From: Pyrinomonadaceae bacterium
Lineage (GTDB): Bacteria > Acidobacteriota > Blastocatellia > Pyrinomonadales > Pyrinomonadaceae
DNA length: 64,000 bases
Direction of reading: 5' to 3'
Assembly (NCBI GenBank): GCA_035645695.1
Contig: DASQMC010000079.1
Coordinates: 3,402 to 67,401 of the forward strand
Part shown: piece by piece, positions 1-64,000 of the stretch
Layout of the letters: the number at the start of each line of letters is the position of its first letter
Position numbering within the stretch: position 1 is the first letter of the stretch
Notes under the pieces: generated by a model
Seen by the model: only the letters and a program-made list of their open reading frames with translations
What the model was told of the DNA's origin: nothing
Database searches by the model: none
Position numbers and translations under genes: made by a program

Positions 1-270
1 ATCGCGCCGGCTGATCTTTTTCACGTCGTCGCTCGTGGCGAGATGTTCCAGTTGAGCGTCGTCGAGACCGACGTGAAACACGCCGCCGAGGATGGCGATG
101 GTGGCCGGAGTCGCGCCCTCTTCGCGAACGATCCCTTCGAGCTGCCGCGCTGTTTCGAGATTTACGGGGCGCGGCAATCCGTGCGCGATGACCGTCGATT
201 CGAGCGCGACGATGGGACGGCCTGCGCTTTTCGCCGCTTCAACCTCGCCGCTCAGTTTGAAAATCGTCAT
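1..270 (-). CDS. psuG: Pseudouridine-5'-phosphate glycosidase, N-terminal part (3' end runs off the window)
   Basis: Reading the minus strand from the ATG at 270 gives [71 protein letters not shown]. The ALESTxIxHGxP and ATxAI motifs match my memory of the IndA/PsuG family. It is not in the ORF track because it has no stop codon inside the window. Confidence 0.7.
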
Positions 271-277
271 GCGGCTT

Positions 278-3200
278 CTACAGTCTGCCGCCCTGCGACG
301 CGGCCGGTTTGACGAGCACGGCGGGGATGTTTTGCTCGCGCACGAGTGCGTTGAAGGCCGGGAGGTCTGTCTTCATAATCCCTTCCAGTTTTCGCAACTG
401 CGCGTCGATCCTGCCCGTGAGGTCTGCATAAACCGCATAGGACTGTTCGGTGGGCGCGCTGTCGGCGCTCGCGATGACGCCGCCGAGCGCGGCCAGTTTG
501 TTGTTCAGGCGTATCGGATAATTGAGCGGGTCCTGGCTGCTCTGGTTCTTCGTCTGGTAAAGCTCCTCTTCGACGGCGGTCATTTTCCCGCTCAGAGATT
601 TCGCCGCATCCGAGATCGCCTTGAAGTTCGGCTGGCCTTGCACGCGTTTGAGCAGATCGTTGATCTGTGTGCGCGCCTCGCGGATCGAGATGATCGCGTT
701 GTGCGTCTCGGTCAGCTTATCGCGAATCTTCAACCCCAGGTCGAGTTGGCGGGCGAAGTCGGCATCGGTGGTCGAGATACGAGGGTCTTTGCGCACGTCG
801 AAAGTTTCGGTGTGGGTCTTGCCGTTGGCCGTCAGCTTCACCTGATAGCGACCGGGCACGAGGCGCGGCCCCGTGACGCTGCCCGCCCACAGGATCATGC
901 CGGGGAAGCGCGCGGCGTCGGCGTGGCGCATGTCCCAGACGAATTTGTTCAGACCGGCCTCGGCGGTGACGCGCGCCGCGCCCGCGCCCCCGCCCGCAAA
1001 GAACGACGATTCCTCGCCCGAAGCGGCTTGCGGTTGTTCGGGCGGCGTCTGTACGGCCGCGCTGCCGGGCGCGGGACTCGGCTGCGGCGCGGGCGCTTTC
1101 GCGGTGAACGTGCGGATCGATTTTCCCGATGCGTCGAGAAATTCGAGCACGACATCCGTCGTCGGCTTCGACTTCAGATAGTAATAGACGACCGCGCCGT
1201 TCGGCGGATTGCTGCCGAATGTAGCCGTCGCGGGTAGCGGCGTCGCGCCCCCGCCGCCTCGCATGCGATAGGGGTCTTCGGGTTTGAAGAGGCGCGTCTC
1301 CATAGCGCCCGCGCTCGCGCCCCCGCCCCTGTCCATCATTTGATGCAGCACGGCGAGGTCGTCGAGAACCCAGAAGGAGCGTCCCTGCGTGGCCGCGACC
1401 AGATCGCGCTCGCCTTTGTGGACGGCCAGATCGGTAATGGGGACGACCGGCAGATTATGCTGGAGCGACTGCCAACTCTCGCCGTCGTTGAAAGAGACGT
1501 AGATGCCCGTTTCCGTCCCCGCGTAGAGCAGGCCGCGGCGGTTCGGGTCTTCGCGTATGACGCGCGTGAAAGCGGTTTCGGGAATGCCCTGCGTGATCTT
1601 CCGCCACGTCTTCCCGTAGTCGTTCGTACGGTAGAGGTAGGGGCGGAAATCGTCGAGCTTGTACATCGTCGCGGCGACGTAGGCCGTCGCGGCATCGCTT
1701 GGCGAGGCGTCAATCGAGTTGATCTGAATCCATTCGGGCATCCCCTTCGGCGTGACGTTATCCCAACGTCCGCCGCCGTCGCGCGTGACGTGGACGAGGC
1801 CGTCGTCGGAACCCGCCCAGATGATGCCCGCTTTGACCGGCGACTCGCTCAAGGCGAAGATCGTGTCGTAATACTCGACGCTCGTGTTGTCCTTTGTGAT
1901 GGGGCCGCCCGAAGAGCCCTGCTTCGTTTTGTCGTTGCGCGTCAGGTCGGGGCTGATCGCAGTCCAGCTCTGGCCTTCGTTCGTCGATTTGAAGAGGATG
2001 TTTCCCGCCGTGTAAAGAACATTCGGGTCGTGCGGTGAAAACAGGATCGGGAAGTTCCACTGAAAGCGATACTTCATCGCCTCGGCGCCCGCGCCCATCG
2101 GGTTGTCAGGCCACACGTCAACGTTCCTGAGTTGTCCGGTGCGGTGATCGTAGCGCGTGATGAGGCCGCCGTACGAGCCTGCGAAGACGATGTTGGAATC
2201 CTTCGGCGAAGGCGCGATCCAGCCGGACTCGCCGCCGCCCACGTCCCACCAGTCGCGCTCCGTGATGCCGAAATCGGTCGTGCGCGAGGCGATGCGGACG
2301 GTCGAGTTGTCCTGCTGCGCGCCGTAGATGTTGTAGGGGAAATCATTGTCGAGCGTGACGCGGTAGAACTGCGCCGTCGCCTGATCCTGTTCCGACCACG
2401 TGCGCCCGCCGTTGAAGGAGACGTTTGCGCCGCCGTCGTTCGAGTTGATCATGCGCGCGGCGTCGTTCGGCGCGATCCAGAGATCGTGATTGTCGCCGTG
2501 CGGCACGGAGATGGAGGAGAACGTGCGCCCGCCGTCGTTCGACTTGTAGAAGCCCGTGTTCAGGACGTATACCGTATCGGCGTTCTGCGTGTCCGCGTAG
2601 ATGCGCGTGTAATACCATGCGCGCTGGCGCAAGGAACGCTGATCGTTCGTCTTCGTCCAGGTGCGCCCGCCGTTGTCTGAACGAAACACGCCGCCGTCTT
2701 CGGCCTCGACAATCGCCCAGACGCGCTCGGGGTTGACGGGCGAGACGGTGATGCCGACCTTGCCGACAAGCCCGCGCGGAAGTCCCGCGTTGCGCGTGAT
2801 CTCCGTCCAGGTGTCGCCGCCGTCGGTTGATTTGAAGAGGCCGCCGCCCGCGCCGCCGCTCTCAAGGCTCCAGGGCGTGCGCAGCACTTCCCAGAAACCC
2901 GCGTAGAGTATGTTCGCGTTCGACGGGTCAAGCGTGAGATCGATTGCGCCCGCCTTATTGCCACGGTAAAGAATCCGCTCCCACGTCTTTCCGCCGTCCT
3001 TCGAGCGGAAGACGCCGCGCTGCTCGTTCGGCCCGAAGAGGTGGCCGAGCGCGGCGACATAGACGATGTCGGGATTGCGCGGATGCACGCGCACGCGCCC
3101 GATCTGTCGTGTGTCTTCGAGGCCGACGCGTTTCCAGGTCTTTCCCGCGTCCATTGATTTATAGACGCCGTCGCCGTGCGAGACATTGCCGCGCACGGGC

Positions 3201-3598
3201 GATTCGCCCATGCCGACATAGATGACGTTCGGGTCGGATTCGCAGACGCCAATCGCGCCGACCGAGCCCGTGCCGAAAACCGAGTTATCCGAGATCGGTT
3301 CCCAGTTCGCGCCGCCGTCCGTGGTCTTCCAGACGCCGCCTCCCGTCGCGCCGAAGTAATAGACCATCGGCTGCGACGCCACCCCCGCCACCGCCGTTAC
3401 GCGCCCGCCGCGAAACGGGCCGATGCCGCGCCATTGCAGGAGTTTCAGCGGATTGGAATCTACAGCTTGCGATGCTTGCGCTTGCGCGGGTTGCGACTGT
3501 TGCGCCCGCGCCGGGACAAGACCGACAACAATTAAAAAGACGAGCGACGATGTGGCGGCAAGGGTCGAACGGCTACGAAACGAGTTGAGATTCATCAT
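278..3598 (-). CDS. Secreted sortilin/VPS10-type BNR (Asp-box) repeat protein, GH74-like beta-propeller
   Basis: There are more than 10 Asp-box motifs ([70 protein letters not shown] and others). I chose the start at ATGATG 3598 ([34 protein letters not shown]) because it gives a signal peptide. The longer ORF to 3871 adds a Cys/Arg-rich non-protein-like leader. Confidence 0.85.
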
Positions 3599-3725
3599 GA
3601 CAAAAAAATATCCCTCGGCTAAACGACAATAGAAAGGCTTTCCTGCCACGCAAGAGACACTCGATGCAACCAACGCCCGCCGCACAACATATCGAGCATC
3701 CGTGTGGATTTGGATGAGCGACGTG

Positions 3726-4139
3726 CTATGCGAAGTCAGGCGGCGGCGGCGGTTCGGCCTCAAGCTCATTCTGTTTTGGGACAGCCGGTGCGAAAAGATA
3801 TGACAGGCCGCCGCCGATACCCATCGTGACAAGCAAAAACACGGAACTGAAGACCCATTGCAGAGGCCCAAAGGTCGGAACGAAGAGCATATTTAGCGCG
3901 GATAACAACCAGCAAATCAGTGCGACCACTAACAGGGTTTTGAAGCGTTCGGTTTTTACGAGGATGCCCGTGATACAAAACCCGACGATGGAGAAGATGA
4001 AATTGGAGACCATCAGCGCAAGCACCACCTGTTGAGGCGGCAAGTCACTGTTTCCGACCGTCACGCCGATCACAAACCCGCCAATAAAGGTGAAGGCATA
4101 GACCAACACGACGCCTTGTATAATGTTCTTCGCCTTCAT
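3726..4139 (-). CDS. Small integral membrane protein (about 4 predicted TM helices), function unknown
   Basis: The 137-aa ORF has an ATG start and hydrophobic stretches ([76 protein letters not shown]). It is visibly lower in G+C than both neighbours. Confidence 0.6.
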
Positions 4140-4211
4140 ATTCTCACACGTTCATGTGGCCTCACACGCCAATGAAGTTAACTTCAACGACGCGGATTCG
4201 CCGGTTCAACT

Positions 4212-6278
4212 TCAACGCGTCGCCGTCGCACTTGATTTCAAATGCTTGTCGAACCATTCAAGTTGGCGGCGCACGAGATCGATCTGGTGATTCGGTTCGG
4301 CGATGCCGTGCCCTTCGCGCGGGTAGCGGACGAAGACGGTTTCGATGCCGCGCTTGCGCAGGGCGCGATAATACTGTTCGGCCTGCGCGATGGGAACGCG
4401 CCTGTCCTGCTCGCCGTGCGTGATCAGCAAAGGCGTCTTGACGCGATCCGCGTAGCGCACGGGCGACCACTTTTCATAAGCTTCGCGCGCCGTCCAGGGG
4501 GTGCCGCCGAAGCCGTATTCCATCAGGCCGGGGATGTCGCTCTGGCCGTGGAAGCTGTACCAATCGCTGATCCCGGCGTGGCCGATGGCGGCCTTGAAAC
4601 GGTTGGTCTGCGTGATGACCCAGAAGGTCATGAAGCCGCCGTACGAGCCGCCCATCACGGCGAGGCGTTCGGGGTCGGCCACGCCCGTCTTGACGAGTTC
4701 GTCCACGCCCGTCATCAGGTCTTGATAATCCTTGCCGCCCCAATCGCCCACGTTTGCGGTCGTGAACTTGTGGCCGTAGCCGGTCGAGCCGCGCGGGTTG
4801 GGCAACAGCACCGCATAGCCGCCCGCGGCGAAGATCTGCGCGCGCGTATTGAAGCCGTAGGTGAAATGCGAGTAAGGCCCGCCGTGAATCTGCAAAATGA
4901 GCGGGTAGCGTTTGCCCTGCTCGTAACCGAGCGGCTTTAAGAGCAAGCCCTCGATCTCAAGCCCGTCCGGCGCTTTCCAGCGGACGACTTCCGTCGCGAC
5001 AAGCGCGAAGTCCTTGATGTGCGAGTTGAAGCTCGTCAGGCGCTGCGCGCCCTTGCCCGCGCTCGATGCGACCCAGATGTCGTTCGGCGTCTTCGCGTCG
5101 TTGAAGGCGAAGGCCAACATGCGCCCGTCGCGCGAGAGGTCAACGCCCGCATACGCGCCCTTGCTCTGGAAGATCGCCTGCGGCGGCGCGTTCCCCGCGA
5201 ACGGAATTTTCAACAATTGGCCGTAGACGCCTTCCGCGCCCGCCGCATACAACGCCGCCCCGTCGGGCGACCACTTCGGCGCGCCGTTGACGGAATCATT
5301 ATACTTGCCCGTCAGGTTACGGGGCGGGGGGGCATTGGCGGCCGCGCTTGCGTCCGAAGCCACGACGACGAGATCGATCTTGGCCGCCCACGATGCCGGC
5401 TCGTCGTTTGAGAGATAAGCGATCCATTTTCCATCCGGCGAAAAGCGGGGCGCGTAATCGGGTCCGGCGTTCGTGGTGAGTTGGCGAGGCGCGCCGCCCG
5501 CGGCGGGAGCAACGTAGAGGTCTGTGTTGCGTTCGTCCGAGATGTCCGTGAAGGACGACTCCTGCGAGCCGCCCTTGCTCATCGTGTAGGCGACCCACGC
5601 GGCGTCGGGCGACCACTGCGGGTCTGAGACGGTGAAGGAGCCTTCCGTTACGCGCCGCTTCTCTTTCGTATCGAGATTGATCGTCCATAGATGCGAATAG
5701 ATGAAGCCGCTGTCAACGACGATGGCGTCAAACTTGTCCTTCCTGCGTTTGTCGCGCTCGGCCTTGTCCTGCGGCGTGTCGCGCACGACGTAGGCGATCC
5801 GGCGGCCATCGGGCGACCAGCGAAACTGCGCGACGCCCGCTTCCTCTTCCGTCAGGCGTTCGGCCTCGCCGCCCGCGACGGGGATAATCCAGATTTGATT
5901 GCGCGGCGCGGATGAAGGAGCGTCCGGTCGCGGCGCGTCGCGGTTGGCGAGGAAGGCGATGCGACGGCTGTCCGGCGACCACTGCGGCGCGCTCTCGCCG
6001 CGTTCGCCGTTCGTCAGTTTGTAGGCCGCGCCGCCCGCGCCCGCCGCGCCCACTCCGACTATGTGTATGTGCGTGTCGCGCCGGTTCTCTTTCCGGTTCC
6101 ACTCGCCGACAGTGAAGGCGATCAACTTGCCGTCCGGCGACCACTGCGGCGCGCCCACCTCCTGTAACGCGAGCGCATCTTCAATCGTCAACTTTTTGCC
6201 CTGCGCCCGCGCCACGACAGCGCCCGCCGTCAAGGCCAGCGACAACACCCACACACACATCCCTGCACGTCTCATCAT
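4212..6278 (-). CDS. S9 family serine peptidase (prolyl oligopeptidase / acylaminoacyl-peptidase type) with N-terminal TolB-like beta-propeller
   Basis: Repeated WSPDG motifs mark a propeller. The nucleophile elbow is GGSYGG, followed downstream by THGEQDRRVP (Asp) and GHG (His). I chose the start at ATG 6278 (MMRRAGMCVWVLSLALTAGAVVARAQ), which gives a signal peptide. Confidence 0.88.
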   Translation of the reverse strand: MMRRAGMCVWVLSLALTAGAVVARAQGKKLTIEDALALQEVGAPQWSPDGKLIAFTVGEWNRKENRRDTHIHIVGVGAAGAGGAAYKLTNGERGESAPQWSPDSRRIAFLANRDAPRPDAPSSAPRNQIWIIPVAGGEAERLTEEEAGVAQFRWSPDGRRIAYVVRDTPQDKAERDKRRKDKFDAIVVDSGFIYSHLWTINLDTKEKRRVTEGSFTVSDPQWSPDAAWVAYTMSKGGSQESSFTDISDERNTDLYVAPAAGGAPRQLTTNAGPDYAPRFSPDGKWIAYLSNDEPASWAAKIDLVVVASDASAAANAPPPRNLTGKYNDSVNGAPKWSPDGAALYAAGAEGVYGQLLKIPFAGNAPPQAIFQSKGAYAGVDLSRDGRMLAFAFNDAKTPNDIWVASSAGKGAQRLTSFNSHIKDFALVATEVVRWKAPDGLEIEGLLLKPLGYEQGKRYPLILQIHGGPYSHFTYGFNTRAQIFAAGGYAVLLPNPRGSTGYGHKFTTANVGDWGGKDYQDLMTGVDELVKTGVADPERLAVMGGSYGGFMTFWVITQTNRFKAAIGHAGISDWYSFHGQSDIPGLMEYGFGGTPWTAREAYEKWSPVRYADRVKTPLLITHGEQDRRVPIAQAEQYYRALRKRGIETVFVRYPREGHGIAEPNHQIDLVRRQLEWFDKHLKSSATATR

Positions 6279-6649
6279 TTCGATCCCTCGTCTCCTGATC
6301 TGTGAGCAAAAGTATACGGAACTCAGGCCGTAGCGGTTTCCATATTTGTGAGTTGGACACATCGCGGGAAAAGCTACTTATAGCGCATCCCGCCGGGAAA
6401 TGCTCGAAAATTCTTTCAAAATCGCCGGGCATCACGCGACCCGCCGACACGCCCGCGAGACTCCCGGTTTATGTCGAACATCATTTATCGCGCGGCGCGC
6501 GCGCAGCGAAACTTCCGACGACCCGCGACCTGTCGAACCGGCGTGCGGGCGCGCCGATCCTTTCGTGCTTAACGAAAGAACGCCGCCGCTCTTCGGTGAA
6601 GAGCGGCGGCGTTCCTGTCGGTTCAACGTTCGTGGCGTTGATTGGTTGT

Positions 6650-9600
6650 TTAGGGCAGACCCTCAAGGCTGACGATGAAGCGGAACGCGCCTTCCTTATC
6701 GACGCCCAACATGAACTGAACGTCCACGGAGCACGTCGAGGTGGGAGCGCAGATACCCGCGACCGTCGATTCGAGACCGGCCGGGAATTGCGCGTTGACG
6801 AGCGTGAGCGTCGTGTTGTAACCGCCGCCGTTAGGTTGCTGCATCGGCAGTTGCTCGATGAGCGTGCCGCGCACCCTGGCGGACGCGTTGGCAGCCGTCG
6901 GCACAAGTTGATCGGAAGAATCAAGCACGCGCAGGTCTGCGAAGCCCGCGGGCGCGGGGTTCGTCGTGATGTCCACCACGCGGAAGCGGATACGTGTGAT
7001 CGTCTGACCGCTGTCGTTGGTGAAACGACGGCGAATGGTCATCGTGCCGAAACTGCGGTTCACGCCGATGTTCGACCCGTCGCGCGAGCGATTGGGCGAA
7101 GCGGACGACGCGACCGACGGATCGAACATCGTCACGGTGATATTGCGAGCCGTGTCCTGCCGCGGGCTGACGGTGTTCTGCGGCCCCGGTGCGCCGAGTA
7201 TTGGCTGAGCCGCGCCGAAGGAGGCCGTCCCTGTGGAGACGAACACGAAGTCCTGATTGTTCGCGTTGGTGTCCTGCGGGACGCCGGACGCGAGTTTTCG
7301 CACGAAGCTGATCTCGCCGTCGGTCGAGCCGATGGGAGCCAGACCCGCACCTTCGAGCCTGTTAGCCGCGTTTCCGGTGAAGCCGACCGCGTCGAGGCGG
7401 TTGCCCGGCGCGAACGTGCCTCGGTCGGTCGTCGAATACAACGCCAGACCGCCGTCATCGTCGATGTCCGTGCCGGTGATGGGTCGGTAGTAGAAATCGG
7501 CGGCGGCATACCGGACGAGGCTGTAGCCGCCCGCTGCGAGCAGGAAGTGCTTGCGCGCAGGGATGACCGTGCCGTTCGGGATGACGGCCACATTCTCGGC
7601 CGTGCCGCCCGAGGTGGCGTCAATCGCCCAGCCTTCCGTGCCGTCGCCGGCGTTGACCGTGATGTCCGCGCCCGTGTTGTTATACAACTCGATGAACTCG
7701 TCGGTCGCACCGCTCGTGCCGCGCAGGCGGAACTCGCTGATGATCACCTGACCGGGCGTGGCCGTCGTGGCGGCCGTGTTGGCCGAGGCCGCGAAGTCCT
7801 GCCCGCTCTGGCTGTTCGGGACATCAGTGTAGGTGCGATAGGCGGGCGCGAAGCGCGTCCCCGCACGCGTAGGTCTGACCGTGTAGTTGCCGCCTGCCTG
7901 TAGGCCGGTGAACGAGTACGCGCCGGTCGGCCCCGTTGCGACCTGCGCCTGGGTGGTCGAACCGGTGAGCCTCACGGTTGCGGTTTCGCCCGCCGCGAGG
8001 CCGGTCACGTTGCCGCTGATGGTGAGCGCCGAGGGCGGCGTGAGAGCGATCTCCCACATACCGCGGCTGTGCGTGGCGATGCGCAGGAAGCGGTTGGCGT
8101 CCTGAATGACCATCTGGAAGACGGCGAGGCGCGGCAAGCCCGTGCCGTAGGGAACCCACGTCGCGCCGCCGTCCTGCGAGGTGTAGACGCCGATGTCCGT
8201 GCCCGCGTAGAGATGCGTCGGGTCGGCAGGGTCAACCACGAAGGCATTGACGGGAACATCGGGGATACCGTTAGCGATGGCCGTCCACGTCGTCGCGCCG
8301 GGCGTGTCGCTAAGGTTGGTGGTCTTCCAGATATGCTCCACGGCCGGGATGCCCTGGCCGCCGTAGCAAACATAGGCGACCGACGAATTGGTCGGATCAA
8401 TGAAGACGCGTCCGACGGCTCTGCGATTGGCAACCGAAATCGGAGGAGTCACCTCCGTCAAAACGTTCGAGCCGGAGCGGGTCGCGAAGACCTGACCGCC
8501 CACCGTCTGGAGGCCGGCCGTCGTGTTCGCGCTCTGAACGGCAGTGCCCACGATGCGCGCGTTGTCGTCGGTTTTGCTCACCCAGACGGATGAAATGGCT
8601 GCGCCGACCGAAGGCGCCGCCGGGAAAGGATTGACCGGCGCCTGACTGGCGACCGTCATCGTGTCGCCGCGATTGATCGAGCGATAGAGACGATCCGTGG
8701 CGAAGTAGAATGTGTTCGGCTGGCCGGGAATGAGGCTCGGCCCCAAATCCATCGGCGCGTAGAAAAGCACGTTATCGTTGGTGATGCCGTTCGGCCCTTC
8801 CACGTCGCCGCAAGCGTTGACGAAGCCGCCGAACACTTGGTTGTTGATATTGCCCTTGAGCACCCACTCGCCTTCAAACGCGCAGTCCGTGCGCGAGACG
8901 CGCCCGAAGCCGATGAGGGTGTTCTGCTGGTTGAAGTACGTGTGGTACATCGTGACGTTCGTGGTGTCGGTCGTGCTCTTGTCGATGAGAGCATAACCGC
9001 CATCGCCGAAGTCCGCGCGACGCCACTGGTTGATCGGCTTATTCGGGTCGGCATTGTCGGTGGGCAGCAGGAACTGCGTGCCGTTGTCCTGCGTGCCGCC
9101 GAGCGTGAAGAAGCGGTCGGTGGCGTGCACGTCCAAGCCCTGAAACTGGGTCGCGCTGTAGCCGGGGTTATTGAGCGAAGTCCATGTGACGCCCTTGTTG
9201 GTCGAGCGCCAGATGCCGCCGTCGCTGCCGGTGTAGACGATGTTAGGGTTCGACCGGGAAACGACCGTTACGTGCGTGTCGGCATGGAGGCCGGTGTCGT
9301 TGCGTGCGAACGACGCGCCCCCGTCCGTTGAGCGCGCCTGGATGCGCGAGCAGGGATTCGACGTAGACAGTGCAGAGCCGCCGAGATGGACGATGTTCGG
9401 GTCGCTCGGGTCGGACTCGATGGAGATATCGTAGGAGCACTGGCCGCCGCAGAAACCGCCGCCGCCCAGCTGCTTGACCCACGTCAAACCGCCGTCGATG
9501 GACTTGCGCACCGCGCCCGAGTTGGTCGTGCAGGACGTGCCCGCCGCCGACTCGCTCGAGGCAAGATAAAAGGTGGTAACGCTGCCGATTCTCGTCGCGG

Positions 9601-10879
9601 AGAACTCGCCGCGCGTGGTGTTGAGGGCAAGCCGCTGCGTGAAGGTCGGCGTGGCCGCGAGCGCATCAGCCGTGCGCCAGACGCCTCCTAGAGCGGCTCC
9701 TGCCGTCGAGCCGGGGCGGACGAAAGCCACGAGGACGTTCGGGTCGCCCGGATCGAAGCGAATACCTGTGATGTTGTGGTTGCCGGTGCAGGGGCTGTCG
9801 AAGCAGTTTTCCGGCGCGACGAGCAGCTTCTGGAAGGCAACGGTGCCGGCGGCGGCCGTCGCGTTGGTCGAACGATAGAGACCGCGAATCCCGAGCGGCG
9901 GAATCGTGCCGCCCTGCGGAGTCTGTTGCGGATTGCCGACGATGGCCGAAGTGGTCGAGACGAAGATGGTCGCCGGGTCGGTCGGATGCACCAGAATGTC
10001 ACTGATGGCGCGGCCGGAAAACGTGCTGGTAGATACGGCCGTCGGAGTAGGCCCGGGAGTCATGAAATTATAGGCCGGGTTGATGGGGCCGGTAAGGTCT
10101 GCGGTCGTCAGCGCGTTGTTGATGCGATAGACGCCTATCCCGGCGTAGCAGCCGCTGCCGCACTGGTTGGACTCGCCCGTGCCGACATACAGGATGGTCG
10201 GGTCGGAGGGCGCGAAAGCGAGCGCGCCGATGGCGAGCGATTCCGCGCTGTCGAAGATGGGCGTCCACGTCTGCCCGCCGTTGAGCGAGCGGAAGACGCC
10301 GCCGTTGGCCGACGAGATGAAAACGATGTCCGGGTTGGTCGGGTGGACGGCGATGGCCGTGGTGCGCCCGCTGACCGGGTGAACTACGTTGGCAGTCTGA
10401 CCGTTCGGGATCGGTTGCGGGCCGATGGGCGTCCAGCTCGTGCTGCTGATCATCGGCTGCGCCAACAGGCCGTTCTTCGCGTCCTTTTGCAGCTTCGATT
10501 CCTGCTGCACCATCTGACCAATCGCCTTCACGCGAAGCATCGAGTCATATGTGCCGTCCTCGCTCACGCCGAGCAGCATGTTGATATGCTCCTGCCGCTT
10601 CTGTAGATATGCCTCGAAGTTGACCTTGCCTCTCTGGAAGGCGGGCAGGTCCGGGTCATTTTCTTTAGCCGCGTCCGGCTTGCGATTCAGGTTACGCAGA
10701 CGTTTGGTGGGCGCGTTTTGTGCGGTGCCGCCCTTCTGCGCGCCGGTTGAGACGGCGTCATTCGCCTTCGAAGTTTTGCCGCGTTCCTGTGCGCTGGTGG
10801 CTGACTTGAAATTCAAAGCCAATAGGGAGAGCACGACGGCAACGCCGGCGAGCAACATCCATCTCGTGTAGTTCTTCAT
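6650..10879 (-). CDS. Very large secreted BNR-repeat protein with C-terminal carboxypeptidase-regulatory-like and lamin-tail (LTD) domains
   Basis: The N-terminus is a signal/TM segment (MKNYTRWMLLAGVAVVLSLLALNF). Asp-boxes are present (SLNGGQTWTP, SIDGGLTWVK, STDGGASFAR, STNKGVTWTS, SQDGGATWVP). ISGNVTGLAAGETATVRLTG...YSFTGLQAGGNYTV looks like a CarboxypepD_reg fold, and IISEFRLRGTSGATDEFIELYNNTGADI is LTD-like. An AGGAGA SD lies upstream of the ATG. Confidence 0.85.
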   Translation of the reverse strand: MKNYTRWMLLAGVAVVLSLLALNFKSATSAQERGKTSKANDAVSTGAQKGGTAQNAPTKRLRNLNRKPDAAKENDPDLPAFQRGKVNFEAYLQKRQEHINMLLGVSEDGTYDSMLRVKAIGQMVQQESKLQKDAKNGLLAQPMISSTSWTPIGPQPIPNGQTANVVHPVSGRTTAIAVHPTNPDIVFISSANGGVFRSLNGGQTWTPIFDSAESLAIGALAFAPSDPTILYVGTGESNQCGSGCYAGIGVYRINNALTTADLTGPINPAYNFMTPGPTPTAVSTSTFSGRAISDILVHPTDPATIFVSTTSAIVGNPQQTPQGGTIPPLGIRGLYRSTNATAAAGTVAFQKLLVAPENCFDSPCTGNHNITGIRFDPGDPNVLVAFVRPGSTAGAALGGVWRTADALAATPTFTQRLALNTTRGEFSATRIGSVTTFYLASSESAAGTSCTTNSGAVRKSIDGGLTWVKQLGGGGFCGGQCSYDISIESDPSDPNIVHLGGSALSTSNPCSRIQARSTDGGASFARNDTGLHADTHVTVVSRSNPNIVYTGSDGGIWRSTNKGVTWTSLNNPGYSATQFQGLDVHATDRFFTLGGTQDNGTQFLLPTDNADPNKPINQWRRADFGDGGYALIDKSTTDTTNVTMYHTYFNQQNTLIGFGRVSRTDCAFEGEWVLKGNINNQVFGGFVNACGDVEGPNGITNDNVLFYAPMDLGPSLIPGQPNTFYFATDRLYRSINRGDTMTVASQAPVNPFPAAPSVGAAISSVWVSKTDDNARIVGTAVQSANTTAGLQTVGGQVFATRSGSNVLTEVTPPISVANRRAVGRVFIDPTNSSVAYVCYGGQGIPAVEHIWKTTNLSDTPGATTWTAIANGIPDVPVNAFVVDPADPTHLYAGTDIGVYTSQDGGATWVPYGTGLPRLAVFQMVIQDANRFLRIATHSRGMWEIALTPPSALTISGNVTGLAAGETATVRLTGSTTQAQVATGPTGAYSFTGLQAGGNYTVRPTRAGTRFAPAYRTYTDVPNSQSGQDFAASANTAATTATPGQVIISEFRLRGTSGATDEFIELYNNTGADITVNAGDGTEGWAIDATSGGTAENVAVIPNGTVIPARKHFLLAAGGYSLVRYAAADFYYRPITGTDIDDDGGLALYSTTDRGTFAPGNRLDAVGFTGNAANRLEGAGLAPIGSTDGEISFVRKLASGVPQDTNANNQDFVFVSTGTASFGAAQPILGAPGPQNTVSPRQDTARNITVTMFDPSVASSASPNRSRDGSNIGVNRSFGTMTIRRRFTNDSGQTITRIRFRVVDITTNPAPAGFADLRVLDSSDQLVPTAANASARVRGTLIEQLPMQQPNGGGYNTTLTLVNAQFPAGLESTVAGICAPTSTCSVDVQFMLGVDKEGAFRFIVSLEGLP

Positions 10880-11506
10880 GCAAGTTCTCCTGGAGGGGTT
10901 AAACTATCAAGAATCGGCGAACGCGCTCCGTCGGCTTAACAAACAGCCGCCGGCTTAAACGCCCGCACGGTTCGGAATCAAAACCGTTTACCTGCTAGTA
11001 AAGCGCAGCTATCTTTTTCATTTGAAGGTTGAATCGAAATGCCGCACCGAATCCCCGGCGACTCAATATTCGCTCCTGACGGAAACGCCAACGGCACACC
11101 TTTCCGGCTGAAAGGGTCAGGTAGGTTGCGGGGGAAGGAATTTGTTAGATTGTAAATAACGGGTTTCTGGGAAATGATCGAGGTTGCGGCCTCTTCCTGA
11201 TCTCAAAATAACTCACTGCGGTCTTTTAAGTAAGCCCGAGTAAAGTAATCTCTTTTGCCGCTTACTGTCAACATGTTCGGGAACTTTCGTGTCGCCGGGA
11301 CGCGCGCCCGGCTGCCTGCTGCCCATTCGCACGCCGGTACGGGGCAGTGGGAAAAATCACCAAAAGAGGGTAGCAGAATAATCTCCGCCGAGCTACCGGG
11401 AAGTGATTGATTCCCTTCTTTGAGTCTGAACATCATCGCCACAGCCTTGCCGCGGCCATTCGAAACGGCATAGAGGTGCCAAGTGTCGCCGCCCTTACAG
11501 CCGGGA

Positions 11507-11538
11507 GCGGCGAGACGAAAATCTCGCCGCTCTTTTTT
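11507..11538 (+). terminator. Intrinsic-terminator-like hairpin in the 5' leader of the permease gene (candidate attenuator)
   Basis: gcggcgaga (11507-11515) pairs perfectly with tctcgccgc (11522-11530) around the loop cgaaaa, followed by tctttttt. No plus-strand gene lies upstream that it could terminate. It sits 66 nt before the permease ORF start. Confidence 0.5.
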
Positions 11539-11603
11539 CGTCTCACAGTCTCGCTGTCCGGCGCGTGTTGCCGCCCGGCCGGGGGTTTACAAACTCCGCG
11601 TGA

Positions 11604-13004
11604 GTGCGGCACACTGCGCTGCCGATGGACGACATGCCCCGAGCCTCCACTGCAAACGCGCCGCCCGCGACGCACAAACTCGCGCGCCGCCTCAATCTCT
11701 TCGACGCGACCATGCTCGTCATGGGCGGCATCGTGGGCGCGGGCATCTTCGTCAACCCGGCGGAAGTGGCGCGGCAGGTGCACACGCCCTTTCTCATTCT
11801 CGGCGCGTGGCTCGTGGGCGGGCTGATCGCGCTCGCAGGGGCGTTCGTCTACGCGGAGTTGGCGGCGCGTAGACCCGAAGTCGGAGGCCAGTATGCTTAT
11901 CTGCGCGACGCGTATCACCCGACGGTGGCATTCCTCTACGGTTGGTCGCTGCTGCTCGTCATACAGTCGGGCGGGATGGCGGCCGTCGCCATCACTTTCG
12001 CGCGCTACTTCGCCGAACTCACGCGAGCGCCTCTGCCGGAAGGCGCGCTCGCCGCGCTCGTGCTCATGCTGCTGACGGCCGTCAACTGCCTCGGCGTTCG
12101 CGCCGGCAGCAACGTGCAGAGCGCGCTGATGGTCTTGAAGATCGCGGCCATCGCCGCGCTCGTCTTCGGCGGCTGGTGGTTCTCGGGCGGGACGAACGGG
12201 TTCGCCGAGAGCACGCCAGCGCGGCATGAGCCTTTATCGTTCGATCTTTTAACCGCAATGGGCGCGGCGCTCACGCCCGTCATGTTCGCTTACGGCGGCT
12301 GGCAGACGACGAGTTTCGTCGCGGGAGAGATGCGCGACCCGCGACGCGATCTGGCGCGCGGGCTGCTGTTCGGCGTGATTGGTGTGGTGCTGCTCTACAC
12401 GGCGGTCAGTTTTGTGTGCGTGTACGCGCTCGGCGCGGAAGGTTTGGCGCAGACGAACACGCCCGCTACCGCCGTCATGCGCGGCGCGCTCGGCGAACGC
12501 GGCGCGCTCCTCATCGCGCTCGGCATCACAGTCTCGACGCTCGGCTTCCTCAGTCAAGGCATGCTCACCGCGCCCCGCGTCTATTTCGCGATGGCGGAAG
12601 ACGGATTGTTCTTCCGCCGCATCGCGCAGGTCAGCGAACGCACGCGCGTGCCGGTCTTCGCCATCGCATTGCAGGGCGCGGCGGCGATCATCATCGCGCT
12701 CTCGGGGCGCTACGGCCAGATACTCAACTACGTCGTCTCGGTCGATTTCATCTGGTTCGGGCTGACCGGGCTCTCCCTCTTCATCTTTCGCCGTCGCTCG
12801 TCACCAAGCGACGAGGCGGCCACGACGTTTCGCGTTCCCGGCCACCCTTACACCACTGCTCTCTTCGTCGCGGCCTGCTGGCTGGTCGTCCTGAGCACCG
12901 TCTACAAATATCCGGCCAACAGCATCGTCGGCTTTTTGATCGTGGCCGCGGGCATCCCGGCTTGCTACTACTGGCTGCGACGGCAAAGGAATTCCCACTT
13001 ATGA
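11604..13004 (+). CDS. APC-superfamily amino acid permease
   Basis: The N-terminal signature is LNLFDATMLVMGGIVGAGIFVNPAEVA, followed by about 12 hydrophobic segments. The exact start is uncertain (in-frame Met codons at 11604, 11625 and 11634). Confidence 0.85.
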   Translation: MRHTALPMDDMPRASTANAPPATHKLARRLNLFDATMLVMGGIVGAGIFVNPAEVARQVHTPFLILGAWLVGGLIALAGAFVYAELAARRPEVGGQYAYLRDAYHPTVAFLYGWSLLLVIQSGGMAAVAITFARYFAELTRAPLPEGALAALVLMLLTAVNCLGVRAGSNVQSALMVLKIAAIAALVFGGWWFSGGTNGFAESTPARHEPLSFDLLTAMGAALTPVMFAYGGWQTTSFVAGEMRDPRRDLARGLLFGVIGVVLLYTAVSFVCVYALGAEGLAQTNTPATAVMRGALGERGALLIALGITVSTLGFLSQGMLTAPRVYFAMAEDGLFFRRIAQVSERTRVPVFAIALQGAAAIIIALSGRYGQILNYVVSVDFIWFGLTGLSLFIFRRRSSPSDEAATTFRVPGHPYTTALFVAACWLVVLSTVYKYPANSIVGFLIVAAGIPACYYWLRRQRNSHL

Positions 13005-14110
13005 ACGAACGGCAGCGCGTGATGAGTTCCGCCTACATGCACTGGGCGAAGACGCAGACACCTGCGCCCTATAACCTCGCGACGAGCGGCGTCAACCACT
13101 ACCCGCTCGAAAGCCTGCGCGTCTCGCTCTCCGATCTCGAACTGAGCGGCACGAGCGGTTACGGCTATCCGCCGCTGCAAAAGGCCATCGCCGCCCATTG
13201 CGGCGTCGCGACAGATTCGGTCGTCGCCGCCAACGGCACTTCGATGGCGAACTTTCTCGCGATGGCCGCGCTCGTCGAACCCGGCGACGAAGTGCTCGTC
13301 GAGCAGCCCACCTACGAGTTGCTCATCTCGGCCGCGCTCTACCTCGGCGCGGAGGTGAAAAGGTTCGCGCGCCCGTTTGAATCGCAATTCCGCCTCGACC
13401 CCGCCGAAGTCGAACGCGCCATCACGCCCCGGACGCGTCTCGTCGTCGTCACGAATTTGCACAACCCTTCGAACGCTTATTCCGGCGACGACACGCTTAA
13501 ACAGATCGGCGACATCGCGGCTCGCGTGGGGGCGCGCGTCCTCGTCGATGAAGTTTATCTCGACGCCGCCTTCGCGCGTTCGCCTCGAACCGCTCAACGC
13601 CTCGGCGAACATGTCATCAGCACGGCGAGCCTGACGAAGGTCTACGGCCTCAGGGGCCTGCGCTGCGGCTGGATACTGGCCGCGCCCGCGCTGGCAGAGC
13701 GCATGTGGCGGCTCAACGACCTCTTCGGCGTCGCGCAACCGCACGCCTCGGAACGCCTCAGTTGTATCGCCTTCGCGCGCCTCCCCGAGATCGCCGCCGG
13801 CACGCGCGCCCTGCTCGAACGCAACCGCGCCCTCGCCAACAGTTTCTTCTCCACGCGCGACGACCTCGAAACTTTCCCCATCACCGACGGCATGATTTCG
13901 TTTCCGCGCCTGCGACACAACGGCAGCGCGGACTCTCTCTGCGCACTGCTGCGCGAGAAGTATGAAACGTCGCTTGTGCCGGGGAGATTTTTCGAGATGC
14001 CCGGACACTTCCGCCTCAGCATCACGGGCGACACGGAGATGTTGAGCGGCGGGCTGGAACGTCTCGGCGCGGCGTTGGACGAGATCAAGGGGCGGCCAAA
14101 CGAACAGTAG
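13001..14110 (+). CDS. Class I/II PLP-dependent aminotransferase
   Basis: The gene starts at ATG 13001 (MNERQRVMSSAYMHWAKTQTP) and overlaps the permease stop as ATGA. Aminotransferase-like motifs are present (VVVTNLHNPSNAY, LVDEVYLD, STASLTKVYGLRGLRCGW with the Schiff-base Lys context). The 5' part of the 564-aa track ORF is a shadow frame inside the permease. Confidence 0.8.
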   Translation: MNERQRVMSSAYMHWAKTQTPAPYNLATSGVNHYPLESLRVSLSDLELSGTSGYGYPPLQKAIAAHCGVATDSVVAANGTSMANFLAMAALVEPGDEVLVEQPTYELLISAALYLGAEVKRFARPFESQFRLDPAEVERAITPRTRLVVVTNLHNPSNAYSGDDTLKQIGDIAARVGARVLVDEVYLDAAFARSPRTAQRLGEHVISTASLTKVYGLRGLRCGWILAAPALAERMWRLNDLFGVAQPHASERLSCIAFARLPEIAAGTRALLERNRALANSFFSTRDDLETFPITDGMISFPRLRHNGSADSLCALLREKYETSLVPGRFFEMPGHFRLSITGDTEMLSGGLERLGAALDEIKGRPNEQ

Positions 14111-14172
14111 CCGCGAGACGAAGGCCGCCAAATGACCCGAAAGCGGCGACAGGCATTAGCCGCGAAGCGACT

Positions 14173-14417
14173 CTTAGAAGCTGTTTTGAAAGTCCCGTCA
14201 GGGACGATTGATAATAGCCCGGCACTTGAGTGCCGGGAATGGGTTGAAGAATAATGAGTGAGTCCCGTAGGGACGATTGAATGTACATCACGATTCAATC
14301 GTCCCTACGGGACTCAAGTATAAAGACACATCAACTCTCCCCGGCCATAAATGGCCGGACTATTTTCAATAGTCCCTTCGGGACAACAACAAGGTTACTT
14401 TTCAAACAGCTTCTAAG
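14173..14417. repeat. Composite nested-palindrome element (MITE/REP-like) between convergent genes
   Basis: The outer imperfect inverted repeat is cttagaagctgttttgaaagt (14173-14193) against acttttcaaacagcttctaag (14397-14417). Inside is a perfect 22-bp stem, agtcccgtagggacgattgaat / attcaatcgtccctacgggact (14271-14324). There are also 8-bp hairpins cccggcac/gtgccggg and ccggccat/atggccgg, and GTCCC-N-GGGAC mini-hairpins. Confidence 0.8.
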
Positions 14418-14462
14418 CCTCGAAGCCTCTCTTTGGCCGACCCCTTCAAGTGCCGCGCTCGC

Positions 14463-17400
14463 TTATACGTTTGATGTGCGCCCGGCGACGCTCGCCACCG
14501 CTTCGGCGAGTTCCTTTGGCGCGATGGGTTTGGCGAGATGTAGTTGAAAACCCGCGGCGAGGGCGCGGGCGCGGTCTTCTTCGCGTGCGTAGGCCGTGAG
14601 GGCGACGGCCGGTGTAGGGTTGCCGCCGACGCGCGCCGCGTCGCGCTCCCTGAGCTTTTCGATGAACGTGTAGCCGTCCTCTCCGGGCATCCCGATGTCG
14701 CTCAGGATGCAATCGAATGAACTCCTTTCCAGCGCGGCCAAAGCCTCGCTCGCAGATTCGCACGCCTCCACGGTCGCCCCGTATCGTTCCAGAGCTTTAG
14801 AGAGCAGCACGCGCGTGTCCGGTTCGTCTTCAACGACGAGTATGCGGAGTCCGCCGAGCACCGACTGTTGCTCGGAGAGTTCGGTTGCGCTTGCGTGTTG
14901 CTGCTGCTGCTGCTGTAGCGTCCGCCCGTCCACCGTCTCTGAGGGCTTCGCGAATTCGAGCAGCGGCAGACGCACCACGAAGGTCGCTCCCAGTCCCTCG
15001 CCCGCGCTCGTGGCGGAGACCGTCCCGCCGTGCAGTTCGGCGAGGTGTCGCACGATGGCGAGGCCGAGACCGAGACCGCCGTGCGTGCGCGTCGTCGTTT
15101 GATCGGCCTGGCGGAAACGGTCGAAGACGAACGGCAAAAACTCCGCTTTCAATCCCTCGCCGGTGTCCGTGACGGAAATGCGCGCCTGCCCTCCCTGCCG
15201 CCCGAGACGCACTTCGACGCTTCCGCCTTCGGGCGTGAACTTGACGGCGTTCGCCAAAAGATTCCAGATGATCTGCTGCAAGCGTTCCGCGTCTCCCGCA
15301 ACCACATTCGCCGGTTCTTCCAGCGCGAGCCTGAGCTCGATGCCCTTCGCCTGAGCCGTCGGTCGCGCCGCTTCGCACGCTTGCTCGATCACGTCCCTGA
15401 GTTCCGTGGGCTTCATTTCGAGGCGGAGCTTTCCGGTGATGATGCGCGAGGCATCGAGCAGATCGTCCACGAGTTGTTTCTGCGAGCGCGCGTTGCGCTC
15501 AATGGTTTCGAGGGCGCGGGCGGCGGTCGCTTCGTCGAACTTGACGGAGCGCAACAAATTCGTCCAACCGAGAATCGAGGTGAGGGGCGTGCGCAGTTCG
15601 TGCGAGAGCGTGGCGAGGAATTCGTCCTTGAGGCGATTGGCTTCCTGCGCCTCTTGATAGAGGCGCGCGTTGTCCACGGCGAAGGCGGCGCGGTGCGCGA
15701 GGTCTTCGGCGAGCGCGAGATCGGCAAGACCGTAGCGCCGCCCCAGCGTGGAACTGGCAAACGTGATCGCGCCGAGCGTGCGGCCGCGCGCCACGAGCGG
15801 CACGATCATCGCCGATTCGACGCCCAGTTGTCGCGCGACGCGGAAGCGCTCCACATCCTCCGGCTCCGCCGCATCTCCGGCGACCGGAGAGATTTCTTCA
15901 TAGAGCATGGACTGCCCCGTGCGGATCGCCTTCGCCGCGCCCATCGCCGCGTCCGGGTTCGGGTTTTGATGCAGGTCGTATTCCCAAGCCGATTCAGCGT
16001 TTTCCGCGTCGCCGTCATGCGTCACGGCGATGGGGCGGATCGAGCCGTCGTCGTCCACCACGTGAACGATGCACCAATCGGCGAGAAAAGGGACGCTCAG
16101 ACGCGCGACGGATTGCAGCGTCGTCTCGTAATCGAGCGAGGCGGCGACGAGCGCGCTCGCTTCGACGAGGAAGCGGCCGGATGCCTCCTGCTGTTTGCGC
16201 TCCGTGATATCCGTGAGCGTCCCGACCCATTCGCGCAGGCTCCCGTCGGCGGCGATAACGGGCACGCCGCGCACGGCGAAATCGCGGTAACGCCCGTTGC
16301 GCTGGCGCAGGCGATACTCGGTCATGTAGATGGTGCGGCTCTCGATGGCGCGCTGCCAGAGTTCGGCGGCGAGCGCGCGGTCTTCGGGGTGGACGGCATC
16401 GAGCCAGCCCTGGCCGCTCACCTCCGCCACGCTCTGCCCGGTCATCGCGCGCCACGCCGGGATGTCTTCGACGCGCCCGGCGGCATCCGTCGTCCACACC
16501 ACCTGCGCCGTCGCTGTGACGAGCGAACGATAACGGTCGAACTCGGCGTGCGCGCGTTCCTCGGCCAGGGACAACGCGCCCTCGGCGTGCTTGCGTTCGA
16601 TGAACTGGCCGAACTGGCTGCCGATGGTGTTCATCAGCGAGCGCAGTTCAGGCTCCGACGTTCGCACCTCGCGGCTGAAGAACTCCATCACGCCCAGCAC
16701 TTCCCTGCCGAGCGTGACGGGGAAACCGAAAGCCGCGCGCAGCCCTCCGCGCGCGGCCGCGGGGGCGCGCGGCATCTCCCGTTCCCGCGTTATGTCCGAA
16801 AGCCACGCCGGTTCGCCCGTCTTCCAGATGCGGCCGGGCAGACCCTCGCCGCGCGCGAACGTTATCTCGCGCGTCGTCGCCGCAAACTCGCCGGAGCCGG
16901 TCTGCGACGACGACGGCTGTTGCCTGATCTCCTGACAGCGCAGCACGCCCGCCTCCCCGTCCACGCCCCAGAACGCGCCCATCTCCCAACGCAAATTTTC
17001 GCAGACGGCTTCGAGTATTTTGCTCGCCGCTTCCGGCACGCTCGCCGCTTCGGCCAGCACGGCCGTCACGGCATGATGCGCCGCCAAGCGCCGCGCGGCG
17101 CGCTTGCGCTCCGTGATGTCGCGCGCGATGCCGGTGAAGTAGCGCGCGCCCCGCTCGATGAATTCGCCGAAGGATATTTCCAACTCGATCTCGCGCCCGT
17201 CGCGATGCCTGCCCGGAAGTTCGACGCCGCTCCAACTGATGTGGCGCGTGCCGGTCGTGAGGTAGCGTTCCAGCCCTTCGCGGTGGACGTGGCGCAGGTA
17301 ATCGGGCATCAGCAAGGTGAGGTTTTGGCCGATCAACTCGCTTACGGGATAGCCGAAAATCTTTTCGGCGGCGTGATTGATGAAGTGAATAACGCTTCCG

Positions 17401-17549
17401 GCGTCGATGATGATGATGGCGTCGGCGGCGTTCTCCGCGAAGGTGAGGAAACGGCCGTCGGCCGTCCCGGCGAAGGCTGCCGGGTCTCCCGCGTGCGCTT
17501 CGTCAGCCCCACGCGGCGAGCTTCCATCTTCCGGTAAAGGGGAGTTCAT
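14463..17549 (-). CDS. Hybrid sensor histidine kinase (PAS-GAF-PAS-GAF-HisKA-HATPase_c-REC)
   Basis: The H-box is FLATLSHELRTPLTSILGW and the G-box is GGLGLGLAIVRHLAELHGGTV. The C-terminal receiver reads RILVVEDEPDTRVLL...ILSDIGMPGEDGY...LAKPI. The PAS region reads IIIDAGSVIHFINHAAEKIFGY. ATG start at 17549. Confidence 0.9.
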   Translation of the reverse strand: MNSPLPEDGSSPRGADEAHAGDPAAFAGTADGRFLTFAENAADAIIIIDAGSVIHFINHAAEKIFGYPVSELIGQNLTLLMPDYLRHVHREGLERYLTTGTRHISWSGVELPGRHRDGREIELEISFGEFIERGARYFTGIARDITERKRAARRLAAHHAVTAVLAEAASVPEAASKILEAVCENLRWEMGAFWGVDGEAGVLRCQEIRQQPSSSQTGSGEFAATTREITFARGEGLPGRIWKTGEPAWLSDITREREMPRAPAAARGGLRAAFGFPVTLGREVLGVMEFFSREVRTSEPELRSLMNTIGSQFGQFIERKHAEGALSLAEERAHAEFDRYRSLVTATAQVVWTTDAAGRVEDIPAWRAMTGQSVAEVSGQGWLDAVHPEDRALAAELWQRAIESRTIYMTEYRLRQRNGRYRDFAVRGVPVIAADGSLREWVGTLTDITERKQQEASGRFLVEASALVAASLDYETTLQSVARLSVPFLADWCIVHVVDDDGSIRPIAVTHDGDAENAESAWEYDLHQNPNPDAAMGAAKAIRTGQSMLYEEISPVAGDAAEPEDVERFRVARQLGVESAMIVPLVARGRTLGAITFASSTLGRRYGLADLALAEDLAHRAAFAVDNARLYQEAQEANRLKDEFLATLSHELRTPLTSILGWTNLLRSVKFDEATAARALETIERNARSQKQLVDDLLDASRIITGKLRLEMKPTELRDVIEQACEAARPTAQAKGIELRLALEEPANVVAGDAERLQQIIWNLLANAVKFTPEGGSVEVRLGRQGGQARISVTDTGEGLKAEFLPFVFDRFRQADQTTTRTHGGLGLGLAIVRHLAELHGGTVSATSAGEGLGATFVVRLPLLEFAKPSETVDGRTLQQQQQQHASATELSEQQSVLGGLRILVVEDEPDTRVLLSKALERYGATVEACESASEALAALERSSFDCILSDIGMPGEDGYTFIEKLRERDAARVGGNPTPAVALTAYAREEDRARALAAGFQLHLAKPIAPKELAEAVASVAGRTSNV

Positions 17550-17640
17550 AGACGCGACCCACTGAATCCCGGCCTGTTTAAATTGATAACCGGCATGACC
17601 GATTATAGCGCACCCGTGCGGAGGAAAAGAAAGGAATGAA

Positions 17641-17734
17641 GAAGAATTGATTCATTGATTCATTGATTCATTGTTTCATTGTTTCAATATTTCTATTTCT
17701 TTATTGAATCAATGAACCGATGGATCAATTCTTC
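17641..17734. repeat. AT-rich hairpin whose arms are tandem TTCATTGA octamers
   Basis: gaagaattgattcattgattcattgattca (17641-17670) is the reverse complement of tgaatcaatgaaccgatggatcaattcttc (17705-17734) with 3 mismatches in 30. The loop holds further tttcattg copies. It lies between the glycosyltransferase stop and the kinase start. Confidence 0.8.
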
Positions 17735-17779
17735 CCTTCTCCGCCACCCATTCAATAACCGAGTGATGCTTAGAGTTGT

Positions 17780-19153
17780 TCAACCTCGAAACTTGTGCGA
17801 GACGTGTGAAGCGTGGCCGTGCAGGCGCGATTCGGCCTGCAAGTGCTGGACGTAGGAATGCTCCGTGCCGTAGAGCTTGTAGCCGCGCTCGCCGAGAAAA
17901 CGGCTCCAACGAATGTCGTAGCCGGGCGGGATGCGGCGCTTGATCTCGTCCCAGTTGGCGACGATCTCCTGCAAGGGGCGGCGCGGAAAGAGGACGCATT
18001 GCGTGCCGTAAAATTTGTGCGGGTCGATGACGGTCGAGCCGTATTCGTTGCCGGGCAGGTAGAGCGTCAGGAGACCCGTGTCGGGGTTGATGCAGAGCGA
18101 GCGCAGTTTTTCGTTGAAGCGTTTCGAGAAGATGATGTCGTCTTCGATGAACAGAACGTGGTCGCCCTCGCGCGTCTCTTCGAGGACGCGCTGGAAGGCG
18201 AAGTGGACGGCCTCCTGCACCGAGTCGTAAGTGGATAGCCCCTCCTCGCGCGCGTGGACGTAGACGGCGGCGGGCGCGAGCGCGGCGACGAGCGAAAGAT
18301 ATTTGCCCGACAGTTTCGGCGTGTGGCTGGTGTCGATGACGATGACGGGCGGCCGCAAGCCCGCGCTCACCGTGCGAAACGAGGCGACGAACTGTTCCAT
18401 CGATCCGGCGTTGCGGTCGCAGCTAAGTATCAGGGGAACGATGCGCTCGTCCGCCGAAGTGACGCGCGCCCACCAGTCCGCGCCGTACTTTTCCGCGAGC
18501 ACCGCGTTCATCTCCGCGCTTGCGCGGTTGACGTAATCCGCATAATCCGTGATCGACTTGTGCTCTTTGTGCGTGATGCGCGCGCGGTTCGTCAACACGT
18601 TCCGGAGTCCCGCCTCGCGCACGCGGTAGCCGTAATCGTAATCAACGCCCCAACCGTAGGTCAGCCGCAAGTCCCAGAAACCGAGGCGGGCGATTGTCGC
18701 GGCTTTGACGAGCGGGGCGGTGGCTTCGAGATAGGGGACGAATTGCGCCTCGCACGCGGCCTGCTCCATGAACTTGTGCGGCGAGTTGTGCTGCGGCGCG
18801 ATCTGCGCGTGGGCGTCGGACGCGAACAAGACTTCGCAGAGATTAGCGAGCACGTCGTTGCCATACTCGAAGCCCACGTCGGAGTTGAGAAACCAGTAGG
18901 CGTCGTAAGCGTCTTCGGCCGAAGCGATGAGATAGCCCTCGTGCATGCCGCGCGTAAAGCCGAGATTGTGCGGGAGCGCGTGCGTGGTCGAGGCGGGCGG
19001 CGCGTCCGAACCGTTATCCACGACATAGACTTTTTTGTTCGTGTAGCGGAGATCGTTTCTCAGGTAAGCCGCCAGCGCGTCGGTCAGCGCGCCGGTATTG
19101 AAGTTCAAGACGATGATCGCCACTTTCGGCGGCGTGCGTATCTCTTCGCTCAT
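17780..19153 (-). CDS. Glycosyltransferase, N-terminal GT2 (GT-A) domain plus a second GT-A-like domain
   Basis: KVAIIVLNFNTGALT...VYVVDNGSDAP is a typical GT2 start. The C-terminal half has a VLFIEDDIIF (DxD-like) motif. ATG start at 19153. Confidence 0.75.
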   Translation of the reverse strand: MSEEIRTPPKVAIIVLNFNTGALTDALAAYLRNDLRYTNKKVYVVDNGSDAPPASTTHALPHNLGFTRGMHEGYLIASAEDAYDAYWFLNSDVGFEYGNDVLANLCEVLFASDAHAQIAPQHNSPHKFMEQAACEAQFVPYLEATAPLVKAATIARLGFWDLRLTYGWGVDYDYGYRVREAGLRNVLTNRARITHKEHKSITDYADYVNRASAEMNAVLAEKYGADWWARVTSADERIVPLILSCDRNAGSMEQFVASFRTVSAGLRPPVIVIDTSHTPKLSGKYLSLVAALAPAAVYVHAREEGLSTYDSVQEAVHFAFQRVLEETREGDHVLFIEDDIIFSKRFNEKLRSLCINPDTGLLTLYLPGNEYGSTVIDPHKFYGTQCVLFPRRPLQEIVANWDEIKRRIPPGYDIRWSRFLGERGYKLYGTEHSYVQHLQAESRLHGHASHVSHKFRG

Positions 19154-19191
19154 GCTGCGCGTCCTCTCTCGCGACGGATTCTCAAAGGGCG

Positions 19192-22100
19192 TCAGGCCGG
19201 GACATAGACGTAAATTTTCCAGTTCATGCGGCGCGGCAGTTCATGGCGGCGGCAGGCGCGCTCGACGATGCGGTGCAGGGCGTCCTGTCGCCACCCGGCG
19301 CGCAAAAATTCGGCGTGCCACCACGCGCGCGAACGCATCGTGATGTGCGAATAGTCGCGGTCGTTTTTGCGAAACCGTCCTTCCTCGTCTTCGTTGTCGA
19401 ACGACGGGATACAGGCGACGATGGCCTGTCGCGTCCACTTGCGCGCGCGCGTGAGAAACTCGTGCGCCTGCCCCTCGGTCAAACTCTCGCAGAGGGAAAA
19501 GGCGAGCGTCAGATCGAACTCGCGTTCATATTCGACCGATTCTGCGCGGGCGAGCGTGAGGTGTGTTTTAATCGACGCCTCGGCGTGGCCGATAGCCCAC
19601 GGGCTATGGTCGAAGCCCCACGCGTCTTTGCCTCGTTCGCGCAAAGCGCGCACGAGGAAACCTTTGGCGCAGCCCGCGTCGAGGAAAGATTCGGCTTCGG
19701 GAAAACTTTCGCAGAGGTAGCTTGCCGTTCGTTTGAAGAGGTCTGAGAATAGCTGCCACGAATAGCCGCGCTCCCAGTTGCTCTTGCGCCCGTGCTCGAA
19801 GTAGTCCGCGTCGTACCAGTCGCCCTCAATCGGCACGCCGGGGGCGACGAGTCCCTGCCCTTTGCTATCGTCAGCCGTCCAGACACCGCGCGCCGCTCCG
19901 GTGCGGCCGAGCATCTCTTCGATACGCGCGCGCGCCATCTCGCCCACGCGCTCCAGCGAATAATCCTCGCGCATCTTCCGCGCGGCGCGTGCGGCCTTCG
20001 CGCGCGCCGCCTCGCGCTCATGGTAGACGCCGCGCATCAACTCCGAAGCGTGCTTGAGATCGGGTTCAGCCCAGCGCATCCGCGGATGGTAGTAACGATA
20101 AGACTGCCGCACAGGACAGAGCGTGTGGCGCACGAGTTTGTGCGCATCTTCGTCGAGGTATTCGAGCGGGCCGGAGTAGTTCGTGGCGACGACCGGCGTG
20201 CCGCGTCCGGCCGCCTCGAACAGGGGGTAACACCAGCCCTCGCCCCTGTGCAGGGAGACGTAGCAATCGCCGCGCGCGTGCAGGGCTTCGATACGCGCCT
20301 CCGGCCACGCCTCGCCGTGAATAAGAACGCGCGCGTTCGACCCCGTCCGCCGACGTAATTCTTCCAACGCCCCCGCGGCGACGTGGGACGCCTCCGCATT
20401 CACTTTCAAGACGAGCACGGCGTCAGGCTCCTCCGGGAAAGCGCGCAGGAAACTCTCGATCAACCCTTGCGGACTTTTGCGCTCCTGCCAGTGGAAGATG
20501 CTGTAAAAGACGAAATCACGCGCATCGATGCCGGGAAAATCGTAGGTGTCGTCCGCCGCCGTTTGAGGAGGCACGAGCGCGTGCGGGAGTTTGAAGATCG
20601 CTTTGTCGAGCGACTTGCCGAAGACCGAGACGTTGTAATCGCAGGGCAGCCAGATTTCGCGCACGCGCCCGAGCGCGCCGCGCCATTCGGTGGGCATCGC
20701 GTCGGTTTCCCAGACGGTCATGCCGATTGCGTTTTCGACCCCGGCGGCATGGCGCGCCCATTGCGGCGGGATGCCGTGGAAGAGATGCACGTCGCCCTTC
20801 ACGCCTCGGCCGACGCGCGACTCGACGAGTGCGTCGCGCACCTGTCGCGGGCGTCCGGCCGCCATGTCGATCACGGAGAGTTCTATGCCCGCGCGGTGCA
20901 TCGCGTGGATGTAGCCGCGCGCGGCCTGCCCGTAGCCCGACGCGTCGAACACGTAGCCGTAATAGACGAGACTGAGATCGCCCGCGCTCGTTGCCCGGCG
21001 CGACGCACCGACGCGCTCCGGCGGACGATGGGCGGCAAACGGCGCGGGCGTATCTCGTGCGTGGTCGTCTACGGAAACCGCAAGTTGTGAAGCGTGGTCG
21101 TCCACGGCGGCCACGAGTTGCAAAGTCGCGCGCGGCGCGGCGTCGGGCGCGAGGGCGTTTTGTTTGACCTGTTCCATCACCTCTTCCGCCGAGAGGGTCT
21201 TCAGGCACGCGAGATGTTGTTCGCAGTCGCGTCGCCCCCACGGTTGTTTCCTGCACGCCGCCTCGCACGCGAGTTTTTTCGTCACGGCGAACATCTTCCT
21301 CGAAGGGATCATTTCCCGTTCGGGACTCGTGATGCCGAACACGCCGAACGTCGGCGTGCCGACGGCGACGCCTAGGTGCATCAACCCCGAATCGTTCGCC
21401 ACGAGCGCGGCGCATTGCCGGATGAGGGCGGCCGTGTCGGGCAGGTCGAGCGCGTCTGTGAAGTTGCGCGCGTGCGCGGGCCAGGCGAAGGCTTTGCGAA
21501 AGTAGGTCGCGGCGTTGTCGAGGTCGGACTCCGTCCCGATGATGGCGACCTCCGGCCAGAGACGCGCCAACTCGTCGAAGCCGTGCCATTTCTTCCACGG
21601 CCAATCCGGTTTGCAGCCGGGATGCAGCGCAAGCGTACGGGGCGGCAGGTCGAACTTTCTGCCCGAGGCAACGGCGAAAGGCTCGGGCAATTCGTCCTTC
21701 CAGCCCAACTCGCGCGCCATCCGCCCGACGCAGGCGATGTCGCCCGCCTTCAACCATTCCGCCTGATTAAAAGCGAGCACGCGCTTCGCACGCACCCAGC
21801 GGCGCAATGGCGCGCTCCACTGCGTGAACGTCGCGACCTCGTAGGATTCATTCGCCAGAGCGGCGACGGGCAGGCCGCCCCGGTTGCCGCGAAAATTTTG
21901 ATAATGGATGAGGCGTCGAATGCCTTGCGCGTTCTCCCACAACTTCACGCACTCCGGGTAGTCGGGCGCGACGAGCAGATCGACCTGATAGCCGAGACGC
22001 GCGAGCGCGCTCGCAAGCGGCGTCACGCGCAGGATGTCACCGATGCCATAGGCCGCCGAAACGAGAGCCGCGGGAGCGTCAGCGCTAAGCGCGCGCGGTT

Positions 22101-29197: not shown

Positions 29198-31387
29198 CTA
29201 CTCGAAATGAAACGCGACGATGCGCCCCGCCGCCGGAATCCAACCGGGGTCGCGATCAAGTCCGGCCACGCGCACCTCAAAGGGCAACTCCGCCAGTCGC
29301 ATCAGGATGTCAACGTGCGTCGCCGTCACAAACACGCGCGCATTGCGCTCACACAGGAGACGCGCCGCGCGCCGCACGTCTCCCGTGCCGAGCGCGAGAC
29401 GCAGACGCGCGCGCGCGTAAAGATGCACGCGTTCGACCCAGAGCGCGAGCGGCGTGCGGCCGCGAATTTTGAGCGGGCGCGGGGCGCGCGTGGGCTTCCC
29501 CGCGAACGCGTGTGCGTAAACTTCCGACTCGCTCTCTAGTTGCGCTTCCAATTCCTCTTCACCGTCGAGCGGCACGTCAATCAAGAGGAACTTCTCAGGG
29601 TGTATGACCTGCAAGCGGCCTTGCCCCCGCGCGTCGCGCGCGACAGCCCAACGCCAGTTGCCCTTTGCGGGAATATTTCGCAGCCACCCGGCGTCCATGC
29701 GCCACGCGCCGGGCGGGCTGAAATTATCGCCGGGCGGCTCTCCCGGAGCGCGCCCGGAGAGTTGTGCCAGCAGAGGCCAGACGGGATCTTCCTCGACGCA
29801 CGCCCCGGCCATTCGCCGCCCGAGGAGGGCGACGAAATCCCAAACGGGCAGCGCGATGCACTGCGCGGCGGGCGCGGTGAAGTCGCCGTAGAGTTCGAGA
29901 AAGAGAGCGAGATTGACGAGATGAAACAGCCCGCCGAAACGCGTCTCGATCCGCGCTTCGAGCAAGGGCGAAACGGTTGTGTGCGTCGCCTCCGCCTCCG
30001 GGATGAAAGGGAGCGGCGCACCCGTCGCTTGTTCCTCAACCCGCGAGTCCGGCAACTCGAACAGCGGCGCGCTCGCGCCTCGTTCGGCGGCTTCACCTCG
30101 CGGCGCGACGCTTTCGACGACATCGGAAGTCACGGCGAGCGCGACCGTGTCTCTCGCCTCGAACTGTGAAGTCTCGGACTGCCGGGGGGGCTCTCCGTCC
30201 TGCGGCGAAAGTTTCGACGTGGGTGCGAAAGCGTTCGCGTCTTGAAACCCGGGAGTGCCACGCCGCGCGCCGCGAATTTCAGACGCGGGTTGTTGCAGTT
30301 TGTCTGAAACAACATGCACGGGAGACGCCGCGCGCACGCCCTCCGGTGTGTGAACCGCCCCGCGCGGGGAGGCCGCGCCCGGCTTTGACGCGGAAAGGGT
30401 CGGGAGCACGCGCGCGTCGCGCGGCTTTTTCGCATTCGAGCTTGGCGGCGCGGCGACCGCGTTCGTTTCACGGCCGGGTGAGGCCGCGTTCATCCACGCT
30501 TGTATGCGGAGCGCGAAACCGCTCCCGCGCACGACGACTGGCGCGCGGTGCAAGGCGAGTCCGACGCCGAGCAAGCATTGCTGCGACAATTCCAACTCGT
30601 GCGACGACGCCTCCGGCGCGAACTCCCTCCACGGCGACGCGCCTCCTCCTGCGCCCGTTTCCGCCGGAGGCGGTTGAAATTCCCCCCCCGCCGTGTCGCC
30701 GGGAAATGTTTCAGGTTGCGACGCTTTAGGCCGCATTCCGGCCGCGCCCGAACGCCCGGCATGTTCCGGCGCGGCGAAGACGACGGCCTGTAATTCGCCG
30801 AGCGCGAAACGGCGCACGAGGCTATCGAGTATGGCGCGCGCCCCGCCGGGCGCGAGCGCGCGCGCGAAGGCCACGGCTCGCTGCCGTCGCGCGAGATGTT
30901 CGAGCGCACCCGGCACGTATTCGGGCGTCTCGCGCCAGAGTTTGACGACCGCCGGGGCGTCGATGGTCTCTTTGAAAAGACTGCGCCACCACCAGCGCGC
31001 GGCGGCGCGCTGCTCGCACCAATCGCACGCGAGCGCGGCCAGCAACTCGGCGCGATCCTCGAAGACGACGCAGGGCGCATCGGCCGCGACCGCATCGCGC
31101 GCCGGACGCGGGGCGCGACGCGCGAGTTGTTCGATAGAAGCGCGCACGGACTGTTGCCATTCCGGCGGCAGGAACGAATTTGCGCCCGAGAGCGAGACGG
31201 TGCGCGGGCGCGGATCGTCGAGGCGGCGGATGCAGACGATGGCCGACGGGGGGAGCCCCGCGGGTTGCACTTCCGCCGCGCGGAAGAGAGTGGCGAGCCG
31301 CAACTGCGCCGCCAGCGGATCGAGGCCGGAGCACCGGACGCGCAGCCGCGACACGTAAGTCTGTTCACCCGTTTGCAGGTTGATCAT
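29198..31387 (-). CDS. Putative CIS tape measure protein (Afp14 position)
   Basis: The gene sits directly upstream of the AAA+ ATPase. The N-terminus (YVSRLRVRCSGLDPLAAQLRLATLFRAAEV...AIVCIRRLD) and the hydrophobic segment GGLFHLVNLALFLELYGDF resemble my memory of eCIS tape measure proteins. I chose the ATG at 31387 over the TTG at 31453. Confidence 0.5.
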   Translation of the reverse strand: MINLQTGEQTYVSRLRVRCSGLDPLAAQLRLATLFRAAEVQPAGLPPSAIVCIRRLDDPRPRTVSLSGANSFLPPEWQQSVRASIEQLARRAPRPARDAVAADAPCVVFEDRAELLAALACDWCEQRAAARWWWRSLFKETIDAPAVVKLWRETPEYVPGALEHLARRQRAVAFARALAPGGARAILDSLVRRFALGELQAVVFAAPEHAGRSGAAGMRPKASQPETFPGDTAGGEFQPPPAETGAGGGASPWREFAPEASSHELELSQQCLLGVGLALHRAPVVVRGSGFALRIQAWMNAASPGRETNAVAAPPSSNAKKPRDARVLPTLSASKPGAASPRGAVHTPEGVRAASPVHVVSDKLQQPASEIRGARRGTPGFQDANAFAPTSKLSPQDGEPPRQSETSQFEARDTVALAVTSDVVESVAPRGEAAERGASAPLFELPDSRVEEQATGAPLPFIPEAEATHTTVSPLLEARIETRFGGLFHLVNLALFLELYGDFTAPAAQCIALPVWDFVALLGRRMAGACVEEDPVWPLLAQLSGRAPGEPPGDNFSPPGAWRMDAGWLRNIPAKGNWRWAVARDARGQGRLQVIHPEKFLLIDVPLDGEEELEAQLESESEVYAHAFAGKPTRAPRPLKIRGRTPLALWVERVHLYARARLRLALGTGDVRRAARLLCERNARVFVTATHVDILMRLAELPFEVRVAGLDRDPGWIPAAGRIVAFHFE

Positions 31388-31512
31388 CTCAAAGAAACCG
31401 GGTCGGGTTCGCGGGAAGCAAGCGGCGAGCGAACGGGACGACTTCGTGGTCAACCCCGCGCCTGCGCGCCTCTTGCCTCACGCGAACCCGGCTCCATAAG
31501 GCCGCGCCCGTT

Positions 31513-33927
31513 TTAGAATCTGAAGCGCACTCCGCCCTGTAGGGTGGAGTACTTCACATTCGTGCCGGGCGTGAAGACGTTGTGGAAATTGTACGAGCCT
31601 TCGACGGCGAAGGTCGGAGTGACGTTGAATTGCAAGCCGCCGCCGAGGTTCAGGCCGCCGCGCGTGTCGCCGCCCCCGAGGCCGCCGAAATCGAAGTGAT
31701 ACGCGCCGCCGCCGCCGTTGAGAAACGGCCTGACTGAACCGCTCCCGCCGAAGACTTTGACGTTGCCGGAGAACTGGTGCACGTTGAGGTCTTCGACGGA
31801 GACGACGCCGAAGTCTTCGCCGCGAAAGCGATTGAAGTTGTACAACGCTTCGAGCGAGACCCGATTGTTCAGACGGTATTCGAGGTCGATACCGAAGTTC
31901 GGCCCCGTGCTGAACACGTCGCCGAATTCGGCATGCGGAATGCTCGCGCCCGCGTGCAAACTCAGCCCCCAGCGTTTCTCGTCGGCGTCGGCGGGAATCG
32001 AGCCGCCACCACCGCCGCCGCCCGTGCCGCCGCCCGTGCCGCCGCCCGTGCCGCCGCCGCCCGTGCCGCCGCCCGTGCCGCCGCCCGTGCCGCCGCCGCC
32101 CGTGCCGCCGCCGGGTTCAATCGCCTCAATCGTCGTCTTGATTTTGACGGCTCCGTTGTGCGGCACGCCGACGCGATAGAAGTTGGGCGCGAGTTGCTCG
32201 GCTCCGGTGAGGCTGTGTCTCCAACCTTCGAGAGCGCCCTTGTGCGTGACGTAATAGCCAAACGAATTTTGCGGCTCAAGGATGGTGAAGGCCGTTCCGT
32301 TCCTCGTTATGCGCCTGCCAGTATCGTGGTAGGCGTGCACGCGATAGGTCGGCATGAACGGGTCGAGTTCGCCGGTAATGTCGCCGCCCGGCCTGTTGCC
32401 CGGCATGGTCGATGCGCTGCCCCCTATAGCGGTCGCACTGCCTCTCGCCGGGTCGCGATCATCCTGACCGACTTTCGACGGCATGTTCGCCGTCTCGACG
32501 TAGAGATAGACATCGCGTCGCGGCGTCCCGCCCAGCGCGGGCAGCCCGACGACGCTGATCTCGGCGTCGCGCTCAAACGTCGAAGCGTTGACGAAGTCCA
32601 TGTTGCGCACGGCGGTGTCGTTGAGAAACTTCAGGTCGGTGGTCGATGTCAGTTGCACCAGCATGCACTGGTGCATGGTCTTATCGCCGTCGAGAAACGG
32701 CGTTTTCTCCGCCACGTTGAAGGTGAGCGGGAAGGAGATGGTTCCCTCCGAGGCGTTGTTGATAACGGCCGCGCTCGGCACTTTATCGCCGTTGCGGAGC
32801 TTGACCCACAGCCCCGCCGGGTCGCCCGAATCGTTGAGCCCGATTTGCGACCCCCAGTTGGCGATATAGTAAGTGGCCTGAATTTGTCCGGCGGGAATCG
32901 GCTGGCCGGTGTTGTTGAAAGGTTTCGCGACGAACGTGTTCGGGCTTTGCAGGTTCATCAGGCTCGTCGGGTTATTGGTCGTCCCGATCTTTCCGCCTTT
33001 CAGCGAGACGCCGTCTGTGGGGCATTGCGGGTCGGGCGAGTCGGCGGTTCCGTTCGTCAGCCGCATCTCTTCCCACGTGCTGGTTTCAGGGAATTGATCT
33101 TCGCCCTCGCCGTTCACGCCGATGTCGGCCGCCGATTGCGGGAATTTATAGACGATGTAGGCGTCGCCCATCGCAGGCATGACGCGCAGTTCATACCACA
33201 TGCGAAACGTGGACGGGATGTTCAGCCCGTTTGCGAGTCCTGAATTGCTGAACGGGATCATCATTTCCACCGCCCACGAATTGCTCGGATTATTTTGCAC
33301 CCAGATTCTCGTCCTGCCGGTGAGCCATGCGGGCGTGTTCGCGCCCACGTAAGCGTCGCCGGGGCTGGCCGCCGGTTTGGTCGAGATGGTCGCGCCGTAT
33401 TGCGAGGTCGCCAGTCCGGGGGCGGCGTTATTGAGTTGGATGGAGATGAGTACATCCTCCTGACCGCCGCCGGGGCTGAAGCCGACGAACAGGCGATTGT
33501 TCGTGTTAACGGCAAGACTCGGCGCGACCTTCACGTTCCAGGACAGGTAGAGGCCGGTGGCCGCGCCCGCGTTCGAGTGCAGGACGCGGAACGCGACGTG
33601 CTCGGCCGTGCCCGTACCGCGCGTGTAATTGGCGGCTCCGCGCCAGCGCGGGTCGTCGAGCCGGTTGCTGAATCTATCCGGCGCGTTTGGCGACGCTCCC
33701 ATGTTCCACCAGTTCGGCGGCGCGCTTTGTCCGGGGACGCCGATGGCGCGCGGCACGCAGGTCGTGGCGGCCTCGATGGTCTGGCTGAATAAGCCTGCGC
33801 AGAAGACCGCTACGAAGACTGCGTAACCGATGCGGCCGATGCGGCCGAAGTGCGGAAGGCGACGGCGGCGCGCGTGGGCAAGAGATGTTGAAGGCGCGGT
33901 TTGCGTGTGGCGGGTGCTGAAATTCAT
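31513..33927 (-). CDS. Secreted protein with about 600-aa N-terminal passenger, poly-Gly/Thr linker and C-terminal outer-membrane beta-barrel
   Basis: - The N-terminus is a signal-like hydrophobic segment (GYAVFVAVFCAGLFSQTIEA).
- The linker reads GGGTGGGGTGGGTGGGTGGGGTGGGTGGGTGGGGGGG.
- The last roughly 165 aa show alternating-hydrophobic strands (WGLSLHAG, FGIDLEYRL, SLEALYNFNRF, GNVKVF, GGGAYHFDF, GLNLGGGLQFNV, FAVEGSYNFHNVF).
- The protein ends in GGVRFRF, the aromatic C-terminal OMP signature. Confidence 0.75.
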   Translation of the reverse strand: MNFSTRHTQTAPSTSLAHARRRRLPHFGRIGRIGYAVFVAVFCAGLFSQTIEAATTCVPRAIGVPGQSAPPNWWNMGASPNAPDRFSNRLDDPRWRGAANYTRGTGTAEHVAFRVLHSNAGAATGLYLSWNVKVAPSLAVNTNNRLFVGFSPGGGQEDVLISIQLNNAAPGLATSQYGATISTKPAASPGDAYVGANTPAWLTGRTRIWVQNNPSNSWAVEMMIPFSNSGLANGLNIPSTFRMWYELRVMPAMGDAYIVYKFPQSAADIGVNGEGEDQFPETSTWEEMRLTNGTADSPDPQCPTDGVSLKGGKIGTTNNPTSLMNLQSPNTFVAKPFNNTGQPIPAGQIQATYYIANWGSQIGLNDSGDPAGLWVKLRNGDKVPSAAVINNASEGTISFPLTFNVAEKTPFLDGDKTMHQCMLVQLTSTTDLKFLNDTAVRNMDFVNASTFERDAEISVVGLPALGGTPRRDVYLYVETANMPSKVGQDDRDPARGSATAIGGSASTMPGNRPGGDITGELDPFMPTYRVHAYHDTGRRITRNGTAFTILEPQNSFGYYVTHKGALEGWRHSLTGAEQLAPNFYRVGVPHNGAVKIKTTIEAIEPGGGTGGGGTGGGTGGGTGGGGTGGGTGGGTGGGGGGGSIPADADEKRWGLSLHAGASIPHAEFGDVFSTGPNFGIDLEYRLNNRVSLEALYNFNRFRGEDFGVVSVEDLNVHQFSGNVKVFGGSGSVRPFLNGGGGAYHFDFGGLGGGDTRGGLNLGGGLQFNVTPTFAVEGSYNFHNVFTPGTNVKYSTLQGGVRFRF
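32002..32113. repeat. Tandem GC-rich repeat encoding the poly-Gly/Thr linker
   Basis: There are repeating cccgtgccgccg units, including a near-perfect duplication of about 33 bp, inside the CDS 31513..33927. Confidence 0.85.
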
Positions 33928-34007
33928 TTCGTATCTCCTTATCAGGCTGTGAGGTCAACGGCAATGATCCTCTTGGAATGCGGACGGTCGGGTGCGGCCA
34001 ACGTCCG

Positions 34008-35255
34008 CTAGGCTTGCGCCGGCAGTTTCAGTAATAAGCTCAGCGTCCGTTTGAGCGAGGAGCCCTGTCGTTGAAGTTGGATTTCGACTTTGGCCTGCGC
34101 CGTGGCGGCTTCGAGCGCCTTGATGCTGATTCGCAAAGGCTTCGTCGCCTCGCCCGAATTATCGAAATCCTCCTTCTTGATCTCGAACGGGTTCGGAACA
34201 GTTTGTGTGCTGACGGTGGCCGTCCAACCCGAGCCGGACGTGATCTTGGCGGTCACGTCGTATATGCCGACGGCCTGAATGACGGCCGTGGGGTTGACGC
34301 GCGCGACCTGATTAGTCTGCGCCGTAGATTTCTGCAAGGTGATGGTCGGCGGCGCGGTGGAGTTGTTCACACTCCCGGCCGAGACGGGGATGAATTCGAT
34401 AGCCGGGGTTTGCCCCCCCGTGTTGAGGAGCAGGTTGGTTGCGGGGTCGGGCGGATCGATGGCCTGCCCGACGGTAAATTCCGCGGCGCCGCCCGTCGTG
34501 CCGCCGACTTTGCCCGACGAGGCCGAGACTTTCAACCCGAATTTCTGCCCGTTCGTGTTCGGCGGGACGGCCTTGATTCTGACGAAGAAGGTTTTCGTCT
34601 CGTTAACTTCGAGGTGAATCTGGTTGCCCTGCGCCTTGGCCTTCTGGCTGTTAAGCAACTCGATCTGGCTCTGCCACGGCGCGGGATCATTGACGCCCGT
34701 GATCTCCGTCGTGATCGTGAAGTCGGCGGCAAGCGAGGCGCGCGACTTCAGGCTGTATTCAAAAGTCACGGCGCTGCCGGGGGTGATCGTGAGCGGGTCG
34801 GCGGTTTTGAACAGCACATCCACGCCGCCTTCGAGCGAGAGTTCGACGGGCAGGATCGTCACCACCTTCTGGGCGGACTCGCTGACGTTGCTGACGCGCA
34901 CCGTAACCTGCTTGCCCTGCGGCGGGAGGTTCGGGATGACGGGGATGGTGAAGATCAGGTTCTGGTCGTTTGACCCGGCGAGGTAGGTGTCAACCCGCGT
35001 GTCTTCGTCGAACGTTACCTCGGTGGCTCCGATCACGAATCCGAAGTTCTGCCCGGTGATGTGCATTTGTTGATTGACGCGCGGCGGCGGAGAATGCGGC
35101 TTTATGTCCGTGATGAAGACCTTGCCGCCCACCGGCCCGATTGATTCAAGCCCCGCCACTTTCGCCTGCAACGCGTTGATCTCGTCAACGATGCGATTGA
35201 TGAATTGCGCCGTGATCAGATCGCCCGGCTTTACCTTGTCGATTATCTGCGCCAT
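34008..35255 (-). CDS. Fibre/receptor-binding-like protein: N-terminal coiled coil plus IPT/TIG-type Ig-like domains (Afp13 position)
   Basis: MAQIIDKVKPGDLITAQFINRIVDEINALQAKVAGLE is a phage-fibre-like N-terminus. The IPT-like segment is ITDIKPHSPPPRVNQQMHITGQNFGFVIGATEVTFD...VTVRVSN. The remainder is beta-rich. Confidence 0.6.
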   Translation of the reverse strand: MAQIIDKVKPGDLITAQFINRIVDEINALQAKVAGLESIGPVGGKVFITDIKPHSPPPRVNQQMHITGQNFGFVIGATEVTFDEDTRVDTYLAGSNDQNLIFTIPVIPNLPPQGKQVTVRVSNVSESAQKVVTILPVELSLEGGVDVLFKTADPLTITPGSAVTFEYSLKSRASLAADFTITTEITGVNDPAPWQSQIELLNSQKAKAQGNQIHLEVNETKTFFVRIKAVPPNTNGQKFGLKVSASSGKVGGTTGGAAEFTVGQAIDPPDPATNLLLNTGGQTPAIEFIPVSAGSVNNSTAPPTITLQKSTAQTNQVARVNPTAVIQAVGIYDVTAKITSGSGWTATVSTQTVPNPFEIKKEDFDNSGEATKPLRISIKALEAATAQAKVEIQLQRQGSSLKRTLSLLLKLPAQA

Positions 35256-35307
35256 CTTCGTTCTCCTCTCTTCTCGTCCCGGCTGATTCAGCCTTGAGCA
35301 GCAAGAC

Positions 35308-36636
35308 TCAGGAATAATTGCTGTAGTTCCAACGAGCCAGGTTGTAATGCGCGTCTCCGTGATAGGGGACGTGGCCGCTCGTGAAGATCATGTAAGGTTG
35401 CGGCGGATCGGCCGCCGCCTGCGCCCCCATGTTTTCTCTCACGCGATAGACGCGGAGCACTTCCTTGCCCCCGAGGACGTGCGGCGCATAGTCGAGCGCG
35501 GTGCGCAACAGTTCGACCGCCCGCGCGCCTTCCGTGTAGACGGGCGGGGGATAAATGATGCCCTCGAAAAATTTCAGGTAGTTGAAGCCGACGGGCGAAC
35601 CGGCGCTGGCGAGCGGCACGATGCCCGCGGGCGGCAGGTAGCGAAAGTAGGATTTCGCGGCCACGCCTTCCGGGTGCGGATTGTCGCGGCGAATCGCATC
35701 CAGATGTTCCTGAAACTGCCGAAACATCGCTTCGGCGTTTGCGACGCGCCCGTCGTCGAGCGACGGCGACCAGCGATCCGCATCCGGTCGCCCCGAAGGG
35801 CGACGCCTCACAGACCACATGTCGGTAAAACCGATGCCGTTCGCAGTCCAGTAGACGAGCGCGAGCGGCACATCGCAAGGCGTCAACATTCCCTGTTGTT
35901 TGAGCGGCGTGGTGAGCTTTGCCCCGGCGCGCGCCGCGTCTTCGACGAACGGGTCGGCGACGAAACTCTTTCGCCGCGCCTCGCCCGAACAGAGTTGCGC
36001 CAGCATGTTTCTGAGAAGCGAGAGGTTGGCCGCGCCGCCCGCGTTCATCAGGGTTTTGAGTTCGGCGCGCGCGTCGGCCGGGATGGCGGGGTTGGTATCC
36101 ACGTCCGCGTTGACGAGTTTGAACTGCACTCCCTCGACGGCGTAGCGGCTGCCGCAGCCCGGACTCGTCAGACCCGTGTTTCCCAAACCGCTCACGGGCG
36201 CGCGCTCGTCGTAGCCGGAGGCGGGCGTGATGACGAGCAGGTAGACGCCCGCACCGGCGACGACGGCCGTCTGCGTCGGCGGCGCGCACGTGGCGAATAG
36301 TCCCGCCTCCGCGTTGGCCGCTTCGAGTTCGCGCACGAGCGCGACTTCCGTATCGAGCGGCAGCGAAAGCGTCTGGCCGTTCTCGTTCAAGGCCATCCCC
36401 GCGCTCACGCGCACGACCGCGTTCTTAAGGCCGCCCGCGCCCGACTGCGGCGCGCTCTCCACCTCAAGGCCGTTGACGACCCCTGCGCCGATGGCTCTTC
36501 CGAGTTGCGCATCGCGCGCGCGGTTGGCCTGCTGCTCCTGCCGCAAATCTTCGGCCGAGAGCAAGCGCCCGTTGAAGAAGTTGGTGTTGCGAATGCCGCC
36601 TTCGAGGAAAGGCTCCAGCAGTTCGATTCTGCCCAT
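35308..36636 (-). CDS. CIS-associated hypothetical protein, paralog of 36660..38117 (baseplate-distal / fibre-associated candidate)
   Basis: It shares an N-terminal pattern with the neighbouring gene. Here that pattern is LSAEDLRQEQQANRARDAQLGRAIGAGVVNGLEV...VSAGMALNENGQTLSL. In the neighbour it is LGVDDLTQEFAYHSGRDQLMMRDSIGYGTVNGLRV...VSPGTAVTPRGQLVHV. Confidence 0.55.
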   Translation of the reverse strand: MGRIELLEPFLEGGIRNTNFFNGRLLSAEDLRQEQQANRARDAQLGRAIGAGVVNGLEVESAPQSGAGGLKNAVVRVSAGMALNENGQTLSLPLDTEVALVRELEAANAEAGLFATCAPPTQTAVVAGAGVYLLVITPASGYDERAPVSGLGNTGLTSPGCGSRYAVEGVQFKLVNADVDTNPAIPADARAELKTLMNAGGAANLSLLRNMLAQLCSGEARRKSFVADPFVEDAARAGAKLTTPLKQQGMLTPCDVPLALVYWTANGIGFTDMWSVRRRPSGRPDADRWSPSLDDGRVANAEAMFRQFQEHLDAIRRDNPHPEGVAAKSYFRYLPPAGIVPLASAGSPVGFNYLKFFEGIIYPPPVYTEGARAVELLRTALDYAPHVLGGKEVLRVYRVRENMGAQAAADPPQPYMIFTSGHVPYHGDAHYNLARWNYSNYS

Positions 36637-36659
36637 GTCGGATTAACCTCTCTCTTGAA

Positions 36660-38117
36660 CTAGATGACGGGCGGCGCGAATGCCGTCACGCGTTGCGGGC
36701 TGTCCTGCCCGACGAAGTTGATGTGACGCGCGGCGGCGTGCTGCGCAAGCGACGCCTCATCCCCGCCTTCCGGCTGTACTTTCATGCCGTCGAGGTTGAA
36801 GGCGAACCGGATTAAGCGTGCGTCGGCGGCGAGTTCCACCTCGAACACGTTTCTCATAGTCGGGACAGGCGCGATGGAGACGACGTTAAGCGGGTCGAGA
36901 AAATAGTTCGGCGCGTCGGTTTCCTGCACCGCCATGAGATCGTCGTGTGTGAAAGAGATGAGCGCGATCTGGTTTTCCGGCGTGTCGAGATGAAACCAGA
37001 AACGGAACAGGGGCGCGCCGCCCGTGTCGCGCACGATGGTGACGAGCGGGAGCGTCTGCACGCGCGGCCGCGCTACCTCGCCGAAACTGCCGCACGTCAA
37101 CCACTCCTGCAACATGCGATTGTGAATCAGGTAAGGACGGCGATCTTCCAGCACGCGCACGGGCGTCGTCGTGTCGAGCAGCACGTCCGCCGTCAGCGGC
37201 ACGCGCAGGTCTGCGAGCAGCACACAGTTGTCGTCAGTGACAGTACCGGAGTCCGAACCGTCCGGCGCGCAAGAGGCCGACTGAGTGTTGAACCGCCGTG
37301 GACGCCAGCGCGGGCGAAATTCCGTGACCCACAGGCGAAACGCGATGCGCCGGAACTCGCAGGCCTGCGCGACGTTGACGCGCATCGGATCGGCGGGCGA
37401 AGCGTCGAGCATGAAATCGGGCGGCAACTCGTCGGGCGGCAGCACGGCCGGGTGCGCTGCGTCGAGCACGGCCGCGATGAAGTCGGCCTCGCTCGTGAGG
37501 TTGTTTTCGTCCTCCGTCACGACGAGGTGCTCGTTGAGCCATTTGATGAAATCGCGCAGGGCGTCTTCTTCGCGCTGGTCGGGCGTGGGCGGCTTGGCCG
37601 CGCGCCGCACGCGCAGTTCGAGTTTGAAGTCGTCGCGCAGGCGCGAATAGGCCATCGTGTCTTCTTCGCTGCGGCACGGTTCGCCGGGGACGGGCACTTT
37701 ATCCGTCGGGCATGAGCGATAGCACAAGACGACCGAGAGCATGACGGGCGACGCGGGCGGCGTGCCCACTTCATCGCCGACGGCCTTTTTGTTCTTCGCC
37801 ACGGCCAGCCACTTTCCGAGGTGCGCGCACTGCGCCGTGTTGACGTGGACTAATTGCCCGCGCGGCGTGACGGCCGTGCCGGGCGAGACGTTCACTTCGA
37901 TCTCGCCGTTGGCGTTCGGTGCGACCGTCACACGCAGGCCGTTCACCGTGCCGTAGCCGATTGAATCGCGCATCATGAGTTGATCGCGCCCGGAGTGGTA
38001 AGCGAACTCCTGCGTCAGATCGTCCACGCCGAGCACCATGCCGTAGGTGTAATTGACGTGCTTGGTCGGATCGCCCGAAGCGCCCGGAGTTGCCATGCGC
38101 GATGTGAAGTCTTCCAT
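36660..38117 (-). CDS. CIS-associated hypothetical protein, paralog of 35308..36636
   Basis: It has an ATG start and lies immediately after the gpI-like baseplate gene. See the paralog evidence above. Confidence 0.55.
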   Translation of the reverse strand: MEDFTSRMATPGASGDPTKHVNYTYGMVLGVDDLTQEFAYHSGRDQLMMRDSIGYGTVNGLRVTVAPNANGEIEVNVSPGTAVTPRGQLVHVNTAQCAHLGKWLAVAKNKKAVGDEVGTPPASPVMLSVVLCYRSCPTDKVPVPGEPCRSEEDTMAYSRLRDDFKLELRVRRAAKPPTPDQREEDALRDFIKWLNEHLVVTEDENNLTSEADFIAAVLDAAHPAVLPPDELPPDFMLDASPADPMRVNVAQACEFRRIAFRLWVTEFRPRWRPRRFNTQSASCAPDGSDSGTVTDDNCVLLADLRVPLTADVLLDTTTPVRVLEDRRPYLIHNRMLQEWLTCGSFGEVARPRVQTLPLVTIVRDTGGAPLFRFWFHLDTPENQIALISFTHDDLMAVQETDAPNYFLDPLNVVSIAPVPTMRNVFEVELAADARLIRFAFNLDGMKVQPEGGDEASLAQHAAARHINFVGQDSPQRVTAFAPPVI

Positions 38118-38202
38118 TGTTTTTCTCCTGCTGCAAAAATGTCGCCCGCCCCGACGCGCCGCGACCGTCGCCGAAAGAGGGCTGAAGTCCCGGCGGCGGC
38201 TC

Positions 38203-41046
38203 TTACCCGCGACCCAAAACGTTCCGCCGCTCGCTCACGTTCTGCGGGTGTGCGGGCGCGAGATAACTCTCGGCCAGATGCTCCTCGCCGAGCAGCATCG
38301 GGCGCATGAGGCCGGGCGCGCGGCTGCCGAGGTCGAGCAGCGTGTCGTCGCCGAGCCGCACCTCGCCGAGACGAAACATCGCCCAGTAGAACTTGATGTC
38401 GAACGTTGTGTGCGCGGGTTTTTCGAGTTCGACGATGCGCCGCGCGAGTTCGCGCATGCCGCGGTGCGCGGCCGCGTCGAACGTGTCGGTTTGCCGCATC
38501 GGCAACAACACCGTGAATTTGTGCGCCGTCCCGCGCATCGCCAACACGAGCCCCTCGAATTGATACCAGTCGTTCAGCGGTTCGCCGCCCGGCGGCAGGC
38601 TCGACGGCAAACTTACGTCGGCAAAGGCGTCGGGCTGCGTCTTGTAGGCCGCGCCGAGCGCGTCGAGGTGCGGGTAGCGGCGCGCGAGAAAGTTCTCCCA
38701 GGCCGCCGCGTCGGCCGCGGTCGCCGAGGGAACGAATCCGAGCACGGAGCGCGAGAAGGCTTCCCAAGCCTTGCCCGCCGCGCCCCCCGGTCGCCTGACG
38801 GGATAAAGCTCGCCGCCCGCGAGACCCAACCTCTCGCGATAAGACGCGTGCAACGCCTCGCTGCCCTGCGATGGCTGCCAGCGCGTCTCCTGCTCGACCA
38901 GACGCGGGGCGAACGCTCCTGTCGGGTCGCCGAAGACCACGCCCGGCACGCGGCGCGTGCGATACCGCTCGACGACGCGAATGCCGTACGCGCCCGATGA
39001 GGCGGCTGATGCGGCCGCTTCGTCCGTGAAAGCTTCGTCCTCGACGCACTCGTCCGAGACGAGCCTGAGCGCGAGTTCGAGTCCGTGCATCGTGCCGCGA
39101 TACCGGAAGAAGAACATCGCGTGCCGGATGAACAGCCGCCGCTTCGCCTCGTTCCACACCGGATCGAGCGCGACGCCGTACCAACCGGCGAGCCATTCGA
39201 GCGCGTCGGCGGGCGCGCTCCGCACGTCGAACAATGCCTGCACCGCCGCGATCTTATCTTCGAGCGACGTGTACAAGCCTTCGAGATTGGCGAGGAAGCG
39301 TTCGAGAAACGAAGCCGATTGATCGTCTTCGCGATAGACGGACGGCAGGTAGCGCACGACGTAGGAGAAGCGCGGGTAGTAAGCGCGCAGGGCACGCAGT
39401 CTCGGCGTGGCGCGTTCGTTGCCCTCAAGCGTGATCTCCATTTGCATGTACCGGCCGCGCGCTCGTTGAAAGAGCAGTTCCCAGGTTCCCTTGCCTTCCG
39501 CCCTGCGTTTCGCCGCCCCAGCCTTGCTGTCGCCTCCGCCGCCGTCGCGCGCGCCCGTCGCGTGGTTCGCATAGGGCAACTCCGACCCGTCGCCGCGCAG
39601 GTAGAGACGCGGCTCTCGCGACCATTCGGCGAGCGCAAGGTCGTCCTCGTTATTCGCCGCGCGCGTGCGCACCTCGACGCGCGTGCCCGGCGGGATGCAC
39701 GCGTCAAACATCAGGCGATGCCACACGCAATCGGGCTCCGCGCCGTCGAAAGCGCGCGTGTAGAACGTTCCCGTCGCGGCGTAGCGCGGTCGTCGCTGTT
39801 CGACGAGCGGAATCCAACGCCCGTCGAAATCGTAGTAAGCCTGCGTGCCTGCACGCACCAGCCCCTTGCCGCCGAACAGACGCATCGGCAGGTAAGCCGC
39901 GACGGGTTCGAGTTTGAGTTGCACGCGCTTGCGCCACTTCAGGTTGAAGGCGTAACTCTGGTTGCCGTCCGAGGAGACGATGTAGAGGCGGTCGGGTTCG
40001 CCCGTCGCGGCGCGGCGCGGGACGAAGGCGAAGTCGTAACCGATGAGGCTGAAATCCGCCCGGCTGTCCGCTTCGATCAACTTCAACATCACCTTTGTCG
40101 AGCGCGACTGCCCCAGCCGCTTGCCCCCGCGATAGCGATGCACGCGCGCAAACTTCCGCCCGGCGCGATAGTCGAGAACGAGCACCGAGCCGTCCGGCAA
40201 CGCTTCGATGGCGATGGGCTTCGTGATGTAAATCCGTGCGGAAGTTTTGAGGGTAAGGCGTTGCGGCAAATCGCAGGCGCGAGCGTCGCCCTTCTGCTCC
40301 GGGTCGCGCGGCTCGAAGTCCTCGGCCTCCGGCGTCGCGGGCGCGTAGGCGGCGGGCGGGATGACGTTGAACTGGCGGTCGAGTTCCCAGTAGCGTTTAT
40401 TCGCGCCGTCGAGTATGAGGACGCCGCCGCCCGAGCGCGCCGCCATGTCGAGCGGCTCGAACGGCACGCCGCGCGGCCACCACAACTGCTGCGGCGCGCC
40501 GCCCGCGTGGAGATCGAAGACCAAAATTCCGGCCGGTTCCAACACCCCGGCGACCAGATAATGATCTTCCGTGACGGCGAGCGAGCGCAAAGCGAGTGGC
40601 GGGCAGTTCGTCGCGGCGACGGGTTTGAAATCGACCGGCGGCGCATCGGGCGCGCAAGCGGCGCTGCCTTCGACCGGCCAGAAGATTGTGGTTCGCTTCG
40701 TGCCCGCCGAGTTGACGAGAATCTTTCCGGCCGTCTCGTCGATCCAGTACCAGTTGCCATAGCGGTCGCGCCCGCCTCCGCGCCGGTTCTCGAAGGCGGG
40801 CGGCTTGTCGTCGGGCGCGGCTTCAAACTTGAAGAGGCGCGGCGGAAGCGTCAACTCGTGTTGCTCGGAGTTCCAGGCGGCGGGCGCGGATCGGGGCGCG
40901 ATCTTCGTCTCGTTCTGATCGGGCGGCGCGGCATGCCAACGCTCGCGCAGAAGAGTCGCCCCCGGCGCATCGGTGCATTCGCCCCAATCGTCAAAGCCGA
41001 GCAACAGGTGATAGCGCGTTCCGTTGGCGTCCACGTCTCTTAACAC
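38203..41046 (-). CDS. Baseplate protein, P2 gpI-like phage tail protein with large N-terminal extension (Afp12-like)
   Basis: The conserved block is RYLPSVYREDDQSASFLERFLANLEGLYTSLEDKIAAVQALFDVRSAPADALEWLAGWYGVALDPVWNEAKRRLFIRHAMFFFRYRGTMHGLELALRL, the tail-protein-I signature. A GTG start overlaps the baseplate J stop. Confidence 0.85.
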   Translation of the reverse strand: MLRDVDANGTRYHLLLGFDDWGECTDAPGATLLRERWHAAPPDQNETKIAPRSAPAAWNSEQHELTLPPRLFKFEAAPDDKPPAFENRRGGGRDRYGNWYWIDETAGKILVNSAGTKRTTIFWPVEGSAACAPDAPPVDFKPVAATNCPPLALRSLAVTEDHYLVAGVLEPAGILVFDLHAGGAPQQLWWPRGVPFEPLDMAARSGGGVLILDGANKRYWELDRQFNVIPPAAYAPATPEAEDFEPRDPEQKGDARACDLPQRLTLKTSARIYITKPIAIEALPDGSVLVLDYRAGRKFARVHRYRGGKRLGQSRSTKVMLKLIEADSRADFSLIGYDFAFVPRRAATGEPDRLYIVSSDGNQSYAFNLKWRKRVQLKLEPVAAYLPMRLFGGKGLVRAGTQAYYDFDGRWIPLVEQRRPRYAATGTFYTRAFDGAEPDCVWHRLMFDACIPPGTRVEVRTRAANNEDDLALAEWSREPRLYLRGDGSELPYANHATGARDGGGGDSKAGAAKRRAEGKGTWELLFQRARGRYMQMEITLEGNERATPRLRALRAYYPRFSYVVRYLPSVYREDDQSASFLERFLANLEGLYTSLEDKIAAVQALFDVRSAPADALEWLAGWYGVALDPVWNEAKRRLFIRHAMFFFRYRGTMHGLELALRLVSDECVEDEAFTDEAAASAASSGAYGIRVVERYRTRRVPGVVFGDPTGAFAPRLVEQETRWQPSQGSEALHASYRERLGLAGGELYPVRRPGGAAGKAWEAFSRSVLGFVPSATAADAAAWENFLARRYPHLDALGAAYKTQPDAFADVSLPSSLPPGGEPLNDWYQFEGLVLAMRGTAHKFTVLLPMRQTDTFDAAAHRGMRELARRIVELEKPAHTTFDIKFYWAMFRLGEVRLGDDTLLDLGSRAPGLMRPMLLGEEHLAESYLAPAHPQNVSERRNVLGRG

Positions 41047-43406
41047 TCCTCCGGTATCAAAGGCACGGGCACGATGCGTTTCCCCTTGCCCGTGGTGGTG
41101 CCGCCGCCCGTGCCGTCGCTGCCGCCGGTCGTCTCGCCGCGCAGAGAGTCGAGCGAGAGCGGGTCGCCGATCTGGACGGAAATCCCCGCGACGCGCGGCA
41201 GTTGCAGCCCCGAGAGGATGATCTCGCCCGTCCCCGCTTCGCTCCCCTTCGCGATCAAAACATCTTTCACGGAGAGCACGCCCTCCTGTCGGCTTGCGAC
41301 GGCGAGCAGTTCGCGATCCGTGATGCTCTTGCGTAGCGGCCAGCCGTTCTGCGCGGCGGCGTATTGCGGCGTGGTCAGGAGAGCCGCCTGAGTTTCAAGC
41401 ACAGGCACGCCCGAGGGTGGCAGGGGCGAGAGAAACTGTAAGAGCGCGAGTTTGACCGCCTCGCGCACCTGCGCGACCGATGTGCCCGCCACGACGCTTA
41501 ATCCGACCGACACCCAGACGGGAACGTATTCCGGGCCACGCAGGAACACTTCCGTCGTGATCAGGCGGCGCGGGTCGAGGTATTTGCAGATGGCTTCGAG
41601 GAAAAGTTTGTCGGGCAGCGGCGCGTCCGGCTGTTTGGCGTCGTAGCGCGGGATAACCATGAGCGTGACCGCGCCGGGAGCGTCGCCCGGCTCGCTCCTC
41701 GTGAGCGCGGGATTGTAGGCGGGCAACACGTCCACGCGCCCGATCTGTATGCCGGGCGTGCGCAGGGCGATTGTCGAGAAGTCGGCGGCGTTGACGAGGC
41801 GGTCGCGGTGCTGCAAGTATCGCGCGATCTGCTTTTCGCCCTCGGCGACCGATTCCGCATCCGCGCCATTCCAGGTGCGCACGGGGTTCGAGACTTTGAA
41901 ACCGGCGGGCAGCGCCGGACTCGTGTTGATCGAACCAGTGCCGACGTTGCCCGCCATGCCGACGCCGTAATCGTAACTCGCGCGTATCGTCGCGCCCGCC
42001 GGAGGCCGCCGCCCGCGCGTGCCGTCGCCGAAGCGTATCTCGCCCGACTCGTGGTTGACCGTGAAAACTTCCGTGAGCGTCGCGCCCCCGGCGGGCACGC
42101 CCGGCGGCAGGCGCGCGTCCAGCACGGGCACTTCAGACCCTGCGGCGTAGAGGTCGTCGATCTCCTGCCACAAGCGCGTCTGCCCGTCCTTCGGCGTGAC
42201 GGTTAAACGCGTGGAGCGCGCGACGACGGGCTTTTGCGACAGGAAGGCAATTTGATCGGGCGCGCCGGTGCCGGGCGGCAGCAGTTCGTTCGAGACGCGC
42301 GCGCGCTGCGAGACGAAGGCCGTGTTGATGCCGACCCACAGCAGGCGCGCCCCGGCAGCCGTCGCAGACGGGCGGATGCGCAGCCACGTCACGACGCGCT
42401 CGTTCAGATTCGTGTCTTCGAGCGCGGGCGGAAAATCGCCGACGCCCGGTTCGAGCGGATCGAGGTTCGTCCAGAGTTTGAGTTCGTCCTTGTTGCCGGG
42501 CAACGTGATCTCGACGACGCCGGGTTTCGTCAGCACGTCCGTCGGCGCGCGTGCGTCGAGCGGTTTATATTTCGCCACGCGCAACTCAGGGTCGTCGGGC
42601 AAGGTCGTGCCTCCCGAGACGTTCGGGATTTCATAACTCAGTTGCGTCTGCGAGGCTGCGCTCGCGGCTTGGCCGAGCGGCATCAGGGCGCGCGTCGCGG
42701 CGGCGAGCGCGGGCACGATGCCGAGGCTGATCGTGCGACCGGCGATGGCCTCGCGGATGCTGTCACGCAAATCTTCGAGCGCGGTTTCGGTCGTGCCGGA
42801 AGGCTTGTCGCCCGCGCGCGTCAGGAGCGCGATCCAGAGCGCGCCGTCGCTCGTCTCCGCGCCGATGTCGATACCGTCGGCGAGTTTCGCGTCGAGCGGA
42901 ACGGTCTCGTAGAGTTCGATTGTCGCGTCGTCAACCTCCGCGTCGTTGTAGGAGGCGTAGAGCAGTTTGTAATAATCCGTAAGGGTATGATCGGTCGTTG
43001 TGAGTTTGCGTTTGAAGAAGACCTGCGCTTCGACGGGCAACACGTCGAGTCCCTGCACGGTGCGAAACGGAACCTGACCGGCGCGCACTTCGAGGCCGTC
43101 ATTGAGCGTGACGGTCTGCGCCGCGCCGCGCTCGTTCGTGAACTGGACGAGGCCGACCGCCGCCGAAGCCGTTTGCAGGGGCACGCCGAGCAGCGAGAGA
43201 AACTTGCGGCGGTTGCGTTCGGGAATCTGGTTGCTGCGATAGAGCAGATTCTCCGTCAGGAAAGCGAAGATTTCGATGAGCGTCACGCCGGGGTCGCTTT
43301 TGTTGAAATTCGTCCACTCAGGATTATGGACGGGCACGCGCGCCAGCGCCTCGTCGAGCAACTCCTGATAGCGGCGATCATCCAGATTCGGAATCTGCAA
43401 CGGCAT
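41040..43406 (-). CDS. Baseplate J-like protein (Afp11 / gp6-like)
   Basis: The N-terminus MPLQIPNLDDRRYQELLDEALARVPVHNPEWTNFNKSDPGVTLIEIFAFLTENLLYR is the classic putative-baseplate-assembly-protein start. Confidence 0.9.
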   Translation of the reverse strand: MPLQIPNLDDRRYQELLDEALARVPVHNPEWTNFNKSDPGVTLIEIFAFLTENLLYRSNQIPERNRRKFLSLLGVPLQTASAAVGLVQFTNERGAAQTVTLNDGLEVRAGQVPFRTVQGLDVLPVEAQVFFKRKLTTTDHTLTDYYKLLYASYNDAEVDDATIELYETVPLDAKLADGIDIGAETSDGALWIALLTRAGDKPSGTTETALEDLRDSIREAIAGRTISLGIVPALAAATRALMPLGQAASAASQTQLSYEIPNVSGGTTLPDDPELRVAKYKPLDARAPTDVLTKPGVVEITLPGNKDELKLWTNLDPLEPGVGDFPPALEDTNLNERVVTWLRIRPSATAAGARLLWVGINTAFVSQRARVSNELLPPGTGAPDQIAFLSQKPVVARSTRLTVTPKDGQTRLWQEIDDLYAAGSEVPVLDARLPPGVPAGGATLTEVFTVNHESGEIRFGDGTRGRRPPAGATIRASYDYGVGMAGNVGTGSINTSPALPAGFKVSNPVRTWNGADAESVAEGEKQIARYLQHRDRLVNAADFSTIALRTPGIQIGRVDVLPAYNPALTRSEPGDAPGAVTLMVIPRYDAKQPDAPLPDKLFLEAICKYLDPRRLITTEVFLRGPEYVPVWVSVGLSVVAGTSVAQVREAVKLALLQFLSPLPPSGVPVLETQAALLTTPQYAAAQNGWPLRKSITDRELLAVASRQEGVLSVKDVLIAKGSEAGTGEIILSGLQLPRVAGISVQIGDPLSLDSLRGETTGGSDGTGGGTTTGKGKRIVPVPLIPEEC

Positions 43407-43475
43407 GGAAACTGACTCCTTAACTTTTACTACCTGTGCAATACAAAAATGTAGGTTGCATTCAAATCGCTCCGG

Positions 43476-43871
43476 CTAACCTGCGAGCACCACGTTCAAA
43501 CTCACGCTCTGCGAGGCGCGTGTTGCAACGAGTTTGTAATTGATCGTGGCGACCACGGCCTGCGCGTCTCCCTCGTCCGGCTCGACCGTTACCGATTCGA
43601 CCGCGATGCGCGGCTCCCAACGCGCCAGTTCCTTCGTGATGCGATCCTTGATCAACTGTCTCGTCGTCACCGTGTTCGGCTCGAAAAGGTAAAGATTGAG
43701 GCTGCCGCCGAAGTTCGCGAGACGCAGGCGCTCGCGCTGCTCGGTCAGGAGAATCACGCGTATGCTCTCGCGCACGTTCGTCTCGCCCTCCGACCATGAG
43801 ACGCGTCCATCCGCCCCGACGCGCGGCGGGAAACTAATGCCCTTGCCGAATATGCGGCCGCCGTTATTCAT
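43476..43871 (-). CDS. GPW/gp25 baseplate wedge protein (Afp9-like)
   Basis: The 131-aa protein has GKGISFPPRVGADGRVSWSEGETNVRESIRVILLTEQRERLRLANFGGSL and ITKELARWEPRI, which are typical of the gp25 family. Confidence 0.9.
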   Translation of the reverse strand: MNNGGRIFGKGISFPPRVGADGRVSWSEGETNVRESIRVILLTEQRERLRLANFGGSLNLYLFEPNTVTTRQLIKDRITKELARWEPRIAVESVTVEPDEGDAQAVVATINYKLVATRASQSVSLNVVLAG

Positions 43872-43880
43872 CGTTCGCCC

Positions 43881-46061
43881 TCACCCCTTCGCCTTCTTCG
43901 CGCTGAAGCCCGGCAGCGGGAAACAGATCAGGAAATACGGAAGCCAGCGGAAAATGATGTCGAGCAGGTTCACGATGATCATCAGCAGGAGCAGCGCGCA
44001 GATCGTGATGATCGGGATCGAGAGCGAGCAGATCATGCCGAACTCCAAAGTCCCGCCCGGCTCTTTGCAGGGGCCTTTGTCGGGCGCGGATAAATCCTTG
44101 TGCAGCGGCCACGGCAGCACGGAGCGCACGAGGTCGCCGAGATTCATGCCCTTGGCGCGGTCGATCTGCCCGCACAGCATGTCGGAGATCATGAAGGCAG
44201 TGTTTTTGTCGAACTTCCGCAAGCCCGCCGGCGACGTGTCGAGAGGCATCGCGATGCGAATTGGGCGCGCGGGCGCGTCGGGGTCGAAGAAACTCGCCAA
44301 CTGGAAGGCGCGCGTCGGCGCGCTGACCACTGGCGGATCGACCGGGCCGCATTCGGGTCGCTCGTAGACGCAGCGCACGACGAACCAGCCCTCTCGCGTG
44401 TCCAGAACTTTCTGCGCCGCGAGCGGGAGAGGCGCGGCGTATGAACTCTCTCCCTCCGGGAGCGCGGCGGCGACGAGGCTCGCGAGGTGCGACACGCGAC
44501 CGGCGGCTTTCAGGAAACGATCCGTGTCGTCCGTTGCGCCCGGAGCTTTAGGCGCGAGCGGCCCTTCGAATTCCGTGTCAGCGAGCGGGAAGAGGAAGGT
44601 CGGCCACTTCGCATCGGGGTTGTCGCGCAGGTAAGCGGTCGAGACGGATTCGAGATCGTCTTCCAGCTTCGCGGCCTTCGCTGCGTCGAGCGGCGTGCCG
44701 CCGCGAATGGCCTTGAGCGCGTCGGCCAGAGTTTTGGAGACATCCTTCGCCTGATAGCCGACGCCTTTCACCAGCGACTTCAATTCGTCCGCGGCGGCAG
44801 GCGTCTCGTTCGTCAGTTTCGTGTAAGTCGCTTGATCGAAGGCGGTGGCCGCGAGCGCGCCGACGAGCGCGGCTTCCGGCGCGGAGAGTGCGGGCGTCGC
44901 CGCGCCCGTGACGGTCTTCCACACGCCGGGCAGGTATTGTTCGAGGTATTTGGCGAAGTCGAGAAGGATGTACCACGAGACTGTTTGAATCTGCTCGCGC
45001 AGAGACTTCAAAGTCCCCTTCTTCGCCGTCGGGTCGAAGGCTTCATCGTCGGTCTTAGGCAACGGCGGCGGATTGAACATTTTGTAAGTCGCGCCCGCGC
45101 GCTCGATGAGGCGCGTCCACGGTTCTGTCACGTCCAACCAGAGCGGCATCATGCGCGGGTCAACCGGCCGGTCATTGTCTGTCGCGGAGGCGTCTCCCGT
45201 CGCGGCGTTCGCCCCGGCCGTCGCGCCCGAAAGCGCGCCCGCGCCCATGTAGTTCTCGCGTTTGCCGACGGGGATGAAGCCCGTCAGGACGCGCCGCCTG
45301 TGGCCGTCGTCCTGCGTGTAGTTGACGGGAAACAGCGGCAATTGTTCCTCGCCCGCGACGAGCACGTCGGCGCGCGCCGCCGGTGCGATGCCGCCTCCTG
45401 ATGCCGTCGATACTTTCCGCCAACCGGTGCCCGCCGCCGTCGTCGCAAGCGCGTATTCTTCCCAACTTCCCTCGTCGAAGTCGGGCAACTTCTGCGAGCG
45501 ATCAATTTGCCCGTTCGCATCGAGAAAGTTCGGCGGCAGCAGCCGCCTGACGACGAACGACGCACGCTCGTCGCGCGCGGGATTCACGGCGCGATCCGGC
45601 AACCCCGCGCGACCGCACACGAGACAGGCCGTGATTAGGTAGAAGCGTTGATGCGCCGGTTGATAGAGCTTGAGGGGCGCCGAGGCTGAGGCGTCGGAGA
45701 TTGCGACGCTCGCGCTGCCGTTCAACGTCGTGAGCGCGCCGCCCGACGTGGCGAGCGTCTTCGCGTTCTTTTTCTCCGATGCAAGGCGCAGGCGATTCAA
45801 GGGACGCAGGAACGCGGGCTGCCTGACGACGGGCGCGACGGGCGGCGAAGGACCGCGCCACGTCTCCGGCTGCGCGACGAGTTGAGAGAGCCGCGCCGGG
45901 TCGTTCTCCAACAGCGCGAGGTAATCGTCCATGAACTTGTCGGAGGCAAAGCGCAGGATGGCCGGGCGGCGCAAGGTGCGGCGGCGCACGGCGATTTCCG
46001 CCGCGCCTGCCGCTTCAGGCCACAGGGGCGCGGGCGCTGTCCATTGCACTACGTCTCGCAT
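43881..46061 (-). CDS. Unassigned 726-aa CIS protein with C-terminal hydrophobic membrane anchor, in the slot normally held by PAAR
   Basis: It has an ATG start with a GAGGA SD, 7 nt after the spike gene stop. The C-terminus is FGMICSLSIPIITICALLLLMIIVNLLDIIFRWLPYFLICFPLPGFSAKKAKG. The internal motif is LKLYQPAHQRFYLITACLVCGRAGLPD. No family name is known to me. Confidence 0.7.
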   Translation of the reverse strand: MRDVVQWTAPAPLWPEAAGAAEIAVRRRTLRRPAILRFASDKFMDDYLALLENDPARLSQLVAQPETWRGPSPPVAPVVRQPAFLRPLNRLRLASEKKNAKTLATSGGALTTLNGSASVAISDASASAPLKLYQPAHQRFYLITACLVCGRAGLPDRAVNPARDERASFVVRRLLPPNFLDANGQIDRSQKLPDFDEGSWEEYALATTAAGTGWRKVSTASGGGIAPAARADVLVAGEEQLPLFPVNYTQDDGHRRRVLTGFIPVGKRENYMGAGALSGATAGANAATGDASATDNDRPVDPRMMPLWLDVTEPWTRLIERAGATYKMFNPPPLPKTDDEAFDPTAKKGTLKSLREQIQTVSWYILLDFAKYLEQYLPGVWKTVTGAATPALSAPEAALVGALAATAFDQATYTKLTNETPAAADELKSLVKGVGYQAKDVSKTLADALKAIRGGTPLDAAKAAKLEDDLESVSTAYLRDNPDAKWPTFLFPLADTEFEGPLAPKAPGATDDTDRFLKAAGRVSHLASLVAAALPEGESSYAAPLPLAAQKVLDTREGWFVVRCVYERPECGPVDPPVVSAPTRAFQLASFFDPDAPARPIRIAMPLDTSPAGLRKFDKNTAFMISDMLCGQIDRAKGMNLGDLVRSVLPWPLHKDLSAPDKGPCKEPGGTLEFGMICSLSIPIITICALLLLMIIVNLLDIIFRWLPYFLICFPLPGFSAKKAKG

Positions 46062-46068
46062 CGATTCC

Positions 46069-46785
46069 TCACCAGATGTTTCCCGCGCCGGGCGTGTACG
46101 ACGCGCTGATCACCGCATTGCTGATCAGGGTGTCGCACTGCACGACGCCGCTGAATTTCGACATCCCCGAATCGACCGTTACCATCGAGGCCGACACCTG
46201 CACGAGCGACGCGTTGATCGTCACCTTCGCCGAGGCGTTGACGGTGATGCCGCTCGGCTCCAGCTTGATCGAGTTGCCGTTGCTGTCCACGATCTCGACG
46301 GTGCCGGGGCCGTCCTTGAGCGTCACCTTCTGCCCGCCGGGCGTTTCCAGAATCATCTGCTCCTGCCCGTCCGTATCGTCGAGCGTCACCTTGACGCCGT
46401 TGCGCGAGCGCAGGACTTTGCGATAGTTGTTGCCCGCAGCGTCCATCGAATCGGGCGGCGCGTCGCTGCCGTTCCACAATCCGCCGATGACGTAAGGGCG
46501 GCGCGGGTCGCCTCCCTCGAACGTGACGAGCACCTCGTCGTTCACGTCCGGCACGAACCAACTGCCGCGATTGTTCCCGCCCATCAAAGTAGCCAGCCGC
46601 GCCCAAGCCTCGTAGCGCCCGCTACCCGTGTCGGCCGACCACGGCAGCGTGATCTTCACGCGCCCCTGGCCGTCCGGGTCTTTTATGTCGCTGACGAGCG
46701 CGGGGAACACGCCGTACCAGCGACCGCCCAGCCCGGCCGGTTGCCGCACGTCCAGGATCATCTCCAGTTGATTCTTCTCACCCAC
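46069..46785 (-). CDS. Spike protein, gpV/gp5 OB-fold plus beta-helix (C-terminal half of a VgrG/Afp8 equivalent)
   Basis: The OB-fold segment is YGVFPALVSDIKDPDGQGRVKITLPWS...WARLATLMGGNNRGSWFVPDVNDEVLVTFEGGDPRRPYVIGGLWN. It is followed by a repetitive beta-helix (VTLDDTDG.., VTLKDGPGTVEI.., IKLEPSGITVNA..). The GTG start at 46785 is uncertain; an alternative ATG is at 46761. Confidence 0.85.
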   Translation of the reverse strand: MGEKNQLEMILDVRQPAGLGGRWYGVFPALVSDIKDPDGQGRVKITLPWSADTGSGRYEAWARLATLMGGNNRGSWFVPDVNDEVLVTFEGGDPRRPYVIGGLWNGSDAPPDSMDAAGNNYRKVLRSRNGVKVTLDDTDGQEQMILETPGGQKVTLKDGPGTVEIVDSNGNSIKLEPSGITVNASAKVTINASLVQVSASMVTVDSGMSKFSGVVQCDTLISNAVISASYTPGAGNIW

Positions 46786-46811
46786 GTTTCCACCTATCCC
46801 GGCGAGGCCGT

Positions 46812-47882
46812 CTAAACCCTGCCGATGCCCGGTCGTTCGGCGCGAAATTCCGTGCGGATGCCATTGGCTCTGTCGAAGAGGTGTTTGACCTCCGTGACGT
46901 AGTACTTGCCCGAAAACAGCGGGCCGAGTTCTTTCAAATCGACGAACACGCCCGCGCGCAGATCGGGCTTCGTCTCCGCCGTGCCGTAGCCGACGATGAA
47001 GCGGCGCGCGCTGAGGCGGAAGAAGGTTTCCGCTTCATACTGAGCCTCCTGGCTGTTGAGCGGGATGGTGTGCGCGAGGGCTTCCCTGCGCGCGCCGAGC
47101 GCGGATTGCAAAATGCTCACGCCGCTCGTGTCGCCGTTCAGTTCGCTCGTGATGACGGACTCGGTGGCCTCGTAAGTCAGCGCGCTCTTGCCCGGCACGT
47201 CCCAGCCGTTAACCGTGACGCTCGTGCGCTGCATGGCGAGATCGGCCAGCGCCTTGAAGTCGCGCAGTTGCGCGCCGCGCTTCAATTCGAGAGTTGCGCC
47301 GCCGCGATTCCCGTGCGTCCTGGCGTTCAGGGTGCTTCCCTCCATCCAGAGTTCCGCGTCAATCGCGCGCGCACGCTCGCGCGCGAAGGCGAGGTCGCTC
47401 TGGTTGACCTGCGCGAGCACCCTGTAGGTCGGCCCAGCGACGCTCACGCTCGGACTCAAACCGTGATCGCTGGCGATCTGTTTGAACACGTCCGCGTCGG
47501 TCGCATCGGCGAAAGTGCGCGTGCGGCGCGTCATGCGTAAATCCTGAAAGCGATCTTCGGCGAGGACGGCGATGTCCGGCGCTTGCCCTTCGGGGAAGCC
47601 CGCTTCGAGTCCCATGATGCGCCCGTCGAAAATGTTCCGGTCGCCGATCTTCACTTGAAACGCCTTGCCGAAGTCGAGCGTGCGGCGGTCGAAGTAGAGG
47701 TAATCCGTCGTGTTGTTGACGTTGCCCCAATTACTGAAACGCGCCTCGCAACGATAGAGGCCGCTCGTGTTCTCGACGATGCTCAAACGGTTGAGGCCGC
47801 CCGCGAGGGCGGGTTGTTCCGTCCCGCCAACGTGGATGGCGGGGGTCGAAGAAACTAATCCTGTGGTTATATCGTCGGCCAT
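46812..47882 (-). CDS. Phage late control gene D-like protein (N-terminal half of a VgrG/Afp8 equivalent)
   Basis: The 356-aa protein contains RLSIVENTSGLYRCEARF...FDGRIMGLEAGFPEGQAPDIAVLAEDRFQDLRMTRRTRTF...VFKQIASDHGL...VNQSDLAFARERA, which is gpD-like. Confidence 0.8.
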   Translation of the reverse strand: MADDITTGLVSSTPAIHVGGTEQPALAGGLNRLSIVENTSGLYRCEARFSNWGNVNNTTDYLYFDRRTLDFGKAFQVKIGDRNIFDGRIMGLEAGFPEGQAPDIAVLAEDRFQDLRMTRRTRTFADATDADVFKQIASDHGLSPSVSVAGPTYRVLAQVNQSDLAFARERARAIDAELWMEGSTLNARTHGNRGGATLELKRGAQLRDFKALADLAMQRTSVTVNGWDVPGKSALTYEATESVITSELNGDTSGVSILQSALGARREALAHTIPLNSQEAQYEAETFFRLSARRFIVGYGTAETKPDLRAGVFVDLKELGPLFSGKYYVTEVKHLFDRANGIRTEFRAERPGIGRV

Positions 47883-47888
47883 AAAATT

Positions 47889-48068
47889 TTAGTGCGCCCG
47901 GACGCGCTCGGCGCGCTCCGCCTGCTGTTGCCACATGCGCTCGAACTCTTCGGGCTTCGGCTCGTCGCCGCCGCCGCCCCCATCCCCTCCCGCGCCGCCG
48001 CCTCCGCGTTTCTTCGAGTCGCCCGTATCCGCCACGTCAACGTTCATCTGATCGATCACCACCGCCAT
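47889..48068 (-). CDS. Small conserved-position CIS protein (Afp6/DUF5908-like?), Gly-rich and acidic
   Basis: The ATG at 48068 has a GGAGG SD 8 nt upstream. The sequence is MAVVIDQMNVDVADTGDSKKRGGGGAGGDGGGGGDEPKPEEFERMWQQQAERAERVRAH. The gene sits between the LysM tube initiator and the spike genes. Confidence 0.55.
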   Translation of the reverse strand: MAVVIDQMNVDVADTGDSKKRGGGGAGGDGGGGGDEPKPEEFERMWQQQAERAERVRAH

Positions 48069-48083
48069 CGCTCTCACCTCCCT

Positions 48084-48974
48084 TTAAAACAGATCGCCGA
48101 CTTCCAGCTTGATGTTCGTCTCGATTGACCCCGCGCCGCCCTGCGCCGATAACGAAGACGACGCCCCGAACGAGGGAGATGCTCCGAATGGCGCGGTTGC
48201 TCCGAATGAAGACGACGCCCCGAACGACGCGGATGCTCCGGCGGAACCTGTGACGCCCGCGCCGAACGAGCCGCCGCCGGAGCCGCCCGCGTTCATGTCG
48301 AGCAGTTGGCCGGGTTCGAGCATGCGCGGGTTTTCGATGTTGTTGGCGGCGGCGATTGATTGCCAGTCGTCGCCTTTGCCCTGGCTGTCGGCGAGTTCCG
48401 GCAAGCTCTTGTCCTTCGGGGCTTCGGTCAGGCGGCGCGTGCCGGGCGTCTGCGCGGCGGAGGCGTCCACGTCTTTAATCGTGAACTCCGTGATCTTCTG
48501 CTGCGACAAATTGAGCGTCATGCTCGCGCGCAGCGGGCGGCCTTCGGGCGAGAAGAATTCGAGCGACTCTTCGAGCGACTCCATCAAACCGTCGAACTGA
48601 AACGACCCCCAGATGAAGCGCACCGACGGCGGCACGTAATTCTTGCCCTCCTGCACGGGCGTGATGAAATAGGCCACCTTCTGCGTCAGCTTGCGCACGT
48701 CGTTTTCCGCCGTCTCCCCCTCGGGCATGGGCTGGGTTACGTCGAACCAGAGTTGGAGGACGAGTTTGGTCGTGCCCGCGCCGACGAACTGGCGCGCGGG
48801 CGTTCCCTTCTGGTCGCCCGCGCCCGCGGGCGTCGCGATCTGGTTGGCGAACGAGACCTTCAGCGACTCCGGGTTGAACTGCACCTTCGCAGTCTTCTCC
48901 GGGTTGATCTCGTTCTTGAACTCGGCATCCAACTGCCGCAGTTCGGCTTTTTCCAGTTTGACCGAATCAGGCAT
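48084..48974 (-). CDS. Tube-initiator-like protein with C-terminal LysM domain (Afp7-like)
   Basis: The ATG at 48974 has a GGGAG SD. The N-terminal tube-like segment is VKLEKAELRQLD...AKVQFNPESLKVSFANQI. The LysM-like segment is GDDWQSIAAANNIENPRMLEPGQLLDMN. The track ORF extension to 49052 reads through the heptamer repeat (HSSLIT) and is not credible. Confidence 0.8.
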   Translation of the reverse strand: MPDSVKLEKAELRQLDAEFKNEINPEKTAKVQFNPESLKVSFANQIATPAGAGDQKGTPARQFVGAGTTKLVLQLWFDVTQPMPEGETAENDVRKLTQKVAYFITPVQEGKNYVPPSVRFIWGSFQFDGLMESLEESLEFFSPEGRPLRASMTLNLSQQKITEFTIKDVDASAAQTPGTRRLTEAPKDKSLPELADSQGKGDDWQSIAAANNIENPRMLEPGQLLDMNAGGSGGGSFGAGVTGSAGASASFGASSSFGATAPFGASPSFGASSSLSAQGGAGSIETNIKLEVGDLF

Positions 48975-48997
48975 CTCGACTCCCGGCGACGGTGCGG

Positions 48998-49188
48998 AAG
49001 TGATGAGTGATGAGTGACGAGTGATGAGCCGGAAAACCATCCCGCTCGCCACGCATCTTCTCGTCTCTCGTCATCTCTCGCTCATCGCTTTCAACTCATC
49101 ACTCATTACTCATCACTCATTACTCATTACTCATTACTCATTACTCATTACTCATTACTCATTACTCATTACTCATCACTCATCACTT
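48998..49188. repeat. Heptamer microsatellite hairpin: 13 x ACTCATY facing 4 x GATGAGT
   Basis: A tandem array of ACTCATC/ACTCATT runs in perfect 7-nt register from 49094 to 49184. Reverse-complement copies (aagtgatgagtgatgagtgacgagtgatgag) lie at 48998-49028. The terminal 18 nt (aagtgatgagtgatgagt / actcatcactcatcactt) are perfectly complementary. Confidence 0.9.
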
Positions 49189-49196
49189 CTCCCCGC

Positions 49197-49685
49197 TCAT
49201 TGCCCGGACGTGCCGGTGTTGTCTTTGAGCGAGAGCGATTCATAGGCAAGCTGGAGTTCTTCTATCGCCACCGCGCCGTCTTTCGCGTTGAGCGGCGGGG
49301 CTTTGAGTTTGACCGGGACGCAGCGCGAGAGGATGAAGCGCGCGCTCTCGGTCGTGCCGTCGGGGGCGAAGACGACCACTTCGGCGTCGGCGCGCGTCTC
49401 GGGGTTCGTCAACATCAGGTTCACCCACCTCCACAGGTCGAACGTCTCGGTCATGCCTCGCCTGAGCGTGACCGACCCGAAGTTGAGCGGCCCGGTCAGG
49501 CGAATCTGCTTGCCGTTGTTGCCGCCCTCTCGGATGGTCTTGACCTCCATCGTTATTTCCAGCCCGTCGCACTCGGCGAAGGCCGCGTCGCAAATCTGCA
49601 TCGCCACACCGTCAACCCTGATCTCGACCGAGAAGTTGAAGGCGACGAACGGGTAGACGACCGTCTCGTTGGCGGATTTCGTCAT
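49197..49685 (-). CDS. Tail tube protein paralog 2 (Afp5-like)
   Basis: The sequence is [17 protein letters not shown]...[53 protein letters not shown]. This is the same pattern as the tube gene at 52766..53218. Confidence 0.88.
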
Positions 49686-49689
49686 TGCG

Positions 49690-52653
49690 CTATCTCGCCT
49701 CCGTGACGAAACCCCGGTCGCCCGTCTGCACGAGCCGGATCGTCATGAACGTCAGAGGCCGCGACGGCGCGACGCGCAACTCGACTATGAAACGCCCCTC
49801 TTCGACCGACTGGCGCGTGTTCAAAGATTCGCCCGCCACGACCTGATAAGCGGCGGCGGCCGTGCGTCCGGCAAACGCGCCGCGCAAAAACATTCGATCC
49901 AGCACTGCCTCGAAGCCGCGCACGACGAGGCGGCGGAAGGCCGCGCTGTTCGGCTCGAAGACGTAAGTCGCGCCGTGGCGAAGGGCCAAGCGGCGCAGCA
50001 GGATCAGCAGGCGGCGCACGTTGATGAGCCGCAGGTCTTCGTCGTCGCTGAGCGTGTCGGCGTTCAGGGCGAGAAAGCCGCGCGGCTCGTGGCGGATGAG
50101 ATTCAGCCCGGCCAACTGCAAGTCGAGCCAGCGATGGCGGACGATGGGAGGCGCGAGCGCGACGCAGCCGTTGACGAGTTCGTTGGCCGGGGCGACCCAC
50201 GCGCCGCGTGCGTTGGCGCGGCGCGCGAGGATGCCGCAGGCCGCGCCGTCCGGCGGGTTGTCGCGAAAGAGATCGAAGCGGCGCGCATCGCGCCCCGTGA
50301 GCCACGGGTGATAGACGGCGGCGTAGCTGAACGCGCCCGTCTCGTCGTTGTTCAGACGCACGCTGTTGTCCGAGCCGGGCGCGCGTTCCTGCGTCGTCTT
50401 GAGGAGCGAGATGTGTTCGATGGCTTTGTCTTCGCGATAATGCGACGGCAGGGAGAGCACCGCGAGCAGGTCGCCGCGAGCGGCGCACATGCGCACGAGA
50501 GCGCGCTGCACGGAGAGCAATTCGGCGTTCGAGTAGTCGGCCTCGTCTCTCAACTCCCACGCGTTCGACGGCGCGACGCGCACAGAGACGCCGTTCGACC
50601 AGTCGCTCGTGCCTCTCGCGGTCGTCGCGCGGACGCGATAGTAATAATCGCCGGGACGACGACCGTAGAGCGTGTAGCTCAAGTCCTTGCCCGTGTAGAC
50701 GGTCGTGCCTCCGTTCCAGTCACGGTCGGTTGATTCTTCGAGCACGAACGTTGCGCCCGCGACGCCGGACATCCAGGAGAGCGTGTATGTTCCGCTCTCG
50801 CTGAAATTGCCGGGAGAGGCGATGAACGGGCGCTCGATCACTTCGATGTCGCAGTCCAGAAAGTGGCCGAGTTGCGGGCGGCGCACGAGCGGCGGGTTGT
50901 CGAGCCGCGAGCAGTCCAGAAAGTGCCACCACTCGGGGCGCGGGAACGGCTTAGAGGGACGCGCAATCGGGGCTTTCTCCTGATTGGCCTTGTCCCAACC
51001 GCGATGCACCGCGTCCGGCACGGCGACGACGGTCACTTCTTCGAGCGCGAGCGCGGCGTGAATGCCGCGCAGGCGGCGCGGGTGTTCGCTCAGGTAGCGA
51101 ATGAAGTCTGCGCGCGAGAGCAGATCGTTGAGGCTGGCTTCCCGGAGATCGGGGTCGAGAAACAAATCCGCATCGAACTCGGCAAGGCCGTCTCTTTCGA
51201 GCGGCGTGCCGGGAAGTTTGACGGCGGGCAAAAACCGCTCCGGCAACAACTTCATGCCGAGCGGAATGTAGACAACCCCTTCGCCCTCAGCCGCCGCGAG
51301 CGGGAAGCGAACCTCGCCGACGGGCTGCCAGAGCTGTTCGGCCGGTTCGTTGACGGGCGCGGTTCTGTCGGCGTCGTAGGCTTCGGCGTCGGTGGGGAGT
51401 TGGCCGAAGTAACGCGGGTGGCTCGCGCCGAAGGCGAGTTCGCCGAGCGTCAACGCGTAATCGTTTCCCTTGCGCGCCCACAACTCGAAGGAGAGCCGTT
51501 CGCCTACGGGCGCGATTTTACCATCGTCTTCGAGAGCGTTTTGCGCGGGCGCGCCGGGCAGCCACCAGAGGCCGCGCCCTTTGATCCGCACCACCTCGGC
51601 CGCGCCCGGCAAAGCAGCGTTCGTCGCGATGCCGGTCTCTTCGACCGTGATCCAGAGGTTCTCGCCTTCGACGCGGACAATTGTGCCCGCGGTCGGAGCT
51701 TCGGCGGCGGAGATGGCTAGATCGAGCGTGAGCTCGCGCCCCTCGCGCGATTTCTTCTCGTTGTCCCACGGGTACAAAACACCAGCGCGGCGAGCGGCGA
51801 ACTCGTCGGCCTGTGTGCGTTCCGGCGGTTCCTGCGATTCGTATTCAATCGGCGTTTGAGGCTCGGACGTGTAGACGCGCGCCTCTACGAGTTTCGGCGC
51901 GGCGGGCGGCGGATGCGGGGATGTCGCGCGCAACCAGACGGGATGCGCGGCGTCGGTCTGCACCGTCCGTCGCAGCGTGGGCGAACTCGCGGCGAGCGGC
52001 GCGATCCCGGTCGCCTGAAAAAGCAGCACGTACTCGTCTTTGAAAGTGAGACGCAGCAGATCGCCTTCGACCAGAGCATCGGGCGAATCGAGGGCGAGTT
52101 CGGCGCGGAGTTTCGCCAGAGAGAAACCGGACACCATCGCCGGACGGCTGACGAGCGACGCGCTCACTTCCAGATCGTCCGACCAACTGCCCTCGGAGCG
52201 CGCCCGCACGTAGGCCGGGTTCAATTTCTCCACGATGCCCTTGCGCGCATCGTCGGTCGTGTTGAGCGCGCCCGCCATCAGGCCGGGCACGTGGAAGAAA
52301 TTCGAGCGGGCGCGATTCAGCGTGCCGTCGCCCATCGCGGCGGCGCGCTCGCGCGCGACGCGCACGATCCAGCAACGCCGCCCGCCGTTGTCGAAGAAGC
52401 TGCGCACGCAGGGCGCGAGGTAGGCGAAAGTCTCGCCGCTCAGTTTTCTGTCCCACGCGACGCGAGCGTCTTCGCCGAAGATGTCCGTAAACTGCGCGAC
52501 GGATTCGACGGCGACGGCCAGGTTCAAAGGTCCGGACGCGGCGAAGCCGACGAAGGCCGCCACGTCCATGCGTGGCAACCACTCGTCCAGAGACGGCGCT
52601 TGAGCCTCGAAACGAAAACCGGGCAGACGCCGCGTAACGACGCGCTTCAACAT
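49690..52653 (-). CDS. Giant tail-sheath paralog (987 aa) with large insertion including an FN3-like domain
   Basis: The C-terminal sheath domain reads AAVYHPWLTGRD...GILARRANARGAWVAPANE...GLNLIRHEPRGFLALNADTLSDDEDLRLINVRRLL. The N-terminus is RLPGFRFEAQAP...VAAFVGFAASGP. The FN3-like block GTYTLSWMSGVAGATFVLEESTDRDWNGGTTVYTGKDLSYTLYGRRPGDYYYRVRATTARGTSDWSNGVSVRV maps to about 50569-50832. Confidence 0.8.
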   Translation of the reverse strand: MLKRVVTRRLPGFRFEAQAPSLDEWLPRMDVAAFVGFAASGPLNLAVAVESVAQFTDIFGEDARVAWDRKLSGETFAYLAPCVRSFFDNGGRRCWIVRVARERAAAMGDGTLNRARSNFFHVPGLMAGALNTTDDARKGIVEKLNPAYVRARSEGSWSDDLEVSASLVSRPAMVSGFSLAKLRAELALDSPDALVEGDLLRLTFKDEYVLLFQATGIAPLAASSPTLRRTVQTDAAHPVWLRATSPHPPPAAPKLVEARVYTSEPQTPIEYESQEPPERTQADEFAARRAGVLYPWDNEKKSREGRELTLDLAISAAEAPTAGTIVRVEGENLWITVEETGIATNAALPGAAEVVRIKGRGLWWLPGAPAQNALEDDGKIAPVGERLSFELWARKGNDYALTLGELAFGASHPRYFGQLPTDAEAYDADRTAPVNEPAEQLWQPVGEVRFPLAAAEGEGVVYIPLGMKLLPERFLPAVKLPGTPLERDGLAEFDADLFLDPDLREASLNDLLSRADFIRYLSEHPRRLRGIHAALALEEVTVVAVPDAVHRGWDKANQEKAPIARPSKPFPRPEWWHFLDCSRLDNPPLVRRPQLGHFLDCDIEVIERPFIASPGNFSESGTYTLSWMSGVAGATFVLEESTDRDWNGGTTVYTGKDLSYTLYGRRPGDYYYRVRATTARGTSDWSNGVSVRVAPSNAWELRDEADYSNAELLSVQRALVRMCAARGDLLAVLSLPSHYREDKAIEHISLLKTTQERAPGSDNSVRLNNDETGAFSYAAVYHPWLTGRDARRFDLFRDNPPDGAACGILARRANARGAWVAPANELVNGCVALAPPIVRHRWLDLQLAGLNLIRHEPRGFLALNADTLSDDEDLRLINVRRLLILLRRLALRHGATYVFEPNSAAFRRLVVRGFEAVLDRMFLRGAFAGRTAAAAYQVVAGESLNTRQSVEEGRFIVELRVAPSRPLTFMTIRLVQTGDRGFVTEAR

Positions 52654-52765
52654 CGCTCACCCCATTTGCCGGAGAGTCCGGCAACAACCATCCGGCGAAG
52701 ACGCGCTCGAACGCTCCCCTCTTAACAGAGCGTTATCGGTCGCGCAGTCGCCAGCCACGGACGGC

Positions 52766-53218
52766 TTATTCCATTTCCAGACGCTCGTAGGCGAGCGTCA
52801 ACTCTTCCATCGCCACGTCCGTACCCCTGGCGTTCATCGGGCCGCTGACGTGCTTGATGATGCGCGCGCGCAGCAGTTTCCAAGTCTGGACGACCGCCGT
52901 GTGATCCTCGTTCTGCAACTGGATGACAACCGTGCGCTCGGCCATCTGGTTGCCGTTGCGTATGTCGTCGAGCCACCTGTAGAGATTGAGCGAGCCGATC
53001 ACGCCGCGCTTCAAAGTGACATCGGTTGCCTTGTTGAGGCCGGTGATTTTGCGCACGCTGTTCTCTTTCGAGTTGCCCGTGCGATATTCCGACACGGTTA
53101 CTTCCATGCCGATGTTGCTGCACTCCTGAAAACCCGCCTCCACCCCGTCGGTCGTGCCCGTGCCGAGGTCGACCAGAAAATTGAACTGCACATACGGACG
53201 ATCACGTAGGACTGCCAT
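52766..53218 (-). CDS. Tail tube protein paralog 1 (Afp1-like, T4 gp19-type)
   Basis: The sequence is MAVLRDRPYVQFNFLVDLGTGTTDGVEAGFQECSNIGMEVTVSEYRTGNSKENSVRKITGLNKATDVTLKRGVIGSLNLYRWL. A GAGGAGAA SD lies upstream. Confidence 0.9.
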   Translation of the reverse strand: MAVLRDRPYVQFNFLVDLGTGTTDGVEAGFQECSNIGMEVTVSEYRTGNSKENSVRKITGLNKATDVTLKRGVIGSLNLYRWLDDIRNGNQMAERTVVIQLQNEDHTAVVQTWKLLRARIIKHVSGPMNARGTDVAMEELTLAYERLEME

Positions 53219-53233
53219 AATCTTCTCCTCAAA

Positions 53234-53308
53234 AACGATGAAGTAGGAACGATGAACGATGAACGGAAGAAAACTGCTTTTACTTCATCGTTCCGCGTTC
53301 ATCGTTCC
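53234..53308. repeat. Second GAACGAT-heptamer hairpin element (same repeat unit as 26953-27032)
   Basis: aacgatgaagt (53234-53244) pairs with acttcatcgtt (53282-53292). gaacgatgaacg pairs with cgttcatcgttc (53297-53308) as an alternative. It fills the sheath-tube intergenic gap. Confidence 0.8.
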
Positions 53309-53311
53309 GCG

Positions 53312-55357
53312 TTAAACTTTCCTATCCGCCGTCCACTGGCCGATGCGGAAGATGACGAACTCTGCGGGGCGCAGGGGCGCGACGCCGACGAGACAGACGA
53401 GCCGCCCGTTGTCGAGATCGTTCTGCGTCATGGTCGAGCGGTCGCAGCGCACGAAGTAGGCTTTGTCTGGCTTGTCGCCGAGAAGCGCGCCCATCTGAAA
53501 TTCGTTGAAGAGGAAATCTTCGATGGTGCGGCGCACGTTGTCCCAGAGCATCGAGCCGTTCGGCTCGAAGACCGCCCATTGCGTGCCCTTGTCGATGGAG
53601 CGTTCGAGATAGGCGAAGTAGCGGCGCAGATTCACGTATTTCCATTCGGGGTCGGAACTCGTCGTGCGCGCGCCCCAGAGGCGGAAACCGCGCCCCTCGA
53701 AGAAGCGGAAACAGTTGATGCCTTCCGGGTTCAAAACTTCCTGCTGCGCGCGGTTGAGCATCTTCTCGAAGCCGATGGCGAGGTTGACCACTTCGTTCGC
53801 GGGCGCTTTGTAGACGGCGCGATTGATGTCGTTGCGCGCGTAGATTCCGGCGACGAAGCCGCTCGGCGGCAGGTTGATCTCGCTGTTCGTGACGGGGTCG
53901 AGCACGCGTATCCACGGATAGTAGAAGGCCGCATATTTGGAATCGATCTTGGCGCGCATGGCGCGCACTTCCGAGATCGATTGATCGTCGCCGCTGTCTA
54001 TGACGGCGATGCGATAGCGCATCCGCTCGGCGTGCGTGACGAGCGCGTTGATGATCGCCGTCGCTCCGGCGGTGTTGTCCCTGTAGTTGGCCGTCGCTCC
54101 GGGCGTGGCGACGATGGAGATGTCTTCCAAATCCTCGAAGGAGACGAGGCCGAACTTGGCGTTCGTCTGCTCGTCGATGTTACCGGCGTACTCCTCGGCT
54201 CCGGGCAGTTGGCCGTCGTTGCCGCCGGTCAGGAGAATTTCCACGCTGCGGTCGCTGTCGGTCGAGTCGAGGTTGTCGAGCAGGTTCGCGCTCAGGTTCT
54301 CGTTCGACTTGGAACTCGTGCCGTAAGCGATGAGCGTCTCGATCAGTTCGACGCCGGTCGCGAGACCCGCGCCGACGAGCACGACGATGGGGAGCGTGCG
54401 CGCCTGCGAGAGGCTGCTCGGATTTTGCGAGAAAGCCGCGCTGATGGAATCGCGCGTGCCGAAGGTGTTCTCGTGTTGCGGGTCGAGCGCGATGTTGTCC
54501 CAGACGTTCGTCGTCGAACCGTCGGCGGAAGTGACGGAGATGGTCAAGGTCGCGACGCGCACCTCGTCGCCCTCGTCCACGCTGAGCGCGCTGAAGCCCG
54601 AGCCTGCATTCGTGTTGAGCCGCAGATCGCCGTTCGCCTTCGTCGCCGTTTCGCCGAAAATCCACGTCTGCTCCGTCTCGTCGTAATGCGCGAGACGAAA
54701 GCCGCCGGTGCCGGGCGGGCTGTTGACCGGACTCGTCACATTGCTCACCCAGACCGTGTCGAAGTTGCGCAGCGACTTGACCGACAGGTGTTCCGGCTCG
54801 CCCGCTTTCTTCGGGTCTTGCACCAGAATGTTCTGGCCGAGTTTGACCGTGACGCGCACGCGCACGTTACCGGCCGCGCCGGGGAAGCGCGCGCGGATGA
54901 GCACGGATTCATCGGCCAGTTGCGCCACAGGGTCTTGATACATCCACGCGCGCGCATGGCCGTCGGAGTAGAGCGCGCCGGTCTTGCTCGGGTCGTCTTC
55001 GAGGATTTTTTCGCTGGGACGCTTGTAGATGTTCTCGACACCGTCGGCGTCGCCGGTGATGACGAGCGGGCGGAAGATGCGCCCGATATAAACCCGCTTG
55101 CCGCCCTCTTCAAAAAAGGCGCGCACGGCGTGCCAGAGATAGTTGTGCGTCTTCGCGCCTTCAAAATCGAGTTTCTGCCGGTCGCCGTAGATGCGCTCGA
55201 ACTCGACGAGGCCGGTGATGATGTCCGGCTCAAGATCAACCGGGCCGAAGCGCGACGGGCCGACCAGCCCGGTCGTGGTCGTGCTCACGCCTTCGATTGA
55301 CTTGGCGCGAAACGAGGTCTCTTCGATATAGACTCCGGGAGCAAGATATTCAGGCAT
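53312..55357 (-). CDS. Tail sheath protein (Afp2/3/4-like)
   Basis: The N-terminus is MPEYLAPGVYIEETSFRAKSIEGVSTTTTGLVGPSRFGP. The C-terminal domain reads AAFYYPWIRVLD...GIYARNDINRAVYKAPANE...INCFRFFEGRGFRLWGARTTSSDPEWKYVNLRRYF. An AAGGAGAA SD is present. Confidence 0.95.
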   Translation of the reverse strand: MPEYLAPGVYIEETSFRAKSIEGVSTTTTGLVGPSRFGPVDLEPDIITGLVEFERIYGDRQKLDFEGAKTHNYLWHAVRAFFEEGGKRVYIGRIFRPLVITGDADGVENIYKRPSEKILEDDPSKTGALYSDGHARAWMYQDPVAQLADESVLIRARFPGAAGNVRVRVTVKLGQNILVQDPKKAGEPEHLSVKSLRNFDTVWVSNVTSPVNSPPGTGGFRLAHYDETEQTWIFGETATKANGDLRLNTNAGSGFSALSVDEGDEVRVATLTISVTSADGSTTNVWDNIALDPQHENTFGTRDSISAAFSQNPSSLSQARTLPIVVLVGAGLATGVELIETLIAYGTSSKSNENLSANLLDNLDSTDSDRSVEILLTGGNDGQLPGAEEYAGNIDEQTNAKFGLVSFEDLEDISIVATPGATANYRDNTAGATAIINALVTHAERMRYRIAVIDSGDDQSISEVRAMRAKIDSKYAAFYYPWIRVLDPVTNSEINLPPSGFVAGIYARNDINRAVYKAPANEVVNLAIGFEKMLNRAQQEVLNPEGINCFRFFEGRGFRLWGARTTSSDPEWKYVNLRRYFAYLERSIDKGTQWAVFEPNGSMLWDNVRRTIEDFLFNEFQMGALLGDKPDKAYFVRCDRSTMTQNDLDNGRLVCLVGVAPLRPAEFVIFRIGQWTADRKV

Positions 55358-55367
55358 GACTTCTCCT

Positions 55368-56309
55368 TCAGGGCGGTGAACCCGCCGGGGTAATGAACAG
55401 CACCGACTGCGGAACAGGCGGTGAAACGGTGATCGAATCTTGCGACTTTAAAATCAATTCCTGTCCGTATTTCAATGTCACGCCCGCCAGTTCTTCGAGC
55501 GTGGCGAAATCAGCCCACAGCGTGGCGGGCGGCGCGTTGAGTTGGTCGAGCGTGGCGCGCAGGTCCGGGAGCGGCGCGAATTTGGTTGCGGCATCATCCT
55601 CCTGAGGCGGCGGGGCGTAACCGGCGTTTAAGGTCAACTCCCACGTCTGCTCAAGGAGCGGCACGTTTTTGTTGACCGGCGGCGAGGCGACCGGCGAGGC
55701 GAGCGGCGAATCGGTCGGCTTCGGATAGGGAAAGATGAGGGCGACGCTTCCGCGCTCGTCGCTCATTCCGCGCGCGTGCAGTTGGCCGTCAAGACGTGCC
55801 TCCAATACCGCCCATCGGGCGGGCGCGTTCGTGTGCGCGTTCCACAGGTCGGCGCGAACGACGGCCATGCCCGAATTCAGCGCGCGCGCCGGGGCGGAAT
55901 AGAGCGGGACGCTCCTTGCGCCTTCGGGCGGCGAAGGCTCTAAGGGCGACAGCCAGTTGTAGAGGCCGCGCGGGGCGGGCAGCTCAACCTCGAATCGGAA
56001 AGGCTGAAAGCGACGCTCCTGATCGACGACCTCGACCACGAACGTTTGCGACGGCGGCAAGTTCAGCCAAAACTCTTCGTCGCCCGCGCCGTGTTCAAAG
56101 GCGCGCTGTAGTCCCGGCGCATGGTGCAGGACGTATGTTCCCGAACGATTGACGAAGGCTTCGACGCGCCGCGCGCTGTTGTTCGACGGGTAGACCGTCA
56201 CGCTCAGGCCGCCGCCGACGTTTTCGCCCGTCGCCGCATCGTGAAAGCGCAGCCCGACCGGCGCGACGAGCGTCAGCCTTTCCAACACCTGTACGGGTTT
56301 GAAGACCAT
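55368..56309 (-). CDS. CIS-associated hypothetical protein with two transthyretin/CarboxypepD_reg-like beta-sandwich segments
   Basis: The segments are VGLRFHDAATGENVGGGLSVTVYPSNNSARRVEAFVNRSGTYVLHHAPGL and VVRADLWNAHTNAPARWAVLEARLDGQLHARGMSDERGSVALIFPYP. The start overlaps the cap gene stop (TGATG). Confidence 0.55.
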   Translation of the reverse strand: MVFKPVQVLERLTLVAPVGLRFHDAATGENVGGGLSVTVYPSNNSARRVEAFVNRSGTYVLHHAPGLQRAFEHGAGDEEFWLNLPPSQTFVVEVVDQERRFQPFRFEVELPAPRGLYNWLSPLEPSPPEGARSVPLYSAPARALNSGMAVVRADLWNAHTNAPARWAVLEARLDGQLHARGMSDERGSVALIFPYPKPTDSPLASPVASPPVNKNVPLLEQTWELTLNAGYAPPPQEDDAATKFAPLPDLRATLDQLNAPPATLWADFATLEELAGVTLKYGQELILKSQDSITVSPPVPQSVLFITPAGSPP

Positions 56310-56896
56310 CACGCGCTCACCTTTCCGAGAGCGAATTCGCGCGTCTGCACCGCCTCGGCCTCTTCGAGCGCCACCTTCGACTCAATCGACACCATGCGGA
56401 TCACGTATGTGACCGAGAGCGGCGGATTCAGTTTCGTGAGTGTGGCGAGGTTCGACATGTCTTGCAGGTTCAAAGGGTCGAGGATGATCTCGATGGTTTC
56501 CCCTGTGCGGAAAGTTTCCGCGTCGGCGGCGTAGTCGTTCAACAAACTCGCGTGCAGCACGGGCACGTCCTGCATCATACGGATCGCCCAGCCGAGCAGT
56601 AGTTGCTGCTTCTCGGCCGTCTTGCCCCACGCCGTCAACATGTAATGAAGGTCGAGCGGCAGCGGCGGCCGGTAGCGCTTGCCGTCCGTGCCGGTGGACG
56701 GCGGCAGGTTGCGCCGCGAACCGTTGACCGCGATGCGATAGAGAAACAGCGACAGCCCTTCCTCCATCGGCGACAGGAAATCCTTGATCTGATAGAGACT
56801 GAAACGCGCGCCCTCGAATTCCGGCTTCGGGCACGCATCGCCGAGCAGTCCGATGATGGTCTGCCCCGCCGCCGCAATTGCCTCGTATGTCGCCAT
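56309..56896 (-). CDS. DUF4255-type tail terminator/cap protein (Afp16/Pvc16 N-domain-like)
   Basis: The 195-aa protein reads MATYEAIAAAGQTIIGLLGDACPKPEF...FSLYQIKDF...LSLFLYRIAVNGSRRNLP...LPLDLHYMLTAWG, matching my memory of the DUF4255 pattern. Confidence 0.75.
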   Translation of the reverse strand: MATYEAIAAAGQTIIGLLGDACPKPEFEGARFSLYQIKDFLSPMEEGLSLFLYRIAVNGSRRNLPPSTGTDGKRYRPPLPLDLHYMLTAWGKTAEKQQLLLGWAIRMMQDVPVLHASLLNDYAADAETFRTGETIEIILDPLNLQDMSNLATLTKLNPPLSVTYVIRMVSIESKVALEEAEAVQTREFALGKVSA

Positions 56897-56961
56897 CTTT
56901 TAAGGTGACCGAAATCAACCGGCCGTTGTTCCGTGACAAGTCGAACCGGACGACGCGCCGC

Positions 56962-64000: not shown

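What the first reader, a model, noticed from the sequence alone, without database searches (positions are those of the whole stretch)
31513..33927. Outer-membrane beta-barrel-anchored protein embedded inside the CIS operon
An 804-aa protein sits between the fibre genes and the tape measure. It has a signal-like N-terminus and a roughly 600-aa beta-rich passenger. A 37-residue Gly/Thr linker connects this to a roughly 165-aa C-terminal barrel that ends in the OMP signature RFRF. As far as I know, outer-membrane proteins are not part of described Afp/PVC core sets. Together with the membrane-anchored 726-aa protein, it raises the hypothesis of an envelope-tethered or surface-displayed CIS. Alternatively it could be a self-protection, docking or release factor.
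Basis: partly seen in the sequence, partly recalled or inferred. Interest (0 to 1): 0.75.

Follow-up and report, generated by a model that had tools for sequence, protein, structure and literature searches.

The report
Outer-membrane-anchored partner protein of an injection system
The gene is real and encodes a protein hung from the inner face of the outer membrane; it belongs to a large, undescribed family that sits at a fixed position in one lineage of phage-tail-like injection systems, always carries some membrane anchor, and evolves in step with the neighbouring fibre-like gene.

Summary
ORF 31513-33927 (-) encodes 804 aa: a Sec-type signal peptide, a 552-aa all-beta domain, a 37-residue Gly/Thr linker and an 8-stranded OmpA/OmpX-type barrel ending QGGVRFRF. 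It is not a passenger insertion. The N-domain defines an unannotated family of about 1,500 clusters at 50% identity. That family occupies the same slot (TIG protein, this gene, ~700-aa gene, AAA ATPase) in 28 fetched CIS loci from at least five phyla. The anchor is interchangeable: signal peptide plus barrel, signal peptide plus C-terminal TM helix, or no signal peptide plus a basic amphipathic or hydrophobic tail. An 8-stranded barrel places the N-domain in the periplasm, so surface display is not supported. The long linker is a strain-specific repeat expansion. The N-domain has a CBM9/DOMON-like sandwich and no catalytic fold. It co-diverges with the adjacent TIG fibre-like protein (partial Mantel r 0.62, p 0.0003), which never has a signal peptide. 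Best reading: a membrane-tethered cognate partner of the fibre module, analogous to CisA or Anabaena Cis13 but unrelated to them. What it actually does (docking or retention versus self-protection) is unresolved.

The parts
31513..33927 (-). Whole gene, 804 aa plus stop codon (31513-31515)
   Evidence: ORF list. Orthologs at 78-82% identity sit in the same slot.
33935..33940 (-). Shine-Dalgarno sequence AAGGAG, 7 nt upstream of the ATG
   Evidence: Read directly from the sequence.
33769..33927 (-). Predicted Sec signal peptide, aa 1-53 (n-region with RRRR, h-region YAVFVAVFCAGLF, c-region TIEA|A)
   Evidence: Hydropathy 1.78-2.7, helix 30-46 in the AF2 model, conserved in orthologs. This is a heuristic call, not a dedicated predictor.
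32113..33768 (-). Conserved N-domain, aa 54-605: three beta-sandwich regions starting at the conserved C57-V-P-x-A-x-G-V-P...PPNWW...DDPRW motif
   Evidence: AF2 pLDDT 88.8, pTM 0.88. Family of 1,481 clusters at 50% identity. Invariant residues listed.
33058..33645 (-). Approximate CBM9/DOMON-like beta-sandwich subdomain (about aa 95-290; boundaries estimated from the strand pattern)
   Evidence: Foldseek local hits: 4jpq_B putative carbohydrate-binding protein (prob 1.00, TMt 0.55) and the DOMON domain of dopamine beta-hydroxylase 4zel (prob 0.90). No Pfam hit.
32002..32112 (-). 37-residue Gly/Thr linker (aa 606-642), encoded by a GGC-GGC-GGC-ACG type tandem repeat
   Evidence: AF2 pLDDT is below 50 over aa 608-649. 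Orthologs have only 6-17 residues here.
31516..32001 (-). 8-stranded OmpA/OmpX/NspA-type outer-membrane beta-barrel, aa 643-804 (strands at 653-803)
   Evidence: PF13505 at 52.3 bits, above the 28.7 cutoff. AF2 strands. Foldseek hits NspA, OmpA, Ail, OmpX. PDB profile hits Opa60, NspA, OmpX.
31516..31539 (-). C-terminal beta-signal QGGVRFRF (aa 797-804)
   Evidence: Read from the sequence. Barrel-bearing homologs end in the same ...G.R.RF pattern.
34008..35255 (-). Upstream neighbour: 415-aa IPT/TIG-domain fibre-like protein with no signal peptide. It is the protein whose divergence tracks the N-domain.
   Evidence: PF01833. Partial Mantel r 0.62, p 0.0003. No signal peptide in any locus.
35308..38117 (-). 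Two CIS13-like fibre proteins (442 aa at 35308-36636, 485 aa at 36660-38117)
   Evidence: NCBIfam NF053767 CIS13_fam gives partial hits below its cutoff. Both are syntenic in all CIS loci.
29198..31453 (-). Downstream neighbour: 751-aa conserved unknown protein in the positional Cis14 (tape-measure) slot. That identity is unverified.
   Evidence: Syntenic in all CIS loci. No Pfam, NCBIfam or PDB match.
27044..29170 (-). AAA ATPase (Afp15/Cis15-like)
   Evidence: PF00004 E 1.9e-24.
43881..46061 (-). 726-aa tail-anchored inner-membrane protein between VgrG and gp25. It has no signal peptide and a C-terminal TM at aa 682-700.
   Evidence: Hydropathy 2.86. Conserved next to gp25 across the lineage, in loci of every anchor class whose flank reaches that far.

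Best explanation
The gene encodes the outer-membrane-anchored form of a conserved, previously undescribed accessory protein of one CIS lineage. That lineage is the one whose sheath and baseplate are closest to the cell-associated Streptomyces and haloarchaeal systems.

Shown:
- The protein is exported by a Sec-type signal peptide.
- Its C-terminal 8-stranded OmpA/OmpX-like barrel would be inserted by BAM.
- Across the family the N-domain is constant and the tether is swapped repeatedly between barrel, C-terminal TM helix and basic amphipathic or hydrophobic tail. Membrane tethering is the selected property, not a particular membrane.
- The N-domain diverges in step with the adjacent TIG-domain fibre-like protein.

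Inferred: it is the membrane-bound cognate partner of the fibre (specificity) module and not a component of the ejected particle. In signal-peptide-less variants it would hold the cytoplasmic particle at the inner membrane through its fibres, much as Anabaena Cis13-TM or Streptomyces CisA do. In this Pyrinomonadaceae genome the fibres are cytoplasmic and the partner is periplasmic, so they can only meet once the inner membrane is breached. My committed guess is that it captures or retains particles on the producer's envelope at the lysis or ghost-cell stage.
For: Architecture and topology.

Host is a diderm Pyrinomonadaceae.

Fixed slot: 28 fetched CIS loci of Acidobacteriota, Chloroflexota, Actinomycetota, Pseudomonadota, Myxococcota and others. 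Nine barrel-bearing copies lie in that slot (the window plus eight of those loci).

Operon continuity.

Family size and lack of annotation.

Anchor classes and their strict coupling (barrel always with a signal peptide).

Amphipathic tails: median hydrophobic moment 0.56 against 0.26 for controls.

About 24 anchor changes and about 8 signal-peptide changes on the N-domain tree.

The same bacterial family carries both exported and non-exported forms in CIS loci.

No catalytic fold, with a CBM9/DOMON-like local match.

Co-divergence with TIG: partial Mantel r 0.62, p 0.0003; 0.76 and 0.82 within the exported and cytoplasmic classes; only 0.17 for the equally adjacent 751-aa gene.

TIG never has a signal peptide.

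Nearest solved relatives are the cell-associated CIS-Sc (8bky, 9gtp) and the haloarchaeal system (9ezm).

Precedents for lineage-specific membrane adaptors: PMC12237407, PMC8894136, PMC11566945.
Against: - No physical interaction was tested. Co-divergence could equally come from co-transfer of an adjacent cis13b-TIG-N-domain cassette.
- In the exported classes, including the target, the protein and the particle are in different compartments. The docking role therefore needs a lysis or ghost-cell step that is not demonstrated for this organism.
- About 15 orphan copies lie outside CIS loci with their own conserved neighbours, so the domain can work without a CIS.
- The signal peptide and topology rest on heuristics and general OMP rules, not on experiment.
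- The distances in the mirror-tree test come from best tblastn HSPs of highly diverged proteins.
Confidence: 0.5

Rival explanations
1. Self-protection or anti-adsorption factor, analogous to phage T5 Llp. In this reading a periplasm-facing outer-membrane protein, encoded next to the receptor-binding gene, masks or alters the producer's own receptor. Released particles would then not be wasted on sister cells or lysed debris.
For: The protein faces the periplasm and is OM-anchored. It lies immediately downstream of a fibre-like gene and co-diverges with it. Orphan copies exist without a CIS, as is known for orphan immunity genes. The Llp precedent is periplasmic, adjacent to the RBP gene and prevents adsorption to lysed fragments (PMC9586334).
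Against: About a quarter of the family has no signal peptide and sits on the cytoplasmic face, including in diderms (Pyrinomonadaceae, Methylococcaceae). That position is hard to reconcile with receptor masking. The domain is about 550 aa against about 60 aa for Llp, and no OMP partner is known. No needle-level immunity has been described for eCIS.
Confidence: 0.15
2. One reading: an envelope-spanning or surface-displayed system. The OM protein together with the tail-anchored 726-aa protein would form a TssJ/TssL-like trans-envelope dock, making this a cell-bound, outward-firing machine. Alternatively the passenger would be displayed on the surface.
For: Two conserved membrane proteins are in the operon, one in the IM and one in the OM. 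The nearest characterised relatives are membrane-associated. TssJ is likewise an OM-tethered periplasmic beta-sandwich (my own knowledge).
Against: Surface display is contradicted by the 8-strand barrel topology and the 2-13-residue connectors. The 726-aa protein exposes about 26 residues at most beyond its TM, and the class-2 relatives have only an RRKP-type cytoplasmic tail. No element that bridges the periplasm to the cytoplasm is visible. The anchor moves freely between compartments, unlike a fixed trans-envelope complex.
Confidence: 0.1
3. A membrane-proximal glycan-binding protein that shares a ligand with the fibres and does not bind them. The candidate ligand is a lipid-linked or envelope glycan, possibly made by the locus-encoded glycosyltransferase/methyltransferase genes. 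Such a glycan is present on the cytoplasmic face of the IM, the periplasmic face of the IM and the OM.
For: There is a CBM9/DOMON-like module with many invariant Trp and Asn residues. A 1231-aa GT2-GT9-GT4-methyltransferase gene is conserved downstream in several loci. All three anchor positions are surfaces where lipid-linked glycans occur. A shared ligand would also give co-divergence with TIG.
Against: There is no Pfam-level CBM or DOMON match. The fold match is local, with TMt only 0.55. No ligand evidence was obtained.
Confidence: 0.1
4. A structural fibre or receptor-binding component of the ejected particle itself.
For: It sits in the slot among the fibre genes and has a fibre-like evolutionary rate. 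Variants without a signal peptide could be incorporated into the particle.
Against: In this genome the protein has a signal peptide and a BAM-dependent barrel, so it leaves the cytoplasm where particles assemble. It has no match to CIS13 or any chain of a solved CIS.
Confidence: 0.05
5. A lysis or release factor that weakens the envelope to free the particles.
For: The protein is located in the envelope. The cationic amphipathic tails of the signal-peptide-less relatives resemble membrane-active peptides.
Against: No hydrolase or lytic fold was found. The conserved N-terminal Cys is replaced by Ser, Thr or Gln in one clade. Orphan copies in ordinary envelope operons would be harmful if they were lytic.
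Confidence: 0.05
6. An unrelated outer-membrane protein gene that was inserted into the operon as a passenger.
For: Orphan members of the family exist outside CIS loci.
Against: The gene occupies the same slot in 28 fetched CIS loci of at least five phyla. Its divergence tracks the locus. It has no regulatory signals of its own.
Confidence: 0.03

Closest known systems
CisA (SCO4242), membrane adaptor of the Streptomyces coelicolor cytoplasmic CIS (PMC12237407)
   Same: It is encoded downstream of the baseplate genes in the slot where fibres usually lie. It is a membrane protein with a folded, binding-type extracytoplasmic domain. It is not part of the purified particle and is conserved only within one CIS lineage. 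The window's sheath and baseplate are closest to this system.
   Different: There is no sequence or fold relation. CisA is 468 aa with a disordered cytoplasmic N-terminus, one TM and an SBP-like C-terminal domain. The target has no cytoplasmic part, has an OM barrel and three beta-sandwiches, and coexists with fibre genes that Streptomyces lacks.
Anabaena thylakoid-anchored CIS: Cis13 with a C-terminal TM helix, the Cis12 amphipathic extension and the Cis19 crown (PMC8894136)
   Same: A fibre-module protein carrying a C-terminal membrane anchor tethers a particle of the eCIS lineage to a membrane, and the particle acts after ghost-cell formation. The signal-peptide-less relatives of the target, with C-terminal TM or amphipathic tails, look functionally similar.
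   Different: It is an unrelated protein. In the window the anchor is a beta-barrel in the outer membrane, and the domain lies on the far side of the inner membrane from the particle.
OmpA / OmpX / NspA / Opa family of 8-stranded outer-membrane barrels (Pfam PF13505)
   Same: The C-terminal 160 aa pass the Pfam cutoff, fold as 8 strands and end in the aromatic beta-signal.
   Different: Here the barrel is a C-terminal anchor for a large N-terminal periplasmic domain. That is the inverse of OmpA, whose barrel is N-terminal and whose periplasmic domain is C-terminal. The external loops are short (6-10 residues), unlike those of the adhesin-type Opa and Ail proteins.
Phage T5 Llp superinfection-exclusion lipoprotein (PMC9586334)
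   Same: It is a periplasm-facing outer-membrane-tethered protein, encoded adjacent to and downstream of the receptor-binding protein gene and matched to it.
   Different: Llp is a lipoprotein of about 60 aa that binds FhuA. The target is a barrel-anchored domain of about 550 aa, and many of its relatives are cytoplasmic. Any protective function is untested.
T6SS membrane complex, TssJ (OM-tethered beta-sandwich) and TssL (tail-anchored IM protein)
   Same: One OM-tethered periplasmic beta-sandwich protein and one tail-anchored IM protein are encoded in a contractile-system locus (the comparison itself is from my own knowledge).
   Different: There is no TssM-like bridging protein and no homology. 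The anchor type and compartment vary freely among orthologous loci.

Membership tests
OMP_b-brl / OmpA-OmpX-type 8-stranded outer-membrane barrel (C-terminal domain) | Profile match above the curated threshold | tested here: met
   PF13505 at 52.3 bits against a cutoff of 28.7, aa 642-804.
OMP_b-brl / OmpA-OmpX-type 8-stranded outer-membrane barrel (C-terminal domain) | Eight antiparallel strands with alternating long loops and short turns, and a fold match to solved barrels | tested here: met
   AF2 predicts 8 strands at pLDDT above 90. Connections are 10/4/10/5/7/4/6 residues. NspA TMt 0.78, OmpA 0.74-0.75.
OMP_b-brl / OmpA-OmpX-type 8-stranded outer-membrane barrel (C-terminal domain) | N-terminal signal peptide and a C-terminal aromatic beta-signal, in a diderm host | tested here: met
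   Heuristic signal peptide. C-terminus QGGVRFRF. Host is Pyrinomonadaceae. No dedicated predictor or experiment was available.
Type Va autotransporter (which would give surface display of the passenger) | A 12-stranded barrel with a linker threaded through its pore, and a matching Autotransporter profile | tested here: not met
   Only 8 strands, no autotransporter Pfam hit, and connectors of 2-13 residues in most homologs.
Afp/PVC/CIS core components (Afp1-16, Cis1-16, Cis19) | Sequence match to a curated CIS family or to a chain of a solved CIS structure | tested here: not met
   Pfam and NCBIfam match the barrel only, and CIS13_fam hits the two upstream genes but not this one. The PDB profile search returns only OMP barrels. 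Foldseek with the N-domain finds no CIS chain in the top 50.
CisA-type CIS membrane adaptor | Disordered cytoplasmic N-terminus, a single TM and an SBP-like extracytoplasmic C-terminal domain | tested here: not met
   The architecture is different. Only the locus position and the role class are similar.
CisA-type CIS membrane adaptor | Required for contraction or firing, and absent from purified particles | not testable with these tools
   This needs genetics and particle mass spectrometry.
CBM9 / DOMON-like ligand-binding beta-sandwich (first subdomain) | Fold match plus a profile match | tested here: inconclusive
   Foldseek local match to 4jpq_B (prob 1.00, TMt 0.55) and to 4zel (prob 0.90). 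No Pfam hit at E<=0.01.
The new N-domain family itself (CIS-slot membrane-tethered protein) | Conserved N-domain with the invariant motifs (C/S-I-P-x-A-x-G-V-P, DPRW, NWGS, HQC), plus a membrane anchor, plus the slot between the TIG protein and the ~700-aa gene and AAA ATPase | tested here: met

The most novel reading that the evidence does not exclude
In diderm hosts this outer-membrane-anchored periplasmic protein, together with the conserved tail-anchored 726-aa inner-membrane protein, would form an independently evolved trans-envelope docking and exit site that recognises the system's own fibres. That would turn an 'extracellular' CIS into a cell-bound, outward-firing machine, a functional analogue of the T6SS TssJLM complex built from unrelated parts. 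The cytoplasmic-face and IM-anchored variants would be the same device adapted to other envelope architectures.
Probability: 0.1. Interest if true: 0.9.

Novelty: new variant of a known kind. Interest (0 to 1): 0.66.

Why it matters
How CIS of the eCIS lineage are positioned, triggered, released or restrained at the cell envelope is an open question. Only a few lineage-specific adaptors are known: CisA, Anabaena Cis13/Cis19 and the haloarchaeal Hbor_38620.

This work defines a much larger and phylogenetically broader accessory family. It has about 1,500 clusters at 50% identity, spans at least five phyla, and has no Pfam or NCBIfam model. Three properties make it experimentally tractable:
- It keeps a fixed operon slot.
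- It co-diverges with a fibre-like protein.

It is, to my knowledge and in the searched literature, the first beta-barrel-anchored protein tied to a CIS operon. If the fibre-partner reading holds, it would supply a handle for predicting the mode of action of uncharacterised CIS loci from sequence (released, membrane-docked or ghost-cell-displayed). It would also supply a natural fibre/receptor pair for engineering.

Tried and rejected
- **Passenger insertion:** rejected by synteny.
- **N-masking as the cause of the 'orphan' loci:** checked and excluded.
- **Catalytic N-terminal Cys (Ntn-type) or Cys-His enzyme:** rejected. One CIS-embedded clade has Ser, Thr or Gln at that position, and no hydrolase fold was found.
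- **Tat export:** the RR motif is not conserved among orthologs, and a BAM substrate needs Sec (plus reasoning).
- **Long flexible tether reaching the peptidoglycan:** rejected as a family property. The median connector is 5 residues.
- **Whole-chain Foldseek:** returned only barrel hits, so the N-domain had to be modelled and searched alone.
- **PDB sequence searches with the 751-aa, 726-aa, Cis13-like and TIG proteins:** found nothing useful.
- **Annotation of orphan neighbourhoods:** Ser/Thr kinase, TPR/PEGA, a lipoprotein-like ~840-aa protein, and trypsin-like plus RCC1 genes gave no functional handle and no relation to CIS proteins.
- **Cys57/Cys302 covariation as evidence for a disulfide:** only one evolutionary event, and alignment-dependent.
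- **Literature searches for this family:** found no description.
Full report
**1. The observation**

The ORF 31513..33927 on the minus strand encodes 804 aa. It is preceded by AAGGAG 7 nt upstream of the ATG. The long ORFs that overlap it on the other strand, such as 31777..33243 (+), are the usual by-product of high G+C and have no support.

The N-terminus has a basic n-region, the hydrophobic core YAVFVAVFCAGLF and an I-E-A|A site. The closest orthologs conserve it. I had no dedicated signal-peptide predictor, so this is a heuristic call.

Residues 606-642 are exactly 37 Gly/Thr residues. The C-terminal 160 residues pass Pfam's OMP_b-brl cutoff (52.3 bits against 28.7). AlphaFold2 with a 73-sequence alignment gave mean pLDDT 84 and pTM 0.73, with eight strands at 653-803 and a disordered segment at 608-649. 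Foldseek against the PDB returned NspA (TMt 0.78), the OmpA transmembrane domain (0.74-0.75), Ail, OmpX and OprF-N as top hits. A profile search of PDB sequences found Opa60, NspA and OmpX. The last eight residues, QGGVRFRF, fit the polar-x-G-x-x-aromatic-x-aromatic beta-signal.

**2. The locus**

The minus strand carries a complete contractile injection system. In order it encodes:
- a BTAD regulator and Pvc16_N cap;
- two sheaths and two gp19-type tubes;
- CIS_tube+LysM, a gpD-like protein and a VgrG-type spike;
- a 726-aa unknown protein, gp25, Baseplate_J and Tail_P2_I;
- two CIS13-like proteins and a TIG-domain protein;
- the target;
- a 751-aa unknown protein, an AAA ATPase and a 1146-aa protein;
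- glycosyltransferase/methyltransferase genes.

No minus-strand terminator or convincing promoter flanks the target.

The sheath is closest to the Streptomyces cytoplasmic CIS (8bky/9gtp, E 1e-104) and to 9ezm. Entry 9ezm is the membrane-bound haloarchaeal system. Baseplate_J matches 9gtp. The host is a Pyrinomonadaceae bacterium (Acidobacteriota, diderm): a flanking aminotransferase is 80-87% identical to proteins named that way.

It has no Pfam, NCBIfam or PDB match, so only its position supports that label.

**3. The N-domain is a large undescribed family in a fixed CIS slot**

A homolog search returned 369 hits. Many cover 93-100% of the query and carry PF13505. Many others are about 600 aa and cover only the first ~69%. 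An N-domain-only profile found 1,481 clusters at 50% identity with E<=1e-3, and 819 with E<=1e-30. Neither Pfam nor NCBIfam covers the domain.

tblastn with the window's CIS proteins against the fetched loci, together with gene calls for further contigs, shows one conserved order: cis13a, cis13b, TIG, this family, the 751-aa homolog, AAA. That order appears in 28 loci. By their record titles these come from:
- Acidobacteriota;
- Chloroflexota (Aggregatilineales, Ardenticatenaceae, Caldilineaceae);
- Actinomycetota (Thermopolyspora, Rhodococcus aetherivorans, Acidimicrobiales);
- Pseudomonadota (Lysobacter, Verticiella, Methylococcaceae);
- Myxococcota (Anaeromyxobacteraceae);
- a MAG labelled Clostridia.

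Nine barrel-bearing copies lie in that slot: the window plus eight of those loci.

About 15 copies with adequate flanks are orphans, and the loci are not N-masked. The Myxococcota orphans follow a lipoprotein-like ~840-aa gene and lie near a Ser/Thr kinase. Two Gemmatimonadota-type orphans share a trypsin-like / RCC1 / family arrangement.

The 'passenger insertion' refutation therefore fails. The domain can nevertheless also function outside a CIS.

**4. The anchor is interchangeable and the tether is the constant**

Family members fall into three classes:
- signal peptide + N-domain + barrel;
- signal peptide + N-domain + C-terminal TM helix with a basic stop (...LLILLLRKKP);
- no signal peptide, with the protein starting M-x-x-C at the first conserved residue, and a C-terminal 'GC + basic amphipathic helix' or a hydrophobic tail.

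In Thermopolyspora the upstream gene ends 33 nt before the start codon, so there is no room for a signal peptide.

Among 150 representatives from the N-domain-only search, the proportions were roughly 30%, 25% and 25% respectively. The rest were fragments or carried extra domains.

The amphipathic tails have a median helical hydrophobic moment of 0.56. Internal control windows have a median of 0.26 and a 95th percentile of 0.45. 31 of 34 tails carry a net positive charge.

Barrels occur essentially only together with a signal peptide: 68 of 72, where two exceptions are N-terminally truncated entries and two have only a marginal hydrophobic segment. On an N-domain tree, parsimony needs about 24 anchor changes and about 8 signal-peptide changes over 142 leaves. 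The tree is a rough NJ tree, but the interleaving is plain.

Host envelope does not dictate the class. Other Pyrinomonadaceae CIS loci carry the signal-peptide-less form, and so does a Methylococcaceae locus.

**5. Topology of the target**

This step combines the model with established knowledge of OMPs. Even-stranded OmpA/OmpX-type barrels have both termini in the periplasm. Here the inter-strand connections alternate 10/4/10/5/7/4/6 residues, which is the expected loop/turn pattern, and the loops are short. An 8-stranded barrel has no pore through which a linker could be threaded. In 53 barrel-bearing homologs the N-domain joins strand 1 through a median of 5 residues (range 2-48).

The window's 37-residue G/T run is encoded by a perfect 39-nt x 2.6 tandem repeat. 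Orthologs that are 78-82% identical have only 6-17 residues there. It is a strain-specific expansion.

**6. What the N-domain looks like**

The N-domain-only model has pLDDT 88.8 and pTM 0.88. Its Foldseek search found no global relative. The only confident local match is a CBM9-type putative carbohydrate-binding protein (4jpq_B, prob 1.0, TMt 0.55), followed by the DOMON domain of dopamine beta-hydroxylase (prob 0.9). Everything else is generic beta-sandwich matching (arrestins, macroglobulin domains), with no catalytic fold.

Invariant positions are rich in Trp, Asn and Gly. The conserved N-terminal Cys is Ser, Thr or Gln in one CIS-embedded clade, so it is not catalytic. That clade also lacks the Cys302 equivalent. 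This would fit a disulfide or a paired site, but it represents a single evolutionary event.

**7. Relation to the rest of the locus**

Across loci the N-domain diverges at the rate of the peripheral fibre proteins, which is faster than gp25, Baseplate_J and the AAA ATPase. Its similarity follows compartment class more than locus relatedness. The signal-peptide-less Pyrinomonadaceae loci have closer cores to the window than L003 does, but more distant N-domains.

A mirror-tree test on 19 loci plus the window gave these partial Mantel correlations of N-domain distances, controlling for Baseplate_J + AAA distance:

| Protein | r | p |
|---|---|---|
| TIG | 0.62 | 0.0003 |
| cis13b | 0.34 | 0.0003 |
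| Tail_P2_I | 0.25 | 0.0017 |
| 751-aa gene (equally adjacent) | 0.17 | 0.0307 |
| cis13a | 0.02 | 0.40 |

The TIG correlation holds within the exported class (0.76, 10 loci) and within the cytoplasmic class (0.82, 10 loci).

TIG proteins never have a signal peptide. They all start with a conserved ...PGDLITA...L..LE neck.

The N-domain therefore belongs to the same co-diverging specificity module as TIG and cis13b. The cause is either that they interact or share a ligand, or that the three genes move as a cassette. The distances come from best HSPs of very diverged proteins, so the test is indicative and not decisive.

**8. Mechanism**

Shown:
- a periplasm-facing, OM-anchored binding-type domain;
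- membership of a conserved CIS-slot family whose constant feature is a membrane tether;
- co-divergence with a cytoplasmic fibre-like protein.

Inferred: it is the membrane-bound cognate partner of the fibre module and not a particle component.

For the signal-peptide-less variants the simplest reading is a tether that holds the cytoplasmic particle at the inner membrane. This parallels Anabaena Cis13-TM (PMC8894136) and, functionally, CisA (PMC12237407). For the target, the partner and the fibres are separated by the inner membrane. Contact needs a breach of that membrane. I commit, at modest confidence, to capture or retention of particles on the producer's envelope at a lysis or ghost-cell stage. 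That is the one end state all three anchor classes share.

The main rival is an Llp-like anti-adsorption or self-protection role (PMC9586334). It fits the exported forms and the orphans but not the cytoplasmic-face forms. The other candidates are less likely: a trans-envelope TssJ/TssL-like dock formed with the conserved tail-anchored 726-aa protein, a shared-glycan-ligand role linked to the locus GT/MT genes, a structural fibre role, and a lysis role. The reasons are given under the rival explanations.

**9. Comparison and novelty**

The barrel is an ordinary member of the OmpA/OmpX class, and all tested features are met. The protein is not an autotransporter, not a member of any curated CIS family and not a CisA homolog.

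As a kind of thing, a lineage-specific membrane-associated CIS accessory, it has precedents. The family itself, the beta-barrel anchor, the free exchange of anchors across compartments and the coupling to a fibre gene were not found in the searched literature. I rate it a new variant of a known kind, with interest 0.66.

Noticed in passing
window 43881-46061 (-): A 726-aa protein lies between the VgrG-type spike and gp25. It has no signal peptide, a strong C-terminal TM at aa 682-700 and a second hydrophobic stretch, so it looks like a tail-anchored or hairpin inner-membrane protein. It is conserved next to gp25 across the lineage, in loci of every anchor class whose flank reaches that far, including monoderm hosts. 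It has no Pfam, NCBIfam or PDB match.
   Followed up: partly
window 32012-32112: A perfect 39-nt x 2.6 (12/15-nt GGC-GGC-GGC-ACG type) tandem repeat encodes the Gly/Thr linker. Orthologs at 78-82% identity have much shorter Gly runs there, so the length is probably variable through slippage.
   Followed up: yes
window 19192-22887 (-) and 17780-19153 (-): A 1231-aa multidomain GT2 + GT9 + GT4 + methyltransferase protein and a GT2-like protein lie just downstream of the CIS genes. The large one is also found downstream of CIS loci in L003, L028, L034, L044 and L046. This suggests that glycosylation is part of this CIS lineage.
   Followed up: partly
window 29198-31453 (-): A 751-aa protein occupies the positional tape-measure (Cis14) slot. 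It has a Pro/Ala-rich, low-complexity middle, an ambiguous start (TTG at 31453 or a downstream ATG giving MINLQ...), and no match to any tape-measure or other family. It is conserved in every CIS locus of the lineage.
   Followed up: partly
window 23506-26946 (-): A 1146-aa protein follows the AAA ATPase and has two hydrophobic segments (aa 668-686 and 721-739). Its positional counterparts in other loci carry PF13699 eCIS_core, some with toxin domains (AHH, Endonuclea_NS_2). Pfam did not detect eCIS_core in the window copy at E<=0.01.
   Followed up: no
L019, L022, L023, L025-L027, L029, L032, L035, L037 (Myxococcota): Orphan family members, each with a signal peptide and a C-terminal TM with an RRRR tail, always follow a conserved ~840-1060-aa protein with a lipoprotein-type signal (...LGVAIGC|N). 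A Ser/Thr kinase and a TPR/PEGA protein are often nearby. No CIS genes lie within 10 kb.
   Followed up: partly
L004 5188-12280 and L050 4650-10403: A second orphan context is shared by a Gemmatimonadales MAG (L004) and a metagenomic contig without taxonomic label (L050): a trypsin-like peptidase, an RCC1-repeat beta-propeller protein, and then the barrel-bearing family member.
   Followed up: partly
L015, L017, L018, L020, L021, L033, L034, L038, L039: One CIS-embedded, signal-peptide-less clade has lost both the conserved N-terminal Cys (now Ser, Thr or Gln) and the Cys302 equivalent (DPxC becomes ...TSGGV...). This hints that the two cysteines form a pair, either a disulfide or a shared site, in the other members.
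   Followed up: partly
window 49690-52653 (-) and 53312-55357 (-): There are two sheath genes of very different size (681 and 987 aa). The larger one matches Phage_sheath_1 only weakly (E 4e-4) and must carry large extra domains.
   Followed up: no
window 57649-58605 (-), 61563-62225 (+), 62705-63454 (+): A BTAD/Trans_reg_C (SARP-like) regulator lies directly upstream of the CIS operon, and an ECF sigma factor / zf-HC2 anti-sigma pair lies a few kb further on. These are candidate regulators of the system.
   Followed up: no
P0029, P0054, P0021, P0252, P0260, P0268, P0282: Some family members carry further modules: PF07752 (S-layer) or CarboxypepD_reg domains, or N-terminal extensions of 300-800 aa in front of the conserved domain. 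The family is modular beyond the three main anchor classes.
   Followed up: no

What the first reader, a model, noticed from the sequence alone, without database searches (positions are those of the whole stretch)
43881..46061. 726-aa unassignable protein with C-terminal membrane anchor replaces PAAR between spike and gp25
In Afp/PVC-type loci a roughly 100-aa PAAR cone gene sits between the spike and baseplate wedge genes. This locus has no PAAR-sized credible ORF anywhere in the cluster. Instead, a 726-aa protein is translationally packed into that slot: 7 nt after the spike stop and 9 nt before the gp25 start. It ends in a very hydrophobic, Cys- and Ile-rich segment (ICSLSIPIITICALLLLMIIVNLLDIIFRWLPYFLICFPLPGF) followed by a basic tail. 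Candidate roles are a novel spike-tip or membrane-inserting module, an anchor tethering the baseplate to a host membrane, or a non-classical payload.
Basis: partly seen in the sequence, partly recalled or inferred. Interest (0 to 1): 0.78.

Follow-up and report, generated by a model that had tools for sequence, protein, structure and literature searches.

The report
Membrane-anchored core protein of PAAR-less injection system
The 726-residue gene is real and belongs to a large, unnamed protein family that always sits between the spike and gp25 genes of one phage-tail-like injection system lineage lacking the usual PAAR spike tip; its near-invariant hydrophobic C-terminus suggests it ties the spike end of the machine to a membrane, but this is untested.

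Summary
Observation confirmed. ORF 43881..46061 (-) encodes 726 aa. It starts 7 nt after the gpV-type spike stop and ends 9 nt before the gp25 start. Its only hydrophobic stretch is at residues ~674-719, followed by a basic tail. No PAAR domain was found in the window, or within 10 kb of 82 related loci.

The protein is not a one-off. It represents at least 1,556 50%-identity clusters and occurs in 256 species genomes from about 8 phyla. None has a Pfam, NCBIfam, PHROG, PDB-sequence or Foldseek match. The order gpD-gpV-X-gp25-gpJ-gpI is invariant: the spike is upstream in 77/77 loci, and X follows the spike in 71/71 loci fetched through the spike.

The gene content fits eCIS subtype IIb, which Chen et al. 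2019 reported as the only PAAR-less subtype and which has not been characterised.

The hydrophobic block is the most conserved part of the protein. The spike's C-terminal tip is likewise near-invariant and lineage-specific.

Best reading (0.45): a tail-anchored baseplate/spike-tip subunit that docks the machine to the producer's inner membrane. This would be analogous to TssL, CisA or Cis13, though it is homologous to none of them. Main rival (0.27): a particle-borne, membrane-inserting spike cap. "Replaces PAAR" is plausible but unproven. In Afp, the PAAR gene follows gp25 rather than preceding it.

The parts
43881..46061 (-). Target ORF: 726 aa, an unnamed family that is a core gene of a PAAR-less CIS lineage
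   Evidence: No Pfam, NCBIfam, PHROG or PDB match.
45192..46061 (-). Residues 1-290: moderately conserved N-terminal alpha/beta region (small alpha/beta unit, long helix, beta-rich domain 130-262). No signal peptide.
   Evidence: AF2 pLDDT is mostly 75-95. Conservation is 0.5-0.7. No hydrophobic N-terminal segment.
44442..45164 (-). Residues 300-540: variable, mostly helical middle region. This is the site of insertions of up to about 330 aa in Desulfobacterota homologues.
   Evidence: DSSP helices 304-533. Conservation is 0.2-0.6. Long variants P0209, P0215, P0227 and P0234 carry middle insertions, not fusions.
44037..44399 (-). Residues 555-675: ultra-conserved C-terminal module (RCVYERPxCGP ... 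FFDPDAPARPIRI ... SPAGLRKFDKN ... SDMLCGQ ... LPWPxHKD ... GPC) with invariant Cys and His residues. It does not fold confidently as a monomer.
   Evidence: Majority frequency is 0.70-0.90. Invariant columns are listed. pLDDT is below 50-65 in both AF2 runs.
43905..44036 (-). Residues 676-719: hydrophobic helix or hairpin (MICSLSIPIITICALLLLMIIVNLL-DIIFRW-LPYFLICFPLPGF). This is the most conserved block of the protein.
   Evidence: Kyte-Doolittle peak 2.86. Eisenberg mean hydrophobicity 0.74-0.89 with low moment for 674-700, and an amphipathic-hydrophobic 689-715. Majority frequency 0.90-0.92 for 681-700. AF2 helix 681-713, with pLDDT 87-96 in the fragment run.
43884..43904 (-). Residues 720-726: short basic tail (SAKKAKG). 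Homologues never extend more than about 8 residues beyond the hydrophobic segment.
   Evidence: Match ends against protein lengths.
46069..46785 (-). gpV-type spike (gp5 OB fold plus beta-helix), a split-VgrG C-terminal half. Its C-terminal 45 aa are almost invariant and lineage-specific.
   Evidence: PF04717 at 2.4e-25. Closest solved spikes are Anabaena tCIS All3320 and AlgoCIS. Tip conservation is 0.92. The tip has no counterpart in any solved spike.
46812..47882 (-). gpD/gp27-like hub, the split-VgrG N-terminal half
   Evidence: VgrG_rel 5.4e-24 and a weak Phage_GPD hit. PF05954 is assigned in homologous loci.
47889..48077 (-). 62-aa ORF before the hub. It is conserved at 56-62 aa in related loci and may be an Afp6/Cis6-like spike plug.
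   Evidence: No family hit. The role is inferred from position only.
43476..43871 (-). gp25/TssE-like baseplate wedge protein
   Evidence: PF04965 at 5.4e-20.
41040..43406 (-). gpJ/Afp11/Cis11-like baseplate protein, single copy
   Evidence: TIGR02243 at 1.1e-68 and Baseplate_J. The closest solved structure is the Streptomyces CIS baseplate protein in 9gtp.
38203..41046 (-). gpI/Afp12/Cis12-like baseplate protein
   Evidence: Tail_P2_I and CIS12_fam.
48084..49052 (-). Tube-initiator-like protein (CIS_tube plus LysM; Afp7/Cis7-like)
   Evidence: PF19266 at 1.7e-28.
49197..56896 (-). Upstream tail module: Pvc16_N cap (56309-56896), 314-aa unknown, sheath (53312-55357), tube (52766-53218), 987-aa sheath-like protein (49690-52653), tube (49197-49685)
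   Evidence: The sheath is closest to Streptomyces CIS 8bky/8bl4 and to 9ezm, at about 1e-104.
27044..29170 (-). Afp15-like single-AAA ATPase closing the cluster
   Evidence: PF00004 at 1.9e-24.

Best explanation
The gene encodes the lineage-defining membrane subunit of a PAAR-less contractile injection system whose gene content matches eCIS subtype IIb. Shown: it is a real, strongly conserved protein, always encoded between the gpV spike and gp25. It has a roughly 590-residue N-terminal part predicted to fold into a structure with no known relative. It also has a near-invariant C-terminal module of about 170 residues, ending in a hydrophobic segment of about 45 residues and a short basic tail. 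It has no signal peptide. Inferred: the N-terminal part stays in the cytoplasm and docks onto the centre of the baseplate (hub/spike, gp25, gpJ/gpI). The C-terminal helix or hairpin inserts post-translationally, tail-anchor style, into the producer's cytoplasmic membrane. The conserved module just before it sits at or around the equally invariant spike tip. The protein would then hold the spike end of the loaded machine against the inner membrane. Contraction would drive the spike through that membrane. This is a TssL-, CisA- or Cis13-like adaptor role, and it would also cover the tip that PAAR covers in other systems. The variable helical middle would act as a spacer.
For: The protein is a core gene, not cargo. 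The spike is upstream in 77/77 genome loci and gp25 is next in 76/79. The target follows the spike in 6/6 viral and 65/65 metagenome loci fetched through the spike alone. The same order holds in Desulfatitalea and Ca. Tenderia, where the start overlaps the spike gene by 7 nt. It carries the only transmembrane-like segment in the structural module. The segment is C-terminal, there is no N-terminal signal, and tails after it are about 8 aa or less. The hydrophobic block and the preceding module are the most conserved parts, at 0.85-0.92 against about 0.5 elsewhere. The conserved module does not fold as a monomer in AF2, which suggests it is an interface. The spike tip is near-invariant and unlike any solved spike. 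No PAAR was found in the window or near 82 related loci. The sheath and gpJ are closest to the Streptomyces cytoplasmic CIS. Both characterised lineage II systems act at the producer's membrane through lineage-specific membrane proteins (PMC12237407, PMC11566945). tCIS uses a transmembrane helix on a baseplate-bound protein (PMC8894136). No dedicated chaperone gene for a hydrophobic segment is evident next to it.
Against: There is no direct evidence of membrane insertion, particle association, stoichiometry or binding partner. Passive anchors usually have poorly conserved transmembrane segments, so the extreme conservation fits a more active or oligomeric role. The basic tail and R705 argue against simple C-out tail-anchor topology; a hairpin is possible. 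In diderm hosts a lone inner-membrane anchor does not explain passage of the periplasm and outer membrane. Distance covariation tracked gpI, gpJ and gpD more than the spike, but this is confounded. Two conserved downstream proteins with a shared N-terminal module could be fibres, which would suggest an extracellular mode. The subtype IIb assignment rests on gene content, not phylogeny.
Confidence: 0.45

Rival explanations
1. Particle-borne spike cap. The conserved C-terminal module binds the spike tip, as a functional substitute for PAAR. The hydrophobic helix or hairpin is shielded within the assembled baseplate. On firing it is driven into the target cell's membrane, where it helps penetration or forms a conduit, much like a fusion peptide or a colicin-type hydrophobic hairpin.
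For: PAAR is absent while the spike tip is near-invariant and lineage-specific. The gene sits immediately after the spike and is translationally coupled to it. All faces of the hydrophobic helix are conserved, as expected for a segment that must satisfy both a buried and a membrane state. The conserved module needs a partner to fold. The roughly 45-residue hydrophobic stretch with an N..D break at 698-701 could form a hairpin.
Against: There is no PAAR motif, profile or fold similarity. An 80-kDa protein, with up to 330 aa of extra inserts in some lineages, is bulky for a piercing tip. No chaperone gene that could keep the segment soluble is apparent. The nearest characterised relatives act from inside the cell (PMC12237407, PMC11566945). 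Covariation with the spike was the weakest of all partners (confounded).
Confidence: 0.27
2. Assembly factor, scaffold or length-determining (tape-measure-like) protein. It would nucleate hub and wedge assembly at the membrane but be absent from, or internal to, the mature particle.
For: No Afp14-type tape measure was recognised in the cluster, and Chen et al. 2019 report afp14 as generally missing in lineage II. The gene lies between the hub/spike and wedge genes. The middle region is helical and varies in length.
Against: AF2 predicts compact alpha/beta domains with high confidence rather than an extended helical ruler. The C-terminal hydrophobic segment and its extreme conservation are not explained. 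The length varies through discrete inserts in otherwise syntenic clusters.
Confidence: 0.1
3. Spike-loaded effector: a pore-forming toxin delivered as non-classical cargo.
For: It has a C-terminal hydrophobic segment reminiscent of membrane-targeting T6SS toxins, and it is encoded next to the spike.
Against: Effectors vary between loci, whereas this gene is present 1:1 in every locus examined across about 8 phyla with invariant position. There is no adjacent immunity or chaperone gene. No toxin family or fold match was found.
Confidence: 0.06
4. C-terminal protein-sorting signal of the PEP-CTERM or MYXO-CTERM type (motif, transmembrane helix, basic cluster) on a secreted protein unrelated to the machine.
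For: The layout looks tripartite: an invariant G663-P-C665, then a hydrophobic helix, then a basic KKAKG tail.
Against: There is no signal peptide. NCBIfam sorting-signal models gave no hit. The hydrophobic stretch is about 45 residues and near-invariant, unlike sorting helices of about 20 variable residues. Linkage to CIS genes is strict across phyla.
Confidence: 0.02

Closest known systems
PAAR-repeat spike tip proteins (Afp10, Cis10, T4 gp5.4, T6SS PAAR)
   Same: Encoded in the baseplate module next to the spike and gp25. The lineage carrying the target is the one that lacks PAAR, so the spike tip needs either no cap or a different cap.
   Different: PAAR is about 100 aa, a beta-cone with three PAAR motifs, and soluble. 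The target is 726 aa with no PAAR motif, no Pfam PF05488/PF13665 hit and no Foldseek match to PAAR structures, and it has a C-terminal hydrophobic segment. In Afp the PAAR gene follows gp25.
TssL (DotU), the tail-anchored inner-membrane subunit of the T6SS membrane complex
   Same: A cytoplasmic domain followed by a single C-terminal membrane segment. It is encoded in a contractile-system cluster and links the baseplate (TssE/gp25 side) to the inner membrane.
   Different: There is no sequence or fold similarity. The target is about three times larger. TssL works with TssM and TssJ, which are absent here. The TssL transmembrane helix is not known for extreme conservation (my own knowledge).
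CisA of Streptomyces coelicolor (type IId cytoplasmic CIS)
   Same: A lineage-specific membrane protein encoded in a lineage II CIS cluster and required for firing at the producer's membrane (PMC12237407). The sheath and gpJ of this window are closest to that system.
   Different: CisA has a disordered cytoplasmic N-terminus, a mid-protein transmembrane helix and a folded periplasmic C-terminal domain, and it is encoded after the baseplate genes. The target is a folded cytoplasmic protein with a terminal hydrophobic segment and no extracytoplasmic domain, and it is encoded between spike and gp25.
Cis13 of the Anabaena thylakoid-anchored CIS
   Same: A baseplate-bound structural protein whose transmembrane helix anchors the machine to a membrane. 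Deleting the helix gives free-floating particles (PMC8894136).
   Different: Cis13 is a short trimeric fibre-like protein at the baseplate periphery, and that system keeps a PAAR-like Cis10. No similarity to the target was found (7b5h is in the Foldseek library).
Hbor_38620, putative anchor of the haloarchaeal clade IIa T6SS-like CIS
   Same: An uncharacterised membrane protein that co-occurs strictly with one CIS clade and is proposed as its anchor (PMC11566945).
   Different: It has six transmembrane helices and a cytoplasmic domain of about 150 residues, and it is encoded upstream of the core cluster. It is not related to the target.
eCIS subtype IIb 'subtype-specific conserved genes' (Chen et al. 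2019)
   Same: The gene content matches: split afp8, single afp11, afp12 present, a small afp6-position ORF, no afp10. The paper notes 2-3 conserved domain-less genes per lineage II subtype and asks whether they compensate for missing afp genes.
   Different: The paper gives no sequence, name, topology or function for these genes in its main text. Identity of the target with one of them is inferred, because the figures and supplements could not be read.

Membership tests
PAAR-repeat proteins (PF05488 PAAR_motif; PF13665 PAAR-like) | Profile match to a PAAR domain | tested here: not met
   No Pfam hit for the whole protein or for three sub-fragments, even at E <= 10.
PAAR-repeat proteins (PF05488 PAAR_motif; PF13665 PAAR-like) | About 100-aa beta-cone fold with three PAAR-type motifs | tested here: not met
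   The Foldseek PDB search gave no match (best E 0.44). There is a single APARP string and no motif cluster. Caveat: residues 600-680 are modelled with low confidence, so their fold is untested.
PAAR-repeat proteins (PF05488 PAAR_motif; PF13665 PAAR-like) | Binds the blunt end of the spike beta-helix | not testable with these tools
   No multimer prediction was available. The spike tip is near-invariant and lineage-specific, which is compatible with this feature but is not evidence for it.
eCIS subtype IIb (Chen et al. 2019) | afp8 split into gp27-like and gp5-like ORFs | tested here: met
   gpD-like ORF at 46812-47882 and gpV-like ORF at 46069-46785.
eCIS subtype IIb (Chen et al. 2019) | afp10 (PAAR) absent | tested here: met
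   This covers the cluster only; the rest of the genome was not examined.
eCIS subtype IIb (Chen et al. 2019) | Single afp11 copy and a divergent afp12 present | tested here: met
   One Baseplate_J/TIGR02243 gene and one Tail_P2_I/CIS12 gene.
eCIS subtype IIb (Chen et al. 2019) | afp6 homologue present | tested here: inconclusive
   A conserved 56-62-aa ORF lies before the hub, but it has no detectable family match.
eCIS subtype IIb (Chen et al. 2019) | Phylogenetic placement with reference IIb loci | not tested
   No reference IIb sequences or supplements were available.
Tail-anchored membrane proteins (topological class) | Single hydrophobic segment within about the last 50 residues, and no N-terminal signal peptide | tested here: met
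   The only hydrophobic stretch is 670-719 of 726, and the N-terminus is not hydrophobic. AF2 gives a helix at 681-713.
Tail-anchored membrane proteins (topological class) | Actual post-translational insertion with the N-terminus in the cytoplasm | not testable with these tools
   This needs fractionation or reporter fusions. The basic tail makes a hairpin an alternative topology.
TssL/DotU (PF09850) | Profile or fold match to the DotU cytoplasmic domain | tested here: not met
   No Pfam or NCBIfam hit and no Foldseek PDB match.
Tape measure proteins (Afp14/gp29 type) | Extended, almost all-helical or low-complexity chain able to fit in the tube lumen | tested here: not met
   AF2 predicts confident beta-rich and compact helical domains, with pTM 0.62.
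PEP-CTERM / MYXO-CTERM type sorting signals | N-terminal signal peptide plus a C-terminal signal recognised by NCBIfam models | tested here: not met
   No signal peptide and no NCBIfam hit.

The most novel reading that the evidence does not exclude
Subtype-IIb-like CISs, found in at least 256 species across about 8 bacterial phyla, would operate by a mode not yet described. A single tail-anchored protein of novel fold both caps the PAAR-less spike and embeds its near-invariant hydrophobic hairpin in a membrane. That would give a minimal built-in membrane complex or translocon that pre-positions the spike in the bilayer. In effect this would be a one-protein replacement for PAAR plus TssJLM.
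Probability: 0.25. Interest if true: 0.85.

Novelty: new variant of a known kind. Interest (0 to 1): 0.6.

Why it matters
How phage-tail-like injection systems meet a membrane decides whether they act as released particles, T6SS-like weapons or suicide devices. Each newly solved lineage (tCIS, Streptomyces, haloarchaea) has turned out to use its own adaptor. This family is the obvious candidate adaptor or tip for the one eCIS subtype that lacks PAAR and has never been studied. It is large, strictly linked to the spike, has no detectable relative in sequence or fold, and is unnamed in every database searched. Cultured hosts exist: Variovorax sp. J22P240, Solimonas soli DSM 21787, Aquabacterium sp. 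A7-Y, Caballeronia novacaledonica and Desulfatitalea alkaliphila. The hypothesis can therefore be tested directly by deletion, fractionation and cryo-ET. At minimum the family deserves a name and a profile model, so that these clusters stop being annotated as a run of hypothetical proteins.

Tried and rejected
(1) Family assignment. Pfam, NCBIfam and PHROGs on the whole protein and on fragments gave nothing, even at E <= 10. A PDB profile search gave only noise.

(2) Fold assignment. The full-length AF2 model (pLDDT 78.8) was searched with Foldseek against PDB and BFVD. The best E-values were 0.44 and 0.19, which is noise.

(3) Refolding the conserved C-terminal 182 residues alone with an 86-sequence alignment. 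pLDDT was 63.6 and only the hydrophobic helix was confident, so no fold search was attempted.

(4) Rosetta-stone fusion with the spike. The 833-1052-aa homologues turned out to carry insertions in the middle region, not fusions.

(5) Distance covariation between target domains and neighbouring proteins over 41 loci. The target tracks gpI, gpJ and gpD (r 0.82-0.90) more than the spike (0.59-0.67). This is confounded by protein length, by the low variation of the spike, and by gpJ and gpI being part of the background used for the partial correlations. I treat it as inconclusive.

(6) A hidden PAAR elsewhere. I scanned every gene-map ORF of the window and 134 unassigned ORFs from 80 loci, and ran a motif scan of all six frames. 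None was found. Only the first 25 of 29 families were listed.

(7) Sorting-signal, tape-measure and effector readings were considered and rejected, as set out under the rival explanations.

(8) Literature. No paper in the library describes this protein or any characterised IIb system. The supplements of Chen et al. 2019 were not available.
Full report
**Observation.** The minus-strand ORF 43881..46061 is present and encodes 726 aa from an ATG. The upstream ORF 46069..46785 ends in TGA, and 7 nt later the target's ATG follows. The target's TGA is followed 9 nt later by the ATG of ORF 43476..43871. Pfam identifies the upstream gene as a gpV/gp5-type spike OB domain (PF04717, 2.4e-25). It identifies the downstream gene as gp25 (PF04965, 5.4e-20). 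The quoted hydrophobic sequence is there. Residues 670-714 are the only stretch with a 19-residue Kyte-Doolittle mean of at least 1.6 (peak 2.86), and SAKKAKG follows it. It is also the only strongly hydrophobic segment among the core structural proteins of the cluster. An identical protein is on record as a hypothetical protein of a Pyrinomonadaceae (Acidobacteriota) MAG.

**The locus.** The surrounding minus-strand genes form a complete contractile injection system, in this order:
- Pvc16_N cap, then a 314-aa unknown
- sheath, tube, a 987-aa sheath-like protein, then a second tube
- CIS_tube+LysM initiator and a 62-aa ORF
- gpD-like hub, gpV spike, the target, then gp25
- gpJ (TIGR02243) and gpI (CIS12-like)
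- two unknowns of 485 and 442 aa
- a TIG-domain protein, an OMP-barrel protein and a 751-aa unknown
- an Afp15-like AAA ATPase

The sheath is closest to the Streptomyces CIS sheaths 8bky/8bl4 and to 9ezm (about 1e-104). The gpJ protein is closest to the Streptomyces baseplate protein in 9gtp. The spike is closest to Anabaena tCIS All3320 and to AlgoCIS.

**No PAAR.** None of the gene-map ORFs of at least 60 aa anywhere in the window hits a PAAR-type family at E <= 0.01-0.05. A loose motif scan of all six frames found only spurious Arg/Pro-rich out-of-frame ORFs. I also scanned 134 ORFs from 80 related loci that were not homologous to window genes. No PAAR family appeared among the families listed (25 of 29 families were shown). 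Precomputed Pfam calls for two further loci show none within 10 kb.

**Breadth and linkage of the family.**
- A word-indexed search gave more than 1,075 hits, all hypothetical and none with a Pfam domain.
- An exhaustive profile search of 1.84 billion representatives gave 1,556 clusters at E <= 1e-3, and 673 at E <= 1e-30.
- In the GTDB species genomes, 256 encode a relative. These come from Acidobacteriota, Chloroflexota, Bacteroidota, Verrucomicrobiota, Planctomycetota, Gemmatimonadota, Desulfobacterota, and Beta- and Gammaproteobacteria.
- Cultured carriers include Variovorax, Solimonas soli, Aquabacterium, Caballeronia, Roseateles, Piscinibacter and Desulfatitalea.
- In the best 80 loci, the gene before the target is the spike in 77/77 cases with upstream DNA. 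The gene after it is gp25 in 76/79. The whole order from cap to the 442-aa gene is invariant.
- I also fetched loci through the spike alone, as an independent marker. That gave 6/6 viral-collection loci and 65/65 metagenome loci (with at least 300 nt downstream) carrying the target directly after the spike.
- In Desulfatitalea and Ca. Tenderia, the target's start overlaps the spike gene by 7 nt.

This is the signature of a structural core gene, not of cargo.

**Anatomy.** Alignments of 20, 54 and 86 sequences and per-block conservation show three parts:
- Residues 1-290 are moderately conserved (0.5-0.7). They include motifs such as LKLYQPAHQRxYL and GEExLPLFP.
- Residues 300-540 are variable and mostly helical. 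Desulfobacterota homologues of 833-1052 aa carry large insertions here and are not fusions.
- Residues 555-726 are extremely conserved, at 0.77-0.92.

The single most conserved block of the whole protein is the hydrophobic stretch 681-700 (0.90-0.92; entropy 0.33 bits). Invariant Cys, Ser, Pro and Thr residues lie on all faces of the helix. No homologue extends more than about 8 residues beyond the hydrophobic segment.

AlphaFold2 with the 54-sequence alignment gives pLDDT 78.8 and pTM 0.62. Residues 1-590 contain confident alpha/beta and helical domains, and there is a helix at 681-713. The ultra-conserved 600-680 region is modelled at low confidence. Folding residues 545-726 alone did not help: pLDDT was 63.6 and only the helix was confident. 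A region this conserved that will not fold alone is most simply an interface that folds on a partner or in an oligomer; this is inference.

Foldseek found nothing in the PDB or in BFVD. The PDB library contains the baseplates of Afp, PVC, AlgoCIS, tCIS and the Streptomyces CIS, as well as PAAR and TssL structures.

The spike itself is unusually conserved across the family (mean 0.83). Its C-terminal 18 residues are its most conserved block (0.92...ISASYTPGAGNIW). That tip sequence has no counterpart in any solved spike.

**Literature.** Chen et al. 2019 (PMC6899500) divide eCIS loci into six subtypes.
- Subtype IIb is the only one lacking afp10 (PAAR).
- IIb is the only lineage II subtype with afp6.
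- It has a split afp8, a single afp11 and divergent afp12/13.
- Each lineage II subtype has 2-3 conserved genes with no known domain. The authors leave open whether these compensate for missing afp genes.

The window's cluster fits IIb on every gene-content criterion I could test. The afp6 criterion is inconclusive, and phylogenetic placement was not tested. The same paper's table lists Afp8, 9, 10 and 11 under consecutive accessions. In Afp, therefore, PAAR follows gp25 rather than lying between spike and gp25.

I found no paper characterising a IIb system or this protein. Other characterised systems each have their own membrane protein:
- The clade IIa haloarchaeal system works bound to the cytoplasmic membrane. 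A clade-specific 6-TM protein is its putative anchor (PMC11566945).
- The type IId Streptomyces system is cytoplasmic and needs the bitopic membrane protein CisA to fire (PMC12237407).
- The Anabaena tCIS, which is not a lineage II system, is anchored by a transmembrane helix on baseplate-bound Cis13 (PMC8894136).

**Mechanism.** I am fairly confident (about 0.8) that this is a structural, membrane-interacting core subunit of the baseplate/spike complex of a PAAR-less CIS lineage.

The specific model I favour (0.45) is as follows. The N-terminal 590 residues stay in the cytoplasm and bind the baseplate centre. The C-terminal helix or hairpin inserts tail-anchor style into the producer's inner membrane. 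The conserved module before it lies at the spike tip. The loaded machine is thereby docked spike-first on the membrane, in the functional manner of TssL, CisA or Cis13.

Steps that are shown: conservation, linkage, the position of the hydrophobic segment, the lack of a signal peptide, and the absence of PAAR. Steps that are inferred: insertion into the membrane, the binding partner, stoichiometry, and the direction of firing.

The main rival (0.27) keeps the protein on the particle as a non-PAAR cap whose hydrophobic hairpin enters the target membrane. The all-face conservation of the helix and the invariant spike tip fit this rival at least as well. The protein's bulk, the lack of a chaperone and the intracellular habits of the nearest relatives argue against it. 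Scaffold or tape-measure (0.10), effector (0.06) and sorting-signal (0.02) readings are less likely, for the reasons given under the rival explanations.

**Comparison and novelty.** The protein works, at most, like PAAR, TssL, CisA or Cis13. It is a member of none of these families; every testable defining feature failed (see the membership table). The locus is a member of a known kind of system. The protein is an uncharacterised, unnamed component whose existence was at most implied in 2019. I rate this a new variant of a known kind, with interest 0.6. It is not surprising that a lineage II CIS has its own membrane adaptor. However, this one is encoded in the spike/gp25 slot of the only PAAR-less subtype. 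It also has a novel fold and a transmembrane segment more conserved than the spike. It occurs in cultivable bacteria, which makes the question directly testable.

Noticed in passing
window 49690-52653 (-): A 987-aa second sheath-like protein with only a weak Phage_sheath_1 match (residues 715-856) and a long N-terminal extension. It is conserved in all related loci between the two tube genes.
   Followed up: partly
window 31513-33927 (-): An 804-aa protein with a hydrophobic N-terminal signal-like segment and a C-terminal OMP beta-barrel domain. It is encoded inside the CIS operon between the baseplate genes and the AAA ATPase. It was seen in only 2 of 80 fetched loci, but in the window it begins about 10 kb downstream of the target, at the very edge of the fetched flank, so its conservation is unknown. 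An outer-membrane partner would bear on an envelope-anchored mode of action.
   Followed up: partly
window 36660-38117 (-) and 35308-36636 (-): Two conserved unknown proteins (485 and 442 aa) directly after gpI share an N-terminal module of about 75 aa (36% identity, E 4e-8) and otherwise differ. They have no Pfam or PDB-sequence match. They may be paralogous baseplate-attached fibre or foot proteins.
   Followed up: partly
window 46069-46203 (-) (spike residues ~194-238): The C-terminal ~45 residues of the spike are almost identical across phyla, even in a locus whose OB and beta-helix part is divergent. They match no solved spike.
   Followed up: yes
window 47889-48077 (-): A 62-aa Gly-rich ORF between the LysM tube initiator and the hub, conserved at 56-62 aa in distant loci. 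It may be an Afp6/Cis6-like spike plug, but has no detectable family.
   Followed up: partly
window 57649-58605 (-): A SARP-type regulator (BTAD plus Trans_reg_C) lies close upstream of the cluster's first genes, together with a YdjM-family membrane protein (59178-60323) and a TPR protein (60419-61243).
   Followed up: no
window 63693-63995 (-): A 100-aa ORF near the window edge with a weak caspase (Peptidase_C14) match (E 0.0013, just under the curated cut-off), upstream of the CIS cluster. This is of interest given the cell-death role of the related Streptomyces CIS.
   Followed up: no
window 19192-26946 (-): Downstream of the AAA ATPase lies a 1146-aa coiled-coil-rich protein with two hydrophobic segments (about residues 667-742). 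It is followed by a 198-aa ORF (22906-23502) and then a 1231-aa fusion of GT2, GT9, GT4 and methyltransferase domains. Whether they belong to the CIS operon is unknown.
   Followed up: no
window 53252-55300 (+) and 26972-29173 (+): Very long antisense ORFs (682 and 733 aa) lie opposite the sheath and AAA genes. This is the usual high-G+C artefact, not genes.
   Followed up: partly
L081 10001-12910 (Desulfatitalea alkaliphila) and P0209, P0215, P0227, P0234: Family members of 833-1052 aa carry 100-330-aa helical insertions in the middle region; those with a named source are Desulfobacterota (Desulfobacter, Desulfatitalea), while P0209, P0215 and P0234 have no organism label. The N- and C-terminal modules are kept. 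This is consistent with a spacer of adjustable length.
   Followed up: partly

What the first reader, a model, noticed from the sequence alone, without database searches (positions are those of the whole stretch)
49690..52653. Giant second sheath paralog (987 aa) with about 550-aa insertion and FN3-like domain
The N- and C-terminal sheath handshake regions are recognisable. Between them lie hundreds of extra residues, including an FN3-like module (about 50569-50832) and a duplicated HFLDC motif. If incorporated into the sheath, it would decorate the outer surface of the tail. Possible roles are adhesion, lattice stabilisation, or marking a specialised layer near the baseplate or cap.
Basis: partly seen in the sequence, partly recalled or inferred. 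Interest (0 to 1): 0.6.

Follow-up and report, generated by a model that had tools for sequence, protein, structure and literature searches.

The report
Oversized second sheath protein of injection system
This gene encodes a real but very diverged second copy of the contractile-sheath protein of a phage-tail-like injection machine, enlarged by two beta-barrels and a fibronectin-type module; it most likely builds a decorated ring at the baseplate end of the sheath, but that placement is untested.

Summary
A 987-aa ORF lies at 49690-52653, on the minus strand. Its ends are sheath-like by sequence and its predicted fold matches solved sheaths. The FN3 module and both HFLDC motifs are present.

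Correction: the extra material is two insertions, not one.
- aa 101-479: two beta-barrels with no significant match among solved or viral structures.
- aa 556-705: a cysteine linker plus FN3, nested inside sheath domain 2.

The protein is not a singleton. At least 1820 relatives exist. The gene order sheath1 - tube1 - giant sheath - tube2 - LysM tube initiator is fixed in about 60 loci. Record titles name about ten phyla, including cultured Myxococcus, Archangium and Lysobacter. The cluster fits the published split-spike, single-afp11 eCIS subtype IIb.

Best reading (about 0.5): a low-copy sheath ring at the baseplate end, working like Pvc3/Pvc4/Afp4. Four indirect facts support this.
- It occupies their gene slot.
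- Its partner tube2 is Afp5/Pvc5-like.
- Its core and arms are much less conserved than those of sheath1.
- Its ribosome-binding site is weaker.

A trunk co-polymer like Afp3 is not excluded. It is a new variant of a known kind, of moderate interest. First readers of this scan noted relatives in two other genomes.

The parts
49690..52653 (-). Giant sheath paralog, 987 aa (P0001)
   Evidence: ORF. Sheath hits in PDB. AF2 pLDDT 80.1, pTM 0.76. Foldseek top hits are all sheaths.
52567..52653 (-). N-terminal arm, aa 1-29, with the LPGFRFE motif (counterpart of APGVYIEE in sheath1)
   Evidence: L10-E16 at least 90% conserved. pLDDT below 50, as expected for an extended arm in a monomer. The 959-aa version P0002 (97% coverage), consistent with a start at M29, would lack it.
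52354..52566 (-). Sheath core, N-terminal part, aa 30-100
   Evidence: Aligns to 8bky residues 27-119 and to sheath1 residues 28-96. 62% conserved in distant loci.
51394..52353 (-). Insertion 1: two beta-barrel domains, A (aa 101-270) and B (aa 271-420)
   Evidence: AF2 of this piece: pLDDT 88.9, pTM 0.86. No PDB or BFVD match at E<=0.001; best is MreC at 1e-3. No Pfam family. A and B are weakly related (hhalign E 7.5e-6). The ARSEGSWSD motif at aa 151-159 is mostly invariant or at least 90% conserved.
51217..51393 (-). Connector of insertion 1, aa 421-479, partly helical
   Evidence: Secondary structure, with a pLDDT dip at aa 430-446. 32% conserved.
50989..51216 (-). Sheath domain 2, N-terminal part, aa 480-555 (LERDGLAEF...VTVVAVPDA)
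   Evidence: R487, D488, G489 and L490 invariant. Weak alignment to sheath1 residues 361-422. 58% conserved, like the core.
50833..50988 (-). Cysteine linker, aa 556-607, with WWHFLDC and GHFLDC
   Evidence: Variable length; some relatives carry an extra Cys pair and others lack the first copy.
50554..50832 (-). FN3 module, aa 608-700, nested in sheath domain 2
   Evidence: Profile against PDB. Beta-strands with high pLDDT. Present in 121 of 121 family members tested, tandem in 8.
49693..50553 (-). Sheath core C-terminal part (aa 701-962) and C-terminal arm (aa 963-987)
   Evidence: Pfam PF04984, 20.6 bits, below the cut-off. PDB sheaths to E 1e-34. hhalign to the sheath1 family, probability 99.5%.
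53312..55357 (-). Sheath1, 681 aa, presumed main sheath
   Evidence: PF04984 1.2e-21 and PF17482 7.9e-12. 8bky 1.4e-104. Core 81% and arms about 90% conserved.
52766..53218 (-). Tube1, main-tube type
   Evidence: PF06841. Best PDB hits are the main tubes Alg1, All3324, Pvc1 and Afp1.
49197..49685 (-). Tube2, Afp5/Pvc5-like; its start lies 4 nt after the giant gene's stop
   Evidence: PF06841. Afp5 4e-10, the baseplate-only 9gtp_a chain 2e-9 and Pvc5 2e-8 score better than Pvc1 and Afp1. Junction sequence.
48084..49052 (-). CIS_tube + LysM tube initiator (Afp7-like)
   Evidence: PF19266 1.7e-28; LysM 0.005.

Best explanation
The gene encodes a structural subunit of a phage-tail-like contractile injection system. 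It is a diverged duplicate of the sheath protein that keeps the polymerising core and both linking arms. I propose that it does not build the long trunk. Instead it forms one or a few hexameric rings at the baseplate end of the sheath, around the Afp5-like tube2 ring. There it would link the gp25-type sheath initiator to the sheath1 polymer, as Pvc3/Pvc4 and Afp4 do in PVC and Afp. Its roughly 530 extra residues per subunit (two beta-barrels and one FN3, sometimes two) would project outward as a collar at the baseplate-sheath junction. They would act as docking or stabilising surfaces.

Shown: sheath homology and fold, domain layout, family size and fixed synteny. Inferred: incorporation into the particle, ring position, outward orientation and collar function.
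For: Sheath identity:
- phmmer to solved sheaths, E 1.3e-34; 34% identity to sheath1 over the C-terminal 210 aa.
- Foldseek top 50 hits are all sheaths, E down to 5e-16, probability 1.0.
- The N-arm motif LPGFRFE and the C-arm are conserved.

Specialised, baseplate-end role:
- Gene order sheath1 - tube1 - GIANT - tube2 - LysM initiator - hub - spike is fixed in about 60 loci from several phyla. That is the slot Afp3/Afp4 hold before Afp5 in Afp (own knowledge of the afp1-16 gene order).
- Tube2 scores better against Afp5, Pvc5 and the baseplate-only 9gtp_a chain than against main tubes. Tube1 does the reverse.
- The giant gene's stop is 4 nt from the tube2 start.
- In 51 distant loci, sheath1's core is 81% conserved and its arms about 90%. 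The giant's are 57% and 56-63%. This fits a low-copy subunit freed from the helical-lattice constraint.
- Sheath1 and tube1 have AGGAG Shine-Dalgarno sites at 6-7 nt. The giant has only GGTGA.
- In the PDB copy, Pvc3, Pvc4 and Afp4 occur only in baseplate entries.
Against: - No direct evidence of position or copy number.
- Afp3, a second sheath paralog with an extra domain, occurs in the trunk, cap and contracted-sheath entries (6rbn, 6rap, 6rc8), so a trunk co-polymer has a precedent.
- The giant is not orthologous to Afp3/4 or Pvc3/4. Its best hits are lineage-II main sheaths, and Afp4 and Pvc4 are among the weakest of its eCIS-sheath hits.
- The closest solved system by baseplate J, Streptomyces CIS (9gtp), has no second sheath.
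- The rate-covariation analysis was weak: residual r at most 0.38 with baseplate J, untested for significance.
- Pfam sheath models do not reach their cut-offs.
- The SD and conservation arguments are indirect.
Confidence: 0.5

Rival explanations
1. Trunk co-polymer. The giant alternates or mixes with sheath1 along the whole sheath, as Afp3 does with Afp2. The tail would then be coated with beta-barrel and FN3 decorations for adhesion or lattice stabilisation.
For: Afp3 occurs in the helical trunk, cap and contracted-sheath entries. Both arms and the core are retained. FN3 copy number varies, 1 or 2, as in phage surface decorations. Ig-like extra domains on phage sheaths are common (PMC9230969).
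Against: The core and arms are far less conserved than those of sheath1 (57-63% against 81-91%). Reciprocal lattice contacts would be expected to constrain both partners equally. The SD is weaker than that of sheath1 and tube1. The gene is paired with the Afp5-like tube2, not with the main tube. There is no residual rate covariation with sheath1 (weak test).
Confidence: 0.25
2. Cap-end ring. The giant forms the last sheath layer under the Pvc16-type cap, and its extra domains form a distal collar.
For: Retained arms could insert into sheath1 below. The lineage has an unusual short Pvc16_N-only cap gene and an extra 314-aa gene next to it. The giant's core shows a weak residual rate covariation with that 314-aa protein (r 0.32).
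Against: The gene lies in the baseplate-proximal block next to tube2 and the LysM initiator, not beside the cap genes. In the solved systems returned by my PDB searches, no extra paralog is confined to a cap entry. The covariation signal is weak and untested.
Confidence: 0.1
3. Not a polymerising sheath subunit. It would be a sheath-derived accessory protein, such as an assembly chaperone, a fibre or anchor docking protein, or a regulator of contraction, that binds the particle without entering the handshake lattice.
For: Pfam sheath models are below their cut-offs. The AF2 core C-terminal part is the least confident folded region (pLDDT 57-72). More than half of the protein is non-sheath.
Against: The arm motifs and the core are conserved across phyla. 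The full sheath fold is recovered. Synteny inside the structural block is strict.
Confidence: 0.1

Closest known systems
Pvc3/Pvc4 of Photorhabdus PVC and Afp4 of Serratia Afp (baseplate-proximal sheath paralogs)
   Same: An extra sheath paralog encoded after the main sheath and before the Afp5/Pvc5-type tube. Same sheath core fold. In the PDB these occur only in baseplate entries.
   Different: They are 410-440 aa against 987 aa here. They are not orthologous: the giant's best hits are lineage-II main sheaths, and Afp4 and Pvc4 are among its weakest eCIS-sheath hits. They have no FN3 and no twin beta-barrel insertion. The giant's position in the particle is untested.
Afp3 of Serratia Afp (second sheath with an extra peripheral domain, present in the trunk)
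   Same: A second sheath paralog with an added peripheral domain. C-terminal similarity E 3.8e-22.
   Different: Afp3 is 451 aa with one small extra domain and is found in the trunk, cap and contracted-sheath entries. The giant has two insertion sites, and the conservation pattern argues against a trunk role.
Cis2 of Streptomyces coelicolor CIS (8bky/8bl4/9gtp) and the Halogeometricum borinquense sheath (9ezm)
   Same: The closest solved sequences and folds for both the giant (1.3e-34; Foldseek 5e-16) and sheath1 (1.4e-104). Baseplate J of this cluster is also closest to 9gtp.
   Different: Only Cis2 sheath chains appear in the Streptomyces baseplate and cap entries returned. These sheaths are 534-574 aa and their insertion is at site 1 only.
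Multi-domain phage tail sheaths (T4 gp18, jumbo and Ackermannviridae sheaths; 'type 3' of PMC9230969)
   Same: A conserved N+C core with Ig-like or beta-sandwich domains added away from the tube. Foldseek aligns the whole model to T4 and KP1 sheaths.
   Different: The phage proteins are the only, high-copy sheath. The giant's beta-barrel pair has no significant match in viral predicted structures. Its FN3 is nested in domain 2.
dbeCIS subtype IIb loci (Chen et al. 2019, PMC6899500)
   Same: Split gp27/gp5 spike and a single afp11, together with an afp12-like gene, pick out subtype IIb among the six subtypes.
   Different: In the passages I read, that paper treats Afp2/3/4 as one component and does not describe an enlarged second sheath. 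I found no experimentally characterised member.

Membership tests
Contractile tail/CIS sheath proteins (Pfam PF04984 Phage_sheath_1 + PF17482 Phage_sheath_1C) | Score above the Pfam gathering cut-offs | tested here: not met
   PF04984 scores 20.6 bits against a cut-off of 31.4. PF17482 is not reported. Some homologues do carry precomputed PF17482 or PF04984 hits.
Contractile tail/CIS sheath proteins (Pfam PF04984 Phage_sheath_1 + PF17482 Phage_sheath_1C) | Significant sequence similarity to experimentally solved sheaths over the N- and C-terminal core | tested here: met
   8bky 1.3e-34 in two stretches (aa 30-134 and 764-980); Afp3 3.8e-22; Afp2 1.5e-18; Pvc2 2.8e-16; T4 gp18 3e-3. Profile-profile to the sheath1 family: probability 99.5%.
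Contractile tail/CIS sheath proteins (Pfam PF04984 Phage_sheath_1 + PF17482 Phage_sheath_1C) | Sheath core fold (domains 1 and 2) | tested here: met
   AF2 pLDDT 80.1, pTM 0.76. All top 50 Foldseek PDB hits are sheaths, probability 1.0, TM about 0.5 normalised to the target.
Contractile tail/CIS sheath proteins (Pfam PF04984 Phage_sheath_1 + PF17482 Phage_sheath_1C) | N- and C-terminal extension arms for the inter-subunit handshake | tested here: inconclusive
   The LPGFRFE motif (compare APGVYIEE in sheath1) and the C-terminal F-x-T-I-R-L-x-Q segment are conserved. The arms have pLDDT below 50 in the monomer model. Handshake formation itself could not be modelled.
Contractile tail/CIS sheath proteins (Pfam PF04984 Phage_sheath_1 + PF17482 Phage_sheath_1C) | Polymerises around the tube and contracts | not testable with these tools
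   Needs particles, cryo-EM or multimer modelling.
Baseplate-proximal sheath adaptor paralogs (Pvc3/Pvc4/Afp4 type) | Extra sheath gene located between the main sheath/tube genes and the Afp5-type tube gene | tested here: met
   Gene order in the window and in about 60 loci. Tube2 is Afp5/Pvc5-like and tube1 is main-tube-like.
Baseplate-proximal sheath adaptor paralogs (Pvc3/Pvc4/Afp4 type) | Orthology to Pvc3/Pvc4/Afp4 | tested here: not met
   E-values to Pvc3 (2.3e-12), Pvc4 (2.3e-11) and Afp4 (1e-9) are weaker than those to the main sheaths 8bky, 9ezm, Afp2 and Pvc2. This looks like an independent duplication.
Baseplate-proximal sheath adaptor paralogs (Pvc3/Pvc4/Afp4 type) | Located only in the first sheath layers, at about 6 copies per layer | not testable with these tools
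   Only indirect support: relaxed conservation and a weaker SD.
Fibronectin type III domain | Sequence-profile match to FN3 domains and a beta-sandwich of about 90 aa | tested here: met
   Family profile against PDB: titin FN3 1.5e-13; FNDC3a 7.7e-6; FN3con 8.2e-5. The model is beta-rich at aa 610-701 with pLDDT about 80-92. Conserved W627 and the Y-x-Y-R-V-R-A motif. The Pfam fn3 model gave no hit.
dbeCIS subtype IIb (PMC6899500) | Spike split into separate gp27-like and gp5-like ORFs; single afp11 (baseplate J) gene | tested here: met
   A GPD-like gene at 46812-47882 and a Phage_base_V gene at 46069-46785 are separate. There is one Baseplate_J gene. Criteria quoted from the paper.
dbeCIS subtype IIb (PMC6899500) | No PAAR (afp10) gene | tested here: inconclusive
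No PAAR family hit among the cluster proteins I scanned, but I did not scan every small ORF.

The most novel reading that the evidence does not exclude
The giant paralog forms a six-fold collar. Its twin beta-barrels and FN3 would be the docking platform that ties the sheath-baseplate junction to the membrane-anchored partner proteins of this PAAR-less lineage: the 726-aa C-terminally anchored protein and the outer-membrane-barrel protein noted earlier in this window. That would make it a cell-envelope-anchored injection system whose attachment, and perhaps firing trigger, runs through a sheath subunit. In the thylakoid-anchored Anabaena CIS, attachment runs through baseplate proteins.
Probability: 0.12. 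Interest if true: 0.7.

Novelty: new variant of a known kind. Interest (0 to 1): 0.42.

Why it matters
Extra sheath paralogs are known to specialise the baseplate end of Afp and PVC particles, and phage sheaths often carry Ig-like decorations. This case combines the two in an extreme form. It is a conserved family of about 1000-aa proteins, mostly annotated as hypothetical. It has an independent origin, two insertion sites and a beta-barrel pair with no solved or viral structural match. It belongs to an eCIS subtype for which I found no experimental model.

If it is a collar at the sheath-baseplate junction, it would add about 350 kDa of surface-exposed, modular protein per ring at the place where contraction starts. 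That bears on how this lineage is anchored or triggered, and on engineering eCIS particles. Cultured carriers (Myxococcus eversor, Archangium violaceum, Lysobacter spp.) make the question testable.

Tried and rejected
1. Reading the ORF on the + strand gives stops. The gene is on the minus strand.
2. NCBIfam: no family for either sheath.
3. Pfam on the 62 beta-barrel inserts: only scattered single-member chance hits.
4. Foldseek of the beta-barrel pair against PDB and BFVD: nothing at E<=0.001. The MreC and HerA-barrel resemblances are weak (TM 0.2-0.3) and were not taken as homology.
5. Homology between the giant's insertion and sheath1's own 265-aa insertion: none in the profile-profile alignment.
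6. A C2H2-type zinc site from the two HFLDC motifs was rejected. The histidines are not conserved and the first motif is absent in Myxococcota-type relatives. A disulfide between C581 and C601 remains possible but is untested.
7. Rate covariation of the giant's parts with 12 neighbouring proteins: residual correlations at most 0.38, with non-independent pairs and no significance test. Inconclusive.
8. Terminator or promoter between tube1 and the giant: no consensus site. There is only a stable hairpin pair without a U-tract, and the spacer it sits in is not kept in distant loci (5 nt in Myxococcus).
9. Literature searches for a described enlarged or FN3-bearing CIS sheath paralog found none in the held library.
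Full report
**1. Observation**

The window has a 987-aa ORF at 49690-52653 on the minus strand, with an ATG start. The + strand reading has stops. The start is preceded by GGGGTGAGCG. Homologues align from about residue 7, and the motif L10-P-G-F-R-F-E16 is at least 90% conserved. So the long start is right. The 959-aa version in the protein collection (P0002, 97% coverage), consistent with a start at M29, would cut off a conserved arm.

The gene sits inside a complete phage-tail-like injection-system cluster on the minus strand:
- BTAD regulator
- 144-aa ORF
- Pvc16_N cap
- 314-aa unknown
- sheath1 (681 aa; PF04984 1.2e-21, PF17482 7.9e-12)
- tube1 (gp19 type)
- the giant
- tube2 (gp19 type)
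- CIS_tube + LysM initiator
- GPD-like hub
- gp5-type spike
- 726-aa unknown
- gp25
- baseplate J
- P2-I-like protein, followed by further genes

**2. Is it a sheath?**

Pfam alone would not say so: PF04984 scores 20.6 bits against a cut-off of 31.4. NCBIfam has nothing. Other evidence is clear.
- Against solved structures, aa 30-134 and 764-980 match the Streptomyces coelicolor CIS sheath (8bky, E 1.3e-34). The C-terminal part matches the H. borinquense sheath, Afp3, Afp2, Pvc2, Pvc3, Pvc4, Afp4, the AlgoCIS and Anabaena sheaths and, weakly, T4 gp18.
- Against sheath1 the C-terminal 210 aa are 34% identical (E 7e-25) and the N-terminal 70 aa are 29% identical.
- An AlphaFold2 model built on 54 homologues has mean pLDDT 80.1 and pTM 0.76. 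Only the two terminal arms (aa 1-26, 963-987) and a few short internal stretches (aa 430-439, 444-446, 819-822) fall below 50.
- The top 50 Foldseek PDB hits are all sheath proteins (E down to 5e-16, probability 1.0).

**3. Anatomy**

Profile-profile alignment with the sheath1 family, per-region conservation and the model give this layout:

| Region | Residues |
|---|---|
| N-arm | 1-29 |
| Core, N-terminal part | 30-100 |
| Insertion 1 | 101-479 |
| Sheath domain 2, N-terminal part | 480-555 |
| Insertion 2 | 556-705 |
| Core, C-terminal part | 701-962 |
| C-arm | 963-987 |

The domain-2 part contains LERDGL, the counterpart of the GGNDG motif of sheath1, and the strand VTVVAVPDA, the counterpart of ISIVATPGA.

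- **Insertion 1.** Modelled on its own with 62 sequences, aa 101-420 folds confidently (pLDDT 88.9, pTM 0.86) into two beta-barrel domains. The two are weakly related to each other (hhalign E 7.5e-6 over 59 columns). Neither PDB nor BFVD has a match at E<=0.001; the best are MreC (1e-3, TM about 0.27) and HerA-type barrels. No Pfam family fits. The insertion is unrelated to sheath1's own 265-aa insertion at the same site. Its most conserved element is ARSEGSWSD at aa 151-159, where most positions are invariant or at least 90% conserved.
- **Insertion 2.** A cysteine linker carries WWHFLDC and GHFLDC. C601 and F598 are invariant and C581 is at least 90% conserved. The first copy is missing in Myxococcota-type relatives, and an extra Cys pair is present in some Pyrinomonadaceae. 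An FN3 module follows at aa 608-700. A family profile confirms it against PDB (titin FN3 1.5e-13; FNDC3a 7.7e-6; FN3con 8.2e-5). All 121 family members tested have the module, and eight have two in tandem.

The 'about 550-aa insertion' is thus two insertions totalling about 530 aa, and the FN3 is nested inside sheath domain 2.

**4. Distribution**

- The 5.8-billion-protein collection holds at least 1820 relatives. Full-length homologues of 950-1120 aa range from 87% down to about 40% identity, and most are called hypothetical.
- In species-representative genomes, 165 stretches encode a relative. By record titles these come from Pyrinomonadaceae and Blastocatellia, other Acidobacteriota, Chloroflexota, Myxococcus, Archangium, Anaeromyxobacter, Lysobacter, Nitrospirae, Gemmatales, Lacunisphaera, Bacteroidetes, Kryptoniota and Trueperaceae.
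- The distribution is patchy: 2 of 300 other sampled Acidobacteriota species genomes carry the insertion-1 signature.
- The window's genome has a single cluster.
- The order Pvc16 - 314 aa - sheath1 - tube1 - giant - tube2 - LysM tube - hub - spike - 726 aa - gp25 - baseplate J is the same in essentially all loci long enough to show it.
- By the criteria of Chen et al. 2019 the cluster fits dbeCIS subtype IIb: spike split into two ORFs in IIa/IIb/IIc, single afp11 in Ia/Ib/IIb/IId, afp10 absent only from IIb.
- The closest solved baseplate J is that of Streptomyces CIS (9gtp, 3.5e-32). Only Cis2 sheath chains appear in that system's baseplate and cap entries.

**5. What it most likely does**

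Solved systems offer two precedents for extra sheath paralogs. In the PDB copy, Pvc3, Pvc4 and Afp4 occur only in baseplate entries. Afp3 also occurs in the trunk, cap and contracted-sheath entries. Several indirect observations favour the first type here.
- **(a) Gene slot.** The giant lies after the main sheath and tube pair and directly before tube2, 4 nt from its start. Tube2 is closer to Afp5 (4e-10), the baseplate-only 9gtp_a chain (2e-9) and Pvc5 (2e-8) than to Pvc1 or Afp1. Tube1 shows the opposite preference.
- **(b) Conservation.** Across 51 distant loci, sheath1's core is 81% conserved and its arms 90-91%. The giant's are 57% and 56-63%. A subunit locked into a reciprocal helical lattice with sheath1 should be constrained like sheath1.
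- **(c) Translation signals.** Sheath1 and tube1 have AGGAG sites at optimal spacing, while the giant has a weaker GGTGA. A stable hairpin pair (-54 kcal/mol, z -2.7) lies between tube1 and the giant. It has no U-tract, and the spacer it sits in is not kept in distant loci (5 nt in Myxococcus).
- **(d) Origin.** The giant's best hits are lineage-II main sheaths, not Afp4 or Pvc4. The paralog therefore arose independently. This supports 'works like' but not 'is a member of' the Pvc3/4 group.

I put about 0.5 on a baseplate-end ring, 0.25 on an Afp3-like trunk co-polymer, 0.1 on a cap-end ring and 0.1 on a non-polymerising accessory role. The outward orientation of the insertions is inferred. 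Insertion site 1 is the usual peripheral-domain site of sheaths (PMC9230969; PMC8894136).

**6. What led nowhere**

- Rate covariation with neighbouring proteins was weak: the best residual r was 0.38 with baseplate J, and the residual with sheath1 was about zero or negative. It was not tested for significance.
- A zinc site in the HFLDC pair is unlikely.
- Literature searches found no description of such a paralog.

**7. Earlier notes of this scan**

- First readers flagged look-alikes in two other genomes: a 1073-aa protein with tandem FN3 and an 893-aa protein with one Fn3-like segment. These fit the family variation I measured.
- Follow-ups on this window describe the 726-aa C-terminally anchored protein and an outer-membrane-anchored partner in the same cluster. 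I used them only for the speculative 'anchoring collar' reading.

**8. Verdict**

This is a genuine, conserved, much enlarged and diverged second sheath paralog of an uncharacterised eCIS subtype. The kind (extra sheath paralog, decorated sheath) is known. The size, the two insertion sites, the orphan beta-barrel pair and the independent origin make it a new variant. Its function remains inferred, and cultured carriers make it testable.

Noticed in passing
window 52654-52768 (minus strand), between tube1 and the giant gene: The 115-nt spacer region folds into two stable hairpins (-54.1 kcal/mol, z -2.67, 1 of 200 shuffles as good) with no U-tract. It could tune expression between the high-copy sheath1/tube1 pair and the downstream genes. 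The spacer is not kept in distant loci (5 nt in Myxococcus).
   Followed up: partly
window 52567-52653; protein P0002: The collection holds a 959-aa version of this protein (P0002, 97% coverage), consistent with a start at M29. That start would remove the conserved N-terminal arm (LPGFRFE), so it is probably a mis-called start.
   Followed up: partly
L070:4563-8621 (Archangium violaceum Cb vi76): This locus has two tandem full-length copies of the sheath1 gene (54% and 56% identity to the window's sheath1) in addition to the giant. That makes three sheath genes.
   Followed up: no
window 53312-55357 (sheath1, aa 101-365): The presumed main sheath carries its own 265-aa, poorly conserved insertion (32% against 81% for its core) at the same site as the giant's insertion 1. 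The two insertions are not detectably homologous.
   Followed up: partly
L014:10749-11255, L019:10813-11313, L022:4144-4668: Some Pyrinomonadaceae homologues carry about 20 extra residues with a second cysteine pair (DC...DC) between the two HFLDC-type motifs. Myxococcota-type homologues lack the first motif entirely. The cysteine linker is a hot spot for indels.
   Followed up: partly
window 49014-49190 (between tube2 and the LysM initiator): The + strand ORF translation shows a repeated [14 protein letters not shown] string. It lies just downstream of tube2.
   Followed up: no
window 55368-56312 and 56309-56896: The cap gene is a short Pvc16_N-only protein (195 aa). It overlaps a 314-aa gene that has no Pfam family and is conserved in all related loci, possibly a second cap or sheath-terminating component as in Anabaena Cis16A/B.
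   Followed up: no
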